Shown here: piece by piece, positions 1 to 64,000 of the stretch
Layout of the letters: the number at the start of each line of letters is the position of its first letter
How positions within the stretch are numbered: the first letter of the stretch is position 1
Source: Candidatus Latescibacterota bacterium
Lineage (GTDB): Bacteria > Latescibacterota > UBA2968
NCBI GenBank assembly: GCA_965222605.1
Contig: OZ244960.1
Location: 3,456,001 to 3,520,000 of the forward strand
DNA length: 64,000 nucleotides
Direction of reading: 5' to 3'
The notes under the pieces: model-generated
The model's database searches: none
The model's input: only the letters and a program-made list of their open reading frames with translations
Told to the model about the DNA's origin: nothing
Translations under genes and position numbers: made by a program

Positions 1-35
1 TTGATGGTTCGACCACGCATCCTGATTGCAGCACC

Positions 36-3000
36 ATGAGCACTGACCGTTGCCTGAACACAAGCCGCCGGACTGACCCCTCTCCCGCCACCGACCAGGG
101 CCGTCATTGGCTCCCTGGACGCCTTGCCTGCTACATGCTTGCCGTACTCGCCGCGCTGTCAATCCTGCCAGCGGCAGCGCAGGACCAGGACACCACCGCC
201 CCGGAACTGAGGTCCGTATCGATCAACAGAATACTACTGAGGCTGACCTACGACGAGGAACTGGACGATGATTCGGAGCCAGATATTTCGGCGTTCACGG
301 TCACTGTCAACGGTGCTTCCCGAGAAGTGAGGACGGTTGTCGTAATCAGAACATTTGTGTTGGTGTTTCTCTACTCACCAGTGCAGGCTGGCGAGACTGT
401 GACCGTGTCCTATACGGTACCCGCGACCAACCCGGTCCAGGACCTATCGGGAAATCGGGCCGCGGCCATTACCAACCTGCCTGTAAGCAACAACACTCCG
501 GCGACTGCTCCACCCGCGCCAACGAACCTCACCGCACAGGCCGGCGACAGATCGGTAGCACTGACCTGGACCACGCCAGGCAACGGTGGCAGCGCCATCA
601 CCAGGCATCAATACCGCGAAAAAGTGGAATCGGGTGCATTCGGCAACTGGATGAACATCTCCAACAGTGCCGAAGGCCAAGCCAACGCCAACAGCTACAC
701 CGTCTCGGACCTGACCAACGGCATCACCTACACCTTCGAGGTACGCGCGGTGAACGCACAAGGCGAAAGCGCCGAGTCCAATGAGGACAGTGCCAGGCCA
801 GCCGCAACCGTCACCTCAACCATCCCGCCTGCACCGACGAACCTCACCGCGCAGGCCGGCGACGCTCAGGTAACACTAACCTGGACCACGCCGGGCAACG
901 GCGGCAGCACCATCACCAGGCATCAATACCGCGAAAAAGTGGGGACGAGTTTGTTCGGCAACTGGATGAACATCTCCAACAGTGCCGAAGGCCAAGCCAA
1001 TGCCAACAGCTACACCGTCTCGGACCTGACCAACGGCATCACCTACACCTTCGAGGTGCGCGCTGCAAACGCACAAGGCGCAAGCACCGAGTCCAATGAA
1101 GACAGTGCCAGGCCAGCCACAGTACCCGACGCGCCGACCAACCTCACCGCGCAGGCCGGCGACGCTCAGGTAACACTGACCTGGACCACGCCGGGCAACG
1201 GTGGCAGCACCATCACCAAACACCAATACCGCGAAAAGATAGAATCGGGTGAGTTCGGCAACTGGATGAACATCCCCAACAGTGCCGAGGGCCAAGCCAA
1301 CGCCAACAGCTACACCGTCCCAAACAGAACCAACGGCATCACCTACACCTACCAGGTACGTGCTGTAAACGCACAAGGCGAAAGCACCGAGTCTAATGAG
1401 GACAGTGCCAGGCCAACAGCAACCGTCACCTCGACCGCCCCACCTGCGCCAACGAACCTCACGGCACAGGCTGGCGACAGATCGGTAACACTAACCTGGA
1501 CCACGCCGGGCAACGGCGGCAGTTCCATCACCAAACACCAATACCGCGAAAAAGTGGGGACAGGTGAGTTTGGCAACTGGACTAACATCCCCAACAGCAC
1601 CGAAGGTCAGACCAACGCCAACAGCTACACCGTCCCAAATAGAACCAACGGCACCACTTACACCTACAAGGTGCGCGCTGCAAACGCACAAGGCGCAAGC
1701 ACCGAGTCCAATGAAGACAGTGCCAGGCCAGCCACAGTACCCGACGCGCCGACCAACCTCACCGCGCAGGCCGGCGACGCTCAGGTAACACTGACCTGGA
1801 CCACGCCGGGCAACGGTGGCAGCACCATCACCAAACACCAATACCGCGAAAAGATAGAATCGGGTGAGTTCGGCAACTGGATGAACATCCCCAACAGTGC
1901 CGAGGGCCAAGCCAACGCCAACAGCTACACCGTCCCAAACAGAACCAACGGCATCACCTACACCTACCAGGTACGTGCTGTAAACGCACAAGGCGAAAGC
2001 ACCGAGTCTAATGAGGACAGTGCCAGGCCAACAGCAACCGTCACCTCGACCGCCCCACCTGCGCCAACGAACCTCACGGCACAGGCTGGCGACAGATCGG
2101 TAACACTAACCTGGACCACGCCGGGCAACGGCGGCAGTTCCATCACCAAACACCAATACCGCGAAAAAGTGGGGACAGGTGAGTTTGGCAACTGGACTAA
2201 CATCCCCAACAGCACCGAAGGTCAGACCAACGCCAACAGCTACACCGTCCCAAATAGAACCAACGGCACCACTTACACCTACAAGGTGCGCGCTGCAAAC
2301 GCACAAGGCGAAAGCACCGAGTCTAATGAGGACAGTGCCAGGCCAACAGCAACCGTTACCTCAACTGTCCCCCCTGCGCCAACGAACCTCACGGCACAGG
2401 CTGGCGACAGATCGGTAACACTAACCTGGACCACGCCGGGCAACGGCGGCAGTTCCATCACCAGGCATCAATACCGCGAAAAGATAGAATCGGGTGAGTT
2501 CGGCAACTGGATGAACATCCCCAACAGTGCCGAAGGCCAAGCCAACGCCAACAGCTACACCGTCCCAAACAGAACCAACGGCATCACCTACACCTTCGAG
2601 GTGCGTGCGGTGAACGCACAAGGCGAAAGCACCGAGTCCAATGAAGACAGTGCCAGGCCAGCCACAGTACCCGACGCGCCGACCAACCTCACCGCGCAGG
2701 CAGGTAACGCTCAGGTAACACTAACCTGGACCACACCGGGCAATGGCGGCAGTTCCATCACCAGGCATCAATACCGCGAAAAGATAGAATCGGGTGAGTT
2801 CGGCAACTGGATGAACATCCCCAACAGTGCCGAAGGCCAAGCCAACGCCAACAGCTACACCGTCCCAAACAGAACCAACGGCATCACTTACACCTACAAG
2901 GTACGCGCGGTGAACGCACAAGGCCAAAGCACAGAGTCCAATCAAGCCAGTGCTAGGCCGATCTTATCATCTTATCCCCCACTGAGCGTCTCACCAATAG

Positions 3001-5846
3001 CGTATAAAACTGTCGAACAGGGCAAACTAATTACCCCGATTCATTTATCAGCATCCGGAGGTTGGGAACCCTATACGTATTCCATATCTGGCGCACCAAC
3101 GGGTATCTCTTTATCAAGTGGTAATCGCATCACAGGCAGGCCCTCACAGAGTGGAACTTTCACAATTACTGTAACCGTGACCGATGTGCGTGGTAGTACT
3201 GGAGAGCATAGTTTCAGGATGAGTGTTTATTCGAAAGAGCTTACTAAAAAATTTTCTCCAATTTTGATTTTGACAGAACATCCAAGTAGAGAGGACCGCA
3301 AAGTGATCTTTCCCGAACCCGTGGAAATCATGGGTGCAGAATCTGTTTCTAATCTTAAGTTTCGTATTAACAACGTCCTGGGACAAGAATTATCTGATAG
3401 TTTTTATTCCGCCTTAACTTCATCTTGGCGTGATTATTTTAATAGTATTTACCAGAATACCATTAATAATTCTATTAATCTTTCAGAGAATAAATTTGCC
3501 TTCTTACCTGCGGCGTTAAGATATCAGGGAAGGCCACCGGGACTTGCAGATGGTATCTATTTTGTGCTTGCATATTTTGACTATCCTGGCGAACTGGAAA
3601 CAGGTGAAAATAGCTGGTATGATTATTATACTGGTACTACTGATCCTCCTCACCCTCAAGCCGGAGCTAATTTTGGCAACACAGCATACGTGCATATTTT
3701 TGATAAAGGTGATGGTAATGTCGTCATACAGTATTATTACTTTTATCCCTTTAATGATTTTCAAAATAACCACGAAGGGGATTGGCCACGCATTAATGTT
3801 ATTGTGGACTCCTTTGATCCAGATGACGCAGAACTCGTTGGAATTGACTACACATTTCATGGCAAGGGTCTAACCTATACCAGTACTGACGATAGGATTT
3901 TCAACCCTCAGACACGTTTTGTTGCACCAGCTGAAGGCGGAACGCATCCAGTTGTATATGTTGGAGCAGGTTCCCACGGTGGTTATCCTACCGGAGGTAA
4001 TTATCCGGATCCCGGTGGTGAAATAGCAGGGATAGGTTATGATGAAGATATGACAACGGATGGGCTTGTTCTGAATACTCAGGTCGAGGACACGCGGCGT
4101 GATGTTGCACAATCTTATGATTTAATATTTCTGCCCAATCCCGATCCAAATCAACCCAATATGGGTTTGTCACCAGAAATGAGTTGGTTGGGTACTACAG
4201 CACTATGGGGAACACCACGCGTTGATTCACCCGGTGATGGGCCATACGCCCAGTTTATAAGGGAAATACTAGATTTGATCCCGGGCACCTTATTTGACTT
4301 ACCCCGCGACTTAAATAAAGCAGCTCTAGGACCGGTTTATAGTGGCTGGAACACATCGGGAGCGAGTGGTTACGATAAGGTTAATGTACCTTATACCGAG
4401 TTTCAACAATTTCCAATCGTACAAAACGTTACATGGAGTGGCACAATAAAGCTGATTGGTGATATTGTTGTCTATCCCGGCGCAACTCTGACAATTGACG
4501 CTGGCACGACGATCAGAGCCGCTCCCAATCGAGATATTCACGGCATTATAGATGCAAATCACGTCGATATTATCAACTATGGAAAGATACGCGCCAATGG
4601 GACAAGCTTGCAACCCATTGTATTTCGTTCCGACACTTTGATTGCCTCGGCAGGAGACTGGTATGGCATCAGGAATCACGGCGATTTGACTATGAGCCAT
4701 TGCACGATTCAACATGCAGTGGTTGGTCTGGATTTGCAAGGGACGCAGACCTTGACGGATATGACATTGAATACCAATACCTATAACACCCCTCTAACAA
4801 TCACAGCAATAGAGGATGTTACAGCGACTCAAAATGGGGCGATTACAGATATACCGGTGAGTGCATCAGGAGGGTGGGAACCCTATACGTATTCCACATC
4901 TGAATTACCTTCAGGTATCGTTCTTGATCAAAATCAAAACAGGGTTTTCATCACTGGCACACCAACAGCGACTGCCTACTCTGACATTACAGTGACCGTG
5001 CGAGATGCTGTAAATGACGAGGCATCGACATCGTTTAACCTGTTTGTTTCTGCGGTTACTCAGCCCTTGAGTATCGAGTCAATAGCGGATGTGATAGCCA
5101 CTCAGGATGTCGCAATTACCCCCATACAGGTAGTAGCGTCAGGCGGTAGCGGGGCATATACGTATTCGATAGAGAGCAACCCTGAAGGTTTAATAGCGAG
5201 CGATCCTGACGAAGATCCTGGTCTTTCTATCGATTCGAATGGCCGCATCACAGGCGCACCCCCAGTGAGTGGGGATTTCAGGATCACGGTGACCGTGGAA
5301 GATGCCCCTCTTGGCCGTGCTCCCCCCACACAGGAAAGTCACTATTTCTCCATGACGGTCAATGCACCCACACACGTTACGCCGCCGCTGACAATCGTAG
5401 AGATAGATGATATAGCGATCAAGATCAGTGGTGTACAGACGAACAGCCCGATTACGCCTATTCAGGTCTCAGCATCAGGCGGACAAACGCCTTATACTTA
5501 TTCCATGTCCAGCAACCCTGCCACTGGTTCTGGTCTGTCCATCAATGCGAGCAACGGACAGATCACAGGCACGCCAACACAGAGAGGCACTTTCACACTG
5601 ACCGTGACTGTAACGGATAATGCAAGTACGACTGCAACTGAAAGTTTCTCAATGGCTGTCCGTCTGATAGGTGACTTTAATGGTGATGGTGTGGTCAATT
5701 TATCAGATCATTTACTTTTTTTAGAAGTGTTTGGTCTAACCGAAGATGACGATGGTTTTAATGCAGAGATGGATTTGAATGGCGATGGAACCATTGGTAT
5801 TCCCGATTTTCTGATCTTTGTAGATAACTTTGGCTCTTCTGCATAG
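36..5846 (+). CDS. Giant secreted surface protein or adhesin: signal peptide, SwmB-like domain, 8 fibronectin type III repeats, putative Ig (He_PIG-like) repeats, central Vps62/NPP1-like domain, short beta-helix, C-terminal dockerin-like EF-hand pair
   Basis: 1936-aa ORF. Hydrophobic leader LAVLAALSILPAAAQ (true start may be ATG 135). Eight PTNLTAQAG...LTWTTPGNGGS...YTFEVRAVNAQG units. SASGG-x-PYTYS...GQITGTPT Ig repeats. YYYFYPFNDFQNNHEGDW and HPVVYVGAGSHG motifs. C-terminus GDFNGDGVVNLSD...DLNGDGTIGIPDF. Confidence 0.9.
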   Translation: MSTDRCLNTSRRTDPSPATDQGRHWLPGRLACYMLAVLAALSILPAAAQDQDTTAPELRSVSINRILLRLTYDEELDDDSEPDISAFTVTVNGASREVRTVVVIRTFVLVFLYSPVQAGETVTVSYTVPATNPVQDLSGNRAAAITNLPVSNNTPATAPPAPTNLTAQAGDRSVALTWTTPGNGGSAITRHQYREKVESGAFGNWMNISNSAEGQANANSYTVSDLTNGITYTFEVRAVNAQGESAESNEDSARPAATVTSTIPPAPTNLTAQAGDAQVTLTWTTPGNGGSTITRHQYREKVGTSLFGNWMNISNSAEGQANANSYTVSDLTNGITYTFEVRAANAQGASTESNEDSARPATVPDAPTNLTAQAGDAQVTLTWTTPGNGGSTITKHQYREKIESGEFGNWMNIPNSAEGQANANSYTVPNRTNGITYTYQVRAVNAQGESTESNEDSARPTATVTSTAPPAPTNLTAQAGDRSVTLTWTTPGNGGSSITKHQYREKVGTGEFGNWTNIPNSTEGQTNANSYTVPNRTNGTTYTYKVRAANAQGASTESNEDSARPATVPDAPTNLTAQAGDAQVTLTWTTPGNGGSTITKHQYREKIESGEFGNWMNIPNSAEGQANANSYTVPNRTNGITYTYQVRAVNAQGESTESNEDSARPTATVTSTAPPAPTNLTAQAGDRSVTLTWTTPGNGGSSITKHQYREKVGTGEFGNWTNIPNSTEGQTNANSYTVPNRTNGTTYTYKVRAANAQGESTESNEDSARPTATVTSTVPPAPTNLTAQAGDRSVTLTWTTPGNGGSSITRHQYREKIESGEFGNWMNIPNSAEGQANANSYTVPNRTNGITYTFEVRAVNAQGESTESNEDSARPATVPDAPTNLTAQAGNAQVTLTWTTPGNGGSSITRHQYREKIESGEFGNWMNIPNSAEGQANANSYTVPNRTNGITYTYKVRAVNAQGQSTESNQASARPILSSYPPLSVSPIAYKTVEQGKLITPIHLSASGGWEPYTYSISGAPTGISLSSGNRITGRPSQSGTFTITVTVTDVRGSTGEHSFRMSVYSKELTKKFSPILILTEHPSREDRKVIFPEPVEIMGAESVSNLKFRINNVLGQELSDSFYSALTSSWRDYFNSIYQNTINNSINLSENKFAFLPAALRYQGRPPGLADGIYFVLAYFDYPGELETGENSWYDYYTGTTDPPHPQAGANFGNTAYVHIFDKGDGNVVIQYYYFYPFNDFQNNHEGDWPRINVIVDSFDPDDAELVGIDYTFHGKGLTYTSTDDRIFNPQTRFVAPAEGGTHPVVYVGAGSHGGYPTGGNYPDPGGEIAGIGYDEDMTTDGLVLNTQVEDTRRDVAQSYDLIFLPNPDPNQPNMGLSPEMSWLGTTALWGTPRVDSPGDGPYAQFIREILDLIPGTLFDLPRDLNKAALGPVYSGWNTSGASGYDKVNVPYTEFQQFPIVQNVTWSGTIKLIGDIVVYPGATLTIDAGTTIRAAPNRDIHGIIDANHVDIINYGKIRANGTSLQPIVFRSDTLIASAGDWYGIRNHGDLTMSHCTIQHAVVGLDLQGTQTLTDMTLNTNTYNTPLTITAIEDVTATQNGAITDIPVSASGGWEPYTYSTSELPSGIVLDQNQNRVFITGTPTATAYSDITVTVRDAVNDEASTSFNLFVSAVTQPLSIESIADVIATQDVAITPIQVVASGGSGAYTYSIESNPEGLIASDPDEDPGLSIDSNGRITGAPPVSGDFRITVTVEDAPLGRAPPTQESHYFSMTVNAPTHVTPPLTIVEIDDIAIKISGVQTNSPITPIQVSASGGQTPYTYSMSSNPATGSGLSINASNGQITGTPTQRGTFTLTVTVTDNASTTATESFSMAVRLIGDFNGDGVVNLSDHLLFLEVFGLTEDDDGFNAEMDLNGDGTIGIPDFLIFVDNFGSSA
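511..2960 (+). repeat. Intragenic tandem array of 8 FN3-coding repeats (300/315 bp units), including an apparently identical 615-bp duplication (~1054-1695 = ~1669-2310)
   Basis: Direct DNA repeats are visible. Shadow ORFs 1349..1600 and 1964..2215 translate identically at an offset of 615 bp. Confidence 0.9.
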
Positions 5847-5889
5847 TTTTTTAGTGCAAGAGACCTCTCTTTGTCAGGAGGAATACATC

Positions 5890-6687
5890 ATGACACATAT
5901 AGCAGCAATCATTCTGATTTTAGGTCTCTGTCTGCCCCAGGCTCTGATGGCAGGGGAGGTCCTTGAAGCCGGTGAGATTGACAGCAGCAAGGTAAAAGTC
6001 GGTGCCTATGCCGAGATCATCTATGGGACGGGTGAGCGGGATCAAGTCTCAGGGAAGTGGGAGAAACTAGATACCGCACAAGGATATATTAAAGCCGTTG
6101 ATGCAGAGAGTTTGACTATTGGACGCGGTCTTTGGAAGGAGCAAATAGCTTTTGAGCGCATACAAAAGCTGATCCTTGCAGAGTCTGGTCGTGAAATAGA
6201 CAGGCTTAAAAAGACAACTGATTCGCTTTCTGTGAGAAAAGAGAATGGGAACTCGCGAATGATCAAAAAGTTGGGCTGCGGTGCTCTTGCTGGGTTCTTA
6301 TCCGGCATTGTGGGGACCGCAATCGTTACAGCGATAGGTGACTGCCGATCTGAAAATCTAGGATGTTTTGTTGCACCAATTGCAATCGGTGGAGGGATTG
6401 GCTGGGTAGTCGGTGTGCCCGTCGGCGTGAGCTTATGTGATCCACATGATCGATTTACCTATTCATTGGCAGGCAGCCTGATAGGAAGTACAGTAAGTCT
6501 TGCGGTGCTCAAGATAGACGAAAAGACCGCACAAAACCTCTGGCAAGCCCTTGTTATCAGTCCCCTTATTGGCGCGGTGATCATGTCCGAGTTGTTCCGA
6601 AAACCGTTAGAGAACCGTCGTGTCTCTATCGGTCTGCTACCCGGTCCCAAAGGACGAGTATCCGCTGTTGCCACACTTCGATTTTGA
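5890..6687 (+). CDS. Array family A protein 1: signal peptide, small beta-rich domain, variable Gly-rich hydrophobic segment with Cys pair, C-terminal beta-hairpin ending in Phe
   Basis: GGAGG RBS then ATG 5890 (MTHIAAIILILGLCLPQALMA). DCRSENLGC. Ends RVSIGLLPGPKGRVSAVATLRF. Confidence 0.85.
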   Translation: MTHIAAIILILGLCLPQALMAGEVLEAGEIDSSKVKVGAYAEIIYGTGERDQVSGKWEKLDTAQGYIKAVDAESLTIGRGLWKEQIAFERIQKLILAESGREIDRLKKTTDSLSVRKENGNSRMIKKLGCGALAGFLSGIVGTAIVTAIGDCRSENLGCFVAPIAIGGGIGWVVGVPVGVSLCDPHDRFTYSLAGSLIGSTVSLAVLKIDEKTAQNLWQALVISPLIGAVIMSELFRKPLENRRVSIGLLPGPKGRVSAVATLRF

Positions 6688-6729
6688 GGAAGCTACCAAT
6701 ACCTGTCTGTTTCTGCGGCTGCTCGGCCC

Positions 6730-7497
6730 TTGAGTATCGAGTCAATAGCGGATATTATAGCCACTCAGGATGTGGCAATTACCCCCATACAGGTAAAAGC
6801 GTCAGGCGGTAGCGGGGCATATACGTATTCGATAGAGAGCGACCCAACCGAAGGTTCTGGTCTTTCTATCGATTCGAATGGCCGCATCACAGGCGCACCC
6901 ACAGCGAGTGGAAATTTCAGGATCACAGTGACCGTGGAAGATGCCCCTCCAGGCCGTGCTCCCCCCACACAGGTCAGTCGCTATTTCTCCATGACGGTAA
7001 ATGCACCCACACACGTTACGCCGCCGCTGACAATCGCAGAGATAAATGATATAACAGTCAAAATAAGTGGCGTGCAGACGAACAGCCCCATTACCCCTAT
7101 TCAGGTCTCAGCATCAGGAGGACAAACGCCATACTCCTATTCCCTGTCCAGCAACCCTGCCACAGGTGCTGGGCTGTCCATCAATGAGAACAGTGGACAA
7201 ATCACAGGCACACCCACACAGGCAGGCTCTTTCACACTAACCGTGAGTGTAACGGATAATGCAAGTACGACTGCAACTGAAAGGTTCTCAATGGCTGTCC
7301 GTCTGATAGGTGACTTTAATGGTGATGGTGTGGTCAATTTATCAGATCATTCACTTTTTGTGGCAGCGTTTGGCCTATCCGAAGATGACGATGGTTTTAA
7401 TGCTGAGATGGATTTGAATGGCGATGGAACCATTGGTATTCCCGATTTTCTGATCTTTGTAAGTCACTACCCTGGCACCGCTGCCCGGTTTTTTTAG
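6730..7497 (+). pseudogene. Start-less copy 1 of the giant gene 3' end (2 Ig + dockerin), alternative tail VSHYPGTAARFF
   Basis: DNA homology to ~5038-5830 begins at ~6701, upstream of the TTG. No RBS or signal peptide; frame open. Confidence 0.75.
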
Positions 7498-7565
7498 TAC
7501 ATAGGGCAACTCAAATGGTGCTCAGGTTCAGGGTTCACTCTCCATCTTTGTCAGGAGGAATTATC

Positions 7566-8378
7566 ATGACACATATAGCAGCAATCATTCTGATTTTGGG
7601 TCTATGTCTGCCACAGGCTCTGTTGGCAGGGGAGGTCTTTCAAGCCGGTGAGATTGACAGCAGCAAGGTTGAAGTCGGTGCCTATGCCGAAGTTATCTAT
7701 GGGACGGGAGAGCGGGATCAAGTCTCAGGGGAGTGGAAGAAACAGGAGGAGGCACAAGAATATATTAAAGCTGTTGATCAAGGAAGTTTGACCATTAGCC
7801 AGGGTTTGGGGAAGCGGATAGCCTTTGAGCGCATACAACAACTGATCCTTGCAGAATCATCTTTCGCAATGGACAGACTAAAAAAGACAATAGATACGCT
7901 TTTTGTGATAGAGACGACAGAGACGCCTTCTATGAGAATGGAGTACATGCCTGGGCGAATTGTTAGCAAGTTGGTCGGTGGCGTTCTTTGCGGAGGCCTT
8001 TTCGGATTTGTGGGGGGCCTGGTCACCGGGAAGGTGTCTTGCAAAAAATCCGACTCTGGAGAGATATGCGGCCTCCTAGCTTTCGTGGTTGGTGGGACAA
8101 TTGGCTATACAGTCGGCGTGCCCTTCGGCGTAAGCGTGCTTGATCCGCATGATCAATTCATGTATTCATTTGCAGGTAGCCTGATAGGAGGCGCAGCAGG
8201 CATTGCACTGACCCGCGCCGAAGAAGAGCTCTGGCCCTCCCTTCTTATCTGCCCACTTGTCGGAGCTACCATTCTGTCTGAGCTTACACGCAAACCGCCA
8301 GAGGCTCGTCGTGTCTCCATCGGTCTGCTACCCGGTCCCAAAGGCAGAGTATCCGCTGTTGCCACGCTTCGATTTTAA
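7566..8378 (+). CDS. Array family A protein 2
   Basis: GGAGG RBS, ATG 7566. Same N- and C-termini as A1 with a divergent middle (SCKKSDSGEICG). Confidence 0.85.
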   Translation: MTHIAAIILILGLCLPQALLAGEVFQAGEIDSSKVEVGAYAEVIYGTGERDQVSGEWKKQEEAQEYIKAVDQGSLTISQGLGKRIAFERIQQLILAESSFAMDRLKKTIDTLFVIETTETPSMRMEYMPGRIVSKLVGGVLCGGLFGFVGGLVTGKVSCKKSDSGEICGLLAFVVGGTIGYTVGVPFGVSVLDPHDQFMYSFAGSLIGGAAGIALTRAEEELWPSLLICPLVGATILSELTRKPPEARRVSIGLLPGPKGRVSAVATLRF

Positions 8379-8416
8379 GTAGCTACCAATACCTGTTTTC
8401 TGCTGCTACTCGGCCC

Positions 8417-9454
8417 TTGAGTATCGCAACAAAAGAGGGTGTGATAGCCACTCAGAATGTGGCAATTACCCCCATAAAGGTAAAAGCTTCAGGTGGTGAC
8501 GGAGCCTATACATATTCGATAGCAAGCGACCCTACCGGTTTAATAGCGACCGATCCTTCCACAGGTTCTGGTCTTTCTATCGATTCGAATGGCCGCATTA
8601 CTGGCACACCCACAGTGAGTGACGATTTCACGATCACAGTGACCGTGGAAGATGCCCTTGGCCGCGATTTACCCACACAGGTAAGTCGTTCTTTCACCAT
8701 GCGCGTTAAACCGCGCGTGACAGTCTCAGCAATAGGCAGTATCACCGTCACGCAGAACACCTCTATTACCCCTATTCAGGTCTCAGCATCAGGGGGACAA
8801 ACGCCATACTCCTATTCCCTGTCCAGCAACCCTGCCACGGGTTCTAATCTTTCTATCAATGCGACCAGTGGACAAATCACAGGCACACCCACACAGACAG
8901 GCACTTTCATACTTACTGTGACCGATGATCACGGCAGGACAGGAACACGCAGTTTCTCCATGACGGTAAATGCACCCACACACGTTACGCCGCCGCTGAC
9001 AATCGCAGAGATAAATGATATAACCGTCAAGATAAGTGGTGTGCAGACAAATAGCCCCATTACCCCTATTCAGGTCTCAGCATCAGGAGGACAGACGCCT
9101 TATGCCTATTCTCTGTCCAGCAATCCAGCCACAGGTTCTGGTCTGTCCATCAATGCAACCAATGGTCAAATCACTGGCACACCCACACAGGCAGGCTCTT
9201 TTACACTAACCGTGAGTGTAACGGATAATGCAAGTACGACTGCAACTGAAAGTTTCTCAATGGCTGTCCGTCTGATAGGTGACTTTAATGGTGATGGTGT
9301 GGTCAATATATCAGATCATTTACTTTTTTTAGAAGTGTTTGGTCTAACCGAAGATGACGATGGTTTTAATGCTGAGATGGATCTGGATGGCGATGGAACC
9401 ATTGGTATTCCCGATTTTCTGATCTTTGTAGATAACTTTGGCTCTTCTGCATAG
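8417..9454 (+). pseudogene. Start-less copy 2 of the giant gene 3' end (3 Ig + dockerin)
   Basis: Homologous to ~5060-5846 plus an extra Ig repeat (PRVTVSAIGSITVTQNTS). No RBS or signal peptide. Confidence 0.75.
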
Positions 9455-9496
9455 TTTTTTAGTGCAAGAGACCTCTCTTTGTCAGGAGGAATCATC

Positions 9497-10078
9497 ATGA
9501 GACATATAGCAGCAATCGTACTGATTTTGGGATTCTGTCTGCCCCAGGCTCTGTTGGCAGGGGAGGTCCTTCAAGTCGGTGAGATTGACAGGCTTAAAGA
9601 GACAACTGATACGCTTTCTGTAAAAAAAGAGAACAAATCCAGACGGATTGTTGGCAAGTTGGCAGGTGGTGTCCTGGGGGGAACACTTTTCGCCCTTGCG
9701 GGGGGCGCAGCCAGTGCAGCGATCAGTGACTGTACAGAGGACGAGACATTTTGTAAATTAGGAGATAGTTTAATTGGTGGATGGGTTGGCTATCTCGTCG
9801 GCGTACCCATAGGCATTAACCGAATGGATCCATACGATCAATTTAAGTATTCATTGGCAGGTAGCCTGATGGGAGGTGCTGCAAGTCTTGCGGTGTTCAC
9901 GATGGTGGAAGACGAGACAGCGGAAAACCTCTGGCCAGCCCTTGTTATCTGCCCTCTTGTTGGCGCGGCGATCATGTCCGAGTTTTTTCGAAAACCGTTA
10001 GAGAATCGTCGTGTCTCTATCGGTCTGCTACCCGGTCCCAAAGGAAGAATATCCGCTGTTGCCACGCTTCGATTTTAA
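9497..10078 (+). CDS. Array family A protein 3 with in-frame internal deletion of the N-terminal domain
   Basis: ATG 9497. GEID is joined directly to RLKETTD. Conserved ...ATLRF end. Confidence 0.8.
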   Translation: MRHIAAIVLILGFCLPQALLAGEVLQVGEIDRLKETTDTLSVKKENKSRRIVGKLAGGVLGGTLFALAGGAASAAISDCTEDETFCKLGDSLIGGWVGYLVGVPIGINRMDPYDQFKYSLAGSLMGGAASLAVFTMVEDETAENLWPALVICPLVGAAIMSEFFRKPLENRRVSIGLLPGPKGRISAVATLRF

Positions 10079-10147
10079 GTAGCTGCCAGTGCCTTTGTCT
10101 CAAGGGAAATGAGCCAGTAACCCCGTAACCTGAACCATGTTTGAACT

Positions 10148-10942
10148 GCTGGCGCACCTTCAGCGAGTGGAAATTTCACGATCACAGTGACCGTGGAAGA
10201 TGCCCCTGGCCGTGATTTACCCACACAGGTAAGTCGCTCTTTCTCCATGACGGTCAATGCACCCACACACGTTACGCCGCCGCTGACAATCGCAGAGATA
10301 GATGATATAGCGATCAAGATCAGTGGTGTACAGACGAACAGCCCGATTACGCCTATTCAGGTCTCAGCATCAGGCGGACAAACGCCTTATACTTATTCCA
10401 TGTCCAGCAACCCTGCCACTGGTTCTGGTCTGTCCATCAATGCGAGCAACGGACAGATCACAGGCACGCCAACACAAAGAGGCACTTTCACACTGACTGT
10501 GACTGTAACGGATAATGCAAGTACGACTGCAACTGAAAGTTTCTCAATGGCTGTCCGTCTGATAGGTGACTTTAATGGTGATGGTGTGGTCAATATATCA
10601 GATCATTTACTTTTTTTAGAAGTGTTTGGTCTAACAACACTTCGGACAGTTTTTAGGTGTAGAGGTTCTTTGAAATCAACAGGTTAGATGAGGCCCCATG
10701 TTTTATTTGCAACTTAGACCTATACCTTGAGTTTAATAAAAAAACAGATAATTCTGTAACCTTTTGTATTATAGAGACTTAGGATTTTTTGAATAATTGA
10801 AGACCGATCAAAAAGTGTCCGAACCATTGGTCTAACCGAAGATGACGATGGTTTTAATGCTGAGATGGATTTGAATGGCGATGGAACCATTGGTATTCCC
10901 GATTTTCTGATCTTTGTAAGTCACTTTGGCTCCTCTGCATAG
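10148..10942 (+). pseudogene. Start-less copy 3 of the giant gene 3' end, interrupted by a MITE in the dockerin
   Basis: Homology runs to ...GGTCTAA at 10634, resumes at 10830 and ends at TAG 10942. Confidence 0.85.
10635..10829. mobile_element. MITE (non-autonomous IS derivative, 195 bp)
   Basis: Terminal inverted repeats CAACACTTCGGACAGTTTTT and reverse-complement CAATGGTTCGGACACTTTTT (16/20). Target duplication GTCTAA (apparent direct repeat up to 10 bp, TTGGTCTAAC). AT-rich, no ORF. Other array units show the empty site. Confidence 0.9.
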
Positions 10943-10985
10943 TTTTTTTAGTGCAGGAGACAGATCTTTACCAGGAGGAATCATC

Positions 10986-11807
10986 ATGACACATCTAACT
11001 ACAATCGTTCTGCTTTTGGGTCTCTGTCTGCCCCAGGCTCTGATAGCAGGGGAGATCCTTGAAGCCGGTGAGATTGACAGCAGCAAGGTAAAAGTCGGTG
11101 CCTATGCCGAGATCATCTATGGGACGGGTGAGCGGGATCAAGTCTCAAGGGAGTGGAAGAAACTGGACACGGCACAAGGATATATTAAAGCTGTTGATCA
11201 AGAGAGTTTGACGATTGGACGCGGTCTTTGGAAAGAGCAGATCGCTTTCGAGCGTATTCAAAAGCTGATCCTTGCAAGGTCTGACCGCGAAATAGACAGG
11301 CTTAAAAAGATGACGGATACGCTTTCTGTAATAGATAACAGACGACAAGGACAAAATAGTACAGGCGGAGGACGGATTACCAAAAAGTTGGCGGGCGGCG
11401 TTCTTGCAGGATTTCTATTCGGCATGGCGGGAGGCACAGCAGCAGCAGCGATCACTGACTGCAAAAAGGACGAGACATTCTGTGAATTAGGAAATTTTGT
11501 AACTGGTGGGTGGTATGGCTATGTCGTCGGCGTACCCATAGGCATGAACCGAATGGATCCATACGATCAATTTAAGTTTTCATTGGCAGGCAGCCTGATT
11601 GGAGGTGCTGCAAGTCTTGTGGTGTTCAAGATAGTGGAAAATGAAACAGCAGAAGAACTCTGGCCAGTCCTTTTTATCAGTCCCCTTGTCGGAGCTACAA
11701 TTATGTCCGAGTTGTTTCGAAAACCGTTAGAGAACCGTCGTGTCTCTATCGGTCTGCTACCCGGTCCCAAAGGAAGAGTATCCGCTGTTGCCACACTTCG
11801 ATTTTGA
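10986..11807 (+). CDS. Array family A protein 4
   Basis: GGAGG RBS, ATG 10986. DCKKDETFC. ...ATLRF end. Confidence 0.85.
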   Translation: MTHLTTIVLLLGLCLPQALIAGEILEAGEIDSSKVKVGAYAEIIYGTGERDQVSREWKKLDTAQGYIKAVDQESLTIGRGLWKEQIAFERIQKLILARSDREIDRLKKMTDTLSVIDNRRQGQNSTGGGRITKKLAGGVLAGFLFGMAGGTAAAAITDCKKDETFCELGNFVTGGWYGYVVGVPIGMNRMDPYDQFKFSLAGSLIGGAASLVVFKIVENETAEELWPVLFISPLVGATIMSELFRKPLENRRVSIGLLPGPKGRVSAVATLRF

Positions 11808-11849
11808 AGAAGCTACTAATACCTGTCTGTTTCTGCGGCTACCCAGCCC

Positions 11850-12602
11850 TTGAGTATCGCGACAATAGCGGATGTGATAGCCACTCAGGATGTGGCAATT
11901 ACCCCCATACAGGTAGTGGCTTCAGGTGGTGGCGGGTCCTATACGTATTCGATAGCGAGCGACCCTTCCACAGGCTCTGGCCTTTCTATCGATTCGAATG
12001 GTCGCATCACGGGCAGACCCACAGCGAGTGGAAATTTCACGATCACAGTGACCGTGGAAGATGCCCCTGGCCGTGATTTACCCACACAGGTAAGTCGCTC
12101 TTTCTCCATGACGGTCAATGCACCCACACACGTTACGCCGCCGCTGACAATCGCAGAGATAAATGATATAACAGTCAAGATAAGTGGCGTGCAGACAAAT
12201 AGCCCCATTACTCCTATTCAGGTCTCAGCATCAGGAGGACAAACACCTTATGCCTATTCCATATCCAGCAATCCAGCCACAGGTTCTGGTCTGTCCATCA
12301 ATGCGAGCAACGGACAGATCACAGGCACGCCAACACAAAGAGGCACTTTCACACTTACTGTGACTGTAACGGATAATGCAAGTACGACGGCAACTGAAAG
12401 GTTCTCCATGGCTGTCAGTCTGATAGGTGACTTTAATGGTGATGGTGTGGTCAATATATCAGATCATTTACTTTTTTTAGAAGTGTTTGGTCTAACCGAA
12501 GATGACGATGGTTTTAATGCTGAGATGGATTTGAATGGCGATGGAACCATTGGTATTCCCGATTTTCTGATCTTTGTAAGTCACTTTGGCTCCTCTGCAT
12601 AG
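11850..12602 (+). pseudogene. Start-less copy 4 of the giant gene 3' end (2 Ig + dockerin)
   Basis: Homology starts ~11821. No RBS or signal peptide; frame open. Confidence 0.75.
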
Positions 12603-12645
12603 TTTTTTTAGTGCAGGAGACAGATCTTTACCAGGAGGAATCATC

Positions 12646-13437
12646 ATGACACATCTAACTACAATCGTTCTGATCTTGGGTCTCTGTCTGCCACAGGCTC
12701 TGTTGGCAGGGGAGGTCCTTCAAGCCGGTGAGATTGACAGCAGCAAGGTTGAAGTCGGTGCCTATGCCGAGGTCATCTATGGGACGGGTGAGCGGGATCA
12801 AGTCTCAGGGAAGTGGGAGAAACTGGATACCGCACAAGGATATGTTAAAGCTGTTGATGCAGAGAGTCTGACCATTAGCCAGGGTTTGGGGAAGCGGATA
12901 GCCTTTGAGCGCATACAACAACTGATCCTTACAGAATCATCTTTCCAAATGGACAGGCTTAAAAAGACAACTGATACGCTTTCTGAAAAAAAAGAGAACA
13001 AACCCAATAGAATTGTCGGCAAGTTGGCAAGTGGTGTCCTGGGGGGGACACTTTCCGGCCTTGCGGGGGGCTTAGTCGGAATAAATGTCGGTGACTGCTC
13101 AGAGAAAGAAAGATTTTGTGAAGAAGAACATTTTGTAATTGGTGGATGGATTGGCTATCTCGTCGGCGTGCCCGCTGGCATGAGCGCATTTGATTCATGC
13201 GATCAATTTAAGTATTCATTGGCAGGTAGCCTGATCGGAGGTGCTGCAAGTCTTGTGATATTCACAGATGAAGAGACCCTGGAAGACTTATGGCCAGCCC
13301 TTTTTATTTCTCCCTTTGTCGGCGCAGCGATCATGTCCGAGTTTTCCCGAAAATTGCCAGAGGGTCGTCGTGTCTCCATCGGCCTGCTACCCGGTCCCAA
13401 AGGCAGAGTATCCGCTATTGCCACGCTTCGATTTTGA
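12646..13437 (+). CDS. Array family A protein 5
   Basis: GGAGG RBS, ATG 12646. DCSEKERFC. ...ATLRF end. Confidence 0.85.
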   Translation: MTHLTTIVLILGLCLPQALLAGEVLQAGEIDSSKVEVGAYAEVIYGTGERDQVSGKWEKLDTAQGYVKAVDAESLTISQGLGKRIAFERIQQLILTESSFQMDRLKKTTDTLSEKKENKPNRIVGKLASGVLGGTLSGLAGGLVGINVGDCSEKERFCEEEHFVIGGWIGYLVGVPAGMSAFDSCDQFKYSLAGSLIGGAASLVIFTDEETLEDLWPALFISPFVGAAIMSEFSRKLPEGRRVSIGLLPGPKGRVSAIATLRF

Positions 13438-13508
13438 GTTAGCTACCGGTGTATTTATCTCAAGGGGAACGAGCCTGTAACCCCGTAACCTGAACCATGT
13501 TTGAACTG

Positions 13509-14115
13509 CTGGCGCACACCTTCAGCGAGTGGAAATTTCACGATCACAGTGACCGTGGAAGATGCCCCTGGCCGTGATTTACCCACACAGGTAAGTCGCT
13601 CTTTCTCCATGACGGTCAATGCACCCACACACGTTACGCCGCCGCTGACAATCGCAGAGATAAATGATATAACAGTCAAGATAAGTGGCGTGCAGACGAA
13701 CAGCCCGATTACGCCTATTCAGGTCTCAGCATCAGGCGGACAAACACCTTATGCCTATTCCATATCCAGCAATCCAGCCACAGGTTCTGGTCTGTCCATC
13801 AATGCGAGCAACGGACAGATCACAGGCACGCCAACACAAAGAGGCACTTTCACACTAACTGTGACTGTAACGGATAATGCAAGTACGACTGCAACTGAAA
13901 GGTTCTCAATGGCTGTCAGTCTGATAGGTGACTTTAATGGTGATGGTGTGGTCAATTTATCAGATCATTTACTTTTTTTAGAAGTGTTTGGTCTAACCGA
14001 AGATGACGATGGTTTTAATGCCGAAATGGATCTGAATGACGATGGAACCATTGATGTTGCCGATTTTCTGATCTTTGTAAGTCACTACCCTGGCACCGCT
14101 ACTCGGTTTTTTTAG
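13509..14115 (+). pseudogene. Start-less copy 5 of the giant gene 3' end, tail VSHYPGTATRFF
   Basis: Begins mid-Ig repeat after the same ~70-bp spacer as copy 3. Confidence 0.8.
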
Positions 14116-14183
14116 TGCAGGAGACAGCTTTTTGACTTTTGAGCGGAATCAATGAGATACATTTGTTTCAAAAGGAGAAACAC

Positions 14184-15278
14184 ATGAAAAAATTAGCTGC
14201 TGTCTTTGTAACCGCGACCCTCTTCCTCAACGCGATGGCTCCTACACTCGCGTATGCAGCCACATACCTGCGAGGCAAAGAGGTCAATGCCAACACGCTC
14301 ATTCAAGATGCTTATGTTGCTGTCACCTATTTCGACAGCAAAAATAAACGGATATTAGACAAGGGCTGGATTGATGCGATTGGCGAGACCACATTTCGGA
14401 TTCGATTCAGAGCACTTTTTGGCAAGAAGACGATTGCTTACGACAAAGTGCTGTCAGTGATCATGAGCGAAGAAGCAACCACACGAGGCAAGCAAATCAA
14501 TGAGGTGGATCGGTTTATTCGAGACATGAAAAAACAAGAGGCAAAAGCATTAGAGACAGAGCAAGCTGCTATCCAACGGCTCAATCAAAAGACCGTCACA
14601 ATCATGCCACGCGGACAGGTTGACCCGTCAGAGATCACAAAGGGATGGTATGCCCATATCGTCTATACATCTCAGGGGGCCACAGGAAAAGCTACCAGCC
14701 AAATTGCGGACAAGGACTCAAGCCGTATTGCCCTCAAACATGGGTTTGATACCCAGAACATAGTTTATGATCATATTGATACCCTCATTGTCGCCAAACA
14801 CCTGCGAGAGATTGAGCAATATCGAGAAACCGGTGCGAAATACAATGCCCGGGTGCGTGTATATGCCCCGTCCATTCAGAAAGGACAGATGGTTGGCAAG
14901 CTCATTAAAATGCTGCAAGACACACTCATTATCCAGAAAGGGCGTAGCTTTTATCAGGTGCCTGTTTCATCAATCTCTAAATTCGACGTCAGTATCAAAC
15001 AATATAGAAATACAAGCAAAGGATTGAAAATCGGTCTTGCTGCTGGGGCTGGTGTAGCTATCCTGATAAATATTCCCGATTCGAGTGGCGATTTGCAAGG
15101 ATTGGCTGAATTATTAGCCACTGTGATAATCGTACCACCAATTGTAGTTATCTCCACTCTGATTGGTGCAATAACAAAATCAGACAAATGGGTCGAAGTG
15201 TCTCCCCAACGCCTCAACTTGAGCCTTGCACCCACATCCAGCAAAGGGCTTCACGCTGCACTCACCTTCAACTTTTAG
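14184..15278 (+). CDS. Array family C protein 1: signal peptide, three small beta-rich repeats, two hydrophobic helices, C-terminal beta-hairpin ending in Phe
   Basis: AAGGAG RBS, ATG 14184 (MKKLAAVFVTATLFLNAMAPTLAYA). Ends RLNLSLAPTSSKGLHAALTFNF. Confidence 0.85.
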   Translation: MKKLAAVFVTATLFLNAMAPTLAYAATYLRGKEVNANTLIQDAYVAVTYFDSKNKRILDKGWIDAIGETTFRIRFRALFGKKTIAYDKVLSVIMSEEATTRGKQINEVDRFIRDMKKQEAKALETEQAAIQRLNQKTVTIMPRGQVDPSEITKGWYAHIVYTSQGATGKATSQIADKDSSRIALKHGFDTQNIVYDHIDTLIVAKHLREIEQYRETGAKYNARVRVYAPSIQKGQMVGKLIKMLQDTLIIQKGRSFYQVPVSSISKFDVSIKQYRNTSKGLKIGLAAGAGVAILINIPDSSGDLQGLAELLATVIIVPPIVVISTLIGAITKSDKWVEVSPQRLNLSLAPTSSKGLHAALTFNF

Positions 15279-15420
15279 GGATGTAAATGATTCAAATGTA
15301 GAGTCGAAGTGCGTCAAAACAACCCATACCTTTTCATCCTCTTCCTCAGAGCCATCCTCGAGATATCCAGAAACGTAGCCGCGTGGACCTGGTTCTCTCT
15401 GTTCGTCGCAATACCCTTTG

Positions 15421-15808
15421 TATTCAGGTCTCAGTATCAGGCGGACAAACGCCTTATGCGTATGCCCTATCCAGCAATCCCGCCACAGGTTCTGGTCTGT
15501 CCATCAATTCCAGCAGTGGGCAGATCACAGGCACACCCACGCAGAGAGACTCTTTTACACTGACCGTGACGGTAACCGATAATGCAAATACGACTGCAAC
15601 TGAAAGTTTTTCAATGGTTGTCAGTCTGATAGGCGACTTTAATGATGATGGTATGGTCGATGTAGCAGATCATTTACTTTTTGTAGCTGTGTTTGGTCTA
15701 TCCGAAGGTGATGATGGTTTTAATGCTGATATGGACCTAAATGGCGATGGAACCATTGGCACGCCTGATTTTCTAATCTTTGTCAGTCACTTTGGCTCCT
15801 CTGCATAG
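15421..15808 (+). pseudogene. Start-less copy 6 of the giant gene 3' end (partial Ig + dockerin, more diverged)
   Basis: Homology starts at TATTCAGGTCTCAG 15421, after ~140 bp of unrelated sequence. Confidence 0.8.
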
Positions 15809-15884
15809 TTTTTTAGTACAGGAGATAGCTCATTGACTTTTGAGCGGAATCAATGAGGTATATTTATCTCAAAAGGAGAACCGC

Positions 15885-16970
15885 ATGAAAAAATTAGCTG
15901 CTGTCTTTGTAACCGCGACCCTCTTCCTCAACGCGATGGCTCCTACACTCGCGTATGCAGCCACATACCTGCGAGGCAAAGAGGTCAATGCCAACACGCT
16001 CATTCAAGATGCTTATGTTGCTGTCACCTATTTCGACAGCAAAAATAAACGGATATTAGACAAGGGCTGGATTGATGCGATTGACGAGACTTCGTTTACC
16101 ATTCGGAATGGTCTGTGGGGGAAAAAGACGATTGCTTATACCAAAATCTTGTCACTGGTTATGAGCGAAGAAGCAACCACGTTAAGGCAAATGAATGAGG
16201 TAAATCGGTGGTTTAGTGGAAATATGGCAGAAAGAGGACCAGAGACAGAGCAAGCCGCTATCCAACGGCTCAATCAAAAGACCGTCACAATCAGGCCACG
16301 CGGACAGATTGAACCGGCAGAGATCACAAAGGGATGGTATGCTCACGTCGTCTATACATCTCAAAGAGCCACTGGAAAAGCCATTAGTCGAATTGCCGAT
16401 AAAGACACCAGCCACATCGCACTCAAATATGGGTTTGATACCCATAACATAGCTTATGCTGACATTGATACCCTCATTGTCGCCAAACACAGACGAGATA
16501 TCGAGAGATATCGAGAGACTGGAGCCAAATACAATGCCCGAGTGCGTGTGTATGCCCCGTCAATTCAGAAGGGACAAATGGTTGGCAATTTCGTTAACAT
16601 GATGCAAGACACGCTCGTTATTCAAAGAGGACGTAGCTTTTTTCAGGTGCCTGTTTCTTCAATCTCTACATTCGACATCAGCATCAAACAGTACAGAAAC
16701 ACAGGCAAAGGCTTGATAATTGGGCTTGCTGCCGGGGCTGGTATGGCTATCCTGATAAATTTTCCCACGGATGAGGTACCCGATTTGCAAGGATTAGTTC
16801 AAGTATACGCCACTATGATAATCGTACCCTCAATTGTAGTTATCTCCACTCTGATCGGTGCAATGAAGAAATCCGACAAATGGGTCGAAGTGTCTCCCCA
16901 ACGCCTCAACCTGAGCCTTGTACCCACATCCGGTAAAGGACTTCTCGCCGCGCTCACATTCAATTTCTAA
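15885..16970 (+). CDS. Array family C protein 2
   Basis: ATG 15885. First ~65 aa identical to C1, diverged afterwards. Ends ...AALTFNF. Confidence 0.85.
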   Translation: MKKLAAVFVTATLFLNAMAPTLAYAATYLRGKEVNANTLIQDAYVAVTYFDSKNKRILDKGWIDAIDETSFTIRNGLWGKKTIAYTKILSLVMSEEATTLRQMNEVNRWFSGNMAERGPETEQAAIQRLNQKTVTIRPRGQIEPAEITKGWYAHVVYTSQRATGKAISRIADKDTSHIALKYGFDTHNIAYADIDTLIVAKHRRDIERYRETGAKYNARVRVYAPSIQKGQMVGNFVNMMQDTLVIQRGRSFFQVPVSSISTFDISIKQYRNTGKGLIIGLAAGAGMAILINFPTDEVPDLQGLVQVYATMIIVPSIVVISTLIGAMKKSDKWVEVSPQRLNLSLVPTSGKGLLAALTFNF

Positions 16971-16981
16971 TCAATTTCTAA

Positions 16982-17596
16982 TCTATCGATTCGAATGGCC
17001 GCATCACTGGCGCACCCACACTGAGTGGAGATTTCACGATCAGAGTGACCGTGGAAGATGCCCCTCCTGTCCGTGCTCCCTCCACACAAGTAAGTCGCTC
17101 TTTCTTCATGACGGTCAATGCACCTACAACTCCGACACTGACAATCGCAGAGATAGATGATATAACCGTCAAAATCAGTGGTGTGCAGACGAACAGCCCC
17201 ATTACCCCTATTCAGGTCTCAGCATCAGGAGGACAAACGCCATACTCCTATTCCCTGTCCAGCAACCCTGCCACAGGTTCTGGTCTGTCCATCAATGCAA
17301 CCAATGGTCAAATCACTGGCACACCCACACAGGCAGGCTCTTTTACACTAACCGTGAGTGTAACGGATAATGCAAGTACGACTGCAACTGAAAGTTTCTC
17401 AATGGCTGTCAGTCTGATAGGTGACTTTAATGGTGATGGTGTGGTCAATATATCAGATCATTTACTTTTTTTAGAAGTGTTTGGTCTAACCGAAGATGAC
17501 GATGGTTTTAATGCTGAGATGGATTTGAATGGCGATGGAACCATTGGCACGCCCGATTTTCTGATCTTTGTAAGTCACTTTGGCTCCTCTGCATAG
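16982..17596 (+). pseudogene. Start-less copy 7 of the giant gene 3' end
   Basis: Homology starts at TCTATCGATTCGAATGG, right after an 11-bp duplication TCAATTTCTAA at the C2 stop. Confidence 0.8.
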
Positions 17597-17640
17597 CTTT
17601 TTTCGTGCAGGAGACCTCTCTTTGTCAAGAGGAATACATC

Positions 17641-18417
17641 ATGACACATATAGCAGCAATCATTCTAATTTTGGGTCTCTGTCTGCCCCAGGCTCTGATA
17701 GCAGAGGAGGTCCTTCAAGCCGGTGAGATTGACAACAGCAAGGTTGAAGTCGGTGCCTATGCCGAAGTCATCTATGGGACGGGTGAGAAACTATCTACGG
17801 CACGCGGCTACGTTCAGGCTGTTGATGCAGAGAGTTTGACCATTGGACGCGGTTTTTGGAAGGAGCAGATAGCTTTTGAGCGCATACAAAAGCTGATCCT
17901 TGCAGAGTCTGACCGCGAAATAGACAGGCTTCAAGAGGCGACCGATACCCTTTCTGTAATAGATAACAGACGACAAGGCCGAAATAGTACAGGCGGAAGA
18001 CGGATTGCCAAAAAATTGGCAGGCGGTGTTCTTGGAGGGATCCTGTTTGGTATGACAGTGGGCCTGACTGGTGCGGCGATCGTTGACTGCCCAGAGAACG
18101 TTTCATTCTGTGAAATAGAAAACTTTTTTAGTCTTGGATGGTATGGCTATGTCGTTGGCTTACCCGTTGGCATGAACCGAATGGATCCACACGACCGATT
18201 TATCTATTCATTGGCAGGTAGCCTGATCGGAGGTGCAGCAAGTCTTGCACTAACAGATTCCAAAGACGAGTTCTGGACTCTTATTATCTGCCCCCTCGTT
18301 GGCACTGCAATTATGTCCGAGTTTTTTCGAAAACCGCCAGAGAATCGTCGAGTCTCCATCGGTCTGCTACCCGGTCCCAAAGGCAGAGTATCCGCTGTTG
18401 CTACACTTCGATTTTGA
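17641..18417 (+). CDS. Array family A protein 6
   Basis: GAGG RBS, ATG 17641. DCPENVSFC. ...ATLRF end. Confidence 0.85.
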   Translation: MTHIAAIILILGLCLPQALIAEEVLQAGEIDNSKVEVGAYAEVIYGTGEKLSTARGYVQAVDAESLTIGRGFWKEQIAFERIQKLILAESDREIDRLQEATDTLSVIDNRRQGRNSTGGRRIAKKLAGGVLGGILFGMTVGLTGAAIVDCPENVSFCEIENFFSLGWYGYVVGLPVGMNRMDPHDRFIYSLAGSLIGGAASLALTDSKDEFWTLIICPLVGTAIMSEFFRKPPENRRVSIGLLPGPKGRVSAVATLRF

Positions 18418-18459
18418 AGAAGCTACTAATACCTGTCTGTTTCTGCGGTTACTCAGCTC

Positions 18460-18726
18460 TTGAGAATCGAGCCAATAGCAGATGTGATAGCCACTCAGGA
18501 TGTGGCAATTGAAAGTTTCTCAATGACTGTCCGTCTGATAGCCGATTTTAATGGTGATGGTGTGGTCAATTCGTCAGATTATGCACTTTTTTATGCCGTG
18601 TTTGGTCTATCGGAAGGTGATGATGGTTTTAATATCGATATGGATCTGAATGGCAATGGAACCATTGATACCCCCGATTATCTGATCTTTGTAAGTCACT
18701 TTGGCTCTGCTGCCCGGTTTTTTTAG
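18460..18726 (+). pseudogene. Start-less copy 8 of the giant gene 3' end with Ig repeats deleted (dockerin only)
   Basis: VIATQDVAI is fused in frame to ESFSMTVRLIADFNGDG. Confidence 0.8.
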
Positions 18727-18791
18727 TGCAGGAGACAACGCTTTATCAGGAGGAATCAATGAGGTACATTTCTTTCAAAAGGGAGAAACTC

Positions 18792-18911
18792 ATGAAAAAA
18801 TTAACCGTTACCTTTGTAACCGCGACTCTCCTGCTCAACGCGATGGCTCCCTCACTCGCACATGCAGCCACATACCTGCAAGGCGCACAGGTCAATTATT
18901 TTATTTTGTAG
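18792..18911 (+). pseudogene. Truncated family C gene (signal peptide plus ~10 aa)
   Basis: MKKLTVTFVTATLLLNAMAPSLAHAATYLQGAQVN matches C1/C2, then homology breaks and a stop follows. Confidence 0.8.
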
Positions 18912-18935
18912 TGCCCTGAGAAATCATCCTTCGCA

Positions 18936-18964
18936 TTGACTTTTAATGTCTATCAAGCTATGTT
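18936..18964 (+). promoter_or_regulatory. Putative sigma70 promoter of the MNT-HEPN pair
   Basis: TTGACT-17 bp-TATGTT, ~37 bp upstream of ATG 19002. Confidence 0.5.
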
Positions 18965-19001
18965 TCATCAGAGATGAGTTCTGCTTTTTGGAGCGTGACA
19001 C

Positions 19002-19319
19002 ATGCAACCCGATGCGAATGTCATTGATCAACTCGTAGAGCGAATTGTCGAAGTTGTCAACCCGCTCAAAATTATCCTTTTTGGCTCGGCTGCGCGAGGC
19101 GAGATGGGACCGGACAGCGATGTGGATGTGCTCGTTGTCATGCCCAATGGTGTTCACAGGCGAAGAACAGCGCAGCATCTTCATATTGAAATGAGGGGCA
19201 TTCCTCTGCCCGTTGATATTCTGGTTGCAACACTTGGAGACCTCGAGAAACACAAAAATAATATTGGATTAATCTATTATCGCATCTTAGAAGAAGGGAA
19301 AGAAATTTATGCCGCCTGA
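19002..19319 (+). CDS. Minimal nucleotidyltransferase (MNT) antitoxin
   Basis: IILFGSAARGE-x-GPDSDVDVLVV (GS-x10-DxD) motif, 105 aa. Confidence 0.9.
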   Translation: MQPDANVIDQLVERIVEVVNPLKIILFGSAARGEMGPDSDVDVLVVMPNGVHRRRTAQHLHIEMRGIPLPVDILVATLGDLEKHKNNIGLIYYRILEEGKEIYAA

Positions 19320-19746
19320 TGTCTCAACATCTGGTTCACCGGCTGATTGGATTCGGTATGCCAGAGGAGACTTGGCACTGGCGCAAGTTTCCTTACCAGA
19401 AGATAGTTTTTACGAGCTGTTGTGTTTCCATGCCCAACGGGCAGCAGAAAAGAGCATCAAAGCTGTGCTTGTACACAGAGGGGTTGCTTTCCCCAAAACG
19501 CATATTATCGAGCGGTTGATTGATCTTCTTCCTGAAGATGTTTCCAAAATACCAGAACTTTCTCAATCTGCAAAGCTGTCCGTTTATGCGACTGTTTCAC
19601 GTTATCCCGGTGATGTATCAGAATCAGTTGATGAAGAAGAATATCAGGAAGCAGTGAGACTCGCCCAGGCTGTTGTCCAATGGGCAGAATCTATACTCCC
19701 TGCACCCGATACAGAATCTGAAGCCCCGGACTCAGAATCGCACTGA
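19309..19746 (+). CDS. HEPN domain protein (partner of MNT)
   Basis: CFHAQRAAEKSIKA, PKTH and RYP motifs. Overlaps the MNT stop. Confidence 0.9.
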   Translation: MPPDVSTSGSPADWIRYARGDLALAQVSLPEDSFYELLCFHAQRAAEKSIKAVLVHRGVAFPKTHIIERLIDLLPEDVSKIPELSQSAKLSVYATVSRYPGDVSESVDEEEYQEAVRLAQAVVQWAESILPAPDTESEAPDSESH

Positions 19747-19802
19747 GATTTATCTTTATTCCTACTCGCTCCACTCGTGAGCTAAAGACCCTCTCGTCTA
19801 AT

Positions 19803-19852
19803 CTCCGTATCCATCCGTATCCATCCGTGTCCATCTGCGTCCATCTGCGGAT
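19803..19852. repeat. Degenerate 10-bp tandem repeat (TCCATCYGYR, ~5 units)
   Basis: ccgtatccat ccgtatccat ccgtgtccat ctgcgtccat ctgcggat. Confidence 0.8.
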
Positions 19853-21690
19853 CACATTTTCTACCAATAATGAACCAGATGCCCTTCTCCCGGCCACCAC
19901 AGCGCGTCGATGAGGAAAGACAGCACGACCCCGGCTGTATAGCCCACCAGCAGACCGAGAAACGCGGGTTTGGAGCGGCGGTAGAGGTTTACACCGCCGA
20001 CGGCCATGATAATAGATTTACACGCCCAGGCGATGAAGACGGGCATGACGAGGTGGCCGGTGTTGTCGGCTGCGGATAGCGTGAGTCCGATGGGATGCAA
20101 GGGCCAGCCCGAGAACCGGTAGCGCAAGAAGGTCAACAACGCCATCAGGCCCGCTCCGATTGCGAAGAAGACCATGCGCTCGCCGTCGGGTGCTTTGGGC
20201 GTGTGCATCATGGTCAGGGTTGATCCGTAGATGCCTTTTGGATCGCCGCTAAAAAAGGGAAAGCGCGGGAAATTGTACGCCCCGTGAGAATAGCCCAGGT
20301 GCAGGGTATAAAATACGGATGCGGCCAGGCCCAGTAAGACGCTTACGCCAGCCCAGAATAACAAGGCGCGGCGGTTGCCCTGGATGAGTTCTCCCATTTT
20401 GATCGACTGCGCCACGCCGGGCGTAAATAACCCCCGCATGTAATCGACAATGGAATAGGATAGGGCAATGCCGGTCAAGCTGCCTGCGGACATGACTTCT
20501 GTGCCGCGCATGTCCATGACAAATGCCTGCGGTGTTACCGTGGCGCCCGAATACACCATTCCGGCTTCTGATACGACCCGCGCCAGACCGATATAAATTA
20601 TGGATAGTGCGCCTAAGAAAACGAGCGCGGTTGTTATATCCATGCCGATGTGGCAGAGCCAGAAGAGGACGAAAGATAGACTTACCAAAAATACAAAGAC
20701 CACTGTGCGATAGGCCAGAACTTCCTGGGAATCGTCGGCGGGATACGCCCTTTTAAACGCTTTCAGAAAGACGTCTCGCAAATGCCACCGCGCCACCCAC
20801 AATCGCCACACCACCAGACATGCCAGCGCGCCAAAACACTGATAGGCTTCGGTGGGCGGATCGGCGCTGAACGAATCGGTTGACCGCTCGATCTGGTATC
20901 CCAGGCGGTTGAAAATGCCGCCTTCTACAACGTGTAATAGAAAGAAAAACCAGACGGAAAACAATACCTGTGTGTTGGCAAAATACGCAAAGCCGATGGT
21001 GAACAGGTTCAGGGGTTCCAAATAGACGTGGGGAGAATATCGCGTAAAATTAAACTTTCCGGCGTGGGGAAAGATCCCGATTCCGGGCATGAGCGGATAA
21101 AACCAGGATAGCGAATTCCACAAAAATAATAAAAATGGTATTGCGGCCATGATCCAGAATAGTTTGCCCCGCATAAACCCGGGTAAAAATTGTTTTGACC
21201 GCGAATCTTGTGCCATTTCCAGAGGCACGGCTACGAGGGGATAGACCAGTTTCTCGTGTTCTGCCCATTGCTTGCGCAAAATGACCATCATGCTGGCCGA
21301 GAGCGCGAATACTGCGACGATAAAGCTCGCCCACCATAGCAGGGGCATCAGCCACACTTCCCAGGGCATGGATGCGCCGGGAGGCAAGCCTTCGTAGAAC
21401 ATCCGCAGGGCTTCGGGGTCTATGGGCACGACCCAAGAATCGAGGTTCGGATGATAAAATTCGCCCCACCGATTTTCGGGTGTGGCAAAGTAAATCGGCG
21501 TGGAAATGACGCCGATGAGGAATCCGGTTACGCCCGAAGCGGGTACCACGCACCCCACCATGCCGATTGCCGCAATTGCCAGTAGTTCTGAGGGCGAAAA
21601 CGCGCGGTGTGATCCCATGATTTTCAAAATCGGGTTGACGGCTGCGACCAGCAAAACGAATACGGCCATCAATGTGAGTTGAAAAAAACT

Positions 21691-23401
21691 GAGTGTGTAT
21701 CAAAAGCAAGGCGTATGAAGGGTATAAGAAATAGGGAATTAGAATCGTGTGCAAAACATGATAGGACTCCTATATTGGCAAACATTCCGTTAGCAAAACC
21801 ATGTTTGCTTTCAAAAGGAGCCCTACCATGATGACAATATACGAAAAAGAAGCCTTGTTTGACCAGTTGGATGAAGAGTTTTCTCAAATCAAAAGGTTCG
21901 TTTGCCAAGCCGCAGGTCAAGTCGAAGTGCATGAAGTAGAGGGGAAGGTTTTTCGCCAACTTCAAGATTTGGGTCGCCAACTATTATCCCGTTTTGTCCA
22001 ATTATGTGGCACAGGGTATGAGGCAAACGGTTTCAAAGAGCAAGGTAAGGGTCAAAAGATGCGCTACAAAGGTTGCCAATCGGTCTCGTATCTGTCCATC
22101 TTTGGGTCTATCCCCATCTGTCGTGCGGCCTATGCCCGTGCCGATGGGAGCTATTTCTACCCCTTAGATGAGCACTTGAATCTGCCAGCTCACAAATACT
22201 CTTATCTGCTGTTAAAATGGTTGGCACAAGATGCGGCACAGCACGACTTTCGCCAGGCGGTGGCACGCTTCAATCAGATTTTCGATCTGTCTTTATCCGC
22301 CTCATTACCGCAGCGTTTGGGGGATGAGATCGCCGCATATGTCACGCCATTTTATGACGCACAGCCCGCGCCTGACCAGGATTTGGAAGGGAGCCATTTG
22401 GCTATGAGTGCCGATTGTAAAGGTGTACGCATCCTAAAATCTGAACGGGCAGAGGGCGCGCTGGACACACCTGCTTGTGCCAGACGAAGGCGCGGTGAAA
22501 AACCGAGCCTGAAGAAAGATGCGGTTGTCGTAACCGACTTTTCATTTTATCCGCAAGCACGCACCGCACAAGAGATAGTCAAAGGCCTCCTCAATCAGTT
22601 TACCCAAAAAGAGAAAGACCAAGCCCGGAAGAATCGCCAAAAACGCACCGCATTGGGACTTTGCCACCCCCGCGAACCCATCCACAAGCATGTCTTTGCC
22701 ACCATGAACGGGAAAAAAGAGGCTTTCGAGCATCTTATACGACACGTCCATAAACGAGACCCAACCCTTGAAAAACCGATCATCGCCCTAATAGATGGCG
22801 AACCGGCTTTAGAACGCAGACTCAAAGAATGTCTCGAAGCCTACAACATGACGGATCAACTTGATGCCATTATCTTGGATATTATCCACGCGACGGAATA
22901 CCTGTGGGATGTCGCCACCTGTTTGTATGGCGAAAAAAACAAAAAACGCACCGATTGGATGCAAGACAAATTATACGCCTTGACAAGCAGACCCGTCGGG
23001 TATCTCATCGGCGCACTCCGACAGATGATGACCAAGAATAAAATCCGATTTTCTACCTCACAGAAACAGGTGCTAAAAAAGACCATCACCTATTTTGATA
23101 ACCACCGTCATATGATGGACTATGCCACCTATCTGAAAAAAGGATATCCTATCGCTACTGGCGTCGTCGAAGGAACCTGTGGCTCCTTAGTCAAAGACCG
23201 AATGGAACAATCCGGCATGCGATGGTCTCTCTCTGGTGCACAAGCCATTCTTGCTCAACGCGCTGTTGTCAAAAATGACGATTGGAACGCATTTTGGAAC
23301 TTTTATATCGACTCTGAACACCAACGGTTATACCCCAAGGTAGGATACAAAACGCTATACCAACGAGCTGCTTAAGCTTGCCTGTCATTTTGTACACACT
23401 C
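21691..23401 (+). mobile_element. ISKra4-family insertion sequence
   Basis: Ends GAGTGTGTA...TACACACTC. 9-bp target duplication AAAAAAACT at 21682-21690 and 23402-23410. Confidence 0.9.
21801..23375 (+). CDS. ISKra4-family DDE transposase
   Basis: SADCKGV, IDGE, LDIIHATEYLW and YPIATGVVEGTCGSLVKDRMEQSGMRW motifs. Confidence 0.9.
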   Translation: MFAFKRSPTMMTIYEKEALFDQLDEEFSQIKRFVCQAAGQVEVHEVEGKVFRQLQDLGRQLLSRFVQLCGTGYEANGFKEQGKGQKMRYKGCQSVSYLSIFGSIPICRAAYARADGSYFYPLDEHLNLPAHKYSYLLLKWLAQDAAQHDFRQAVARFNQIFDLSLSASLPQRLGDEIAAYVTPFYDAQPAPDQDLEGSHLAMSADCKGVRILKSERAEGALDTPACARRRRGEKPSLKKDAVVVTDFSFYPQARTAQEIVKGLLNQFTQKEKDQARKNRQKRTALGLCHPREPIHKHVFATMNGKKEAFEHLIRHVHKRDPTLEKPIIALIDGEPALERRLKECLEAYNMTDQLDAIILDIIHATEYLWDVATCLYGEKNKKRTDWMQDKLYALTSRPVGYLIGALRQMMTKNKIRFSTSQKQVLKKTITYFDNHRHMMDYATYLKKGYPIATGVVEGTCGSLVKDRMEQSGMRWSLSGAQAILAQRAVVKNDDWNAFWNFYIDSEHQRLYPKVGYKTLYQRAA

Positions 23402-23569
23402 AAAAAAACTCAAGTTCAGTCTGGATGCATGTACCACGGTTTCGGCATACGTCACCCACAGGTTGATGAATACCACCGCGCCCAGCGCAAGCCCCACCGA
23501 GCGGACTGTTAGTCCCTTTTCCTGCAGGGGATCGGTTTCATGTACAAAATCTGTTTGTATTGCCATTTA

Positions 23570-23604
23570 AGAAGTGAGAAGTAAGAAGTGAGAAGTGAGA
23601 AGTC
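23570..23604. repeat. Heptamer tandem repeat (AGAAGTG x5, degenerate)
   Basis: agaagtg agaagta agaagtg agaagtg agaagtc, 3 bp from the start codon at 23566. Confidence 0.85.
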
Positions 23605-23702
23605 CACCCCAGTCCCCAGTCCTTGCCTTCATGCCTTTCTTCGTATCCCTTAGTGTCCTTCGCGGATCTCTCTCATCTGCGTACATCTGCGGATAACGCC
23701 TT

Positions 23703-25682
23703 TTACCACCAATGAACCGAATGCCCTTGACCCGGCCACCAGATCGCATCGACGAGAAATGACCACGCGACGCCGGCTGTGTAGCCTACGAGCAGGCCCA
23801 GGAATAGGGGCTTGGCTTTGCGGTAGAGGTTCACGCCGCCGATGCGGAGCAAAGAGGCTTTGCACACCCAGGCGATAAACACGGGCATGACCAGCGATGC
23901 CGTGTTATCCGCAGCGGAAATGGTCAGGCCAATGGGGTTGATGGGCCACCAGGAAAATCGGTATCTCAAAAATGTCAACAGGGCCATTGCGCCCGCGCCA
24001 ATGGCAAAAAAGATGATGCGGTTTGAATCGGGTGCTTTGGGCGTTCGCATCATGGTCAGGGTAGATCCGTAGATGCCTTTTGGGTCGCCGCTGAAAAAGG
24101 GGAAGCGCGGGAAATTGTACGCCCCGTAAGAATAGCCCAGATAGAGCATGAGCCATACCGAAGAGATAAATCCGGCGAGTACGCCAATGCCCACGCAATA
24201 GAATAACAGGCGGCGGTTGCCGCGGATCAGATCGCCCAATTTGATCGATTGCGCCAGTGCCGGGGTGAATAGCCCGCGCATATAATCGATCAGGGAATAG
24301 GACAATGCGATGGCCGTCATGCTGCTTCCCGAAATGACATGGGTGCCGCGCAGGTCCATCACAAATGCCTGCGGCGTTACTGTGGCACCAGAATATACCA
24401 CGCCGGCCTCGGATACGACTCGCGCCATGCCGATGTAGATGACGGCGACGCCCGACATAAAAATCAATGCGGTGCTCAGGTCCATCCCGATTTGCATGAG
24501 CCAGAATAAAACGTAGATGAGGCTGGACGACAAGATCAATACCGCCGCCCGGTAGGAAAGAATTTCTTCGCGGTCATCTACGGGATGGTTTTTGTAAAGT
24601 GCTTTGAGAACGACATCGCGTAGATGCCGCCTCGCGACCCACAATCGCCACACTACCAGACAGGCCAGCGCGCCAAAACACTGCCAGGCTTCGGTGGGCG
24701 GGTCTGCGCTGAAAGAGTCTGTTGATCGCTCGATCTGGTAGCCCAGGCGGTTAAAGATGCCCCCTTCCAGGACGTGTAATAAAAAGAAGAACCAGACCGA
24801 AAATAGCACCTGTGTATTGGCAAAATACGCAAAGCCGATGGTCAAAAATTGCATGGGCTGAATGTACATGCCTGGGGAATAGCGCGTGAAGCGAAAATAC
24901 CCCCCGTGCGGAAGGATGCCGATGCTGGGCAGGAGCGGGTATGCCCATGAGAGGGAATGCCAGACAAAAATCAAAAATGGGATAGAGGCTGCGATCCAGA
25001 ACATGGGACCGCGCATGAACGCGGGGAAAAGACGCGCAGAGAGGGCGTCTTGCGACATTTCGATGGGTACGGCGGCGATGGGATAGGCGAGTTTTTCGTA
25101 TTCTACCCATTGTTTTCGCAAAATGATCATCAGAGTGGCGGATACGGCAAATACGGCTACTACCAGGCTGCCCCACCACGCCATCGGCGCCAGCCACACG
25201 CGCCAGGGGATGGCGTTGCCGGGTAACAAGCCTTCGTAAAAGGCGCGTACAGCCTCCTGATCGGTGGGCACCATCCAGGGGTCGAGGTTGGGGTGATAAT
25301 ACTCGGCCCATCCGTTTTCGGGCGTGGAAAAATAAAAGGGAGTAGAAATTACCCCGATCAAAAATCCCGTAATGCCGGATGTGGGCACCACGCAGCCCAC
25401 GATGCCAATGGCGACAACGGATAGCAATTCGGCAGGTGCATAGGCGTAGCGGCGGTTTATAGATTTGATTAGCGGGTTGACCACTCCGATCAGGACGATG
25501 AAGATGGCGAGGAGCGTTATTTGAAATACGCTCAGGTTCAGGCGAGAGGTCTTCACCACGGTCTCGGCATACGTCACCCAAAGGTTGATGAATACCACGA
25601 TCCCAATGCCCAGGGCAACCGAGCGGAGTGTTATGCCTCTTGCAGGTTCACCTGCCGGGTCTGCTTGCAGTTCTTCGGCCAA
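23703..25682 (-). CDS. DUF6785/DUF6784-like multi-pass membrane protein (putative peptide transporter)
   Basis: 659 aa, highly hydrophobic. ITLRSVALG, LRKQWVEYEKLAYPI, WWPINPIG and YRKAKPLFLGLLVG motifs. Confidence 0.8.
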   Translation of the reverse strand: MAEELQADPAGEPARGITLRSVALGIGIVVFINLWVTYAETVVKTSRLNLSVFQITLLAIFIVLIGVVNPLIKSINRRYAYAPAELLSVVAIGIVGCVVPTSGITGFLIGVISTPFYFSTPENGWAEYYHPNLDPWMVPTDQEAVRAFYEGLLPGNAIPWRVWLAPMAWWGSLVVAVFAVSATLMIILRKQWVEYEKLAYPIAAVPIEMSQDALSARLFPAFMRGPMFWIAASIPFLIFVWHSLSWAYPLLPSIGILPHGGYFRFTRYSPGMYIQPMQFLTIGFAYFANTQVLFSVWFFFLLHVLEGGIFNRLGYQIERSTDSFSADPPTEAWQCFGALACLVVWRLWVARRHLRDVVLKALYKNHPVDDREEILSYRAAVLILSSSLIYVLFWLMQIGMDLSTALIFMSGVAVIYIGMARVVSEAGVVYSGATVTPQAFVMDLRGTHVISGSSMTAIALSYSLIDYMRGLFTPALAQSIKLGDLIRGNRRLLFYCVGIGVLAGFISSVWLMLYLGYSYGAYNFPRFPFFSGDPKGIYGSTLTMMRTPKAPDSNRIIFFAIGAGAMALLTFLRYRFSWWPINPIGLTISAADNTASLVMPVFIAWVCKASLLRIGGVNLYRKAKPLFLGLLVGYTAGVAWSFLVDAIWWPGQGHSVHWW

Positions 25683-25765
25683 TCATTTTTCCTTCTATTT
25701 CAAATGGCACACCCCGCACGGAAGTCGGATTGCATTCCAATTCCGGCGGGGTATGAAAAAAAATC

Positions 25766-27329
25766 GTAACTATTTAGGTATGTGAGTAATCAAGGGTATA
25801 GTTGTGTTCTTTCAAGACCAGTGCAAGTTCTTTCAAGACAGGGATGCGCTGTTTTCTCAAGGTTGAGAGGAAGGCTTGGAGGCGTGCATATCTCTTGGCC
25901 CCTGCCAAGGTGCGAAAGCATGTGGCGACTTTCTGTTTGACTTTTGCCGGGCGCAAGTCTCGTTCGGCTTGATTATTGGTGAACGGGACAGCATGGTGAA
26001 AGGCAAAGGCCAATACCGCGTCTTGATGTGTGATGAGCCGTTGGAGTAAGTTATAGGCACGACTACCTTTTGCCCGTCCCTTCTTGCCAGTCTTCTTGAC
26101 AGGTGGCGGTTCCTTCTTTTGGGCATAAAGGAGCAGACGTTGATAGATTTGGCGGGCTTTGGGCTGCTTCGCTTCGGGCAGATTGGTTGTGCCTTGCACA
26201 CTCATGCGATAAAGGGCTAAGAGGAAGCGGTGCATGTGCTTGGCCCATCGGCTCCCATTCTCATAGGCATCGGTGAGTTCGCGCAGGAGATGTGCACCGC
26301 AAAGACTATGGCGACAAGGCCAAGAGGTGAAATAGCTCGCATAGCTATCGTGGACGGCCCAACCGGGGAAGGTGTTAAGCACCGAATCGGCTCCTTGCAA
26401 CGCCTCACGTCCCCGTTTTTGATGCACGAACAAATGTGTCTCGTGTCCTGTGCTTGAGACATGCAGCCAGTGCAGGCGGCCTGCTACCCTCAGTCCGGTC
26501 TCATCAAAATGCGCCACCGGACTTGCCATCAGCCGTTTCTTAATCACCGATTCGGTCTTTTCTAAGCCCCGATAGGCCAAGTCCAAGGCATCCTGTTGCG
26601 TGCTTTCATTGATGCCATGCCCAAACAGGTCTTCAAACAGATGCTTGATTTTCTTGAACGGAAGCCGATAGTCCACATTGAGCAGACAGGATAAGGCACG
26701 AACACGCGACCCATATTGCACCGGCGCAGAGATAGGAGGTGGAAAGCGAGAAGTGTGATAGGCGCCACAGCGCGAACAAGAACACCCAAAGGTCTGATAT
26801 TCGGTCACCACCATACGAGGCTCTGGCAGATCAAAGCATTGGCGACGCGCAAGCAGACTTTGGGCAGCGGTGGACAAATCCTGACCGCAAGAACACTTTT
26901 CAACCCGCAGGGGAACCACCACATCCGGGGTCTCAACCTGCGACAACGTTTGACCCTTATGACCGCGCAGACCACCGCGCCGACGCTTCTGACTCGACTT
27001 GGGAAAGGCTGGCTTTTTGCGATATCCCTCGCTGGATGGGGGACGATGGCTATTCTGGCTATCTTGACCTACTTGCCGCTTGAGGCGGGCATTTTCTTCG
27101 CGTAATTGCACGTTCTCTTCGCGTAATTGCTCAGTCTCAAGACTTAAGCACTCATGCCCTGCTTCCAAGTGCTCAATGCGACTTAATAACTCATCTATGA
27201 GGTGATGAAGGCCAACAATATCTTCTGGACGACGCAATTCCACATCCTTTCATTAAACAAAACATAAATCACTCACTCAGACATAGGATAGACTTTTATA
27301 ACCCTAAACGCAACAACCTAAATAGTTAC
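25766..27329 (-). mobile_element. IS66-family element (single-ORF, ISBst12-like)
   Basis: Perfect 14-bp terminal inverted repeat GTAACTATTTAGGT. 8-bp target duplication AAAAAATC at 25758-25765 and 27330-27337. Confidence 0.93.
25774..27243 (-). CDS. tnpC: IS66-family transposase
   Basis: Coiled-coil, NSHRPPSS, Cys zinc finger, HFDETG, CGAHLLREL and FTNNQAERDLR motifs. Confidence 0.93.
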   Translation of the reverse strand: MELRRPEDIVGLHHLIDELLSRIEHLEAGHECLSLETEQLREENVQLREENARLKRQVGQDSQNSHRPPSSEGYRKKPAFPKSSQKRRRGGLRGHKGQTLSQVETPDVVVPLRVEKCSCGQDLSTAAQSLLARRQCFDLPEPRMVVTEYQTFGCSCSRCGAYHTSRFPPPISAPVQYGSRVRALSCLLNVDYRLPFKKIKHLFEDLFGHGINESTQQDALDLAYRGLEKTESVIKKRLMASPVAHFDETGLRVAGRLHWLHVSSTGHETHLFVHQKRGREALQGADSVLNTFPGWAVHDSYASYFTSWPCRHSLCGAHLLRELTDAYENGSRWAKHMHRFLLALYRMSVQGTTNLPEAKQPKARQIYQRLLLYAQKKEPPPVKKTGKKGRAKGSRAYNLLQRLITHQDAVLAFAFHHAVPFTNNQAERDLRPAKVKQKVATCFRTLAGAKRYARLQAFLSTLRKQRIPVLKELALVLKEHNYTLDYSHT

Positions 27330-27380
27330 AAAAAATCAACACCTGTGAGGACAAGGGAGATACTCCGGGTCGGACTCCTC

Positions 27381-28358
27381 CTACAATGAACCCGAGAGGT
27401 TCAGGCGCAGGGGTGGGTCGAACAAATCGCCAAAATTGCTATACGACACGTCTAAGGCGATGTGTCGGCCACCGAATTTCCCCTTGATACCACCGCCAAT
27501 ACTCCAGGTTTCCACATCGTATCTGAGCTTATAACCCGCTCGAAGCGCGATGAGGTTCTGTATCCAGAGTTCTCCGCCCAGGTTCCAGCGTTGCTCGCGG
27601 TCGGTGAAAAAGGCACCTTCAAACGAGCCGGTCAGGGATACGGGATCGCCGAGGTTGCCGTACAACTCCATGGCTATTCCGGTGTGGAATACCAGGGGCA
27701 TTTCCGATTTTTCGCTCACGATTTCCTGCTCTCCGCCCAGGTTTTTCATATTCATGCCAAGGCGCAGGCTTTGAAAGCCCGTGTACATCAAGGTGCTGAC
27801 ATTCACGGAGACTGCGCTGAGCGTCTCTGGCCCCAGCGCGGATTGGACAAAGCGCAGGGCGGCGGCTGCCGAGAGCTTGTCGGTCAATTGATAGGCGTAA
27901 ACCAGGCCGACTGCGAGGTCACCCGAGGTCACCATAGCACCCGTGCCATCTGGTTCCATGGTGGTCGTTTCGGGCATATCGGGCAGGGAAAAGTTGACAA
28001 AGGAAACCCCCAGCACGCCCCACTGTCCGGTGTTATAGGCGAGAGATCCTGTGACAAATTTCGATTCGATCAGCCATTGGGTATAGCCAAAAGTATATCC
28101 AAACTTATCTACTTTGGTCAGCCCGGCCGGGTTCCAGATAATGCCGTCTATTCCATCGGATACCGCTGTAAAGGCATCGCCCATGCCCGCGATTCGGGCA
28201 TTGTTGGTCACTTTCAGAAAATTGAATGTGGATGGCTTGATCTTACTGCGGCCCTCTGGATTCAGAATTTCCTCGGCTTCTGGGAAGAGTTCCTGTGCCG
28301 AAGCCGGAACCGATAGGGCGAGCGCCATCAAAACGATCAGCAACATCGTATTTTTCAT
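27381..28358 (-). CDS. PorV/PorQ-family outer-membrane beta-barrel
   Basis: Signal peptide. FLKV...ARIAGMGDAFTAV...WNPAGL motif. ALRAGY near the C-terminus. Confidence 0.85.
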   Translation of the reverse strand: MKNTMLLIVLMALALSVPASAQELFPEAEEILNPEGRSKIKPSTFNFLKVTNNARIAGMGDAFTAVSDGIDGIIWNPAGLTKVDKFGYTFGYTQWLIESKFVTGSLAYNTGQWGVLGVSFVNFSLPDMPETTTMEPDGTGAMVTSGDLAVGLVYAYQLTDKLSAAAALRFVQSALGPETLSAVSVNVSTLMYTGFQSLRLGMNMKNLGGEQEIVSEKSEMPLVFHTGIAMELYGNLGDPVSLTGSFEGAFFTDREQRWNLGGELWIQNLIALRAGYKLRYDVETWSIGGGIKGKFGGRHIALDVSYSNFGDLFDPPLRLNLSGSL

Positions 28359-28376
28359 AGCTTCAATCCTTGTGTT

Positions 28377-30713
28377 TTAACGGTTGATTATGAATGCGCC
28401 CTTGGTCTTGCGACCGCGACTGGAAGGCACGAGGGACTCCACCACGTAGAAGTACGCGGACGAGGTGGCCTCACCGGTGAGGAAGCGATCTTTCAATAGC
28501 CACTGTGCTTCCCCGGCCGTTGGGTCGTTGTGGTTGATTTCGGCAACGAGATCTCCCGAAACCGTGAAAATGGAGATTTTTGCCTGATGCGGCACACCGA
28601 CAAAGCGCAATTTAAGCGTGCCCTGATAATTGGATTGGGCTTGCGCCAGACTAAACGGATTGGGCACCACTACTACCGGAGTCTCCAGATTGTCGGCGGC
28701 GTCATTGGCTGCCAAAATTGGGCTGCCCGGAACGATCATGCGCTGTTCGGCTGCCGACCAACCGCTCTCCAAGCCGTTTTCCGTGAGGTGTTTGCGTATG
28801 GTCTCGGGCAAATCGGCAAGGGTTTTGGAGCCTTCGGACCAGGACGATTTGGGGCTGGCAACAGAGCGCACATTGTAGGCAAATTGGAATCCAGCCAGCG
28901 AATTTTCATCCACCCAGGTGTACGTGCCGCCCTGGTCGGCTGAGACCTCGCCCACCAGTTCCCACGGCCCGGTCTCTTGCCAGATCGAGCGATAGATCCG
29001 ATAGCCGGTCACATCGGCCTGGCCGTATTCGGGGTTGATGGCTTTTTCGGCGGCATCTGACCACGTCAGCGTAATTTTGGCCTGGGCATTGCTCCCCTGG
29101 AAAAAATCTACATCCGGGGGGGCGTTGGGTATCTGGTACTCGTTGTCATAGGCAAATTGCGCGTGGTTTAGATGCCGCAGCATGGCCTCTTCGCCTTTGG
29201 CCAAAAGCGATTTGCGGGCGTCTGGTCCAACATCGCCCACGTTCCACGACCACCTGGTGATGTCATGGGCATAACCCGTCTGGCTGTTGATGTCAAATTC
29301 GGCGGATGATCCAAATCCGTAGGCCAGCACGATTTTGGCTTTTTGCCCGGGTGACAGGCTATACGGACCAAAGATCATGTCTTCCCACTGCATCTGTTCA
29401 GAGGGCGGATTGTCCATTGTGGGCGAGGTAAAAAAGTCGTATTGGGCGCCCATGCTCAATGCGCCCCGTGTGGGGTCGTCGATGTTGCGGCGGCCAAATA
29501 CTTCATACCAGTGCGACAGGGGTTCGCCCTGTGGATCGACAAAGCCCTCTGTTGCGTCTGCGGCGTTGAACATGTGACTCGCTCCGGCATTGCGAAACGC
29601 CAGGGGCGCCATAAACTGATAGGCTGGCGCAATGGGCATGCCCTCGGGCCTGCTCCTGCTGCCCGGGAAGCCCCGCGCCTCCAGGTCCGAGAAGTAGGGG
29701 TCGCCCGTGTCTTCTTCAAAGCTGGACGGGGAATTGCCATCCCACTGGTACATGACGTATTTGCCCTGAAAATCCGCAGGCGACAGCCCGCTCAGGGAAT
29801 TGTTTGCGAAGTTGGATGCCTCGCTATAGCGATAGTGGTCGTCCAGCGCCTGCGTGCGGCGATAGGTAATCAGGCCACCTTCGTGCCCATAGCGATAGGC
29901 CGTGCCCGCATTGTTCACATACATCGAGTTCATCACGCCAAGGTAGGTATTGTCGAGTTGCTGTCCGCCCCGGTTCTCAAACTCGAGTTCGATGATAAAA
30001 AAGTCGTCGAAATCCTGATGGCTCCACGCATGTGCTCTGCGCGTTACCACGACATTGTGTTGCGTCTGCCACTGCGTAATATGGATTTCCTCACCTGCAT
30101 TTTGCACGGGCGGATAAATGCCATAATCGAAGTTGTGAATTTCGTAGGGGCGCAAGTTGGCCGGGTCAACGGATTGAGGCGTGGCCCCCTGCCACCAGTT
30201 GGAGGTGGCTGTGCCCGGCCCTACCCCGCGGTTGGGTACCAGGGTCTGAATACCCCACGAGGCTTCTTTTGAGTTGGCGATGTCGTAATTCAACGGCACC
30301 ACGTCTTCGGTGGGTGTGCGCGGGCCTGTGACCGATACGTACTTTTCACCGTCCACATTGGTCAATACCAGCACACCTTCACCGGCCGAGTGCATGTTTG
30401 TAAAGCCCTTTTGCGCGGATGAGCCCCAGGCTTTGTCGCCCCAGTATTCCACAAATTCTTCGGTGCCTAACAGGGCGTACAATGAATACAATTCGCCCGG
30501 GTAGGACATTCTCATCATCACCCGAGAGGGCGTTACCTGATAGTGCATGCTCGAGGTACCGGAGTTGGTAAACGAGAGCCACACCAGCGACCGGGTCATG
30601 TGCCGCGACGCGCTATAGACCACCTGCGCTTGCGAATCTATTGTGCCGATTGAAATGAGGCACAGTACCATCAGACCCGACAGCCATTGGTTTTTCAAAT
30701 TTTTCAGAAACAT
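28377..30713 (-). CDS. Secreted protein with FN3-like domain and T9SS-CTD/FlgD-like C-terminal domain
   Basis: Signal peptide. GYRIYRS. C-terminal VVVVPNPF...LRFVGVP..AKISIFTVSGDLV...GAFIINR. Confidence 0.75.
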   Translation of the reverse strand: MFLKNLKNQWLSGLMVLCLISIGTIDSQAQVVYSASRHMTRSLVWLSFTNSGTSSMHYQVTPSRVMMRMSYPGELYSLYALLGTEEFVEYWGDKAWGSSAQKGFTNMHSAGEGVLVLTNVDGEKYVSVTGPRTPTEDVVPLNYDIANSKEASWGIQTLVPNRGVGPGTATSNWWQGATPQSVDPANLRPYEIHNFDYGIYPPVQNAGEEIHITQWQTQHNVVVTRRAHAWSHQDFDDFFIIELEFENRGGQQLDNTYLGVMNSMYVNNAGTAYRYGHEGGLITYRRTQALDDHYRYSEASNFANNSLSGLSPADFQGKYVMYQWDGNSPSSFEEDTGDPYFSDLEARGFPGSRSRPEGMPIAPAYQFMAPLAFRNAGASHMFNAADATEGFVDPQGEPLSHWYEVFGRRNIDDPTRGALSMGAQYDFFTSPTMDNPPSEQMQWEDMIFGPYSLSPGQKAKIVLAYGFGSSAEFDINSQTGYAHDITRWSWNVGDVGPDARKSLLAKGEEAMLRHLNHAQFAYDNEYQIPNAPPDVDFFQGSNAQAKITLTWSDAAEKAINPEYGQADVTGYRIYRSIWQETGPWELVGEVSADQGGTYTWVDENSLAGFQFAYNVRSVASPKSSWSEGSKTLADLPETIRKHLTENGLESGWSAAEQRMIVPGSPILAANDAADNLETPVVVVPNPFSLAQAQSNYQGTLKLRFVGVPHQAKISIFTVSGDLVAEINHNDPTAGEAQWLLKDRFLTGEATSSAYFYVVESLVPSSRGRKTKGAFIINR

Positions 30714-30734
30714 AGATATGATCCTCCTGTCAAA

Positions 30735-33700
30735 TTAAAACTTAAACCGCGCCCCGGCCACGATGGTTCGGGGTCTGCCCAGCCCGCCGTTGTAGCGGGT
30801 TAGTTCAGAAATATCGCCATAAGTATCGAACTTGCGGTCTCCGGGCGGCGGTTTTTGGAGGCCGTACTGGATCCAGCGGAAACCAGTGCCCGTGTCGTCG
30901 CGCTGTCCAAAGAGGTTGCGTACCTCCAGGAAAGTCGTGGCTTCGGTATTTTGCCCCAGTCCAAAGTCCTTTTCAAAGCTGACGTCTGTCAGTGTGGCGG
31001 GCGGGCCGTTGCGTCGTTCCCTCGGTCCGGTGGGTGGCGTGTACCAGAACGCGCCTCTGGTGTGCATCTGCCAGACCATGGTCGCGCGGAATCCGGCCAG
31101 GGCCACAATGTGGAAATCCGGCGGCGCAGAGAAGAGGAATTGCACGCTGGCAAAGTTGCGCCTGTCCAGACCGCCATCTAAGGTGGGAATGCTGTAGTAG
31201 GCGATATTGAAGGAGTACAGTCCGTCTTCGAGCAGCACCGGCTGTTCCCAGAATCCAGTGCTCTTTGGCTCTCTTACATCTGCTTTGGATTTGTATTTTT
31301 GGGCAATGACATCGGCCTGCGCTGCCAGTCTGCTCCGCTCTTCGGCCGTTGGTGCGCGGGGCACTTCTTGTCCGCTGGATTCCACGGTGACGCCGGCAAA
31401 GAACTTGTCGCTGTTCACATAGCGAGCCGAGGGGGCTATAAACCATTCCCAGGATGATTTGCCGCCCCGGTGCGCTTTGGCCCAGTTGACGTTGTAGGCC
31501 ACATACAGGGCGGTCATCTGGCTGAACTTTTTCTGGAAGGACAGCTCAAATCCGCGAGACGTGGCAAAGCGGCGATTGAAGAATGCATGAGTATATGAAG
31601 AGTTGAAGCCAAATACTGGCTCGTCGATGAAAAAGTCTGATCCACCGCTGGACAGCGTGCCTTCCTGGTCTTTGTAGAAAGCCGTTAGACCCAACACGTA
31701 ATCGCCGTAGAAGTTGTAGTCGAAGCCCACTTCAAAGTTGGTCGTGCGCTCGGGTTTCATGTTGATATTGCCAAATTCACCCGCCAGCGGATAGACCAGG
31801 GCGTTGAAAATTTCCATCTCGTCGATTTGTCCGTTGCCGTTCAGGTCTTTGTCTGGCCCCGTCGCCCGCCATGTGCGGTTGTAAAGGCTTTGCAAACCGA
31901 CAAACTGGTGGAAGCGTCCGGTGAAAAATCGGATGGTGGAACGCTCTGTGATGGGGTGTGAAATGCCCATGCGCGGGCTGATGGCCGTCTGCGTGGGCGA
32001 ATCCACAATGGGCACGTTTCGCCAGCGCGTCAGCGAATTGTAGTGGTTCCAGATGACCTGGTCCATGGCGCGACCAAAGGATTTGCCGGGCGCGAGGACT
32101 TCATATCGCACGCCCAAATTGACGATCAGGCCCTCAAATTCCATTTTATCCTGGACGTAAGCCGAATAAGTCGCAGGATTAAAGGGATCCATACCCACGA
32201 TGGGGTCGCCCTGGCCCAGCAAGCGGATATTGCGTTCGCGAGTTGTGTTATAGACCACATCTTGCTGTTCGATGCTGTTGCGGATGATCTCAAAACCGGC
32301 TTTTACAAAATGCCCCCGCGTCACCTGGCTGGACAAGTCGCCTTTTAGCAGGATTCGCGTGCGTCGCGCCCAGCTAAAGGCGTGGATATCTCGCGTGCCG
32401 TAAAATCCGTTTGCACCGCGGACGATATCCGTTGTCACTGCCGGCACGTCGCTGGTATCGAGGGATGTGCGCTGGAAAGACACGCGGACTTCGTAAAATG
32501 TTTTGGGCGATACGGTGTGTGTCAAGACGCCGTAAAATACCTGATCGTTGCGCGGCGACTTGCCCGAGGAGCTATATCCTGCGGGCAGGAAGAGGTTGCG
32601 CCCGCTTTCCGAGATGCCGCGTACCCCGCCCGGTGGCACGCCCGTGGTTGCGCCGCCCGGACCGCGCACCACCCTGGTCGCGCCGTTGTTGAACCCGTCT
32701 TTGTACACCCATGTGGTGCCGAGCTTAAATTTGTATTTGTCACCCGGTCGATAGGTCGCATTGGCCGATGTGTTCAGGTTAAAGGGTGCGTGATTGGCTG
32801 GGCCTGGAAAAACAGATGCCTGCCGATCTGTATAGGTACTGAGAAAGAATCCGAGTTGTGGATTAATCGGTCCCGAAACATTGCCTTCCAAAAAATGCCC
32901 CAACGCTTTATCGTAATCTGAGCGCGTTGCATCTATATTGGGATTGCCGGTATCCGGGGTGTTGCCCTCCAGAAGCGGACTGTCATAGACATTCGCGCCC
33001 CAGTGCTTTCTGCCCGGCAGGGTCAGGCGGTATTCGCCCAGCCCGCCGTAGCGCTCTTTGGCCTCGCGGCTCACCAGGCTGATCACACCGCCTTGTGCAT
33101 TGCCGTATTCGGCATTCATGCCGCCGGTGACAACGGCGACTTCTTGCAATGCCCCGCGCGCGAGACTGTTGACCTGTGAAGCCGTGTTGTTTTCGGCTAC
33201 GCCATCGTCATTGGACAGGCGAATGCCGTCGATTTCCACAAAGACTTCATTGGTGCCACCGGTTACCGAGGCGGTATGGCTTGCGCGGATGCGCATGGCG
33301 CCGTCCAGGGAGACGCCCGGCTGCAACTCGATGACTTCTGCCGTATTTCGCGCAAGGGGAACCTGTTCGACCTGCTCGACGCCCACAATATAGCGACTCA
33401 CGGTCTTATCTGGCTCCACAGCAGGTCGCTCGGCAATAACTACCAGTTCGCCGAGTTCTACGGCGGCTTCTTGCAGTACGATATTCACTGTGGTGGTCAA
33501 TTCGACCTGCACCAGCACGTTTTGAATATTTTCGGTGCGGTAGCCCACCAGGGACGCTTCTGCTTCATATACGCCCGGATCGACAGCTAATATTAAAAAG
33601 TAGCCATCTGCATCGGTCACGGCACCGCGCCGCGTGCCCTGTACGACCACGTTGACGCCGGGTAGCGGCCCACCTTGAGCGTCTTTCACCACACCTGTAA

Positions 33701-33797
33701 CTTTTCCTGTTGTAGCTGCCATCCCATCGCCTGGATGGAAGACGCATATTGCGCCGACCAGGATCAGGAGACAGCCCAAACGAATGTTAAAACGCAT
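30735..33797 (-). CDS. TonB-dependent receptor with N-terminal carboxypeptidase-regulatory-like domain
   Basis: TTGKVTGVVKD...LPGVNV, GGMNAEYGNAQGGVI (plug), AYVQDKMEFEGL, SPRMGISHPI, C-terminal RFKF. Confidence 0.92.
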   Translation of the reverse strand: MRFNIRLGCLLILVGAICVFHPGDGMAATTGKVTGVVKDAQGGPLPGVNVVVQGTRRGAVTDADGYFLILAVDPGVYEAEASLVGYRTENIQNVLVQVELTTTVNIVLQEAAVELGELVVIAERPAVEPDKTVSRYIVGVEQVEQVPLARNTAEVIELQPGVSLDGAMRIRASHTASVTGGTNEVFVEIDGIRLSNDDGVAENNTASQVNSLARGALQEVAVVTGGMNAEYGNAQGGVISLVSREAKERYGGLGEYRLTLPGRKHWGANVYDSPLLEGNTPDTGNPNIDATRSDYDKALGHFLEGNVSGPINPQLGFFLSTYTDRQASVFPGPANHAPFNLNTSANATYRPGDKYKFKLGTTWVYKDGFNNGATRVVRGPGGATTGVPPGGVRGISESGRNLFLPAGYSSSGKSPRNDQVFYGVLTHTVSPKTFYEVRVSFQRTSLDTSDVPAVTTDIVRGANGFYGTRDIHAFSWARRTRILLKGDLSSQVTRGHFVKAGFEIIRNSIEQQDVVYNTTRERNIRLLGQGDPIVGMDPFNPATYSAYVQDKMEFEGLIVNLGVRYEVLAPGKSFGRAMDQVIWNHYNSLTRWRNVPIVDSPTQTAISPRMGISHPITERSTIRFFTGRFHQFVGLQSLYNRTWRATGPDKDLNGNGQIDEMEIFNALVYPLAGEFGNINMKPERTTNFEVGFDYNFYGDYVLGLTAFYKDQEGTLSSGGSDFFIDEPVFGFNSSYTHAFFNRRFATSRGFELSFQKKFSQMTALYVAYNVNWAKAHRGGKSSWEWFIAPSARYVNSDKFFAGVTVESSGQEVPRAPTAEERSRLAAQADVIAQKYKSKADVREPKSTGFWEQPVLLEDGLYSFNIAYYSIPTLDGGLDRRNFASVQFLFSAPPDFHIVALAGFRATMVWQMHTRGAFWYTPPTGPRERRNGPPATLTDVSFEKDFGLGQNTEATTFLEVRNLFGQRDDTGTGFRWIQYGLQKPPPGDRKFDTYGDISELTRYNGGLGRPRTIVAGARFKF

Positions 33798-33812
33798 GCT
33801 GAACCTCCGTTA

Positions 33813-34511
33813 CTATTTTGGGAAATACAACTTGAGCCGAACACCCAGGTTGAGTTTGTGAAATGGAAATGCCTCTTGTAAGCCCCAGGCTTCCAGGGGT
33901 CGCACATGGCCCCAGATGACGTGGTATTGTGCCCGAAGGTCAAATGCAAAATTCTGAGAGGCGAAATATTCGACGCCCAAACCGGCGTTCACGCCCAAAG
34001 CTGTGCGAACGTCTGATTCGGGACGCTGTATCAAATTGGTATCCAGCGTTCCACTTTGACCGGGATAAATTAATCCGCTGATTTCGTTGTTGTAGTGGTA
34101 AAAGCCCGATCCGATGACGAAGTACGGCGCGCCGCCACCCGATTCCAATTTTTCCCCTCCGCCGTTGAAATGGTAAATATAGTTGGCGGTTAGTGTAAAC
34201 CAGGTCATTTCTGAACTGGCGTTGGGACTGCCGTATTCCTGCAGGTCAACTGACCACAGAAAGCTGCGGTTTTCCAGTTCTCCCGAACCGTATTTGGCAT
34301 ATCGCGCGTCCAGTTCAAATGTCCAGGTCTGGTTGTTGATGCGCGAGATCGTTCCCCCGATGTCAATCCCACCCGAGGGAAACCATTGGTTCAACTTGAA
34401 CAGCGGCACATCGTATTGCCCGGTCACCCCAACAGACCAGGTGCCGTTCACTTCTGCCACTCCCGGCCCAATAAGGGCCAGACTTAATAACGCTGCTACA
34501 ATAAATCTCAT
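33813..34511 (-). CDS. Small outer-membrane beta-barrel protein (OmpA-transmembrane-like)
   Basis: Signal peptide, alternating beta-strand pattern, PYFVIGSG, GLGVEYF, terminal LKLYF. Confidence 0.8.
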   Translation of the reverse strand: MRFIVAALLSLALIGPGVAEVNGTWSVGVTGQYDVPLFKLNQWFPSGGIDIGGTISRINNQTWTFELDARYAKYGSGELENRSFLWSVDLQEYGSPNASSEMTWFTLTANYIYHFNGGGEKLESGGGAPYFVIGSGFYHYNNEISGLIYPGQSGTLDTNLIQRPESDVRTALGVNAGLGVEYFASQNFAFDLRAQYHVIWGHVRPLEAWGLQEAFPFHKLNLGVRLKLYFPK

Positions 34512-34560
34512 GCAATGACCTCCTCTTTGCGGTTTGTGTGACGATTTGCATGCTGCGGGA

Positions 34561-34710
34561 AAAACACATCTGTTCTCAAACTATAGGCATAACCTCCTTT
34601 CGGATCTCGGATGAAAGGATCAGGTGTATTAAAGCTGATGAACCACAACGATTATTTGTTTCAAAACGACTCATGTTAATACCCAAATTAAGGCGGGTCA
34701 ATCAAAAACG
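34561..34710 (-). promoter_or_regulatory. Promoter and conserved leader of operon copy 1
   Basis: Minus-strand TTGACC (34696-34701), 17 bp, TAACAT (34673-34678). Blocks are conserved with 46588-46753. Confidence 0.65.
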
Positions 34711-34757
34711 ATGGCTTGTAAAAGCTATTTTGCGATTCTTTTTGGAACCTCAGGCTC

Positions 34758-37247
34758 TCACTTTTCAGGTGTTGCACCATAGACAAACATAACCTCGCGG
34801 GTGTCCTTCTGTTTGCCGACTTCGTCCGTTATGGTCACTTGCAAAATATTTACACCCGGTTTGGCTTTTTGCAAATTTAGTTCTACGTATTCTTTTTCCA
34901 CGGGATTGGAGCCGACTTGATCGTAAGCGATAGATACTTCCGGTCTTTTTCTTTGCAAGAGTGCGCGAAGTCCCGATGAGATCGCGCTGGCGACTCCTGA
35001 GGAGAATTGGGAACTGAACTTAATCTGGTATTGCACTTTGTAGCGCGTCTGGCCGAATTTGTTGCGTTTCAGATTGTAGATTTCGAAATAGGCGAATACC
35101 TGTCTGCCGCTTCCGTAAGTTCTGGATGGATGGGGGATCACCCACACATCGTCTTTCCGAAGGCGGTCGTTTTTGCCCTCTTTTTTTATAGCGAGGGCAA
35201 GCTGGATGCCGCTCACTTTAAGTTGGCCGGAACTGTAGTCGTGAATATCCACATCTTGTTTGTAAACTCCTATGCGCCCAGAGATCACATCTTTCAACTG
35301 CACTTGAAGTTGGTATTTGCCGGGGGGAACTTCCAGTTTGAGCAGATCCGGCACAAATGCCCCTTTTCGCTCATCAAACCCGTCGCTTTTTTGATAGGTG
35401 AATACATCCGCTGTGCGATAAATGTGGGTATGTTCCTCGTCTGCAAGAGCCAATGTTCCCTGTACATGGATCAGGTGATCTTTCTGCGTCTGAGAGATTT
35501 TCACCTCTGCGGGGGGCACGCCGTAATAGACTTCGAGTTGGGTCTGGCCGTTCTCGCCGCGAAAGTCCGCGAGATCGTAGTAAAAGCCCAGCGCGTCTGC
35601 ACGGATGTCTGGGCGATAAAAGTCGGGCGTTTTTGCAACTGCCTTCTGGTAAATCACGCCGGGTGTGTAGCGAATTAGTTGCACTGCCTTCTTGAGCTTG
35701 TCGTCTCCAGCGGCCCTCGGCGGCAAGGGAGCGAAATCAAAATCGCCGCGTCCCACCTCATCTGTAAACGTAAATTCCACGCCGTTCTGGAGTTTTGTAT
35801 AGGTCCAGGTTTCCCATGGTACGGATTCCTGCGGACCATCCACAGTGACGGGCGCGTAGCTGTCGAATGCCATTTTTGGTATCGGATTTCCAGAACGATC
35901 TGTAATGCCCTGATCCCGCCGAGGTGTCGCGCCGGGCGTGGCGTCGATGGGATCCAGAGAATCCAGTTCGATGTCTTCCTCATTTGAGTCGCTGGTTCCC
36001 AGCCTGGCGATATCTCCGCGGTTCACCTCGGGCGGACTGTCCGTTGTGCTAAACGGGTCGCGCCGGGTGCGAATGGGAAAGACGGGGCCGATGAAGGTCA
36101 AATACGCAGCCTGTGGTCCGTATAGATCTACGGCCATTTGCGTTCGCACGGCCTCCACTTCCGGGCTTATGATAAATTCGCGGTTGTCGGAACGGGAGCG
36201 GTAATCCGGTTCGCCAAAGCGAATATACACTTCGCCCCGCCGGTCCCAGGGATACACCTTCGTAGAGAAGAAGGTTCGGGCGAACCAGACGCGGCGATAA
36301 TGCTCGATAATGCGCTCGTTGATCGCGGTTAGAATATCGGGATCTCTACGCCTCCAGAACTGGTGTAGATAGGCGAGTCGTTCCGCTTCTTTTTCGAGCG
36401 CGGCATAAGCATGCCGTTCCTTTTCCGAAGCCACGAGGGAGATATCCGTGTAATGCGCCCTTTCCGTTTCGTCCAGTTTGAGAAGGTATCGCTCGAACAA
36501 GGCCAGAGCACGTTCGTATTTCTCCAGATAAAAGAACCCTTGAGCCACTTGTGAAATTAATCTCGTTTCCCCTGGATCTCGCGCCAGATAGGGCGCGAGA
36601 TACTGTTCAATGAGATCAAATCGTTTGGCCTGGATGCACGCAAGCCCGAAGTAATAAAGTCCATCTGGATTGTCTGGCTCCTTTTCAACGTATTGCAGGT
36701 AGTACACGATCGCCTTTTCGTGATCGTCTCGGAATCGCTCATAGATTTCACCCAAAAGGCGATATGCCGGTGAGTATGTGGAATCAATTTTAGTCGCGCG
36801 TTTGGCCTCGCCCAAGGCTTTGCGGAAGTTTTGCAGCGCGCCCATTCCCCTGGCGGGACGTTCGGCATAGGTCAACCCAACACCGACGTAGGCTTCGGGG
36901 AGATCCGGGTTGAGTTCTTTGGCCTTTTCATAGGCGGCCTCAGCGGCGTCGTAATCGGCATTGGATAGATGTGCATAGCCCAATCGGGTTCTCAAATAGG
37001 CGTCTTTGGGATAGGATTGCGTGAGTCTCGTGAAGATCTCGATAGCGAGATCGAGTTCTCGGTTCAAAATTTTCTCCTCACCGAGGGCCACGAGCGAATC
37101 TCGCTCGGCGTCTGTGAGCGACACGGGTGGATTAGTCCCTTCAGATGGGGAAGCAAGGAACACAATACCAATGATTGCAAAGAGACGCAGATTTTGGAGT
37201 CTCATGATGATCACCTGCCATGGTTTGAAAGTGAATGCTTTTCTCAC
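34758..37247 (-). CDS. TPR + GWxTD-domain protein
   Basis: TPR helices, FWRRRDP, EHYRRV, PWDRRGEVYIRFGEPD, WETWTY, C-terminal YFEIYNL Ig-like region. Start may be ATG 37205. Confidence 0.85.
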   Translation of the reverse strand: MRKAFTFKPWQVIIMRLQNLRLFAIIGIVFLASPSEGTNPPVSLTDAERDSLVALGEEKILNRELDLAIEIFTRLTQSYPKDAYLRTRLGYAHLSNADYDAAEAAYEKAKELNPDLPEAYVGVGLTYAERPARGMGALQNFRKALGEAKRATKIDSTYSPAYRLLGEIYERFRDDHEKAIVYYLQYVEKEPDNPDGLYYFGLACIQAKRFDLIEQYLAPYLARDPGETRLISQVAQGFFYLEKYERALALFERYLLKLDETERAHYTDISLVASEKERHAYAALEKEAERLAYLHQFWRRRDPDILTAINERIIEHYRRVWFARTFFSTKVYPWDRRGEVYIRFGEPDYRSRSDNREFIISPEVEAVRTQMAVDLYGPQAAYLTFIGPVFPIRTRRDPFSTTDSPPEVNRGDIARLGTSDSNEEDIELDSLDPIDATPGATPRRDQGITDRSGNPIPKMAFDSYAPVTVDGPQESVPWETWTYTKLQNGVEFTFTDEVGRGDFDFAPLPPRAAGDDKLKKAVQLIRYTPGVIYQKAVAKTPDFYRPDIRADALGFYYDLADFRGENGQTQLEVYYGVPPAEVKISQTQKDHLIHVQGTLALADEEHTHIYRTADVFTYQKSDGFDERKGAFVPDLLKLEVPPGKYQLQVQLKDVISGRIGVYKQDVDIHDYSSGQLKVSGIQLALAIKKEGKNDRLRKDDVWVIPHPSRTYGSGRQVFAYFEIYNLKRNKFGQTRYKVQYQIKFSSQFSSGVASAISSGLRALLQRKRPEVSIAYDQVGSNPVEKEYVELNLQKAKPGVNILQVTITDEVGKQKDTREVMFVYGATPEK

Positions 37248-39226
37248 CAGTTATGAACTTCGTGTCCCTGTCCCGACCACAGGGTTGCATCGACGATAAA
37301 AGACCATACAACCCCTGCCGTATAGCCGACAAGCAGCCCGAGAAAGACGGGTGTTGCTTTGCGGTAAAGCTGAACACCGCCGACAGCCATGATGATGGTC
37401 TTGCACCCCCAGGCGATAAAAATTGGCATCACATAGTGAGCCGTGTTATCCGCCGACGAGAGGGCCAATCCTATGGGGTGTATCTGCCACCAGCGAAAAC
37501 GATATCTGAGGAATGTCAACAATGCCATCAACGCGGCGCCAATGCCAAAGAAAACCATTCTCGCCGGGTCTGGCGCTTTGGGGGTTCTCATTTGTGATAG
37601 CGTAGAGGCAAACACCCTCTTCGGATCGCCGCTGAAAAACGGAAATCTGGGAAAATTGTATGCCCCGTGCGAATAGCCCAGGTAGAGCGTGTAGAGTACC
37701 GATGCGGCCAGGCCGAGCAACACGCCAATACCAACCCAGACGAGTAGCGCGCGCCGGTTGCCGCGAATTAGATCTCCCAATTTCACGGAATGGGCAACGC
37801 CCGGCGCGAACAGGCCGCGCATGTAATCAACCAGCGAATAAGACAGTGCGATTGCAGCCAGGCTCGCATTTGAAATGGCATAGGTACCCCGCATATCCAT
37901 AACAAATGCTTGTGGCGTGATAGTTGCCCCGGAATAGACGATCCCCGCTTCACAAACCACCCTTGCCAGGCCGATATAAATGACACCGGCGGCTGCGAGA
38001 TAGATTGTTGCTGTGGCGAGATCCATCCCAACTTGATGAAGCCAGAAAATTATGTAGGCCAGGCTACTCAGAAGCGCGAAAACAGAAGTTCGGTAGGAGA
38101 GTACCTCTCCACTGTCATTCACGCGATGTTGGGAAGAAAAGGCCCTGGCAAATACATCCCGCAAATGGTGGCGTGCCACCCACAGCCGCCATACCACCAT
38201 GGCAGCCAACGCCCCAAAACACTGCCACGCCTCTGTGGGGGGATCCGCGCTGAAGGAATCGGTTGATCTCTCGATCTGATACCCCAGGCGGTTGAAAATG
38301 CCGCCTTCTACGACGTGCAATAAAAAAAAGAACCAGACTGAAAACAACACCTGCGTGTTGGCGAAATACGCAAATCCGATGGTGAACAGATTGAGAGGCT
38401 CCATAACGACCACGGGGGAGTACCGCGTGAATCGAAAATCGCCCGCATTGGGAAAAATGTTCAGTGCCGGAACAAGGGGGAAAGACCACGATACCGTATT
38501 CCAAAAGAACAATGCGAAAGCAATGATTGCCGGGATCCAGAACAACTTTCCCCGCATGAACTCGGGGATCAATTTCTTCGCCCCGGCATCTTGCGCCATT
38601 TCAAGTGGAACCGCAACAAGGGGATAGACCAGTTTCTCATTGTCCGACCACTGTTTGCGGAGGATCACCATCGTGCTGGCCGACAGGGCGAAGACAGCGA
38701 GGATAAAAGTTGCCCACCACGCCAATGGCGCGACCCAAACTCCCCAGGGTATTGACGCGCCCAGAGGCAGCCCTTCAAAGAATGTGCGGAGGGCTTCTGG
38801 TTCTGTTGGCACCACCCATGAATTTAGATGCGGATGATAAAATTCCGCCCACCGATTTTCCGGGGTGGAAAAATAGATCGGGGTTGCAATCACCCCGATT
38901 AAAAAACCCGTGATGCCAGAGGCGGGCACTACGCAACCGACCATGCCAATGGCGACGATCGCCAGCAACTCGGAGGGGGAAAATGCAATCCGAGGACTGC
39001 ACATTTTGAGAAATGGGTTGGCGACAGCCACCAGAATGAGAAACACGGCCATGAGCGTGAGTTGGAAATAACTCAGATTCAGACGGGAGGAATGCACGAC
39101 CGTTTCTGCATACGTTACCCACAAATTGATGAAAACCACGATCCCCAGTCCCAACACCACCGAGCGGAATGTGAGGCCGCGTTCTGCTGGTGCGGGTGTT
39201 GTGGTTTTCTCCTTTGAACGCATCAT
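37244..39226 (-). CDS. DUF6785/DUF6784-like multi-pass membrane protein (putative peptide transporter)
   Basis: Third paralog, same motifs (LRKQWSDNEKLVYPL, WQIHPIG). Confidence 0.8.
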   Translation of the reverse strand: MMRSKEKTTTPAPAERGLTFRSVVLGLGIVVFINLWVTYAETVVHSSRLNLSYFQLTLMAVFLILVAVANPFLKMCSPRIAFSPSELLAIVAIGMVGCVVPASGITGFLIGVIATPIYFSTPENRWAEFYHPHLNSWVVPTEPEALRTFFEGLPLGASIPWGVWVAPLAWWATFILAVFALSASTMVILRKQWSDNEKLVYPLVAVPLEMAQDAGAKKLIPEFMRGKLFWIPAIIAFALFFWNTVSWSFPLVPALNIFPNAGDFRFTRYSPVVVMEPLNLFTIGFAYFANTQVLFSVWFFFLLHVVEGGIFNRLGYQIERSTDSFSADPPTEAWQCFGALAAMVVWRLWVARHHLRDVFARAFSSQHRVNDSGEVLSYRTSVFALLSSLAYIIFWLHQVGMDLATATIYLAAAGVIYIGLARVVCEAGIVYSGATITPQAFVMDMRGTYAISNASLAAIALSYSLVDYMRGLFAPGVAHSVKLGDLIRGNRRALLVWVGIGVLLGLAASVLYTLYLGYSHGAYNFPRFPFFSGDPKRVFASTLSQMRTPKAPDPARMVFFGIGAALMALLTFLRYRFRWWQIHPIGLALSSADNTAHYVMPIFIAWGCKTIIMAVGGVQLYRKATPVFLGLLVGYTAGVVWSFIVDATLWSGQGHEVHNW

Positions 39227-39239
39227 TTCCAATCCACAT

Positions 39240-39292
39240 AAAAAAATGAGACTCCGCCCGAAGCCGGACGGGCATCCGTTTCGAGCGGAGTC
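39240..39292 (-). terminator. Hairpin with U-tract between PorV-like and DUF6785-like genes (partial terminator or attenuator)
   Basis: Stem GACTCCGC...GCGGAGTC followed on the minus strand by a T7 run. Confidence 0.55.
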
Positions 39293-39333
39293 GTATATTC
39301 AGCAAGCTGGCGTTTGGCCCGGCTCAAGCCCTC

Positions 39334-40344
39334 CTAAAACGAACCCGAAAGGCTGATGCGCAAAGGCGGGTCGAACAAGTCGCCGAAGTCGCTGTAGGAA
39401 ATATCCAGGCCGATGTTGCGCCCTGAAAAATCCCCTTTCAGGCCAGCGCCAACGCTCCAGGATTCGCTGTCGTATTTGAATTTATATCCCGCTCGCAGCG
39501 CGACCATATTGGCGAGCCAAAATTCGCCGCCCAGGTTCCAGCGTTGCAACCGGTCGGTAAAATACGCCCCTTCAAATGCCACGGTCAATGAAGTCGGGTC
39601 GCCCAGGTTCCCGTATAACTCCATCGCTACGCCAAGGTGGAAGGTGAGGGGCATCTCCGATTTCTCACTCACGATTTCCTGCTCGCCTCCCAGATTTTTC
39701 AGATTCATTCCCAGGCGCAAGCTCCGAAATCCGGTGTACATCAGCGAGTTCACATTGATGGAAACCGCTTTAAGCGTAACATCCGCCAGTTTGGACTGGA
39801 TATACCGAATGGTGCCGCCGGCTGATAGCTTATCCGTCAACTGGTAGGCATACGTCGCGCCAATGGCCATATCGCCTACGGTCACGTTTCGCCCCGTGCC
39901 ATCGGGTTGCATTGTGGTGGTTTCCATAAATGTGGGCGGTTGGAAGTTCACGAGAGAGAGGCCCACCACGCCCCAACTGCCGGTATTATACACAACAGCA
40001 CCCGAGTAAAACGCGGAATCAACCAGCCATTTTGCGTAACCAAATGCATAACCGAACTTGTTGATTTTCGTGGTCCCGGCCGGGTTCCAAACAATGCCGT
40101 CCATGCCGTCGGCCACGGCTGTAAATGCATCTCCCATGCCCGATACGCGGGCATTTGTAGATACTTTTAAGAATTGGAATGTCGATGGCTTGATCTTGTT
40201 CCGGCCGTCCAGGGTCAGAAAATCATCCTCTGCATTGGGAAATAAGGACTGACCGATTGCAGGTTGCGCTGTGCAGACCGCCAAAAACGCGATTGCGAGA
40301 AGCGGTATGCAACTTCGACAGAGGTTCAACAACATCCGTTTCAT
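39334..40344 (-). CDS. PorV/PorQ-family outer-membrane beta-barrel
   Basis: FQFLKVSTNARVSGMGDAFTAV...WNPAG. Close paralog of 27381..28358. Confidence 0.85.
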   Translation of the reverse strand: MKRMLLNLCRSCIPLLAIAFLAVCTAQPAIGQSLFPNAEDDFLTLDGRNKIKPSTFQFLKVSTNARVSGMGDAFTAVADGMDGIVWNPAGTTKINKFGYAFGYAKWLVDSAFYSGAVVYNTGSWGVVGLSLVNFQPPTFMETTTMQPDGTGRNVTVGDMAIGATYAYQLTDKLSAGGTIRYIQSKLADVTLKAVSINVNSLMYTGFRSLRLGMNLKNLGGEQEIVSEKSEMPLTFHLGVAMELYGNLGDPTSLTVAFEGAYFTDRLQRWNLGGEFWLANMVALRAGYKFKYDSESWSVGAGLKGDFSGRNIGLDISYSDFGDLFDPPLRISLSGSF

Positions 40345-40377
40345 AGCTGTTTATCCTTTTTTTGAGGTCCAAAACCA

Positions 40378-42729
40378 CTACCGGTGAATCACAAATGCGC
40401 CTTTGGATTTTTTGCCCATGCTGGCTGGCATTAGAGACTCGACCACAAAGAAATAAAGGGCCGAGGTCGCCTCGCCGGTCAAAAAGCGATCTTTTAGCAG
40501 CCAGGCCGCCTCGCCAGCGTTGGGATCGTCGTGATCGATCACCTGAATCAGGTCGCCGGATACGGTAAAAATGGAAATCCGCGATTTGCGGGGGACGCCC
40601 AGGAAACGCAGCTTTTTCGATCCCTGATAGTTGGCTTCTTCCAGACTTAGATCAAACGGATTGGGCACCACTACTACGGGGTTGGACAGCGCGTCTGCAT
40701 CGTCATTTGCCGCCAAAATTGGGGTTCCCGGCACAACCATGCGTTGCTCGGCAGCCGACCAACCGCCCTCCAGCCCATTCTCCAGGTGTGCCCGAACAGT
40801 TGGGGGGAGATCGTTGATGGTCATTCCAGTGGAATTGGACCAGTTGGTCTTGGGTGTGGCATAGGATCTCACGCTATAACCAAACGAAAATCCAGCCAGA
40901 GACTCTTCATCTACCCAGGAGTATTTCCCTCCGCTGTCAGACCCTTTCGGAATATCGGCTTTGAGGATCCACGGCCCGGTCTCTTGCCAGATTGACCGGT
41001 AAACCCGATATCCCGCAACATCTGCCATGCCGTAGTCGGGATGGATCGCATTATCAGCGGTATTGGGCCACTCCAGTACGATCTTTGCCTGCGCGTTGCT
41101 GGTCTGGAAAAACTCCACATCCGGTGGGGAGTCGGGAACATCGAACCCGGCGTTATACACAAATTGAGCGTGATCGAGGTGTCGAAGCATAGCTTCTTCG
41201 CCCCGGGACAGTCTCTGCTTCCGTTCATCATCGCCCACATTTCCAAAGTTGAACGACCATTGAATCATATCGTGCGGATAGCCGGTTTCCGTGCTCGAGG
41301 CCATATCTGCGGCTGAACCGAATCCATAGACCACCACCACTTTGGCCTTCTCGCCGGGCGCGAGGTTATAAGGTCCCCAGATCTGGTCGCTCCACTGCAT
41401 CTGTTCCGACGTCGGGTCGGGTGTGTTAGGCCCTGTGAAGATGTCGTATTGATCTGTCATACTCACCGATCCGCGCGTTGGATCGTCGATATTGCGCCGC
41501 GCGTGTGCGGTGTACCAATGCGAAAGCGGATCGCCCTGCGGATCTACAAAGCCCTCTGCTGCGTCTGCTGCGTTGAAGGTGTGACTCGGCCCAGTGTTGC
41601 GGAATGCCAGCGGAGCCATAAACTGATAGGCCAGCGAAATTGGCGTTCCTTCGGGCCGTGCCGTGCTGTTTGGAAAGTCGCCGCCGCCGTTTTCGAGGTC
41701 TCTGTAATACGGGTCGCCCGTATCTTCTTCAAAGCTGGCGTTGGTATTTCCATCCCACTGGTAGTTGATGAATTTTCCCTGGAACTGAGAGGCAGATAAT
41801 CCACTGAGGGGATTCGGCGTAAAATTGGGTGACTCGGTATATTTGTACCAGTCGTCCATTCCCCCCGGCGCGCGCCGATACCGCACCAACCCACCTTCGT
41901 GGCCCCAGCGATACGATGTGCCGTGGTTGTTGACATAAAATGTGTTCATCACCCCGAAATACGTATCGTTCAACTGCTTGTTACCGCGGTTTTCGAACTC
42001 GAGTTCGAGGATAAAGAAATCGTCAAAATCCTGATGGCTATAGGAGTGCGCTTTTCGCGTGACCCACACATCGTGCCTGGTTGACCACTGTGAAATGTGG
42101 ATCTCTTCTCCCGCCGTCTGCACGGGTGGATAAATGCTGTAATTGAAGTTGTGAATCTCGTAGGGGCGGCTCTGTGTGCGATCCACACTTTGGGGCGATG
42201 CGCCGCTCCACCAGTTGGATTTTATCATCCCGGGATTCACACCCCGGTCGGGCACGACGGTCGGGATGCCCCAGGTCGCCTCTTTCTGGTTTTGAATATC
42301 GTAAATTTGTGGTTCGACATCTTCGGTGGGCGTGCGCGGTCCCGTTACCGAGACAAATTTTTCACCGTCAACATGGGTCAACACCAGCACGCCTTCTCCG
42401 GCCGAGTGCATATTCGCTTCCGCTTTCTGCTCGGAGTGTCCCCAGCCCTTGCTGCCCCAGTATTCTTCGAACTCCTCTGTCCCCAGCAGGGCATACAGCG
42501 CATAAGTATTGCCCGGGTAGGACATCCGCATCATCACGCGACCTGGCGTCACGTGGTAATGCATGCCCGAGGTGCCCCAGTTTGTAAATGAGATCCAAAC
42601 CAGGGAGCGGGTCATGTGTCGGGCTGTTGAGTAGGGAACTTGTGCCGCGGATTGCAACGCGCCGACAAGCACCAGCACCACAGATAGCAGGCCAAGTCCC
42701 ATCCATCTTTTTACGTGATCACTGAACAT
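40378..42729 (-). CDS. Secreted protein with FN3-like and T9SS-CTD/FlgD-like C-terminal domain
   Basis: Full-length paralog of 28377..30713. VVVVPNPF...ISIFTVSGDL. Confidence 0.75.
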   Translation of the reverse strand: MFSDHVKRWMGLGLLSVVLVLVGALQSAAQVPYSTARHMTRSLVWISFTNWGTSGMHYHVTPGRVMMRMSYPGNTYALYALLGTEEFEEYWGSKGWGHSEQKAEANMHSAGEGVLVLTHVDGEKFVSVTGPRTPTEDVEPQIYDIQNQKEATWGIPTVVPDRGVNPGMIKSNWWSGASPQSVDRTQSRPYEIHNFNYSIYPPVQTAGEEIHISQWSTRHDVWVTRKAHSYSHQDFDDFFILELEFENRGNKQLNDTYFGVMNTFYVNNHGTSYRWGHEGGLVRYRRAPGGMDDWYKYTESPNFTPNPLSGLSASQFQGKFINYQWDGNTNASFEEDTGDPYYRDLENGGGDFPNSTARPEGTPISLAYQFMAPLAFRNTGPSHTFNAADAAEGFVDPQGDPLSHWYTAHARRNIDDPTRGSVSMTDQYDIFTGPNTPDPTSEQMQWSDQIWGPYNLAPGEKAKVVVVYGFGSAADMASSTETGYPHDMIQWSFNFGNVGDDERKQRLSRGEEAMLRHLDHAQFVYNAGFDVPDSPPDVEFFQTSNAQAKIVLEWPNTADNAIHPDYGMADVAGYRVYRSIWQETGPWILKADIPKGSDSGGKYSWVDEESLAGFSFGYSVRSYATPKTNWSNSTGMTINDLPPTVRAHLENGLEGGWSAAEQRMVVPGTPILAANDDADALSNPVVVVPNPFDLSLEEANYQGSKKLRFLGVPRKSRISIFTVSGDLIQVIDHDDPNAGEAAWLLKDRFLTGEATSALYFFVVESLMPASMGKKSKGAFVIHR

Positions 42730-42751
42730 GGAGAATATACCTCCTGATTAT

Positions 42752-42786
42752 TGGCCTGACCGCGCAACCTGTGTGCGGTCAGGCCA
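42752..42786. other. Intercistronic hairpin 3' of the TBDR gene (possible mRNA stabiliser)
   Basis: TGGCCTGACCGC...GCGGTCAGGCCA 12-bp stem without a U-tract. Confidence 0.55.
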
Positions 42787-42800
42787 TCGACTAAGTGTGA

Positions 42801-45800
42801 TTAGAACTTGAACCGCGCACCCAGCACAATTGACCGGGGACGTCCCAAACCGTCGTTGTACCGCGTCAGTTCAGCTATATCGCCAAATTGATCGAACTTA
42901 CCATCGCCCGGCGGCGGCAGAAGCAGTCCGTACTGAATCGTGCGGAAACCGGTCGATAGGTCATCCCGTTGCCCGAAGAAATTTCGCACCTCGACAAAGG
43001 CGGTTGCCAATGCGGTCTCGCCGATGTTGAAATCCTTTTCTGCACTCACATCGGCCACGGTGGTCACCGGTCTGTTTCGACGCTGCGCGGGACCAATCGG
43101 GGGCGAGTAGTTCCAGGGGCTTCCGGTCTGCATCTGCCAGATCAGCGTTGCCCGAAGGCCGGCCAGTGGCACAATGTGGTAATCTGGCGGCGAAGAAAAG
43201 AGGAGTTGAATACTGGCAAAATTGCGCCGATCCAGGCCACCATCCAGACTCGGGATGCTGTAAGAGCCGACATTGAATGCATAGAGTCCGGGCACAATTA
43301 CCACTGGCTGTTCCCAGAACCCGCTGAACTTGGGCACTTTATTATCCGCCAATTTCTTGTAGCCCCGGGCGATGTCGTCTGCGAGGGCGGCCAGCGACGC
43401 CCGTTCGGCTGCATCGGGCGTGCGGGGAAATTCCTGCCCGGTGTTGTCAAATGTCACGCCGGCAAAGTACAGGTCGCTTTTCACAAACTCGCCCGTCGCC
43501 ACATAAGTCCAGTCCTGAGCGCGTCTGCCGCCCGAGTGCGATTTGGCCCAGTTCAAATTGTAGGCCACGTTGAATGCGATCATATCTTTGAATTTTTTCG
43601 AGAACGACAACTCGAACCCGCGCGAGGTGGAAAACCGCCGGTTCCACTGTCCGTGGTCATACGCCGAGTTTTTCCCCCGAAACGGATCGTGGACGTAATT
43701 GTCCGAGTCGCCCTGCCTCCCTTCCTGATCTTTATAGAAGGATGTGAGGGCTATGACGTACGGTCCAGCAAAGTTCCACTCGAAACCCACTTCAAACTGC
43801 GTGGTCTTTTCGGGCTTTACATTGACATTGCCGAAATCCGCGGCCAGCGGATAGGTCAGCGCGTTCATGATTTCATTCTGTTCGATTACCCCGTCGCCAT
43901 CCACATCTCGATCTGCACCCGAGGCTGAGAACAACCGCGTGTAGAGGTTCTGCATGTCAAAAAACTGGTGGAACTGTCCTGTGAAGAACCGGATGAACGA
44001 GCGGTCTGTAATCGGATGAGAAATTCCGATGCGAGGGCTGAATGCCTTCTGTGTCGGTGAATCCACGATGGGCACGTTTCGCCAGCGCGTCAGCGAGTTA
44101 TAGTGGAACCAGAGCGGGTGGTCCATCGCGCGGCCAAAAGAATCGCCCGGGTCGAGGAGATCCGCTCGGAAACCCAGGTTGACTACCAGGCCCTCAAATT
44201 CCATTTTGTCCTGAATGTATGCCGCATAGGTGATCGGATTGAAGCCTTCCATCCCGATAATGGGGTCGCCCTTGCCCACCAGACGGATTTCGCGGTTGCG
44301 AGAGGTTTCAAAGATCTCTTCGTGCTGGTAGATGTCGTAGCGAATGATCTCAAATCCCGCCTTTGCGAAATGCCCTTTGTGCAACTGGCTGCTCAGGTCG
44401 GCTTTCAAAAGCACGCGGTTTCGACGGGCGTACTGAAATGCGTGGATATTCCTATCGACGAAAAATCCCTGCGCGTCCCGCGTTACATCTTCGGTCGCTG
44501 CCGGCACATCGGACGTATCCTGCGCTGTTCGCTGATAGGAAATCCGAATATCGTAAAATGTTTTCGACGAAAGCGTGTGTGTGAACACCCCGTACACAAC
44601 CTGATCAGTCCTGGGGTTTTTGCCCGCACCATTGCTGGACAGGAACAAATTATTGCCAGTTTGTCCAATGCCGCGAATGCCGCCAGCCGGTGTATCGGTG
44701 GTTTCAAAGCCGGTGTTAATGTCCCGACCGCCGTCGTGGAAGATGTTTCTATAGACCCATGTTCCACCCGCCTTGAACTTCATATTGCCCGAAGGGCGGT
44801 ATGTGATATTGCCCGAGGAATTGAAATTTTTTGGCTCTGAATCGGTTGGATTGGGATATACGGGCGCTCTTCGGGAGGTGGTGCCGCCCGTGAAAAATCC
44901 GATGTTCGGGGTGATCGGTCCCGAGATATTGGCCTCGAAGAGGTGTCCGAGCTTTTCGTCGTAATTGGTGCGCTTCCCGGAATGAATGCCGCTGTAATCG
45001 GCGCGGCCTTCCAGCAAGGGGCTGTCATAGACACTGCTACCCCAGTGCTTTCGCCCCGGCAGGGTCAAGCGGTACTCGCCCAATCCGGAATACCGGTCTT
45101 TATTTTCGCGGCTTACCAGGCTTATTACACCGCCCTGTGCATTCCCATATTCGGCATTCATGCCGCCGTTATAGACCGACACTTCCTGAATGGCGCCCCG
45201 AGACACGCTGTTGACTTGCGACATCGTGACATTATCCAGACCGTCGTTATTCGCCAGCCGAATGCCATCGATTTCAACCATGACCTCGTTGTTGCCGCGC
45301 CGTCCGCCGACCCGGCTCGCGCGAATCCGCAGGTTGCCGTCCAGCGAAACACCGGGTTGGAGCATAATGACTTCGGCTGTAGAGCGCGCCAGTGGCACAT
45401 TCTCCACATCTTCGGTGCTCACCACGTACCGCGTCACGGTCTTATCTACTTCTACGGGAGGGCGCTCGGCCACCACCACCAATTCACCCAGTTCGACAGC
45501 GGCTTCCTGAAGTCTGAACTCCACGGTGGTCGTCAGGTCCGCTCGCACCGCAATATTTTGCAAGATCTCTGCATTGTATCCCACCAGAGACGCTTCCAAC
45601 TCGTAGGCCCCTGGATCTACCGACAAAATTAAAAAATAGCCTTCTGAGTCGGCTGTTGCGCCGCGTTGCGTGCCTTTTATCAGCACGTTGGCGCCCGGCA
45701 ACGGCTCGCCCGAGGCGTCTTTGACCGTGCCGTTGATTTTACCTACTGTACCGGCCATGCCCTCTGAGGGCCAGAAACCAAATAGTGCCAGCAGAACACA

Positions 45801-45824
45801 GGCCAGACGTAATTTGTACCTCAT
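42801..45824 (-). CDS. TonB-dependent receptor with N-terminal carboxypeptidase-regulatory-like domain
   Basis: Paralog of 30735..33797. GGMNAEYGNAQGGVI. Terminal RFKF. Confidence 0.92.
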   Translation of the reverse strand: MRYKLRLACVLLALFGFWPSEGMAGTVGKINGTVKDASGEPLPGANVLIKGTQRGATADSEGYFLILSVDPGAYELEASLVGYNAEILQNIAVRADLTTTVEFRLQEAAVELGELVVVAERPPVEVDKTVTRYVVSTEDVENVPLARSTAEVIMLQPGVSLDGNLRIRASRVGGRRGNNEVMVEIDGIRLANNDGLDNVTMSQVNSVSRGAIQEVSVYNGGMNAEYGNAQGGVISLVSRENKDRYSGLGEYRLTLPGRKHWGSSVYDSPLLEGRADYSGIHSGKRTNYDEKLGHLFEANISGPITPNIGFFTGGTTSRRAPVYPNPTDSEPKNFNSSGNITYRPSGNMKFKAGGTWVYRNIFHDGGRDINTGFETTDTPAGGIRGIGQTGNNLFLSSNGAGKNPRTDQVVYGVFTHTLSSKTFYDIRISYQRTAQDTSDVPAATEDVTRDAQGFFVDRNIHAFQYARRNRVLLKADLSSQLHKGHFAKAGFEIIRYDIYQHEEIFETSRNREIRLVGKGDPIIGMEGFNPITYAAYIQDKMEFEGLVVNLGFRADLLDPGDSFGRAMDHPLWFHYNSLTRWRNVPIVDSPTQKAFSPRIGISHPITDRSFIRFFTGQFHQFFDMQNLYTRLFSASGADRDVDGDGVIEQNEIMNALTYPLAADFGNVNVKPEKTTQFEVGFEWNFAGPYVIALTSFYKDQEGRQGDSDNYVHDPFRGKNSAYDHGQWNRRFSTSRGFELSFSKKFKDMIAFNVAYNLNWAKSHSGGRRAQDWTYVATGEFVKSDLYFAGVTFDNTGQEFPRTPDAAERASLAALADDIARGYKKLADNKVPKFSGFWEQPVVIVPGLYAFNVGSYSIPSLDGGLDRRNFASIQLLFSSPPDYHIVPLAGLRATLIWQMQTGSPWNYSPPIGPAQRRNRPVTTVADVSAEKDFNIGETALATAFVEVRNFFGQRDDLSTGFRTIQYGLLLPPPGDGKFDQFGDIAELTRYNDGLGRPRSIVLGARFKF

Positions 45825-45841
45825 ATCTCAATCTCCTTTGC

Positions 45842-46555
45842 TCAATTGGCGAAATAGAACTTGATCCGCGCGCCGCCGTTAAACTTGTGAAAGGGGTATG
45901 CCTTCTCCAGCCCCCAGGCTTCCATGGATCGCGTCTCTCCCCAGATAATATGGTATTGTCCGCGAATATCGATGGCGACGGACTGCGAGGCAAAATACTC
46001 GATACCGAATCCCAAACTCACGCCGGGTTCTGTGCGGACATCTTCTGCGGGTCGCAACAAAACGTTCGGGTCAATGGTCGTGCCACTCTGCCCCGGATAG
46101 ATCAGCCCACTCATCTTGTTTTTAAAGTGGTAGAAGCCCGCGCCAATGAGGAGATACGGCGCTCCTCCACCCGATTCCATCTTTTCACCACCCCTGTTGA
46201 AGTGATAAAGAAAGTTCGCTGATAGGCTTGCCCACACCATCTCTGAGTTGGCATTTGGGCTGTTGTAGCTTTGTCCATCGCCTCCAAAGAGAAAGCTCCT
46301 TTTCTCTAAATCTCCGGAACTATATTTGGTATATTGACCGTCCAGTTCAAACGTCCAGGTGGCGTTCTTGACGTTTACAATGGACGCCCCCACGTTGACC
46401 CCGCCGGAAGGAAACCAGCTATTCAGCGCGAATAGTGGCATTTCGTAATTGGCCACAATGCCCATTCCCCATGTGCCGTCAACTTCCGACTGACCTGTAC
46501 CCGGTATGGAAAACAACAGCGTCAGGCACAAAAAACCAGCTTTTCCATATTTCAT
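45842..46555 (-). CDS. Small outer-membrane beta-barrel protein
   Basis: GGAGGAG RBS before ATG 46555 (MKYGKAG). Paralog of 33813..34511. Confidence 0.8.
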   Translation of the reverse strand: MKYGKAGFLCLTLLFSIPGTGQSEVDGTWGMGIVANYEMPLFALNSWFPSGGVNVGASIVNVKNATWTFELDGQYTKYSSGDLEKRSFLFGGDGQSYNSPNANSEMVWASLSANFLYHFNRGGEKMESGGGAPYLLIGAGFYHFKNKMSGLIYPGQSGTTIDPNVLLRPAEDVRTEPGVSLGFGIEYFASQSVAIDIRGQYHIIWGETRSMEAWGLEKAYPFHKFNGGARIKFYFAN

Positions 46556-46587
46556 ACGCACTCCTCCTTTGCTGTTTACTGCATTTG

Positions 46588-46753
46588 AAAAACACATCTA
46601 TCTTGAAGCCATAGGCATAACCCCTTTCGGACCGCGGATGAAATGTGGTCTTAGTTGGACACCTTTTCAGGCTGATGAGCCATAACGATTATTATGACTC
46701 ATTTCAACTTTGACTCATGTTAATATTCAAATTAAGGCGGGTCAATCAAAAAC
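46588..46753 (-). promoter_or_regulatory. Promoter and conserved leader of operon copy 2
   Basis: Minus-strand TTGACC (46740-46745), 17 bp, TAACAT (46717-46722). Same blocks as 34561-34710. Confidence 0.65.
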
Positions 46754-46794
46754 GGTGGCGTTTCAAATCTATTTCACCATTTTTTTATAAAAAG

Positions 46795-46828
46795 AAAAAA
46801 CGCCCTGGCACGAGGCCAGAGCGTTTTT
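46795..46828 (-). terminator. Intrinsic terminator downstream of the DUF1592 gene (potentially bidirectional)
   Basis: AAAAAACGCCCTGGC-ACGAG-GCCAGAGCGTTTTT. Confidence 0.65.
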
Positions 46829-46889
46829 GTTTTACCCTTGTGAAGTTGGCGATTAAGTGGTCTTAAAAAAAGTTATTGACTTAATCTTC

Positions 46890-46963
46890 TGGACGCCTGC
46901 CTAAAACATGCAGGCGTGACGAGCAACAGGTGTCATTGCGGCATGGTTTTGAGCCGCAATCCA
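46890..46963. repeat. Inverted pair of REP-like palindromic elements
   Basis: TGGA-CGCCTGC-loop-GCAGGCG-TGAC (46890-46920). On the other strand, TGGA-TTGCGGC-loop-GCCGCAA-TGAC (46932-46963). Confidence 0.65.
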
Positions 46964-46970
46964 GTTTGTT

Positions 46971-49436
46971 TTATTTGGTCAAGAATGGCTCACTTGTCGC
47001 CACGAGCATGACCAGGTCTTTCAAGCCGTAGCCCTGTGACTTCAAATTGTGTACGATGCGATCTATTTCGGAACGGTCGGTGGCTTCCAGTGTGCGTCCG
47101 GTCGCGTAGGTGAGCATCTTTTCGGTCAGACAGCGGGCAAATTGATCTTTCTTTGCCATGAGGATCTTTTTAAAGCCCACAAGGCCATCGAACTTGTTCC
47201 CGTCTGCCATGACGTCTGACGCATCTATTTTTGGTTTCTTGGGACCGTAACCATATCGCCACGCGCCTATGGGATTGTAATTCTCCAGTGCAAAGCCCAA
47301 TGGATCGATGTGGCGATGACATTCGTTACAGGTGGCGATTTTTCGGTGGTTTGCCAGTTGCTGGCGGATGGTCGTCGATCCCCGAATGTCGGGTTCGATC
47401 GGCTCAATATCGGGCAGTGGGGGCGGGGGTGTTATGCCCAATATGTTTTCCAATACCCATACCCCGCGCACCACGGGCGATGTTTCGATCCCATTGGAGG
47501 TTGCCGTCAATACGCTGGCGTGTCCCAGCAGGCCGCCGCGTTTGGGATCGTTGAGTTTCACTTTGCGAAATTTCCGGCCTTCTACGCCTTCTATGCGGTA
47601 TAACAAGCTCAGGTCGCGGTTGACGAAGGTGAAGTCCGAGTCGATGAAATGTGCGATGCTCATATTTTTGTCGAGGATGTGATTAAAAAAGGCGTGGGTT
47701 TCTTTTTTGATCGCGTCTTCGAGATGCGCCTGATAGTACAATCGGAAATTGCGCGGGTCGGGCGGCATTTCGCCGATTTTGTACAGAGCTAACCATCGCT
47801 CTGTGAAATTCTCCACAAATGCCTGCGCTTTTTCGTCTTTTAACATGCGATCAATTTGCGCGCGCAAATTGTCTGGCTTGTGCAATCGCTTCTTTTTCGC
47901 CAGCTTGAACAATTCTTCATCCGGCATGGATGACCAGAGAAAATACGATAGCTTGGACGCGAGTGCGTAGTCGTCTAATTGGCCTTCGTTTTCGTAGAGA
48001 TAGAGGAAATTGGGCGAGCACAAGATGGCTTTTAAGCCCATTTTGATGGCCTGAATGCGCGAGGCGCCGGCCTTTTCATGTTGATCTACCAGTTGCAGGA
48101 TATGGGCGATTTCACTGTGTTTGACCGGGCGGCGATACGCGCGTGTTGCAAAGCGCGTCAGGACATCGCGCGGTTTGACCTTGTTGGGATCGCGCTTGCC
48201 AAAAGTGCTCGTGTGCGAAGGCGGGGGCCACTGTTCGTAAAGGGGACCTTCGATTTCGACTCTATATATGCGAATGCTCGGTCCCTGATAATTCATTACT
48301 GCGACTTCGGTTTGCCGATGTACGAGTTGTTGACCTTCCTTTTGCGACAGTTTTCGCCGGTCTGTTTTGTCGTAGAGCTGGGGGTGATATCGCCTCAGAA
48401 TACTCCGCCAATAAAGCGTGATCGGTCCGTTAGGATAGGTGACGCGCGGTACATAGGATTCATCCAGCCAGAGTTCGCGCTCATAATCGCGGGGTTGTCC
48501 ATCTGCGATCATTTCAAATTCGGCCATCGGCACATCTGATGTGTTGCTTTGCCTCAAGTCGCCATAATGCCCGGACGCGGCGACAATGCCCATGCGTATG
48601 GGTTCATTTTCATCTGTTCGCAGGGCTTTGTCATAGGGGTGTTGCTGGTTGTGTGCGGATGCGCGAACGCGAACGCGATACATCCCCGAATGCGGCACAC
48701 CTTTTCGGAATCTGTCGATGGACATATATCCCCAGCGGTCATCGGGACGGCGGAATAGCTCATCGTATCCCTGTTTCAAGCGGCGGCTCGCCGGTGCCAA
48801 AAACCCACCGGCCGCGCGCATGATGGGAAACGTAAACTCGTAAGTTTTCACTTCTGGCGGTGGGCCGGGCAATACGGCGTGCTCTACGATTTGATCGGCT
48901 GCGTCGAGATATTTTTCGACCAGAAAATCCGACATGACGAGTGTTTTGCCGATGTTGTCAAATCCGTGTTCTTCATCGTCCTGGGGAAATGCATCTGTGG
49001 GATCGAACATGGTCATGTCCAGATGCAATAGGTCCCGAATTGTGTTGCGGTATTCTTTCCGATTCAAGCGGCGCAATACCGTCTGTCCGCCCGTGCTTTC
49101 TTCTGCTTCGTAATGCGCTTTTAGCGCGGCGGTGATCCAATCGATCACGGGCTTCATTTCAGCCAATTCGGGCTGCGGCTCTTCATAGGGCGGCATTAAG
49201 CCGAGATTTAACATATCCGCGATATTTTGCCACGTTAGCAAAACATCTTCGTCGTGGAAATTTAGTGTGAGGGTATCAAAGCGCTGATCGGCTTTTTGAA
49301 GCTCTGCGCCGTGGCATTTATAACACCGCTGCGCCAAAAATGTCCGCACGGTATTTTTGTATGTCGCATCCCCTTCTGCCCAGGCAGTCGTTGAGAATAA
49401 AATGCCAATCAGGAGGGATAGAACGCTTTTTTTCAT
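46971..49436 (-). CDS. Planctomycete-type cytochrome c protein with DUF1587/DUF1595/DUF1592/DUF1588/DUF1585 domains
   Basis: CYKCH and CNECH haem motifs. LRRLNRKEYRNTIRDLL, LASKLSYFLWSSMPDEEL, RGGLLGHAS, TSPVVRGVWV, IDPLGFALEN. Confidence 0.9.
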   Translation of the reverse strand: MKKSVLSLLIGILFSTTAWAEGDATYKNTVRTFLAQRCYKCHGAELQKADQRFDTLTLNFHDEDVLLTWQNIADMLNLGLMPPYEEPQPELAEMKPVIDWITAALKAHYEAEESTGGQTVLRRLNRKEYRNTIRDLLHLDMTMFDPTDAFPQDDEEHGFDNIGKTLVMSDFLVEKYLDAADQIVEHAVLPGPPPEVKTYEFTFPIMRAAGGFLAPASRRLKQGYDELFRRPDDRWGYMSIDRFRKGVPHSGMYRVRVRASAHNQQHPYDKALRTDENEPIRMGIVAASGHYGDLRQSNTSDVPMAEFEMIADGQPRDYERELWLDESYVPRVTYPNGPITLYWRSILRRYHPQLYDKTDRRKLSQKEGQQLVHRQTEVAVMNYQGPSIRIYRVEIEGPLYEQWPPPSHTSTFGKRDPNKVKPRDVLTRFATRAYRRPVKHSEIAHILQLVDQHEKAGASRIQAIKMGLKAILCSPNFLYLYENEGQLDDYALASKLSYFLWSSMPDEELFKLAKKKRLHKPDNLRAQIDRMLKDEKAQAFVENFTERWLALYKIGEMPPDPRNFRLYYQAHLEDAIKKETHAFFNHILDKNMSIAHFIDSDFTFVNRDLSLLYRIEGVEGRKFRKVKLNDPKRGGLLGHASVLTATSNGIETSPVVRGVWVLENILGITPPPPLPDIEPIEPDIRGSTTIRQQLANHRKIATCNECHRHIDPLGFALENYNPIGAWRYGYGPKKPKIDASDVMADGNKFDGLVGFKKILMAKKDQFARCLTEKMLTYATGRTLEATDRSEIDRIVHNLKSQGYGLKDLVMLVATSEPFLTK

Positions 49437-50728
49437 TTTAATTCAAATCCTTTCAGCGTACCGGTGCTTTGGCCAAAGTGATCGGTTTCCAGTCCAAAAT
49501 TTTGTAACATCGACACGTACAAATTGCTCAACGGAATGCGCTGGGGCTTTGCTTCTGGAAATACCATGTGTTGCCCGTGTTTGAATCCGCCGCCCGCGAG
49601 CAAAATGGGCAAGCTTTTATTGGAATGCGAACTGCCGTTGCCCATGCCGCTGCCCGATAACACCATCGTCTGGTCAAACAGCGTTCCCCCTGCGGGGTCT
49701 TCAATGGCTTTGAGTTTGTCAAAGAACAGGCCGAGGTGTTTCATCTGATATCTTTCAATTATTGTCAAGCCTTCCATGAGTTCGGGCAATTTGCCGTGGT
49801 GCGAGTATTTGTGGTAATTCGTATTCAGGCCCAAATCCGTGGTTTTGATCCCCATGCCCACTTCCAGGGTTGCAACTCGCGTGGAATTGGTTTGCAGGGC
49901 GAGGGCAATCAGGTCGTACATCAAGGGCAGGGTTTCGACAAAAGGGCCATTTTCCGGCATGTCCATATTGACCTGGGGTTTGGGTTTGTCCAGCCACGCT
50001 TTGGACATGCCCAGCTTTTTCTCAACTGTGCGTACAGAGGTCAGATATTCTTCCAGTTTTTCCCGGTCTCTTTGGCCCAGTTTGCGCTCAAAGGATCGCG
50101 CTTCTCCCATTACGGCGTCTAAGATGCTGCCGTGCTGATCGAGTGCGATTGCACGCTGTTCTTTTTCTTTTGCGGTCGTATCTACAAATAGTGCCTGGAA
50201 TACTTTTTGGGGATTGTTAATTGGCGGCACCCGCACGCCCGTGCGCGTCCAGCTCATTTCGCAGTGGCCATTGATGCTTACATTCAACGAGGGGAACCGC
50301 GTGTTGACGCCCACAAATTCCGCGGCTTTTTGATCGATGCTGATGTTGCCTTCGGGCATCATTTTGGCGTCTTTGATTCGGATGCCGCTCAAAAATGTGT
50401 GCGCGGTGCGGTGTCCGCCGGTTACACCGTGGTCCAGATTGGAAAAGATCGTGAAATCTCGCTGATGCGCTGATAGTGGTTGTAGGAGTGTGGGGAGTGT
50501 GTAATTTGCGCCGCCTTCTGTTGGGAAGAATCGCTCGGGGATCATCCCAAAGGGATTGCCAATACATACCAGCCGCTTTGCGGTCTGTGCGCGGGCAAGC
50601 GCAAATGCTTGACTCGCAGCCCGCCCCACGGGAATCATGGCATCTAAAAACGGCAATGCCAGACAAACACCTGCACTCCTGAGAAACGTACGCCGGTTCA
50701 GTGATTTCATAAGTGACTCCTTTTTCAT
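49433..50728 (-). CDS. DUF1552 (HXXSHH) family protein, Tat-type leader
   Basis: LNRRTFLRSAGVCLALPFLDAM, ISIDQ, YHKYSHH, LPILLAGG. Usual partner of DUF1592 genes. Confidence 0.9.
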   Translation of the reverse strand: MKKESLMKSLNRRTFLRSAGVCLALPFLDAMIPVGRAASQAFALARAQTAKRLVCIGNPFGMIPERFFPTEGGANYTLPTLLQPLSAHQRDFTIFSNLDHGVTGGHRTAHTFLSGIRIKDAKMMPEGNISIDQKAAEFVGVNTRFPSLNVSINGHCEMSWTRTGVRVPPINNPQKVFQALFVDTTAKEKEQRAIALDQHGSILDAVMGEARSFERKLGQRDREKLEEYLTSVRTVEKKLGMSKAWLDKPKPQVNMDMPENGPFVETLPLMYDLIALALQTNSTRVATLEVGMGIKTTDLGLNTNYHKYSHHGKLPELMEGLTIIERYQMKHLGLFFDKLKAIEDPAGGTLFDQTMVLSGSGMGNGSSHSNKSLPILLAGGGFKHGQHMVFPEAKPQRIPLSNLYVSMLQNFGLETDHFGQSTGTLKGFELK

Positions 50729-50732
50729 TGCG

Positions 50733-50770
50733 ATTTACATTTATTTACATTATTTACATTTATTTACACT
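50733..50770. repeat. Four tandem ATTTACA(TT/TTT) units upstream of the DUF1552 gene
   Basis: atttacattt atttacatt atttacattt atttacact. Confidence 0.75.
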
Positions 50771-51071
50771 ATTATGATGATTGCGAACTGAGGTATATAG
50801 ATAACGAAAATTGTGGTCTGTGACAAGAAAAAATTCTACGGGATTATACAGGGCCTTAAGCGTATTACACGCTTATATGGATGCTTTAGATTCATAAAAC
50901 CAATGACCGAAACGCCGAACGCCGCAGGACATTGTTGTTTATTTTTCTTGAATTGAATTTTGGTTATGTACTATTTTTGGAGTAAATTTTTGGGACCTAT
51001 ACCTTTTTAGAGGCGTTTCTAATTGAGATAGAAACCGTATTGGACTGTTTTTTAAAAAAAGGAAAATAATT

Positions 51072-54000
51072 ATGCGTATCGCGACGGTATTTTTGAGTTT
51101 GATAGTCGCTGTTTTTGAAATACACGCCAGCGAGACGGACCTCCCGCCGCGCGGAGAAGGATCCATAGCTTTTGAGATCGATGTGTGCAGTTTTCGATAT
51201 CGGGGCCGCGAGGGATTCGAAGAAGTAACCCTGCGCTTTCCCGTCGCGCAGTTTGCATTTTTGAGACAAGATTCGGGGATTTATCTCGCGCGGTACAAGC
51301 CTTCGCTGCGGGTCTTAAACGATGCCGGAGAGATTGTGCAACAGGTGGAGGCGGGAAGCAGGCTGACAGCCGAATCGCTGGAAGCCACCGTCGATACAGA
51401 CCGCATGGTATATGACATGGTGCAGGTGCGCCTGCCCGCAGGTCGCTATCGCGGAGAACTGACCTTGAGTGACTTGCAGGCCGACCGGGCGGGATTGGCG
51501 GTATTTTCTCTCGATGTACCCACTTATGATCCCGGAAAAATAGGCATGAGCGATCTGTATTTGTCCTCTGGATTCAATCCACAGGGGGCAGGAGAGAGCC
51601 TTGAGATGTTTCGAAAAGATGGGCGATTGATACTGCCCAACCCTGCGCGGCAATATCGGCGGGGGAATCCGCTCTACCTGTATTTTGAGGTGTATTATCT
51701 GGGCTATCAGAGTCATCGGGTTGCAATGCAGATAGAAGACCGATACGGACATCGCCTTTGGCGTGACCAGCGGTCATTTCCGGGCTATCGGGGTGAAGTC
51801 AAATTTGCCGAGGGTATTCCCACCCATGAACTGCTGCCGGGGACATACACGTTGCGGGTTCAAGTGGCAGCCGGGCGGGATACACTCGTATCGGCTCGAA
51901 AATTTGAGGTGATGGGTGAGACGCTTGTTCCGGCTTCGGGTTTTGATGATCGGCGAGCAAAAACAGCGCAGCATTTATTAAAATGGTTTGGTGGATCCGA
52001 GGTTGAAGCCACTTATACTGGCTTGGGACGCGCAGACCGTGCGGCATTTCTCTACGGGTTCTGGATGGACCGCAATCCGATTGTGGCGCGGTCGTATTAC
52101 AATCCGCTGCTCGGTTTCGGTGCGCCTCCTGACTTAGATGGGGCGATGATCACAGCCCTGGGCAGGCGCAAAGAAATGGCAAGGCATATCGATCCGCGCT
52201 ATGCGGCCCGACAGGTGTTGCCGGATACAGTACAGGCAAGAGATGCGCTGAAGGTGCTCAACGCGCTTCTCGAGGAAGATGGAAACGATTTGATGGGACG
52301 AGCCGCGCAGGGATATGCCTATTTGTTTGCGAGCAATTTACCCTATGCGGAACAGACGTTTAACTCGGCGTTGAACGCAGGTGGGGTATTGCCCGAAGTG
52401 TACAACGGTGTGGGGATATCCCATATCGGACGCAGGCGGTGGGACGAGGCCGTGGCGGCTTATGATCAGGTTTTGGTTCTTCGCCCCAATTGGAAGACCG
52501 CGCAGGTCAACCGCGCGCTTGCCCGTTTGTTGGGGGGCAAACAGCGGGCAGAAGACGCCTTGAAGGAGGCGATTGAAGCCTATCCGCATCACCCGGAGTT
52601 GCTGTATTTGCTCGGGCGGGTGTTTGAACGCGAGGGCAAGGTCGAATCTGCCGAGAAAGCCTATACCCGACAGACTGTGGTAAATCCGATGCACGCGCGG
52701 GCGCGATTCGATCTGGGGCGGGTATGGTTGAAACGAGGACAACGCGCAAGGGCGACGCGCGTGTGGCGCGAGTTGATGGATACGCGCCCCGAACTGCGTG
52801 CGGAATGTCTTCCCTTGCTCCTAAGTGTGTATCAGCGGATGGGTGAAACAGGAGAGGCGCAAAAGGTAATGGCCGAGTATTTGCGTACGGTAGATGGCGA
52901 TATGCACGGCCTTCTGCAAGATATTCGATTATTGGCGACGGTGAAAGAGGTTGCCGCTTATGAAGCATTGCCGCCCGAGCAGCAGCCGATTTTTGTGCGG
53001 ATGTTCTGGCAGCGCCGCGATCCCACGCCGGCCACGCCGGGCAATGAGCGTCTGGTGGAGCACTATCGGCGAGTATTATATGCAATGCAACATTTTTCCA
53101 CTGGGCAAAAGCCGTGGGACAAACGCGGAGAGATTTATATTCGCTATGGAGAACCGGCACACAAGAGCCGCGCAGGCGATGTGCGCTATGAGATGGATCC
53201 GGATGTGGTGCGGGTTAAGGAGCGATTGTGGATGAGCTTGACTCCCGAGGCGCATAAAGAGATTATTGCGCGGATGGGCAGGCTGCGGACATCGACGCGG
53301 GATGTGCAATATCAAGGCGAAGATGCCGGGGATTTGATTGTTTCAGATTTTGAGTCTATTGATTACGAATTAAATCCCAATCGCACGTTTTTTGGGGGTG
53401 GTGCTGATCGCAATGATGGAAAATATTATGACGATGTTCAGGATTCGCACCGCGATCGCGATGCGGGTATGACGAATATTCGGGGTTTTCCCATCTTTCC
53501 CATTGATGGCGGGACGCGCTGGGAATATTGGATTTATCCCGATGTGGCAGGTGGTATTGAGGTCGTTTTTTCGGCGTTGGATTCTCGCGGTGCATTCGAT
53601 TTCCCCGATATGCCGCAGGGTCGCGTGCTGTCAACTTTTAATCAGAGCCAATGGACAGCAAAAAGACCCGATCGGGTGATGGCGCGGGCGGTGCGGCAAC
53701 AATCTGAAATTTATCGGCCCGTAACAGATGATTTAGCGTTTCACTTCGATGCGATAGATTTTCGCGGGGAGAGTCCGCGCAGCCGGTTAGAGGTCTATTA
53801 CGGTGTGCCTTTAGTTGCTCTGATTGATTCGGAGCGAATAGAAGGTCAAGTTGAACGGGGTATTGCTCTGTTTGACAGTACGTGGACACCGGTTTTTCGG
53901 AAGGTCGCCGGGTTGCCTTTTGCCGTGTCAGATGATACTGAGGTGGGTAGTGGAACACTATTGATTGATGAATTGGCACTTAATGTGCCGCCGGGCAAAT

Positions 54001-54536
54001 ATTATTTGGGCGTGGAAGTGCATGATCGCGCTCGCAATTTGATGGGCGCTTATACGCGCGAGGTGGAGGTGGAGCCATATAAGGGCGGTGAGTTGGGATT
54101 GAGCGATATAGAGATGGCCGGATCGGTAGTGGAGGATGTTGCGGTGAAGGTCAAAGGAGGGCATAAGGTCGTGCCTATGCCATCCAAAACCTATGTGCCG
54201 GGACAACCCGTGACGATTTATTACGAGGTCTATGGGTTGACATTTGACGAATTAGGTCAGACGCGATACCAGATGGATTACAAAATTTCACCTCGAAAAG
54301 GCAAACCTCTGGTCGTGACGATTTTGCGTGCGGTCGGAAAATTGTTGGGCATTGAAGAGAAGAAAGTGGTGACAATTTCTTACGAGCAGGTGGGTACGCG
54401 GGAAACAGAGTACAATTATCTGGAGATTGATGTGAGTGGGTCAGAGGCGGGGCACTATGAGATGGAGGTGACGGTAACGGATTTGAATACGGGTATGAAG
54501 GTAAGCAAAGAGGTGATATTTTTTATTGCTCCTTGA
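51072..54536 (+). CDS. TPR + GWxTD-domain protein
   Basis: Signal peptide, TPRs, FWQRRDPTPATPGNE..VEHYRRV, PWDKRGEIYIRYGEP, WEYWIY. Confidence 0.88.
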   Translation: MRIATVFLSLIVAVFEIHASETDLPPRGEGSIAFEIDVCSFRYRGREGFEEVTLRFPVAQFAFLRQDSGIYLARYKPSLRVLNDAGEIVQQVEAGSRLTAESLEATVDTDRMVYDMVQVRLPAGRYRGELTLSDLQADRAGLAVFSLDVPTYDPGKIGMSDLYLSSGFNPQGAGESLEMFRKDGRLILPNPARQYRRGNPLYLYFEVYYLGYQSHRVAMQIEDRYGHRLWRDQRSFPGYRGEVKFAEGIPTHELLPGTYTLRVQVAAGRDTLVSARKFEVMGETLVPASGFDDRRAKTAQHLLKWFGGSEVEATYTGLGRADRAAFLYGFWMDRNPIVARSYYNPLLGFGAPPDLDGAMITALGRRKEMARHIDPRYAARQVLPDTVQARDALKVLNALLEEDGNDLMGRAAQGYAYLFASNLPYAEQTFNSALNAGGVLPEVYNGVGISHIGRRRWDEAVAAYDQVLVLRPNWKTAQVNRALARLLGGKQRAEDALKEAIEAYPHHPELLYLLGRVFEREGKVESAEKAYTRQTVVNPMHARARFDLGRVWLKRGQRARATRVWRELMDTRPELRAECLPLLLSVYQRMGETGEAQKVMAEYLRTVDGDMHGLLQDIRLLATVKEVAAYEALPPEQQPIFVRMFWQRRDPTPATPGNERLVEHYRRVLYAMQHFSTGQKPWDKRGEIYIRYGEPAHKSRAGDVRYEMDPDVVRVKERLWMSLTPEAHKEIIARMGRLRTSTRDVQYQGEDAGDLIVSDFESIDYELNPNRTFFGGGADRNDGKYYDDVQDSHRDRDAGMTNIRGFPIFPIDGGTRWEYWIYPDVAGGIEVVFSALDSRGAFDFPDMPQGRVLSTFNQSQWTAKRPDRVMARAVRQQSEIYRPVTDDLAFHFDAIDFRGESPRSRLEVYYGVPLVALIDSERIEGQVERGIALFDSTWTPVFRKVAGLPFAVSDDTEVGSGTLLIDELALNVPPGKYYLGVEVHDRARNLMGAYTREVEVEPYKGGELGLSDIEMAGSVVEDVAVKVKGGHKVVPMPSKTYVPGQPVTIYYEVYGLTFDELGQTRYQMDYKISPRKGKPLVVTILRAVGKLLGIEEKKVVTISYEQVGTRETEYNYLEIDVSGSEAGHYEMEVTVTDLNTGMKVSKEVIFFIAP

Positions 54537-54599
54537 CATCTCTTCTGCTCAATGGTGGCATACATAATTGACAAGTAATGTGAAGCGATGGACAAACGC

Positions 54600-54641
54600 A
54601 AAAAAAAAATAAGCCCCGCAATACGGGGCTTATTTTTTTTT
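54600..54641. terminator. Bidirectional intrinsic terminator between convergent genes
   Basis: A10-TAAGCCCCG-CAATA-CGGGGCTTA-T9. The recombinase stop codon lies in one arm. Confidence 0.85.
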
Positions 54642-55619
54642 ACATCCATATCGCAACCGTGCTACAGCACCAGTGCCAGCGAGTTGAGCGCGTGCATAAT
54701 GGGCAGGCATAGATGTGTCGCGCCATCGCCCCGCTATTTGCATCTCGACGATCGATGCACCCGCTGTTGCAAGGGACTGCGCCGATCCAATACGGAGCGA
54801 GTGCCCTGAGAACCGTCCAGAGATTCCTGTAGCGGCGGTACGCTGTTTTACGATGTTCCTGATTGCGCGGGTTGTCAGTCGCCCAGTTCCCAGATGATCG
54901 CCACGGCGCACGCGGCGAAAGAGGGGGCCATCGTCAATTTGGGCGGCGTTCAGCCAAGCCGTCACTGCCGTTGCTGTTGTCGGTCCAATGTACAGGATGC
55001 TGCTGCGCCCTTCCTGGTCGGTTTTAGACCATCGCACGGTAATGCGGGCACTGCCGTCCTTGACGTGTAAAAAATCTTCGACATCGAGGGCAACGCATTC
55101 AGACACGCGCAGGAGTGCGTCAGACATGACGGCGATGATGGCCGCATCCCGAAGGCCAGCGAGGGTGTGATCACTTTGAGCGACGCGTACCACTCTGTCC
55201 GCGTCATGCCAGCGCAGGCCATCCATTTGCCCCCGTCCGCGGTCTCGTCCCTGGCGTCGTATGCCTGCTAATACACGCTGGGTGGCTGGACCAATGGGAT
55301 CAGCATGGCCCTGGTGTTTCACGCGAAACCGGATTGCGCCCACGATTTGTGTACAGGTAGCTGGGCTGGTTCCTACTTCATACCGCACCGTCAGATATTC
55401 GGCGATGAGTGTATCGCTTTCCGCTCGGTCGTTGCGAAATGTATCCCAGGCATAAAGCGCAGACCGATAAGCTCTAATGGTAGCAGGAGCGAGTGATGCA
55501 CGCGCGAGTTCGGCCGCGGGCATTGAGAGTGTCTGAGCGGTGTGACCTGCCTGCATAGAACATCTGCAGGTGGGCAGGTGCATGGACTGGGATGTGGATG
55601 TTTTAATCATTGTGGCCAT
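54630..55619 (-). CDS. Cre-like tyrosine site-specific recombinase
   Basis: Catalytic set R (LLRVSE), K (WSKTDQEG), HxxR (GHSLRIG), W in place of the second His (AGRW) and Y (MPAHYAR), as in Cre. N-terminal APATIRAY core-binding helix. Start uncertain. Confidence 0.9.
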   Translation of the reverse strand: MATMIKTSTSQSMHLPTCRCSMQAGHTAQTLSMPAAELARASLAPATIRAYRSALYAWDTFRNDRAESDTLIAEYLTVRYEVGTSPATCTQIVGAIRFRVKHQGHADPIGPATQRVLAGIRRQGRDRGRGQMDGLRWHDADRVVRVAQSDHTLAGLRDAAIIAVMSDALLRVSECVALDVEDFLHVKDGSARITVRWSKTDQEGRSSILYIGPTTATAVTAWLNAAQIDDGPLFRRVRRGDHLGTGRLTTRAIRNIVKQRTAATGISGRFSGHSLRIGSAQSLATAGASIVEMQIAGRWRDTSMPAHYARAQLAGTGAVARLRYGCKKK

Positions 55620-55734
55620 TTTTTTCGGTATTGTGCAAATCAGTGGAGCAGGTGGTTTTTATTAGACGCTTACGCTATCCGATTTAGATTCATCAATTAG
55701 ACACGCGATAGCCTTTTTTTAGACTTGTGACCTG

Positions 55735-55768
55735 TTTATTTCCGATAATCCAACTTATCGGAAATAAA
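55735..55768. other. 34-bp loxP-shaped recombination site (candidate target of the adjacent recombinase)
   Basis: TTTATTTCCGATAA-TCCAAC-TTATCGGAAATAAA: perfect 14-bp inverted arms around an asymmetric 6-bp core (equivalently 13-8-13). Confidence 0.85.
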
Positions 55769-55976
55769 GGGCAATGAAGTGTTGCGGCTCTATTTGGTAT
55801 TTGACCAGATGAAATAGCCGAAATGCCAAATATCGCAGGATATTGTTGTTTGTACCCTGGCTTCTTTTTTTATCTCGGCAATTTTTTTTAAAATTTTAAT
55901 AGATTAAAATTTAAATTGTTTAAAAATAATATGTTATGAGCGAAATTTACATATCGCATATTTTGGTCTATAACAC

Positions 55977-56005
55977 TTGACAGACTTTGAGGCACATATT
56001 AAATT
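55977..56005 (+). promoter_or_regulatory. Sigma70 promoter inside the putative invertible segment, facing the TBDR operon
   Basis: TTGACA (55977-55982), 17 bp, TAAATT (56000-56005). Confidence 0.75.
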
Positions 56006-56033
56006 GGTCAATCGTTGGATTATCGGAAATTAT
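56000..56033. other. Second, inverted recombination site (intact outer arm + same core, degenerate inner arm overlapping the -10 box)
   Basis: GTTGGATTATCGGAAAT (56014-56030) is the exact reverse complement of 55738-55754. Confidence 0.75.
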
Positions 56034-56267
56034 AGTTAATAATGAAGAAACCGACATCATAGATCGAAAGGAGGTGGCGCATTTAAGCCTGTTTTTGCAA
56101 TCAGAGGGAGGGAATTAAGAAGGAGGTGATGTTTAAGGGCTTATCGATATTGTTTTTTAGTTGGTAGTTTCTCCTTATCAGATGGAGAAATTAGCTTGTG
56201 GGAATGAGCCAGGTGAGCCTTTCCCGTATCTTTCCCAAAGCCGGGGAAGAAACCAAAGGAGGAGTTT

Positions 56268-59200
56268 ATGTACCGTTTGAGAGCTGGGTTTATAGCCTTG
56301 CTTGCCATTGCTCTGGGGTTTGGGCTGGCGTATCAGGCCGATGCACAGACCACCACGGGTAAAATTGCGGGTCGCATCACAGATGCTGGTGGCGACCCTC
56401 TGCCCGGGGCTAACGTAGTTCTTGTAGGCACCAGAATGGGAGCCACAGCAGATGTCAATGGCGATTACTTTATTATTCAGGTTTCGCCAGGCGTGTACGA
56501 AGTTCAGGCATCGCTTGTGGGATATCACACGGTGAGCAAGACGGATGTGGTGGTGAGTATTGACCGCACATCCCCTGTGAATTTTTCCCTGACAGAATCG
56601 ACCGTTGAATTGAGTGAGATCACGGTTGTGGCTGAGCGTCCGCCGGTTGAGTTGGAAGTTTCTTATGCTCAGACGATTATGAAGGCAAGTGAAGTTCGCG
56701 AAGCACCCACAGGTCCCCGCCTGCGCGACGCGTTTGCCACGCAGGTAGGTGTGGATAGCGATGACTGGGGTTTGACCATTCGCGGCGCAAGTGAAGAAGA
56801 GATGTTGTATACAATGGACGGTGTGGGTATGAAAGACAACCGCAATAACCGTCCGTATTCTTCTTTTAGCAAAACAAATCTGGCAGAAGTTCAGATTTTG
56901 ACAGGTGGCTTTAGTGCTGAATATGGCGATGCGCGCAGTGGCGTTGTCAATATTGTGACCCGTGAGCCTCGTCAGTTTACGATCAGTGCAGATGCGCGTT
57001 ATAATCCCGCTGGTCGCAAGCACTTTGGTCCCGACGTATATAGCTCGGACAATTGGTGGGATATTGGTCGTTTTGAGAGCGATGGCGCTACAGCAGATCG
57101 CAATGGCGATGGTGTGCCTGACTTTAAGGGTTGGACGCAGGAGTTCAGTGATCGCGGCGGTCCGGCAGGCGAATGGACTGCGGGTATTTACGATCTCCCG
57201 ATAACGACTGTTGCTCAAGCCAAAGGGATATGGGCATGGCAGCATCGCAACTTTGAATTAGAAGGGAATAATGGCTTTAATGCCAATGCTGCTGATCGCG
57301 AATCCGATTATCACTACGATGTGACGGTTGGCACACCGGTGATCAGCGATAAATTGTCGGTGATGTTGACCAATCAGCGCGAGCGTACGGCTTATACTTA
57401 CGACTTGTCCAAAACGTCGTATCGCGACAACCTGGCGCAGGCCAAACTGACGTTTACACCAACTGCCACAACAAAACTATCGCTGGGTTATTTGCGTGGT
57501 TGGGCAGATGGTACAAAAACAGGCGACTTTACGGGAACCTTTGTCAGATCGCAGGTGGAAGCCTCACGCCGTTTTGATGATGTTCAGATGTTTGCGCCGG
57601 GGTCTCAAGCCAATCAAGAGACCATTGACCGCAATTATTATACTCTGAATTGGTCGCACACATTGTCACCTAAGACATTTTACAATATCACTGCGCGTTA
57701 TGGCAGAACGGATTGGGAAGCCACATGGCAGAAACCTCAAGCCGTGGGTATTCCCGCGGCAGCGGTTTATCCCGATGGTCGGGTTGAAGAGATTACCGAA
57801 TCCGGCGTTGCATCTGCGCAATCAGCAGGTGCTGTGATTCTGGATGAAGCGCCTGTGGGTTGGAACTATGCCAACCGCCGCGTCGATATTCTGGGTATTT
57901 ACCGTTTGCGCGGTGGCGGTGGTGCCAGCCGTTCAGCGGACTGGTCTTATATCAAAGAGACGGATCTGACTTTTGATATTACCAGCCAAATGACACCGCA
58001 TCATCAGGTCAAAGCCGGTATTCAAGCGCATACGTTTTTCCTGCGTGAATATCGCGGTTATACCTCCACACTGCCAGACCGCCCCGAAGGTTGGGAAAAC
58101 GACAATCCGGCAGATATCGTGGCGACGCAAACAGCCAACTTGCACAATTATTGGGTGAAGACGCCGTGGTATGGTGGTTTCTTCGTGCAAGATCGTATGG
58201 AGTATCGCCAGATCGTAGTCAATGCGGGGCTGAGACTGGATTTTCACCGTCCGGACAAGTGGTTTGATCTGGTAGGACAGCCGCATGCAGAATACCTGGG
58301 ATCGAATGCCGAATTGTTATACGAAAATCGACGCTCGGTTCGCGCGCCGACCAAGTGGGCGTGGAGTCCGCGTTTTGGCGTATCTCACCCAACAACGGCG
58401 ACTTCCAAGCTCTTTTTTAACTACGGTCACTTCTATCAGGTGCCGACGACAGTAGAACTCTACCGTGCGCAGTCCGGTGCGGGTGAGCCATTGGAGAACT
58501 TTGGCAACACATGGGTAGAAATGCCTCAGACCATCGCTTATGAGCTTGGTTTTGAGAAGAGTTTTGAAGGCAAGTATCTGGCTTCGGGCACGGTGTATTT
58601 TAAGGACATCGACAAAGAACTCGAACCGAGTACGAGTTATTATCCCGAAAACAGTACTGGCAGGCGCACGCGGTGGACAACCCAGGGACGGATCAAGGAT
58701 GTGCGCGGTTATGAGCTTGCGTTTAAGAAATCGCGCGGTCAGTTCTTGACGGGTTTTATTTCTTATGATTACCGCCAGGAGCGCAGCAAGCGGATTGGGT
58801 GGGACCGCATCTATGACCAGAATACGGTTTCCACGCCTTCCCGCCTGATTATTGAAGGTAGTGCCAATGCCGCTAATCCACAATTTAAGCCGCGTCCAAT
58901 CTGGAAGTTGGGTTTGAACTTCCGAACGCCGCTGGATTACGGCGCCGAACAGCGCATGTTGAAGGGCGGTTGGGAAGCCAATTTGTTCTTCCGCCGAGAA
59001 GGCGGTTGGTGGATGAATCACAATCCGACTAATGATTCTGCGCTGCAGAATGTGTTGAATGTGCAGTGGACAGATAGCAACATGACAGATCTGCGGATTT
59101 CAAAAGCCTTTGATACCAGGGGCGCGCCGCTGTTGTATTTGGAGATTCACAATATTTTCAATTTCAAGAACTTCAACAATCTGCGCGACTACGATGGCGA

Positions 59201-59411
59201 GGTCTGGGACTATCCAGGCACAAATGACGATGCCAAAGCCGACGCGTATATGGAGCGGCTCGGGTGGACTGTTGATGCCAGCGGCAAACTTCAGGAAGGT
59301 AGCCGTCCGGGTTCCGATGTCGATCTGGACAATTTCCCGGAAACGCGCCGTCCTTATATCGTCTATCTGGACCGTCGAGACATCACGTTTGGTTTGCGAT
59401 TCTCGTTCTGA
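56268..59411 (+). CDS. TonB-dependent receptor with N-terminal carboxypeptidase-regulatory-like domain
   Basis: AGGAGG RBS. TTGKIAGRITD...LPGANV, GGFSAEYGDARSGVVNI, QDRMEY, SPRFGVSHP, terminal LRFSF. Confidence 0.92.
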   Translation: MYRLRAGFIALLAIALGFGLAYQADAQTTTGKIAGRITDAGGDPLPGANVVLVGTRMGATADVNGDYFIIQVSPGVYEVQASLVGYHTVSKTDVVVSIDRTSPVNFSLTESTVELSEITVVAERPPVELEVSYAQTIMKASEVREAPTGPRLRDAFATQVGVDSDDWGLTIRGASEEEMLYTMDGVGMKDNRNNRPYSSFSKTNLAEVQILTGGFSAEYGDARSGVVNIVTREPRQFTISADARYNPAGRKHFGPDVYSSDNWWDIGRFESDGATADRNGDGVPDFKGWTQEFSDRGGPAGEWTAGIYDLPITTVAQAKGIWAWQHRNFELEGNNGFNANAADRESDYHYDVTVGTPVISDKLSVMLTNQRERTAYTYDLSKTSYRDNLAQAKLTFTPTATTKLSLGYLRGWADGTKTGDFTGTFVRSQVEASRRFDDVQMFAPGSQANQETIDRNYYTLNWSHTLSPKTFYNITARYGRTDWEATWQKPQAVGIPAAAVYPDGRVEEITESGVASAQSAGAVILDEAPVGWNYANRRVDILGIYRLRGGGGASRSADWSYIKETDLTFDITSQMTPHHQVKAGIQAHTFFLREYRGYTSTLPDRPEGWENDNPADIVATQTANLHNYWVKTPWYGGFFVQDRMEYRQIVVNAGLRLDFHRPDKWFDLVGQPHAEYLGSNAELLYENRRSVRAPTKWAWSPRFGVSHPTTATSKLFFNYGHFYQVPTTVELYRAQSGAGEPLENFGNTWVEMPQTIAYELGFEKSFEGKYLASGTVYFKDIDKELEPSTSYYPENSTGRRTRWTTQGRIKDVRGYELAFKKSRGQFLTGFISYDYRQERSKRIGWDRIYDQNTVSTPSRLIIEGSANAANPQFKPRPIWKLGLNFRTPLDYGAEQRMLKGGWEANLFFRREGGWWMNHNPTNDSALQNVLNVQWTDSNMTDLRISKAFDTRGAPLLYLEIHNIFNFKNFNNLRDYDGEVWDYPGTNDDAKADAYMERLGWTVDASGKLQEGSRPGSDVDLDNFPETRRPYIVYLDRRDITFGLRFSF

Positions 59412-59424
59412 CCTTTTCATCCCT

Positions 59425-59450
59425 GCCCTCTCCTGTGAGTGGGAGAGGGC
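59425..59450. other. Intercistronic hairpin (GCCCTCTCC...GGAGAGGGC), REP-like or mRNA stabiliser
   Basis: 9-bp GC-rich stem just after the TBDR stop. Confidence 0.5.
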
Positions 59451-59501
59451 TAAAGGGGATCGCTGTTTGAATTGTAGATATTTCTCAAGGAGTATAAACT
59501 T

Positions 59502-61619
59502 ATGAAACGTTTTGTATTTGTGCTGATGGCTATGCTGATGGCTGGCAGTGCTTATGCACAGGGTCACGAGATCGGCACCCTGTGGAGCTCGGGTCGTCTG
59601 ATTTGGCCCGGCGGTCTCGAAACAGGTCTTACCGATCCGGATATCGGTTATCGCGTTGGAAATTCGGGTTTTGCCGTGGTAGGGCTATATTCGAAGTTTA
59701 ATGTGCCCGGTTATTACGAAGGCGGCCAACATCTGGTAAATACCACGCAAAGCCCCTGGTGCAATGACCTGCTGGACGACCTCGCTGATTTTTCGTCTTC
59801 GAAGTTGGGGGGCACAGAGACGCGATTGAACAAGCCCAATCCGAAGTTTTTTCGCATCAATCCACCAACGTTGATTCAGGATGGCAAAGAGATATTGAAT
59901 CCCAATTGGCGTTTGTTCCCCGAAGACGACGATGCCGTGCGGTCGGACCTGGGGGCTGATCTTATGATCAGCAGCACGCTTGTAAACTCCGAAGGCTTGC
60001 GCATTGTGCGCGAGACGTATTCGTGGGCAAACCAGGACGCCGACGATATGATCTTTGAAGTTACGACGATTACGTATCCGGAAAATCCGCATGTGGTTGA
60101 TCTCAGAGCAGGCGAGCGCGGCATTGCTGCAAGCCCGGAAACGGCGCAGAAAAACCCGTCTTATGACAATTTCCACGTTGGGTTGAACTACTATTTGCAG
60201 CGCGGTGGTTCAGGTCCTGCTGGTGGCGCGCATATCACTATTAATCCCGAAGATGGAGGTCGCGCTTACGATGCTGGCTTGCTCGCTGGCGGTATATGGG
60301 ATGAGGTGAATTACTGGGATGATGATGAAAAGCTGCTCTATATCCACGATGGCGACGACAGCGATAAGTTGGGGTATCGCCCCGATGGCGATGACCGCGG
60401 CGAACCTGCGCCCGCTACTGGCGATTTGCTCGATGGGGTGCGCGCTGCCAATATCAGTTCGGGTGAGTTTATGGAATCGCACTACAAAGGGCGCGTGTTT
60501 TTGCACGTGGATAAGACGCCGACAAACGATCCCAATGTGTTGAGTGAGAACTGGCTGGAAGACATGTCTGATCCCGAAAATGCACAGCCGCGTCAGGTGC
60601 GCTGGGTGCCGGGTGAAGTGTGGACGAGCACGCGCACAGCTAATCGCAAGACCGTGCATGATTTTTATGTGCAGCCGGGTACAACACGCGATGAACGGAT
60701 TTCAGATTCCGATCCCGACCAGCCAGGGTATGTGACGACAGAGCAGATCTATCAGTGGCTGACGACATTTGGCCCCTGGGACTTGAAGCTCGGTCAAAGC
60801 ATTCACATTGTATCGGCAGTGATTGTCGCTGGTCCGTCTGAAGCAGAGAACAAGCGCGTGGGTAAGGCATGGGCAGATGGCACAATTGGTTTTGTTCAAA
60901 AAGAAGCTTTCCTCGACAGTGGGTTAGATTCGTTGAAGGCGACTGTGGCAGTTGCGCGTCAAGCCTGGGCAAATCGCACGGGCACGATGCCCCGATTGCC
61001 CGCTGCGCCCAATTGGCCTGCTTCGGTCACGCTGACCTCTGGTCCCGATCGCAACGAGTTGAGTTGGGATGCTGTTTCTGGTGCGGTCAAGTATAATGTG
61101 TATCGCTACGCGGGTCGTCATACAGAAGTGCCCGAACTGATTGGATCACCAACGGGCACCACCTTTAACGATGAGACTTCGATTCGCGGTACGAGATATT
61201 ATTATTCCGTGACAGCCGTTGATGCCAATGGCCTGGAGAGCAGTCGGTTTGCCTCGCGCACCGAAGCAGAGGGTGTGAGTCCCTTCCGCGGTCCTGCCAA
61301 TGACATTACGCAGGTTCGCATTGTGCCCAATCCATATCAGGTGCAGGGCGGGCAACTCGACGATGGGGGTTATAACTATCAGGGTCAGCCCCACAAGCTC
61401 CAGTTTGTGAATCTGCCGGGACAGGCTGTTATCCACATTTTCACCATTACCGGTGATCTCGTGACGCGCCTTGACCACACTTCTGGCTCTGGCGATGAGT
61501 CATGGGATTTGATGACTTCGGATAACAACCAGTTTCTGGTCAGTGGGATCTACTTTGCTCATATTGAAGATACGGCAACTGGTGCCAAGCACATCGAACG
61601 CTTTGTCGTGGTCAGGTAA
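59502..61619 (+). CDS. Secreted protein with FN3 and T9SS-CTD/FlgD-like C-terminal domain
   Basis: Signal peptide. LSWDAVSGAVKYNVYR...YYYSVTAVD. VRIVPNPY...FVNLPG.AVIHIFTITGDLV...SGIYFAHI..FVVVR. Confidence 0.78.
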   Translation: MKRFVFVLMAMLMAGSAYAQGHEIGTLWSSGRLIWPGGLETGLTDPDIGYRVGNSGFAVVGLYSKFNVPGYYEGGQHLVNTTQSPWCNDLLDDLADFSSSKLGGTETRLNKPNPKFFRINPPTLIQDGKEILNPNWRLFPEDDDAVRSDLGADLMISSTLVNSEGLRIVRETYSWANQDADDMIFEVTTITYPENPHVVDLRAGERGIAASPETAQKNPSYDNFHVGLNYYLQRGGSGPAGGAHITINPEDGGRAYDAGLLAGGIWDEVNYWDDDEKLLYIHDGDDSDKLGYRPDGDDRGEPAPATGDLLDGVRAANISSGEFMESHYKGRVFLHVDKTPTNDPNVLSENWLEDMSDPENAQPRQVRWVPGEVWTSTRTANRKTVHDFYVQPGTTRDERISDSDPDQPGYVTTEQIYQWLTTFGPWDLKLGQSIHIVSAVIVAGPSEAENKRVGKAWADGTIGFVQKEAFLDSGLDSLKATVAVARQAWANRTGTMPRLPAAPNWPASVTLTSGPDRNELSWDAVSGAVKYNVYRYAGRHTEVPELIGSPTGTTFNDETSIRGTRYYYSVTAVDANGLESSRFASRTEAEGVSPFRGPANDITQVRIVPNPYQVQGGQLDDGGYNYQGQPHKLQFVNLPGQAVIHIFTITGDLVTRLDHTSGSGDESWDLMTSDNNQFLVSGIYFAHIEDTATGAKHIERFVVVR

Positions 61620-61677
61620 GAGAGCTTCCAGCAGTCAGCAGTTAGAGTTGACTTGCTTTTGATCAAGGAGATAAGTT

Positions 61678-62760
61678 GTGAAATACACAAAACTGGCCCT
61701 CATGATGCTCGCGCTGTCTTTGGGGCTTCTGGCCACAACAGCACAAGCGCAGCTGCGTGTACCAGATAAAATTTTGCCAGAGAATCACGAAGAGAATAAT
61801 CCCGTATTTATCAAAGTTGCTCAGGCTGGCTTTACATTTTTGAAGCTGCCGACCAATGCGCGTTCAGCAGCCCTTGCAGGTTCGGGTACAGGTATAATCG
61901 GTTCTGCGTCTGGCGTGTTTACCAATCCTGCAACGCTGGCGTTTTTCGATGGTCGTGAGGCATTTTTTACTTATGTTTCATGGATTGCCGATACCAAAAG
62001 CCAGGTCGCTGGTGCTGCTTTCAATATTCCAGGCCGCGGTACCTTTGGTGTGGGATTTGTGACTTATGATGCCGGTACGTTCAATGGCACAGCCATTGAT
62101 CCAAACCCCGCAGGTGCGGGGTTTACAGAGACGGGGACGTTCACAACGTCTAACTACGCGCTCTCTGCGGCTTATGGCATGAAGATTACCGATCGTTTTT
62201 CGGTGGGTGCCAATGTGAAGATTGCCAGTCAAAATTTGGGCACTGGCAGTGTGTTGATCGGTGGTAATCGCACAACTGTCGATAATTCCAAGACAGCATT
62301 TGCTGTGGATCTGGGTACGTATTTCAATACGGGCTTCCGCAATACGATTCTGGCGATGACGGTGCAAAACTACAGCTTTGAACAAACCTATCAGCGCGAG
62401 GCATTTGAGTTGCCGCGCAATATTCGTTTGGGGCTGCTGGTGGATGTGTTGTCCCTGTCGGGCAGTATCCCGGTTCCCCATCACCTGGATCTGGCATTGG
62501 ATGTGACGAATCCCGTGGATTTTGACGAGCAGGTCCTGGTTGGTCTGGAATACACATTTCAAGCCGCCGGTAGTCCGATTGGCTTTTCTGGTCGTGCGGG
62601 TTATAAGACCAATCACGATACAGAGAGCTATGCCTTTGGCGGTGGTCTGAAGTATTTGACGGAAACCGGCAGGGGTGTTAAGCTCGATTATGCCTTTAAG
62701 GCATTTGACAGCAATTTCTTCTCTTCTGTACATGTGATTTCAGGGGCTATTGATTTTTAG
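61678..62760 (+). CDS. PorV/PorQ-family outer-membrane beta-barrel
   Basis: AQAGFTFLKLPTNARSAALA...FTNPATLA, GRAGY, LDYAF, terminal F. Confidence 0.85.
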   Translation: MKYTKLALMMLALSLGLLATTAQAQLRVPDKILPENHEENNPVFIKVAQAGFTFLKLPTNARSAALAGSGTGIIGSASGVFTNPATLAFFDGREAFFTYVSWIADTKSQVAGAAFNIPGRGTFGVGFVTYDAGTFNGTAIDPNPAGAGFTETGTFTTSNYALSAAYGMKITDRFSVGANVKIASQNLGTGSVLIGGNRTTVDNSKTAFAVDLGTYFNTGFRNTILAMTVQNYSFEQTYQREAFELPRNIRLGLLVDVLSLSGSIPVPHHLDLALDVTNPVDFDEQVLVGLEYTFQAAGSPIGFSGRAGYKTNHDTESYAFGGGLKYLTETGRGVKLDYAFKAFDSNFFSSVHVISGAIDF

Positions 62761-62805
62761 TCGCTGAAATACAGGTTTGAAGATTAGAACCCCGATGCTA
62801 AAATA

Positions 62806-62842
62806 AACGGCGGAGAGACGCAATGTCCTTCCGCCGTTTTTT
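62806..62842 (+). terminator. Intrinsic terminator of the TBDR-PorV operon
   Basis: AAACGGCGGA...TCCGCCGTTTTTT. Confidence 0.75.
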
Positions 62843-62848
62843 CATGGC

Positions 62849-62877
62849 TTGACAGGTATGCGGGTAAGGGGTATTGT
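62849..62877 (+). promoter_or_regulatory. Putative sigma70 promoter
   Basis: TTGACA-17 bp-TATTGT upstream of the RBS and ATG 62921. Confidence 0.6.
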
Positions 62878-62920
62878 ATCTGCCTTTGCTTTACGCCGGG
62901 GTTTTTCAGGAGAGGGATGT

Positions 62921-64000
62921 ATGTTGAATACTTTTTTAATCGCGCTTTGCCTCTTTTTGGCGGTTGCGTCTGCTTATGGCGCAACGGTATTGCTCGAGGA
63001 TGGTACGGTGTTAAAGGGCGAGATTGTGTCGGAATCTGAGTCCGAGGTGGTGATCAAGACGCCGATGGGCGAACTCCGGGTAGAAAAGGCGCTGATAAAA
63101 ATGATAGAGCGGCCTTCGCGCAATATTACTGTGTTGCTCGAGGATGGCACGGTGTTGAAGGGTGAGATGGTATTGGAATCAGAGTCAGAGGTGGTGCTTA
63201 AGACTTTGATCGGCGAGCTTCGGGTAGAGCGGGTACACATCAAAATTTTAGAGCGAGAAAGAGAAGTGGAGGAGGGAGAGGCGGGTCAGCAGGTCGAGGC
63301 AGAATTGCAGGCGAGTTTCGGCGAGTTTGAAGATCAGGTGGCGGGTTTGATTTTGGCGGAGGTAGCCAGTGCGGATACGGCCGCTTTTTACAAGGCATTG
63401 GACCGGAAGGCGAAGGGTCTGTTTTTGGCGCGGTTCTGGCAGGGGCGCAATCTGCTGGTGCTGAAGTATTATTACGGTTACCACTTTGGGCGTCGTTATG
63501 TGACGGTGTCAGATGCGTATTTTGAGCGGGGAGATTTGATTCCGAAGAAGTATATCACGCGGGCGCAGGCTCCAGATGAGAAGCTGGTGACGGAGGCTGC
63601 CCGTATTTGTGACCGGATGCTGATTTTACATCCGAATGATGTGGTGGCGATGTGCGCGCTGGGCTATCTGCGACTGGAGCAAGACGATGTGAAGGAGGCA
63701 GAAAAACTGTTCTTAAAGGCGATTAAGAAGCAGAAGAAGTTTGTGGAGGCGCGCAATGGGCGGGCGCTGGCGGCATTGAAGATGCCGGGCCAGAAGTCGC
63801 GGGCACTGAGGTTGTTCCGCGAGGCCTGTGCGATGGATAAAGCATATCCGGCGGCACACTACAATCTGGGGATGTGCCATCTGGCGATGGTGGGGATGGA
63901 TCGGGTGGATCTGGATTATTATTTTGGGAATGTGGTAGAGCTTTTTCCGGATCACTATGACGCATATTTCAAGCTGGGCGTATTTTACGAGTCGCTGCGC
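62921..64000 (+). CDS. Secreted TPR protein, probably GWxTD-type; runs off the window and is absent from the ORF track
   Basis: Read manually: MLNTFLIALCLFLAVASAYGA, two TVLLEDGTVLKGE..SESEVV.KT..GELRVE repeats, FLARFWQGRN (cf. FLYGFWMDRN in 51072..54536), then TPR-like helices. Confidence 0.8.
   Translation, partial: MLNTFLIALCLFLAVASAYGATVLLEDGTVLKGEIVSESESEVVIKTPMGELRVEKALIKMIERPSRNITVLLEDGTVLKGEMVLESESEVVLKTLIGELRVERVHIKILEREREVEEGEAGQQVEAELQASFGEFEDQVAGLILAEVASADTAAFYKALDRKAKGLFLARFWQGRNLLVLKYYYGYHFGRRYVTVSDAYFERGDLIPKKYITRAQAPDEKLVTEAARICDRMLILHPNDVVAMCALGYLRLEQDDVKEAEKLFLKAIKKQKKFVEARNGRALAALKMPGQKSRALRLFREACAMDKAYPAAHYNLGMCHLAMVGMDRVDLDYYFGNVVELFPDHYDAYFKLGVFYESLR

Follow-up and report, generated by a model that had tools for sequence, protein, structure and literature searches.

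Tandem array of silent surface-protein gene tails alternating with envelope-protein genes in an uncultured Latescibacterota bacterium

In an uncultured Latescibacterota bacterium, nine tandem units each pair a giant surface-protein gene's tail with an intact envelope-protein gene, and just one tail, the first, forms part of a complete gene. With a probability of about 0.6, this region is a tandem segmental-duplication array under concerted evolution, whose silent tails would be former or alternative gene ends. The repeated block comprises the last 0.3-1.1 kb of the 1936-codon surface-protein gene and recurs in eight further copies of 76-96% identity (Table 1; coordinates are positions within the window, i.e. 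the whole 64,000-nt stretch of DNA analysed). A unit starts at about position 5038, at a He_PIG domain boundary within the gene, and ends just past the stop of the partner gene. Two repeat families were delimited, one of 300 nt in 8 copies of 87-96% identity (5459-5758 and seven others), the other of 255 nt in 9 copies, spanning the dockerin end and the intergenic spacer. The array is fully accounted for, its biggest unassigned spacer measuring 142 nt.

Table 1. Features of the array and their positions in the window.
Feature	Positions	Strand	Remarks
Head gene, 1936 codons	36..5846	+	Sole tail copy joined to a complete gene
G0, expressed tail	5038..5846	+	Two He_PIG domains and dockerin; first copy of the repeated block
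A1, 265 aa	5890..6687	+	AGGAGG ribosome site
F1, silent tail	6688..7497	+	Homology from 6701; end ...YPGTAARFF; sister to G014 head-gene end
A2, 270 aa	7566..8378	+	Nearest relative is one of the A genes at locus 2 of the same genome
F2, silent tail	8391..9454	+	Three He_PIG domains; end type identical to G0
A3, 193 aa	9497..10078	+	Short form without N-terminal SH3-like domain
F3, left part, silent tail	10151..10635	+	
MITE-like insert, 191 nt	10636..10826	.	Splits F3; 10-nt flanking duplication TTGGTCTAAC
F3, right part	10827..10942	+	Remainder of dockerin
A4, 273 aa	10986..11807	+	
F4, silent tail	11820..12602	+	Full length
A5, 263 aa	12646..13437	+	
F5, silent tail	13511..14115	+	Left junction filler common to F5 and F3
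C1, 364 aa	14184..15278	+	
F6, silent tail	15421..15808	+	F6 + C2 unit 89.8% identical to a locus 2 unit
C2, 361 aa	15885..16970	+	
F7, silent tail	16982..17596	+	
A6, 258 aa	17641..18417	+	Its orthologue is the only A gene following the head gene in G017, G007 and G014
F8, silent tail	18430..18726	+	Internal deletion; only head piece and dockerin left
Truncated C gene	18792..18911	+	Cut after 39 codons; array right edge

The head gene encodes, in this order, a signal peptide, an SWM repeat, eight FN3 stretches, He_PIG (four stretches in total), a central region without domain assignment and a C-terminal dockerin, the latter matching PF00404 at 28.4 bits (cut-off 22.9). The same profile gave 22.6-31.2 bits in seven of the eight fragments and no match in the broken F3. 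Using blastn, the best matches to the giant gene end were 88.7% over 785 nt for F1, 88.3% over 809 nt for F4, 92.1% over 572 nt for F5, 86.3% over 388 nt for F6 and 89.7% over 621 nt for F7, with paired matches for F2 (92.2% over 502 nt and 76.2% over 571 nt), F3 (95.7% over 488 nt and 95.7% over 116 nt) and F8 (84.7% over 209 nt and 92.5% over 80 nt). The preliminary description of this DNA, according to which the tail is repeated eight more times without ribosome-binding site or signal peptide, is borne out: a Shine-Dalgarno-like sequence is absent before every candidate start in the eight fragments, and inspection of their translations revealed no signal-peptide-like hydrophobic start in any of them. 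Each fragment frame opens only just past the stop of the preceding gene and stays open for 98-390 codons, and the 5' truncation points differ, some of them lying mid-domain. The parts alignable to the head gene contain no stop or frameshift, the F3 insert excepted; the unaligned left end of F6 is apparently out of frame. Among the tails, dN/dS ranges from 0.12 to 0.51 in all 21 pairs, including those between two fragments. The dockerin copies vary in the residue pair before the conserved Asp (LS, IS, VA or SS in repeat 1; IP, VA or TP in repeat 2), which are putative cohesin-contact positions. No toxin family was found in the C-terminal block using Pfam and NCBIfam. Stop read-through from A into the fragment was considered as well and rejected because, although the fragment is in frame at five of the six A junctions, a second stop intervenes in four of these five. 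The fragments are presumably not translated.

Behind the nine tails lie nine partner genes, six of family A, two of family C and one truncated C, each with AGGAGG or AAGGAG 6-8 nt upstream of its ATG, exactly the tally, with a ribosome-binding site for each gene, that had been given. That the position behind the giant gene decides expression is unsupported: a separate ribosome site precedes each of the partners, and none is followed by a terminator-like site, so that presumably all genes of families A and C could be expressed simultaneously. To call the partners hypervariable was likewise an overstatement: the A genes do contain a divergent 64-residue core with 36-68% identity, but the core types reappear in other species at 81-90%, and the partners are diverged paralogue types, with a family layout that is conserved-variable-conserved. 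No clear co-variation between dockerin type and partner family was detected. The family that the locus defines comprises 566 clusters at E <= 0.001, and all 37 A-family loci found belong to Latescibacterota. Two near-identical proteins, P0001 and P0121, show 98% identity to A1 and C1.

Both A and C carry predicted signal peptides and membrane helices. They are predicted to be exported and to combine zero to three SH3-like barrels with glycine-rich membrane helices and, at the C-terminus, a strand pair of outer-membrane type; their role is possibly that of envelope anchoring. Regarding the SH3-like repeats, tandem Tudor/KOW barrels were matched by Foldseek at E of about 1e-3, and PF17384 (SH3-like, RimP C-terminal) was matched by all three homologues tested (26.6-30.1 bits versus a cut-off of 26.3) but not by C1 and A1 themselves. 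The AlphaFold model of A1 has a mean pLDDT of 50.7, only four helices at 120-235 reaching 60-83 and the N-domain lacking a resolved fold, and the protein atlas returned for A1 only unnamed clusters at 0.87, with a weak lead to glycine-zipper proteins. Pfam gave no family match for A and C, nor NCBIfam for A1 and C1. The cohesin PF00963 is absent from A and C in a profile search, and their models consist of small beta-barrels and helices. Cohesin matches are present elsewhere in the genome.

The tails carry a marked recombination signal. The four-gamete test is failed by 598 of the 1225 informative site pairs (6 copies), Rmin being 15 in about 600 nt, and the PHI value of 0.364 was reached in 0 of 2000 permutations, whose mean was 0.447 (sd 0.014). 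Identical tracts are longer than expected in 13 of 28 tail pairs (p <= 0.01), among them two that involve the expressed tail, G0-F2 (5782-5845) and G0-F3 (5406-5579). Over 357 nt, five of the seven window copies show no private change, while F5 has 1 and F6 has 6. Judged from these alignments, the tails, including the expressed one, are a strongly recombining mosaic. In the tail tree, a clade with 92/93 support unites six of the seven window tails, and a second clade (86/89) contains three of the four included fragments from locus 2, another array of the same genome; the A genes beside the tails belong to deep clades common to other species and the other locus. The repeated block thus evolves in concert within each locus, whereas the partner genes do not. 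In line with the earlier view that the C-terminal block is constant and the variation lies downstream, the dockerin (the 250 nt preceding the spacer) is the most conserved section of the unit, with an identity of 0.94-0.98, as against 0.55-0.64 in the A core and 0.88 at the A 3' end. Comparing A1 with two orthologues gave dS values of 0.48-1.2 for the 5' part and 0.36 for the 3' end, but of 0.04-0.14 for the core and the helices after it; the flanks have thus been overwritten locally. In addition, one A-to-fragment junction type occurs after A1, A2, A4 and A6 as well as in locus 2 and G014, a 65-nt filler is common to A3 and A5, and the C-to-fragment junctions are also found in locus 2, G014 and G017; these shared junctions indicate that units spread by copying. 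Exchange among the tails is evident on an evolutionary timescale only, and programmed switching is unsupported. Neither the array, as had been stated for integrases, nor the 6 kb upstream contains an integrase or other recombinase; no G-quadruplex motif occurs in window positions 1-21000, and an Rfam scan over 1-24000 gave no match.

Other dockerin-ended genes with A or C genes, for which a genome search had been proposed, do exist in the same genome, in the form of locus 2, of like build, and of a third related cluster, and whole units are common to two of its loci. Unit number and order differ between species, the count being 1 in G007, about 2 in G017 and about 8 in G014. In G014, a sister species, the expressed end of the head gene groups with F1, a silent copy in the present array, as its sister (100/100 support), while silent copies of G014 include tails with the ending used by the head gene here; the end of the head gene has thus been exchanged between species. 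Of the homology-handle role that had been proposed for the block, it therefore stands that the block recombines, that units are shared between loci, that their number and order differ and that the head end is exchanged; programmed or frequent switching is unsupported. Deletion variants, too, were sought in public runs (X1, X3, X5 and X10, all short contigs). Four of the listed apparent deletion or duplication joints inside the array (13275>11647, 9701>13130, 16107>14408, 14628>16318) were examined. For each of them the two sides have adjacent matches in locus 2, the paralogous array, which rules these four out as structural variants of the present one. Literature searches found no description of such arrays. 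FN3, WD40 and LRR proteins of sponge-associated Latescibacterota are listed in PMC12993501, in which a term look-up returned neither 'dockerin' nor 'tandem'.

In the tandem-duplication reading, the duplicated unit would extend from the last He_PIG domains and dockerin inside the surface-protein gene to behind the next gene, A or C; since it begins inside the surface-protein gene, each added unit would bring along a tail copy that has no head and is not translated. Wherever sequence is conserved (the tail, the spacer, and A in its 5' part and at its 3' end, junction included), unequal and ectopic homologous recombination would cause units to be gained, lost and reordered, and the same process could move them between the three loci of the genome, the divergent A core travelling as cargo between two homology handles. 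Short-tract gene conversion would hold the tails alike and in frame; as it would include the expressed tail, the silent tails may be regarded as former or alternative head-gene ends, and as they keep exchanging, the giant gene would change its end and its neighbour over evolutionary time. The exchange is probably occasional and due to RecA-type recombination rather than to a dedicated machine. With their low dN/dS and open frames, the tails are more orderly than simple relics, which is put down to conversion and to their having arisen recently from expressed ends; the same picture would, however, result if the cassettes themselves were under selection, and the cross-species conservation of junctions could mean that the arrangement itself is under selection.

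A rival reading takes the array for a dedicated variation system of the pilE/pilS or vlhA type, in which selected, putatively promoterless, in-frame donor tails would be brought by frequent conversion or deletion into the expression site, with the partner as extra cargo; both the putative contact residues of the dockerin and the gene that follows the head gene would change. A single expression site with eight start-less copies, dN/dS of 0.12-0.51 even among silent copies, the differing residue pairs before the conserved Asp, the conversion tracts involving the expressed copy and the swap of the expressed end between species are all in its favour. The tails nevertheless vary little (2-6% in the dockerin), one cassette is broken by an insert and stop codons occur in four fragment matches of three relatives (two places in G014, G017 and G019), intact and independently translatable genes sit between the cassettes, dockerin type shows no clear link to partner family, G4 motif and recombinase are both missing from the stretches searched, and none of the four variant joints examined holds up, so that this reading is considered unlikely. 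Somewhat more doubtful still is that the fragments are kept for cis signals, a promoter or mRNA leader within the dockerin/He_PIG coding sequence driving the downstream A or C gene, such that only tail-bearing duplicates give an expressed partner. Fragments of every length do retain the part adjoining the partner, identity peaks just before the spacer, no terminator-like site follows the partner genes, and eight of nine copies have a TTCACA-18-GATAAT match in the corresponding position. These hexamers are, however, codons for Phe-Thr and Asp-Asn, between which synonymous positions vary, and the second is missing in the G017 head gene; the consensus match being accounted for by codons, an internal promoter was rejected. 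Besides, no dockerin end lies upstream in 30 of the 37 A-family loci of other Latescibacterota, G026 has A/C arrays without fragments, and the low dN/dS would be left unexplained.

The open frames and dN/dS below 1 could also be expected if the fragments were translated as separate small proteins from non-canonical starts. This is highly improbable given that no ribosome site precedes any candidate start, that the domains act outside the cell yet lack a signal peptide, that truncation points differ and may fall mid-domain, and that F3 is interrupted. As for an assembly artefact by collapse or expansion of repeats, those of 1.3-2 kb can mislead assemblers, but here each unit can be told from the others by its junctions and by sequence differences of 4-45% along its length. 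Moreover, public contigs of run X1 (possibly the source sample) contain, without any change, stretches specific to single units as well as the junction between C1 and F6 and the right edge of the array, three C1/F6 stretches are near-unchanged (0-2 differences) in run X5 of another study, and the same architecture exists at the second locus and in the independent genomes G014, G017 and G019, which makes such an artefact scarcely conceivable.

Among known systems, arrays of tandem paralogues undergo birth-and-death and concerted evolution and leave gene fragments at duplication edges. Direct repeats, shared duplication junctions, copy-number differences among relatives, conversion in conserved ends with divergent middles, and discordant handle and cargo trees are all present here. 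The present array differs in that in-frame tails of a single gene alternate regularly with intact members of another gene family, a pattern that recurs in three loci and several species, with the expressed end taking part. In orphan cdiA, rhs and mafB arrays, start-less 3' fragments lie behind a full-length gene and point the same way as it does, an intact small gene comes after every fragment, and the shared stretch permits recombination into the full gene; the C-terminal domain is a variable toxin and the small gene its immunity partner. The present array resembles the orphan CdiA-CT/CdiI, Rhs-CT and MafB-CT cassettes in its start-less 3' fragments homologous to the full gene, each with a downstream gene, but it contains no variable C-terminal toxin: the He_PIG and dockerin block is the most conserved part, the variable part lies within the downstream gene, and no immunity family was detected in the array. 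Toxin-immunity arrays of this kind are covered in sections of PMC4927057 and PMC6336857.

The polarity is thus opposite to that of the well-known orphan toxin cassettes. Silent-cassette surface variation is known from Neisseria pilE/pilS and Borrelia vlsE, and sections of PMC2825196 deal with that of Mycoplasma synoviae vlhA. Like these, the array has a single expression site with eight start-less partial copies, and the G0-F2 and G0-F3 tracts, PHI and the four-gamete test point to segmental gene conversion between silent and expressed copies; unlike them, it has intact expressed-type genes interleaved with the cassettes, its cassette diversity is low and some cassettes are broken. The public short contigs, whose examined joints trace to locus 2, gave no evidence of high-frequency switching. 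Finally, in the cipA-olpB-orf2p-olpA cluster of Clostridium thermocellum, a dockerin-ended scaffoldin gene precedes genes for anchoring proteins. The array shares the large secreted dockerin-ended protein followed by genes for envelope-attached proteins, but A and C have SH3-like barrels and membrane helices in their models instead of a cohesin domain; of a cohesin-dockerin pair, the array contains the dockerin module.

Taken together, these data suggest that ordinary homologous recombination is enough to give a large surface-protein gene other terminal domains and another neighbour, that silent tails originate as former ends that have been displaced, and that gene conversion keeps them readable. 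The locus also defines an uncharacterised family of Latescibacterota. Although improbable at present, a working cassette system of reversed polarity, with putatively promoterless in-frame dockerin tails and envelope-protein genes swapped into a single expression site, would allow the cell to change the docking module of its giant adhesin together with the membrane protein made alongside; in these uncultured Latescibacterota, surface variation would then take a previously undescribed form. Frequent exchange, if proved, would represent a new way for uncultured bacteria to vary their surface.

The array of tails and partner genes has a real and unusually regular anatomy. The first of nine tandem units, each made of a tail and the partner gene behind it, runs from about position 5038, a He_PIG domain boundary in the head gene, to the stop of the next gene at 6687, its tail (G0) being the expressed end of the head gene. 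The eight further tails (F1-F8), 0.29-1.06 kb in length, have best matches of 84.7-95.7% identity to the head-gene tail, an extra upstream segment of F2 matching it at 76.2%. They had been described as silent and devoid of a ribosome-binding site; the latter is borne out, since no Shine-Dalgarno-like sequence precedes any candidate start in F1-F8; moreover, the reading frame of each opens only past the stop of the preceding gene. The tally of genes behind the nine tails given in the preliminary description was exact, namely six of family A (A1-A6), two of family C (C1, C2) and one C cut after 39 codons, and all nine possess a ribosome site, AGGAGG or AAGGAG, 6-8 nt upstream of the ATG. The source genome is a single contig of 6.34 Mb, and every relative carrying this gene family bears the title Candidatus Latescibacterota MAG.

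Features of the array, its flank and the related loci (window coordinates unless marked as genome)
Feature	Position	Description
Head gene	36-5846	1936 codons; signal peptide, SWM repeat, eight FN3 stretches, He_PIG domains, unassigned centre, C-terminal dockerin
Dockerin		mean pairwise identity along unit 0.94-0.98
Spacer and 5' part of A		mean pairwise identity 0.85-0.94
A core	6242-6420	mean pairwise identity 0.55-0.64
3' end of A		mean pairwise identity 0.88
Insert splitting F3	10636-10826	191 nt, AT-rich; 10-nt target duplication, short imperfect inverted ends
MNT nucleotidyltransferase and HEPN gene pair	19002-19746	directly at right edge of array
Two paralogous DUF6785/DUF6784 membrane proteins	19861-21672, 23703-25682	minus strand
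IS66-family transposase gene	25774-27243	minus strand
Locus 2	genome 778-793 kb	1187-codon head gene, then five tails with A and C genes
Third locus	genome 4582001-4612000 (L024, L025)	dockerin-ended WD40 proteins of 701, 1614 and 1016 codons
Relative G007		head gene, A, broken C
Relative G017		head gene, A, C, partial tail; right flank as in window
Relative G014		about 8 units, order differs

Within the head gene, the FN3 region (498-2975) is built of eight repeats in tandem, each 300 or 315 nt long, two copies of which (1131-1430 and 1746-2045) are 100% identical, pointing to a very recent duplication of a 615-nt double unit. The centre of the head protein (~3036-5037, residues ~1000-1667), which includes a beta-helix-like stretch as well as the motif YYYFYPFND...HEGDW, matched no Pfam family; its identity to the counterparts in G014, G017 and G007 is 67-69%.

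Recombination in the repeated block is demonstrated, in agreement with its earlier designation as a homology handle. Among the six full tail copies, 598 of 1225 informative site pairs fail the four-gamete test and Rmin reaches 15 within ~600 nt, and PHI amounts to 0.364 where permutation gives 0.447 on average (sd 0.014), none of 2000 permutations reaching the observed value. Identical tracts longer than chance (p <= 0.01) were found in 13 of 28 tail pairs, two of them involving the expressed tail (G0-F2, 5782-5845; G0-F3, 5406-5579). When 357 nt were compared over 14 tail copies from four genomes, private changes were zero in five of the seven window tails, with one in F5 and six in F6. The DNA tree groups six of these seven tails in a single clade (92/93); a separate clade (86/89) holds three of the four fragments included from locus 2, a second such array elsewhere in the genome. 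The neighbouring A genes, unlike the tails, sort into deep clades common to other species. In G017, G007 and G014 a single A follows the head gene, and its orthologue here is A6, the last in the array. Given these locus-wise tail clades and cross-species A clades, the handle evolves in concert while its cargo, the partner gene, descends independently.

Between tails, dN/dS lies at 0.12-0.51 in all 21 pairs. This constraint could be ascribed to selection on the silent copies, which is considered unlikely; we read the low ratios as inheritance from expressed ends combined with conversion, rather than as proof of such selection. Several tails are damaged: F3, F5, F6 and F7 are truncated at the 5' end, each at a different point, F8 has lost its He_PIG part, and fragments with stops are found in G014 (two), G017 and G019. 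The insert splitting F3 has three more copies in the genome (83-91% identity), and one copy lies directly 3' of an A-like gene in the third locus (genome 4598120-4598322).

Regarding the partners, "hypervariable" proved to be the wrong word, the cores of A1, A4 and A6 being matched by proteins of other species at 81-90%. Between window copies, protein identity is 36-68% in the A core (residues 119-182), 71-91% in the N-domain and 83-100% at the C-end. Compared with orthologues in two species, A1 displays a synonymous divergence of 0.48-1.2 in its 5' part and 0.36 at its 3' end, but just 0.04-0.14 in the core and following helices, where dN/dS is 0.34-2.8 (few changes) versus 0.10-0.41 in the flanks. 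High synonymous divergence in the flanks and low divergence in the core indicate that local paralogues overwrite the flanks while the core travels intact, and the A cores are stable types between two homology handles.

The units themselves are copied whole. The junction from A stop to tail is shared by A1, A2, A4 and A6 and is seen again in locus 2 and G014, a 65-nt filler is common to A3 and A5, and the two junctions leading from C into a tail reappear in locus 2, G014 and G017. In addition, the F6+C2 unit is 89.8% identical to a locus-2 unit over 1550 nt, and A2 is sister to one A gene of that locus.

Exchange has also reached the expression site. Silent F1 (its final 105 nt and the 48 nt behind them) is sister to the head-gene end of G014 with 100/100 support; the alignment of that end to F1 continues through stop and spacer, and to G0 it breaks off before the end. 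The ending used here (...VDNFGSSA) is silent in G014, where two tails carry it, and the G017 head gene also has an ending of the ...FF type. On the simplest reading of these sequences, a unit comprising the present G0 end and A1 would have recombined into the head gene in the source lineage, the previous end thereby becoming F1. Unit number varies among species, and A genes are likewise adjoined by short dockerin-ended frames in G001, G002, G003, G015 and G019. The G017 head-gene orthologue (L021) is probably frameshifted, as it is split into two overlapping open frames of 1159 and 354 codons.

Neither A nor C matched any family in Pfam or NCBIfam. The C1 model (pLDDT 63.8) contains three small beta-barrels, two at pLDDT 82-91, one long helix and two hydrophobic helices; Foldseek returned tandem Tudor/KOW-like barrels (E ~1e-3), and the RimP SH3 profile scored just over cut-off in all three homologues tested. 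The A1 model is weak (pLDDT 50.7) except for four helices at 120-235. The C-terminus of A as well as C proteins is a pair of strands with hydrophobic residues at alternate positions, closed by a Phe, an ending that we take to be outer-membrane-like. A short A form (9497-10078), lacking the SH3-like domain and with the signal peptide joined to residue ~102, recurs in G003, G011, G014 and G015 and is thus a stable variant rather than a local deletion.

Family A is present in 22 of the 41 genomes searched, source genome included (genus 16/20, sister family 5/16). Among 37 A-family loci in species representatives, the upstream dockerin end is absent in 30, although the pattern used may have missed some, for example in G001; a long dockerin-ended gene precedes A in four and a short frame in three. 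Just 15 of the 80 dockerin matches in the source genome (61 above cut-off) fall within the three loci and cohesin matches map elsewhere, which argues that A and C would not be general dockerin partners.

In the surroundings, the MNT/HEPN pair is kept beside the orthologous locus in G017, and a further gene of the DUF6785/DUF6784 kind may be the one of 650 codons that lies immediately upstream of locus 2 (genome 772164-774116). The third locus holds one 169-codon dockerin-ended fragment among its WD40 and A/C-like genes, the latter with two SH3-like domains, and three proteins of 303-338 codons ending in Phe, for which no Pfam match was obtained.

Overall, the array fits a known kind, that of tandem paralogue arrays which undergo gene conversion and contain displaced gene ends, and its arrangement of tails and partner genes is new.

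Follow-up and report, generated by a model that had tools for sequence, protein, structure and literature searches.

The window examined here, a 64,000-nt stretch of a 6.34-Mb Candidatus Latescibacterota genome, probably contains an ON-biased Cre/lox-type invertible promoter switch that has often become locked in relatives. Sponge metagenomes are among the sequencing runs that contain the host genome. The candidate switch lies between a Cre-like recombinase gene and a TonB-dependent receptor (TBDR) operon, and the features of the locus are as follows.

54601..54641, no strand: bidirectional terminator-like hairpin between a GWxTD gene and the recombinase gene, with 18-nt perfect arms and A/T runs at its ends
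54630..55619, minus strand: Cre-like tyrosine recombinase, 329 aa (PF00589; R171, K199, H273, R276, W299, Y308)
55735..55768, plus strand: site A, full lox-like 13-8-13 site with the 6-bp core TCCAAC at 55749-55754
55749..56019, no strand: invertible segment predicted from site geometry, core to core, 271 bp
55977..56005, plus strand: putative sigma-70-type promoter TTGACA-17-TAAATT, directed outward through site B
56000..56033, minus strand: site B, inverted half-site plus core (outer arm 56021-56033, core 56014-56019, degenerate inner arm 56000-56012)
56268..59411, plus strand: TBDR, 1047 aa (CarboxypepD_reg, plug and barrel; Pfam matches above the cut-off)
59502..61619, plus strand: 705-aa protein of no known family, probably secreted (signal peptide judged by eye)
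61678..62760, plus strand: PorV/PorQ family protein, 360 aa (NF033709, 147.6 bits against a cut-off of 90)
62805..62843, plus strand: terminator-like hairpin and T run closing the operon, from direct reading of the sequence

Layout of the locus and type of the recombinase

The recombinase gene (54630-55619, minus strand) is oriented away from the TBDR operon, which begins at 56268 on the plus strand, and its start codon is 115 bp from site A. Site A reads TTTATTTCCGATA-ATCCAACT-TATCGGAAATAAA and is a perfect palindrome with 14-nt arms separated by 6 nt, equivalent to 13-8-13; a palindrome of this form with an asymmetric spacer beside the gene is a hallmark of Cre-type systems. It shares with site B an exact 17-nt inverted copy (55738-55754 pairs with 56014-56030, with 259 nt between). 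Exact inverted pairs of at least 16 nt and 100-500 bp apart number six in the genome, and only the A/B pair overlaps a 13-8-13 palindrome. The genome holds neither a second copy of site A nor a direct-repeat partner, and a search for further copies of the sites gave no paired one. The putative promoter is the best of four promoter-like matches (10/12), weak by itself since shuffled sequences give 2.1 matches, and it is exact in 17 of the 20 genus genomes examined. Matching-core inverted sites flanking an outward promoter are the arrangement of an invertible promoter. The preliminary description had proposed this gene orientation, the perfect site, the inverted copy of outer arm plus core, and an outward promoter facing the operon in an assembled ON state, and each was recovered. 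It had also placed the -10 box in the inner arm of site B, which is true of the window genome but does not reflect a conserved arm among orthologs, where the inner arm matches at 5-8 of 13 positions in no fixed register and the gap from the -10 box to the spacer is 5-8 nt.

The 705-aa protein has no match in Pfam or NCBIfam; in the Atlas it resembles hypothetical proteins, including a cluster that is 17% Por_Secre_tail and another that is 51% fn3. An Rfam scan of 54400-56400 gave nothing at the gathering score and only weak matches, confined to the terminator. Shuffled sequences fold as well as the 259-nt leader (z -0.69). Within the leader, a short ORF following a conserved ribosome-binding motif varies in length and sequence and was not called as a leader peptide. 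A 12-bp inverted repeat lies at 55791-55832 and is present once in the genome.

All 17 PDB sequence matches of the recombinase are Cre or its derivative Tre, and Cre occupies the top Foldseek ranks (E 3e-13, vs 5e-8 for XerA) with a structure model of pLDDT 70.6 in which residues 278-323 are below 50. Structural alignment gives about 22-25% identity to Cre, and the protein scores below all Xer cut-offs. The catalytic set R-K-H-R-W-Y is complete in its six residues (correspondence to Cre numbering from PMC10250229); among 35 homologs five of them are invariant and K199 is nearly so. A dN/dS of 0.12-0.28 indicates purifying selection. The sequence and fold matches support a closer resemblance of the enzyme to Cre than it has with Xer, integron, or transposon integrases. 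Fim-family enzymes are short and consist of the catalytic domain only. The present 329-aa protein has an N-terminal helical domain in addition, in agreement with the earlier assignment to a Cre-type rather than a Fim-type enzyme.

Core covariation and homologous cassettes

In all six genus genomes that keep the site A core, site A and site B agree exactly over their central 6 bp, and three core alleles occur among the six (TCCAAC, ATCAAC, and ATCCAC). The identity ends at spacer position 8, where the two sites differ in 6/6 genomes. Matched cores with such a boundary are the footprint to be expected of real Cre-type inversions. Cre strand exchange requires matching spacers (PMC11260471); because a repressor has no such need, the matched cores favor inversion over a plain repressor site. 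Core covariation is a means of detecting past inversion without reads. In G020, a deletion starting within the recombinase gene stops at the first core base, although this is one event.

A flipped copy of the switch was found in none of these six genomes, all of which are ON, and no flipped allele occurred in 21 genus genomes. Four contig sets (four runs from at most three samples, X1/X2 possibly being the source sample) contained no strand-changing joint, and perfect-match contigs ran unbroken across site B at depths of 80 and 35; as all of these searches used contigs, which drop rare variants, absence of the flipped state is not demonstrated.

Both orientations do occur in homologous cassettes of the same design, whose recombinases are 48-54% identical and form a separate clade. 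Among 37 scored cassettes in G041-G044, 36 have identical spacers (shuffles: mean 2.6, maximum 12 in 100,000), with 18 different spacers in all, and in five the segment is reversed between collinear flanks. TA borders both sides of both spacers in all 37, which was itself a scoring condition; the inner arm of site B in the window's switch contrasts with this in having no fixed register. That the flipped cassettes belong to a different recombinase clade from the window's enzyme counts against our preferred reading. Together with the core covariation, the flipped cassettes support the proposal that the segment is an inversion substrate. Of 86 homolog loci, 20 have an inverted pair upstream, vs 6 of 290 control windows, by criteria set after the sites were seen and with paralogs among the loci. 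A strict palindrome-plus-partner search over the homolog loci found partners only in the orthologs L083 and L084, the remaining cassettes being found with looser searches; an all-against-all comparison of the remaining upstream regions gave no further reversed segment, and a metagenome scan yielded five loci and no orthologs.

Proposed mechanism and alternative explanations

We propose that the Cre-like enzyme would bind site A by both arms and site B by its outer arm and weakly by the inner side, and that strand exchange across the identical 6-bp cores would invert the 271-bp segment. In the ON state, the promoter would drive the TBDR/secreted protein/PorV operon. After inversion, it would face the start of the recombinase gene at a distance of 144 nt. 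No terminator-like site occurs at 55300-56500, and the recombinase leader has no run of at least four T in 4/4 genomes. Because the flipped promoter would reach the recombinase start without an intervening terminator, enzyme production would rise in OFF cells and return them to ON, whereas ON cells would have given the promoter away; the switch is therefore probably ON-biased, and a poor site B combined with this feedback would make it slow. Its origin probably lies in capture of the recombinase's own promoter for the TBDR operon. The single-site homologs L087, L090, and L126 each have, overlapping their lox-like site, a promoter-like sequence directed toward the recombinase. Relatives would become locked ON through loss of the recombinase. 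Two points had been overlooked in the preliminary description: the flipped promoter would face the recombinase gene, and the majority of relatives retain the promoter after losing the enzyme. The ON/OFF switch of a surface uptake complex that it proposed is supported. The analysis establishes the anatomy, the enzyme type, the core covariation, and both orientations in homologous cassettes, but this locus was not seen flipped; its inversion today, the promoter activity, and the feedback are what we infer. The selective reason is presumably that phages use the receptor or that the host recognizes it.

The locus might instead be a relic, in which a past inversion equalized the cores and gave the operon its promoter, site B is now too decayed to recombine, and the enzyme persists by repressing at the B half-site or by serving some other function at site A. 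The uniform ON state and the lack of flipped contigs agree with this, as do the degenerate inner arm of site B and a recombinase that is absent or broken in 10 of 17 promoter-carrying genomes, not counting G020. The outer arm of site B is also partly retained without the enzyme, at 86% identity among nine genomes lacking site A vs 72% for the promoter spacer, and may thus have a second role. However, G000, G004, and G014, which are closely related and group as one clade on the rpoB tree, carry three cores, a different one in each genome, and in every case the A and B copies agree; this requires repeated recent exchange when the inner arms were already degenerate. Moreover, the site B core drifts where site A is missing (identity 0.51 vs 0.80). 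We consider a relic unlikely. Far less probable still is a domesticated mobile cassette for which site A serves in resolution, integration, or autoregulation; in that case no programmed inversion would take place, and A and B, as inverted repeats close to each other, would be kept identical by template switching during replication or by gene conversion. Many homologs do have a single lox-like site directly upstream, the usual arrangement for Cre-type genes (PMC10250229), the distribution is patchy, and in G001 the two outer arms have changed in concert although the cores are different, a pattern that strand exchange does not account for. Template switching, in turn, leaves unexplained why identity stops at the core boundary in 6/6 genomes; the locus has no cargo and, as stated above, no direct-repeat partner or second site copy, and the same design is seen flipped in homologs.

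Returning to the ON-biased switch, we lean slightly toward a broader statement: that it is active and self-resetting, and one of several independent recruitments of the Cre-like family's autoregulated promoter into surface-gene phase variation in sponge symbionts, in a family spanning single ON-biased switches to genomes with about 16 switches of different spacers.

Significance and comparison with known systems

Promoter inversion as such is already known. In the literature searched, we found neither a Cre/lox-type case nor a paper reporting that uncultured sponge symbionts phase-vary their surface structures. If correct, our reading would mean that Cre-type recombinases, which are known for resolving dimers and as tools in engineering, also act naturally in phase variation, and would extend phase variation of surface structures to such symbionts. 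The genus offers a readable series of ancestral promoter, cassette gain, switch, IS insertion, deletion, and locking ON. The natural enzyme/site pairs, including one asymmetric pair and 18 spacer variants, are directly testable in standard E. coli assays.

MrpI of Proteus mirabilis is a Fim-type, divergently placed enzyme, and fimS of E. coli involves two short enzymes, 9-bp repeats, and host factors. Inversion of the fimS promoter by the tyrosine recombinases FimB and FimE (PMC11868660, PMC8138268), with IHF as a host factor (PMC11868660), resembles what we propose here, but at the present locus there is a single enzyme of 329 aa with two domains, structurally best matched by Cre. In mrp, the adjacent, separately transcribed MrpI flips a segment that holds a surface operon's sigma-70 promoter, and mutation of the recombinase locks the element ON or OFF (PMC7444556). 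The window locus shares the adjacent, separately transcribed recombinase and a segment with a putative sigma-70-type promoter of a surface operon, and differs in its Cre-like enzyme, 34-bp lox-like sites, and uptake-type operon, as well as in that switching is deduced rather than seen. With Cre/loxP of phage P1, where Cre resolves phage genome dimers (PMC8138268), and other Cre-type systems, it shares the fold, catalytic residues, gene-adjacent 13-8-13 site, and expected need for matching spacers, whereas here a promoter is enclosed between site A and an additional site that is inverted and asymmetric. The homologs in G041 and G042 resemble the mpl genes of Mycoplasma penetrans and the Mpi-controlled promoters of Bacteroides fragilis, in which many surface genes each have their own invertible promoter (PMC2268961, PMC10403206). 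Mpi is a global serine recombinase, whereas the window genome has a dedicated local enzyme and one candidate switch among 29 TBDR loci.

The candidate invertible segment and its recombinase

We confirmed all coordinates of the preliminary description, which had proposed an ON/OFF switch in which a Cre-type recombinase inverts the promoter of a surface-protein operon. The features are as follows (TBDR, TonB-dependent receptor).

42801-46597 (-), second TBDR-type gene, with a small neighbour, beside the cassette
46971-50728, DUF1552/DUF1592 pair, beside the cassette
51072-54536 (+), GWxTD/TPR gene, beside the cassette
54630-55619 (-), recombinase, 329 aa
55735-55768, site A, perfect 13-8-13 palindrome
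55749-56019, candidate invertible segment, 271 bp
55791-55832, conserved 12-bp inverted repeat within the segment
55977-56005, promoter TTGACA-17-TAAATT, directed through site B
56014-56030, part of site B, site A outer arm and core (17 nt) in inverse orientation
56118-56170, ribosome-binding-like motif, start codon and short ORF in the 5' leader
56268-59411 (+), TBDR gene of the operon
59502-61619 (+), 705-aa probably secreted protein
61678-62760 (+), PorV-family protein

The window genome is a single contig of 6.34 Mb with a genome-wide count of six exact inverted pairs of at least 16 nt lying 100-500 bp apart, and the pair formed by sites A and B is the sole one overlapping a lox-like palindrome. 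The recombinase matches PF00589 and falls under all Xer cut-offs. Its PDB sequence matches are all Cre or Tre (17 of 17), and a fold search ranked Cre at the top (E 3e-13; XerA 5e-8) with a model that is weak at residues 278-323. Both results favour a Cre-type over a Fim-type enzyme, as first proposed. All six catalytic residues are present, and pairwise dN/dS is 0.12-0.28 (10 pairs among five full orthologs).

The TBDR and PorV families of the operon were assigned by profile matches, and look-alikes of the middle protein are all hypothetical. The window genome holds 29 TBDR, 20 secreted-protein and 29 PorV-like loci. The 5' leader contains a ribosome-binding-like motif with a start codon and a variable short ORF, an arrangement present in 19 of the sequences examined. 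Stretches like the 55791-55832 repeat occur near other loci (G006, G020, L011 and L012). The GWxTD gene is absent next to the cassette (recombinase, inverted sites and promoter segment) in G001, G006, G014 and G020. Positions 1-3000 combine elevated GC with a strong AT skew of 0.22-0.49, and are possibly a repeat-protein gene.

Core identity and promoter orientation across the genus

The overlap exchanged by Cre is the central 6 bp of the spacer. These are identical between A and B in all six genomes retaining the site A core, and spacer position 8 is unlike in all six. The core is TCCAAC in the window genome (G000), ATCAAC in G004, and ATCCAC in G014, G006, G015 and G020. Because a single inversion over a mismatched core would make the sites of the daughters alike, we infer that matched cores differing among close relatives record real inversions; the six genomes are kin and are therefore counted as three alleles, not as six independent tests. 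Strand exchange by Cre requires matching spacers, according to passages of PMC11260471. We conclude that the locus is a genuine substrate for Cre/lox-type inversion and that its sequence preserves good evidence of flipping in the past.

The promoter faces the operon in the window genome, so the assembled state is ON as described, but the flipped state looked for in related genomes appeared in none of the six with a site A core, all of which are ON. Among the matches listed from contigs of four runs, a form of data that loses rare variants, the strand-changing joint was absent; perfect-match contigs span site B without a break at depths of 80 and 35, and strains lacking the cassette are present in three of the four runs. 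The inner arm of B, said to be occupied by the -10 box, is indeed degenerate (5-8 of 13 match), but its position relative to the box varies by up to 3 nt. Since the outer arm of B is 86% identical among nine genomes without site A, against 51% for the core and 72% for the promoter spacer, this arm may have a second role. The ON/OFF proposal thus holds as to an inversion substrate that has flipped in the past, but the OFF state of the window locus was not seen; switching today is likely and strongly ON-biased, as a prediction rather than an observation at this locus.

Among 21 genus genomes, the full enzyme (86-100% identity) is found in five (G000, G004, G006, G014 and G015), a 70% identical version in G001, and a fragment in G020. 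The upstream region aligned in 20 of them, G008 being without a match. An exact copy of the promoter is present in 17 of these 20; the other three, G010, G016 and G018, lack it and form one clade in a midpoint-rooted rpoB tree. Ten genomes, several of them fragmented assemblies, have the promoter without a full or partial enzyme ortholog (G002, G003, G005, G007, G009, G011, G012, G013, G017 and G019); G017 still has the segment and terminator. The G020 deletion ends at the first base of the core. In G015, a DDE transposase gene (L066:7852-8985) lies within the site A outer arm, where a 9-bp duplication restores the site, and the insertion parts the switch from its enzyme. In G001 (L077), both outer arms are altered in concert and the cores are unlike; its enzyme, 357 aa long, contains an insertion and carries arginine at the catalytic lysine position. 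The operon has two alleles, with TBDRs 85-99% or about 60% identical to that of the window; the cassette precedes both at the same locus, and the operon type of G000 differs from that of its closest relatives, G004 and G014. This pattern suggests replacement of the operon allele. The closest orthologs (L083-L086) are in records titled Latescibacterota, and four of the 24 runs listed for the window DNA are labelled sponge metagenome, with small shares.

Homologous cassettes and the proposed mechanism

A genome scan for enzyme homologs took the best 80 of 557 relatives. Inverted site pairs lay within 700 bp upstream at 20 of 86 homolog loci versus 6 of 290 control windows, a comparison that includes paralogs and whose criteria were chosen after the sites had been seen. 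From four genomes (G041-G044), 40 loci were fetched and 37 scored; of the other three, two ran into contig ends and one had no segment. In each of the 37 cassettes, a promoter segment of 130-150 bp is bounded by inverted sites with inner arms like those of the window. A surface or secreted gene lies to one side of it, and in 17 cassettes a full-length recombinase (48-54% identity) lies to the other. Spacers, 18 of them distinct, agree between the two sites of a locus in 36 of the 37 cassettes; over 100,000 shuffles, the mean was 2.6 and the highest count 12. The segment is reversed, with the promoter facing the surface gene, in five of the 37 (G041, 3/16; G042, 2/16; G044, 0/4; G043, 0/1). That of L119 aligns reversed to eight others (84-95%) with collinear flanks. 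L195 (ON) and L223 (OFF) have a common far flank over 960 bp (97%); by this likeness, they are perhaps one locus in two states.

G041 and G042 (L193-L208, L213-L229) each carry about 16 cassettes ahead of two paralogous surface-gene families, with 2-3 ON per assembly and a full-length recombinase adjoining less than half. Contig C1 of G042 (L214, L230) both begins and ends within a single site's spacer, perhaps a sign of mixed orientations or of a rearrangement at the switch.

Poribacteria loci L097, L110, L129 and L139 also have paired sites, with different cores and the promoter facing the enzyme; in L093, the pairing is present and the promoter is directed away. Domain scans of four neighbouring target genes gave Calx-beta, cadherin-like and fn3 (L119), cadherin (L129), di-haem oxidoreductase (L110) and no match (L118). 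In a tree of 83 proteins, from which loci without an open frame >230 aa were excluded, the window clade forms a long branch of its own, distinct from three further clades having pairs, so the flipped cassettes support the inversion mechanism by analogy, not orthology. A 47% identical paralog in G000 (C1:2737406-2738627; L026, L250) and G009 (L007) has its own inverted pair, adjoins a dockerin/cadherin/fn3 secreted gene, and has a promoter toward the enzyme. The -35 box of this promoter is internal to the segment, and its -10 box falls in the outer arm. The two spacers of the pair are almost the same in G009 but do not match in G000, where the switch may be locked. A 43% identical homolog (L125) is on a 123-kb contig titled Nitrosopumilus.

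The single-site homologs L087, L090 and L126 have a promoter-like sequence that is directed at the enzyme and shares bases with the lox-like site, which suggests autorepression of the recombinase. Addition of an inverted second site would make such a recombinase-facing promoter invertible. Flipping of the window segment would leave 144 nt between the -10 box and the start of the recombinase. The recombinase leader has no run of four T in 4/4 genomes, whereas a terminator-like hairpin lies toward the enzyme in 22 of the 37 cassettes of G041-G044. An OFF state that is stable in G041-G044 and self-cancelling in the window would fit this difference, although Poribacteria loci without a terminator are mostly OFF. 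Feedback of the flipped promoter on the recombinase is conjectural.

Comparison with known systems

Our literature search, with subscription papers mostly outside its scope, returned no natural Cre-type invertible promoter and no inverton paper on sponge symbionts; loci of the former kind could be listed in supplements of PMC10250229 and of inverton surveys, PMC11602134 among them. The whole word "Cre" is absent from the main text of a 2025 phase-variation review (PMC11868660), as is "phase" from the Cre-type survey PMC10250229, exclusive of supplements. The role given for Cre in portions of PMC8138268 is dimer resolution. The multi-copy homologs resemble both mpl of M. penetrans (PMC2268961) and the promoters of B. 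fragilis (PMC10403206), as excerpts of these papers describe them. The window switch would work like the P. mirabilis mrp element with MrpI, as outlined in parts of PMC7444556, and like fimS, but with an enzyme that is not Fim-type.

Follow-up and report, generated by a model that had tools for sequence, protein, structure and literature searches.

A Cre-type recombinase beside a putative invertible promoter upstream of a TonB-dependent receptor operon in a Latescibacterota bacterium

Introduction

The best-known cases of phase variation through an inverting promoter come from gut bacteria and pathogens, with enzymes of the FimB, RecV, Tsr or serine type. The RecV switches of C. difficile mostly act via terminators or leader RNA, and the repeats of FimB and FimE are not known to be lox-like palindromes. 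In fimS of E. coli, a short promoter-only segment (296 bp without its repeats) is inverted by adjoining tyrosine recombinases (PMC5903667). At the RecV switches (flgB, cwpV and others), which serve surface control, a tyrosine recombinase acts on sites made of two arms round a 6-bp spacer, the spacers of the two sites being identical and inverted (PMC12282940, PMC5903667). A 'spacer code' has been proposed for these switches (PMC12282940). In the host-associated bacterium Bacteroides fragilis, the invertible regions of Tsr and Mpi combine a local invertase with genes for TonB-dependent and outer-membrane proteins, among them outer-surface and SusC/SusD proteins (PMC12632263, PMC11868660). Invertible promoters ahead of TonB-dependent receptor genes have already been reported in gut bacteria and, according to the accessible text of the same paper, the inverton promoter is in general unable to regulate nearby invertases, one case being a possible exception (PMC11892184).

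Cre-type enzymes are known from another context. Cre/loxP and the mined pairs YR9/lox9, YR6/lox6, YR1/lox1, VCre and SCre share their fold, six catalytic residues and a 13-8-13 or 14-6-14 site with related arms, placed at most 1 kb from the gene (PMC10250229, PMC3082901). Strand exchange by such enzymes requires identical spacers (PMC11260471), a rule also proposed for the RecV switches (PMC12282940), and cross-recombination occurs among similar sites (PMC10250229). The prediction table of the latter paper has six rows with a CCGATAA core, and the accessible part of its supplement holds no Latescibacter or Poribacter term.

Here we describe a locus found in the window, that is, in the whole stretch of 64,000 nucleotides analysed from a Candidatus Latescibacterota bacterium. 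It has the fold, catalytic residues and site architecture of the Cre-type pairs. It also resembles fimS in its short promoter-only segment beside a tyrosine recombinase gene, the RecV switches in its identical, inverted 6-bp spacers and its surface genes, and the B. fragilis regions in its local recombinase and TonB-dependent receptor; B. fragilis, however, belongs to another phylum and uses another promoter type, and the likeness to Tsr is drawn from descriptions of those regions. Whereas RecV serves several switches from a distance as a master recombinase, each switch considered here has a Cre-type enzyme of two domains beside it and to itself, and it is the promoter that would flip between cargo and recombinase. 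Unlike in the gut invertons, as far as the accessible text of PMC11892184 describes them, one orientation faces the invertase. Known Cre-type members are described, in the accessible parts of the papers cited above, with single sites on phages and plasmids, whereas this locus has a pair of inverted sites, of which the distal one is one-armed, round a chromosomal promoter. The Tn4651-family enzymes TnpS/TnpT, with their rst site (PMC7157771), are also close: among the named comparators, the TnpS-like gene of plasmid pND6-1 gave the highest BLAST score, and the palindrome upstream of that gene shares the core CGATAA-N6-TTATCG with the site in the window. In contrast to TnpS/TnpT-rst, no TnpT or transposase is present here, the divergent gene encodes a TonB receptor, and there is a second, spacer-matched inverted site. 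In the accessible text of the open papers searched, neither a Cre-type promoter invertase nor such a switch in Latescibacterota or sponge symbionts was found; GTDB-wide inverton tables (PMC11602134) could list the locus.

Results

The recombinase and the proximal site

An earlier note on this DNA had described the palindrome at 55735-55768 as a loxP-like 13-8-13 site with an asymmetric spacer, about 115 bp upstream of a Cre-type recombinase gene. This geometry holds. As the outer two 'spacer' bases pair, the exact form is 14-6-14: the 14-nt arms (55735-55748 and 55755-55768) form a perfect inverted repeat round an asymmetric 6-nt core, TCCAAC (spacer 55749-55754). The measured distance from the 34-mer to the 329-aa open reading frame on the minus strand (54630-55619) is 115 nt, the site being upstream, and the ATG of the recombinase stands 129 nt beyond the spacer.

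The protein, the proposed invertase, matches the Pfam family Phage_integrase. The R-K-HxxR-W-Y set announced in the earlier note is present as R171, K199, H273, R276, W299 and Y308, which align to the Cre catalytic residues and, across 114 homologues, show conservation of 90% or more. In a PDB sequence search, 17 of 17 matches were Cre or Tre. The AF2 model (pLDDT 92.5) likewise had only Cre or Tre as top Foldseek matches, with TM values of 0.75-0.78; its TM value was 0.77 with Cre, as compared to 0.47 with XerA, 0.39 with XerD and 0.64 with XerH. The length of 329 aa fits the two-domain Cre fold (300-400 aa). By BLAST, the protein shares 28% identity with P1 Cre and 34% with the TnpS-like protein of pND6-1, whereas FimB and FimE, enzymes of about 200 aa, gave no significant match (E 0.34 and 4.9). 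The phylogeny that the earlier note had suggested, a tree of 38 rows, places the recombinase on the Cre/TnpS side: Cre, the TnpS-like protein and the clade of the window enzyme are split from FimB/FimE and two Xer-like proteins of the host with support 100/99, its placement relative to Cre being uncertain and long branches being flagged. Against the NCBIfam XerC and XerD models the recombinase scored 54 and 43 bits, the cut-offs being about 330. The Xer-like genes of the genome, so called solely from inspection and from their place in the tree, are separate (C1:1883983 and C1:2656227). Overall, judged by sequence and predicted fold, the enzyme is of Cre type and stands outside the FimB group. 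Among six orthologues in the genus, dN/dS was 0.12-0.26, indicating an enzyme under purifying selection with its catalytic set intact.

Two elements border the gene. In its leader (minus strand, 55660-55700), a block of about 20 nt is invariant in 6/6 aligned genus loci, including the divergent G001; an accessory-protein site or an RNA element is possible. Between the recombinase gene and a convergent GWxTD gene lies a hairpin with 18-nt perfect arms and flanking A/T runs (54601-54641), which is likely to be a two-way terminator, although the terminator scan did not list it. An Rfam scan gave only sub-threshold matches, on this hairpin, and none in the switch or the leader. The genes flanking recombinase and site are the GWxTD/TPR gene and the TonB receptor gene, unlike the divergent tnpT and Tn3-family transposon setting of a TnpS/TnpT-rst system.

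Taken alone, the palindrome is unremarkable, its size class being common in the genome: 88 perfect palindromes with arms of at least 13 nt were counted, most of them terminator-like by eye. A genome search gave no further full copy of the 34-mer and no direct-repeat partner. To call the sequence unrelated to loxP, as had been done, is an overstatement. By eye, 8/13 positions of the right arm agree with the loxP arm that opens the P1 record, and the two arms agree with lox9 at 9/13 and 10/13 and with lox6 at 10/13 and 10/13 (PMC10250229, supplement). Since lox9 (YR9) and lox6 (YR6) are experimentally active, the likeness of the arms suggests that orthogonality is not assured and that cross-reaction is plausible. 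The resemblance of the TTAT...AAAT arm to the XerD arm of dif is real, the right arm agreeing at 8/11 positions with an 11-nt XerD-arm motif.

A second, inverted site and a predicted promoter

An exact 17-nt inverted copy, consisting of an 11-nt arm and the same 6-nt spacer, was found at 56014-56030, 259 nt from the palindrome. This copy, missed in the earlier note, exceeds chance: the 17-nt sequence has two matches in the window, as compared to a mean of 0.18 in shuffled sequences, and 0/100 shuffles reached two. It belongs to a proposed distal crossover site, inverted and promoter-adjacent (56000-56033, minus strand), whose outer arm (56020-56030) is identical to the proximal arm and whose spacer (56014-56019) reads as the proximal one in reverse complement. 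The inner arm is degenerate, with 1/7 core bases, and overlaps the -10 box of a predicted sigma70-type promoter (55977-56005, plus strand). This promoter, TTGACA-17-TAAATT, matches the consensus at 10/12 positions, the best of the region, and its -10 box ends 8 nt from the distal spacer. It lies between both sites and is aimed at the TonB receptor operon. From spacer to spacer, the proposed invertible segment (55749-56019) measures 271 bp, with 31% GC inside. The anatomy is that of an invertible promoter, with two inverted sites carrying identical spacers, the distal one one-armed, and a promoter inside aimed at a gene. Of the enzyme-target pair announced earlier, the Cre-type enzyme stands and the 34-mer is very probably the crossover site of the adjoining recombinase; the site is not a lone one, having an inverted partner with a promoter between. 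A 39-nt imperfect direct repeat (79%), with one copy inside the segment (55813-55851) and the other upstream of the GWxTD gene (50902-50940), has just these two copies genome-wide at up to 9 mismatches.

The first gene proposed to be controlled encodes a TonB-dependent outer-membrane receptor with an N-terminal carboxypeptidase-regulatory-like domain by Pfam (56268-59411, plus strand); its match to the SusC/RagA model is far under the cut-off. Two further plus-strand genes probably belong to the receptor operon, one encoding a 705-aa protein without family match (59502-61619) and the other a PorV/PorQ-family barrel, above the cut-off of NCBIfam PorV_fam (61678-62760). The 263-nt receptor leader contains, at 56060-56180, two strong Shine-Dalgarno-like stretches, one of them ahead of a 12-codon open reading frame that is frameshifted in some relatives and has no Rfam match. 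Elsewhere in the window, two more cassettes of a TonB receptor, a protein of about 780 aa and a PorV-like protein, named by resemblance, lie on the minus strand at 27381-46597 with no adjoining recombinase. At 5830-18417, downstream of a gene for a 1936-aa FN3/Ig/dockerin protein, a tandem array has about six units of a secreted-looking protein of about 285 aa (no Pfam match) alternating with Ig-like fragments.

No strand-changing joint, as expected of the flipped form, was found at this locus in four contig sets (X1, X2, X3 and X5), and one X1 contig of depth about 80 runs unbroken through the distal site. Because contigs drop rare variants, this means that the flipped form is at most a minority. 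Strains without the recombinase co-occur in the contig sets. RNA runs labelled sponge metagenome contain 11-26% of the sequence words, and sponge association of the host is likely.

Relatives in the genus

The receptor promoter was examined in 20 of the 21 genomes of the genus, and 17 loci were anchored. An intact recombinase with both sites was found in five: the window, G004, G006, G014 and G015. Both proximal arms are kept in the latter four, with one change in G014. The spacers are mirrored at both ends in each case, reading TCCAAC in the window, ATCAAC in G004 and ATCCAC in G014, G006 and G015 (also in G020, by eye). The inner segments of four loci compared are 79-88% identical, and dS among the orthologues is 0.18-0.39; the spacers have changed in step at least twice since these loci split. 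The promoter ends 6-9 nt from the spacer in the genus orthologues.

Decay is also seen. In G020, most of the gene and the outer proximal arm are gone, with the deletion junction at the spacer edge. In G001, the arms are altered concordantly, the spacers match at only 4/6 positions (by eye) and K199 is replaced by R. In G015, an IS4-type transposase gene stands between the recombinase gene and the site; the insertion point (locus L032) is the outer edge of the proximal site, where a 9-bp duplication is apparent, the rest of the switch being intact. Nine of the 17 anchored loci are without recombinase or proximal site, and eight of these nine retain the distal arm within one mismatch, so that this arm may be retained for promoter reasons. 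A portion of the inner segment persists in the enzyme-less G017, pointing to a deletion as the cause of the loss. In G011, the upstream region is different.

All seven genus loci with a gene or remnant have the orientation of the window (ON), and their distal inner arms match 0-4 of 7 core bases. A pattern search of the phylum for the promoter-side junction gave hits in 9/168 genomes, all in the genus and already known, none of them OFF.

Spacer covariation and orientation in the sister clade

A sister clade of recombinases, about 50% identical to the window enzyme and present in up to 10 copies per genome, shares its CCGATAA core arm and its promoter geometry, the -10 box ending 8 nt from the spacer in most loci, with sites 158-179 nt apart. 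The core arm recurs in 37 loci other than that of the window. Spacer identity was tested blind, the sites being chosen by arm score only, in 38 loci (6 of the genus, 32 of the sister clade). Left out were L034 (G001), the own-genome paralogue and L008, whose arms differ, L053/L130, and the truncated or tandem second copies L118, L119, L131, L137 and L140. The spacers were exact reverse complements (6/6) in 37/38 loci, with 20 distinct spacer sequences; the single miss, L054 (G020), is without its outer proximal arm. Permutation of the spacers gave a mean of 2.3 matches and a maximum of 10 in 100,000, and 0/300 random genome windows matched. These figures overstate independence, since the loci are kin. 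Within single genomes, the spacers matched in 6/6 loci (p 0.005) and 8/8 loci (p 3e-5). Spacers are reused among paralogous switches in one genome and are therefore not a unique code.

Orientation was counted on pairs picked by spacer identity, a choice that would be circular for covariation and was used for orientation only. Among the 32 sister loci, the promoter faces the recombinase in 28 and the cargo gene in 3, with 1 unassigned. In these three (L110, L115 and L127), the inner segment corresponds to that of a paralogue taken in reverse complement, switching at the spacers; the reversed versus direct inner identities are 0.95 versus 0.59, 0.89 versus 0.63 and 0.82 versus 0.56, respectively. 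The flanks are colinear, at 0.88-0.95 in the L110 and L115 pairs and only 0.57-0.62 in the L127 pair. Both segment orientations therefore exist in the sister clade, and the opposite one is known only from there, among paralogues.

The cargo beyond the switches is mostly of surface or outer-membrane type (TonB receptors, cadherin/Calx-beta/FN3 proteins, RTX repeats), with lipobox-like N-termini in 12/21 loci by eye. Two sister-clade switches (L039 and L126) stand ahead of a PAP2/vanadium-haloperoxidase-like gene, not a surface adhesin. Where sister-clade recombinases are in tandem (L129/L137, L138, L139/L140), the site pair is found upstream of the first copy only.

The paralogue and other branches

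A 47% paralogue in the same genome (C1:2737704; region G000:C1:2737410-2738642, outside the window) has its own matched inverted site pair, with arms that differ from those of the window. Its promoter faces its recombinase, the -10 box overlapping the spacer, and the paralogue is divergent from a dockerin/cadherin/FN3 gene followed by a transposase-like open reading frame. Its orthologue in G009 (L008) has matched spacers as well, different from those in the window genome.

Poribacteria are sponge symbionts. Their loci and those of other Latescibacterota families were tested separately from the 38-locus set, with a negative result: within the 1 kb upstream that was scanned, in which larger segments would be missed, an inverted repeat was found in 3/31 loci, versus 2/33 downstream controls. 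Several of these loci have a lone palindrome with no second copy. The two-site pattern is therefore not above background in these groups, and the switch appears to be a use made of the enzyme by some branches only. A search of viral contigs gave no relative, and metagenome contigs gave five loci, none of them close and none with a clear two-site pattern.

Discussion

From comparative sequence evidence, we regard it as probable that the locus consists of a local Cre-type invertase and a 271-bp invertible promoter, assembled in the ON state, and that the switch is active or weakly active. The recombinase would bind the two head-to-head sites (55735-55768 and 56000-56033), and strand exchange over their identical 6-bp cores would invert the segment between them. 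In the ON state the promoter, if active, would read into the operon of the TonB receptor, the 705-aa protein and PorV; in the flipped, OFF state it would read into the recombinase gene. Invertase would then be made in larger amounts in OFF cells, which would tend to go back to ON. Such a self-resetting loop could possibly explain the ON bias in the genus. With such a loop, the state that faces the recombinase should be the rarer one, whereas 28 of 31 assignable sister loci face the recombinase, so that the feedback is not general. In the sister clade the promoter-adjacent site has two nearly intact arms, and the enzyme may therefore repress its own transcription there. For the proposed switch, the main biochemical point would be the efficiency with which a full site recombines with a one-armed site.

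That the switch still works can be doubted. It may be a former one, now effectively locked ON, in which the one-armed distal site no longer recombines meaningfully and the module is disappearing from the genus. The uniform ON orientation of the seven genus loci, their degenerate distal inner arms, the lack of any OFF contig, the loss in 9/17 loci, the deletion at the spacer edge in G020, the IS4-type insertion in G015 and the mismatched spacers of G001 would all fit. However, concordant spacer changes, at least two over a dS of 0.18-0.39, and purifying selection on an enzyme with an intact catalytic set argue against such a locked state, which we hold to be unlikely. Slightly less likely still is that the 34-mer serves a captured mobile module as its single resolution site, of lox/rst type, or acts as an operator for repression or looping at the recombinase and receptor promoters, the second copy being for binding only. 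The closest named relatives are indeed plasmid and transposon enzymes with single palindromes (the TnpS-like protein and Cre), Poribacteria and other relatives have lone palindromes, and the distal arm overlaps the promoter. Yet binding or looping would conserve the arms only, while the spacers change in step, being reverse complements in 37/38 loci with 20 sequences; for this reason we read the enzyme as an invertase. Opposite orientations exist in the sister clade, there is no direct-repeat partner in the genome, and the locus has neither a TnpT-like divergent gene nor transposon ends. With an inverted partner of matching spacer and a promoter between the two, the natural role is most likely promoter inversion, not lone-site resolution.

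A chance hairpin or terminator-like palindrome might be considered, given the 88 palindromes of similar length class, but the exact inverted partner, the conservation with covariation and the recurrence of the core arm in 37 other loci make this very improbable. The lead towards dif, that is, a dif or dif-like site acted on by host XerC/XerD, came from the 8/11 likeness of the right arm and fails on both place and enzyme. A dif site is expected at the replication terminus. Cumulative GC skew has its minimum at 3.04 Mb and its maximum at 0.04 Mb; the site, at 3.51 Mb, is about 0.47 Mb away from the former and far from the latter. It is symmetric, and the adjoining enzyme, far below the XerC/XerD cut-offs, groups with Cre/TnpS. 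A search with the XerD-arm motif did not locate the true dif of the genome. We consider a dif role the most improbable of all these explanations, and even taken together dif and chance remain very improbable.

More tentatively, and with slightly less than even confidence, we propose that several uncultured lineages have co-opted a resolvase of the Cre/TnpS clade, together with its lox-type site, as a portable promoter-flip module of one gene. The promoter would alternate between the invertase gene and a surface-protein gene, so that each switch would set its own return rate, and at the present locus arm loss under the -10 box would have given a slow, ON-biased switch for the TonB receptor operon.

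The value of the pair as a tool is modest, since it adds one more candidate to about 500 already predicted (PMC10250229). For tool mining, the locus carries a warning: single-palindrome searches near Cre-like genes can miss the natural partner site. In addition, the 20 natural spacers, with their matched site pairs, offer ready material for testing which spacers and half-sites are tolerated. The logic of the switch is already known from fimS, Bacteroides and RecV; the new part would be a Cre-type enzyme as promoter invertase. If confirmed, the present reading would mean that a Cre-type enzyme natively serves in this role, and it would provide a bet-hedging mechanism, open to testing, by which uncultured bacteria that probably live with sponges could vary their outer-membrane receptors and surface proteins. 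If the co-option reading is true, surface phase variation would extend to the Latescibacterota, with natural Cre-type enzymes that pair a full site with a one-armed one.
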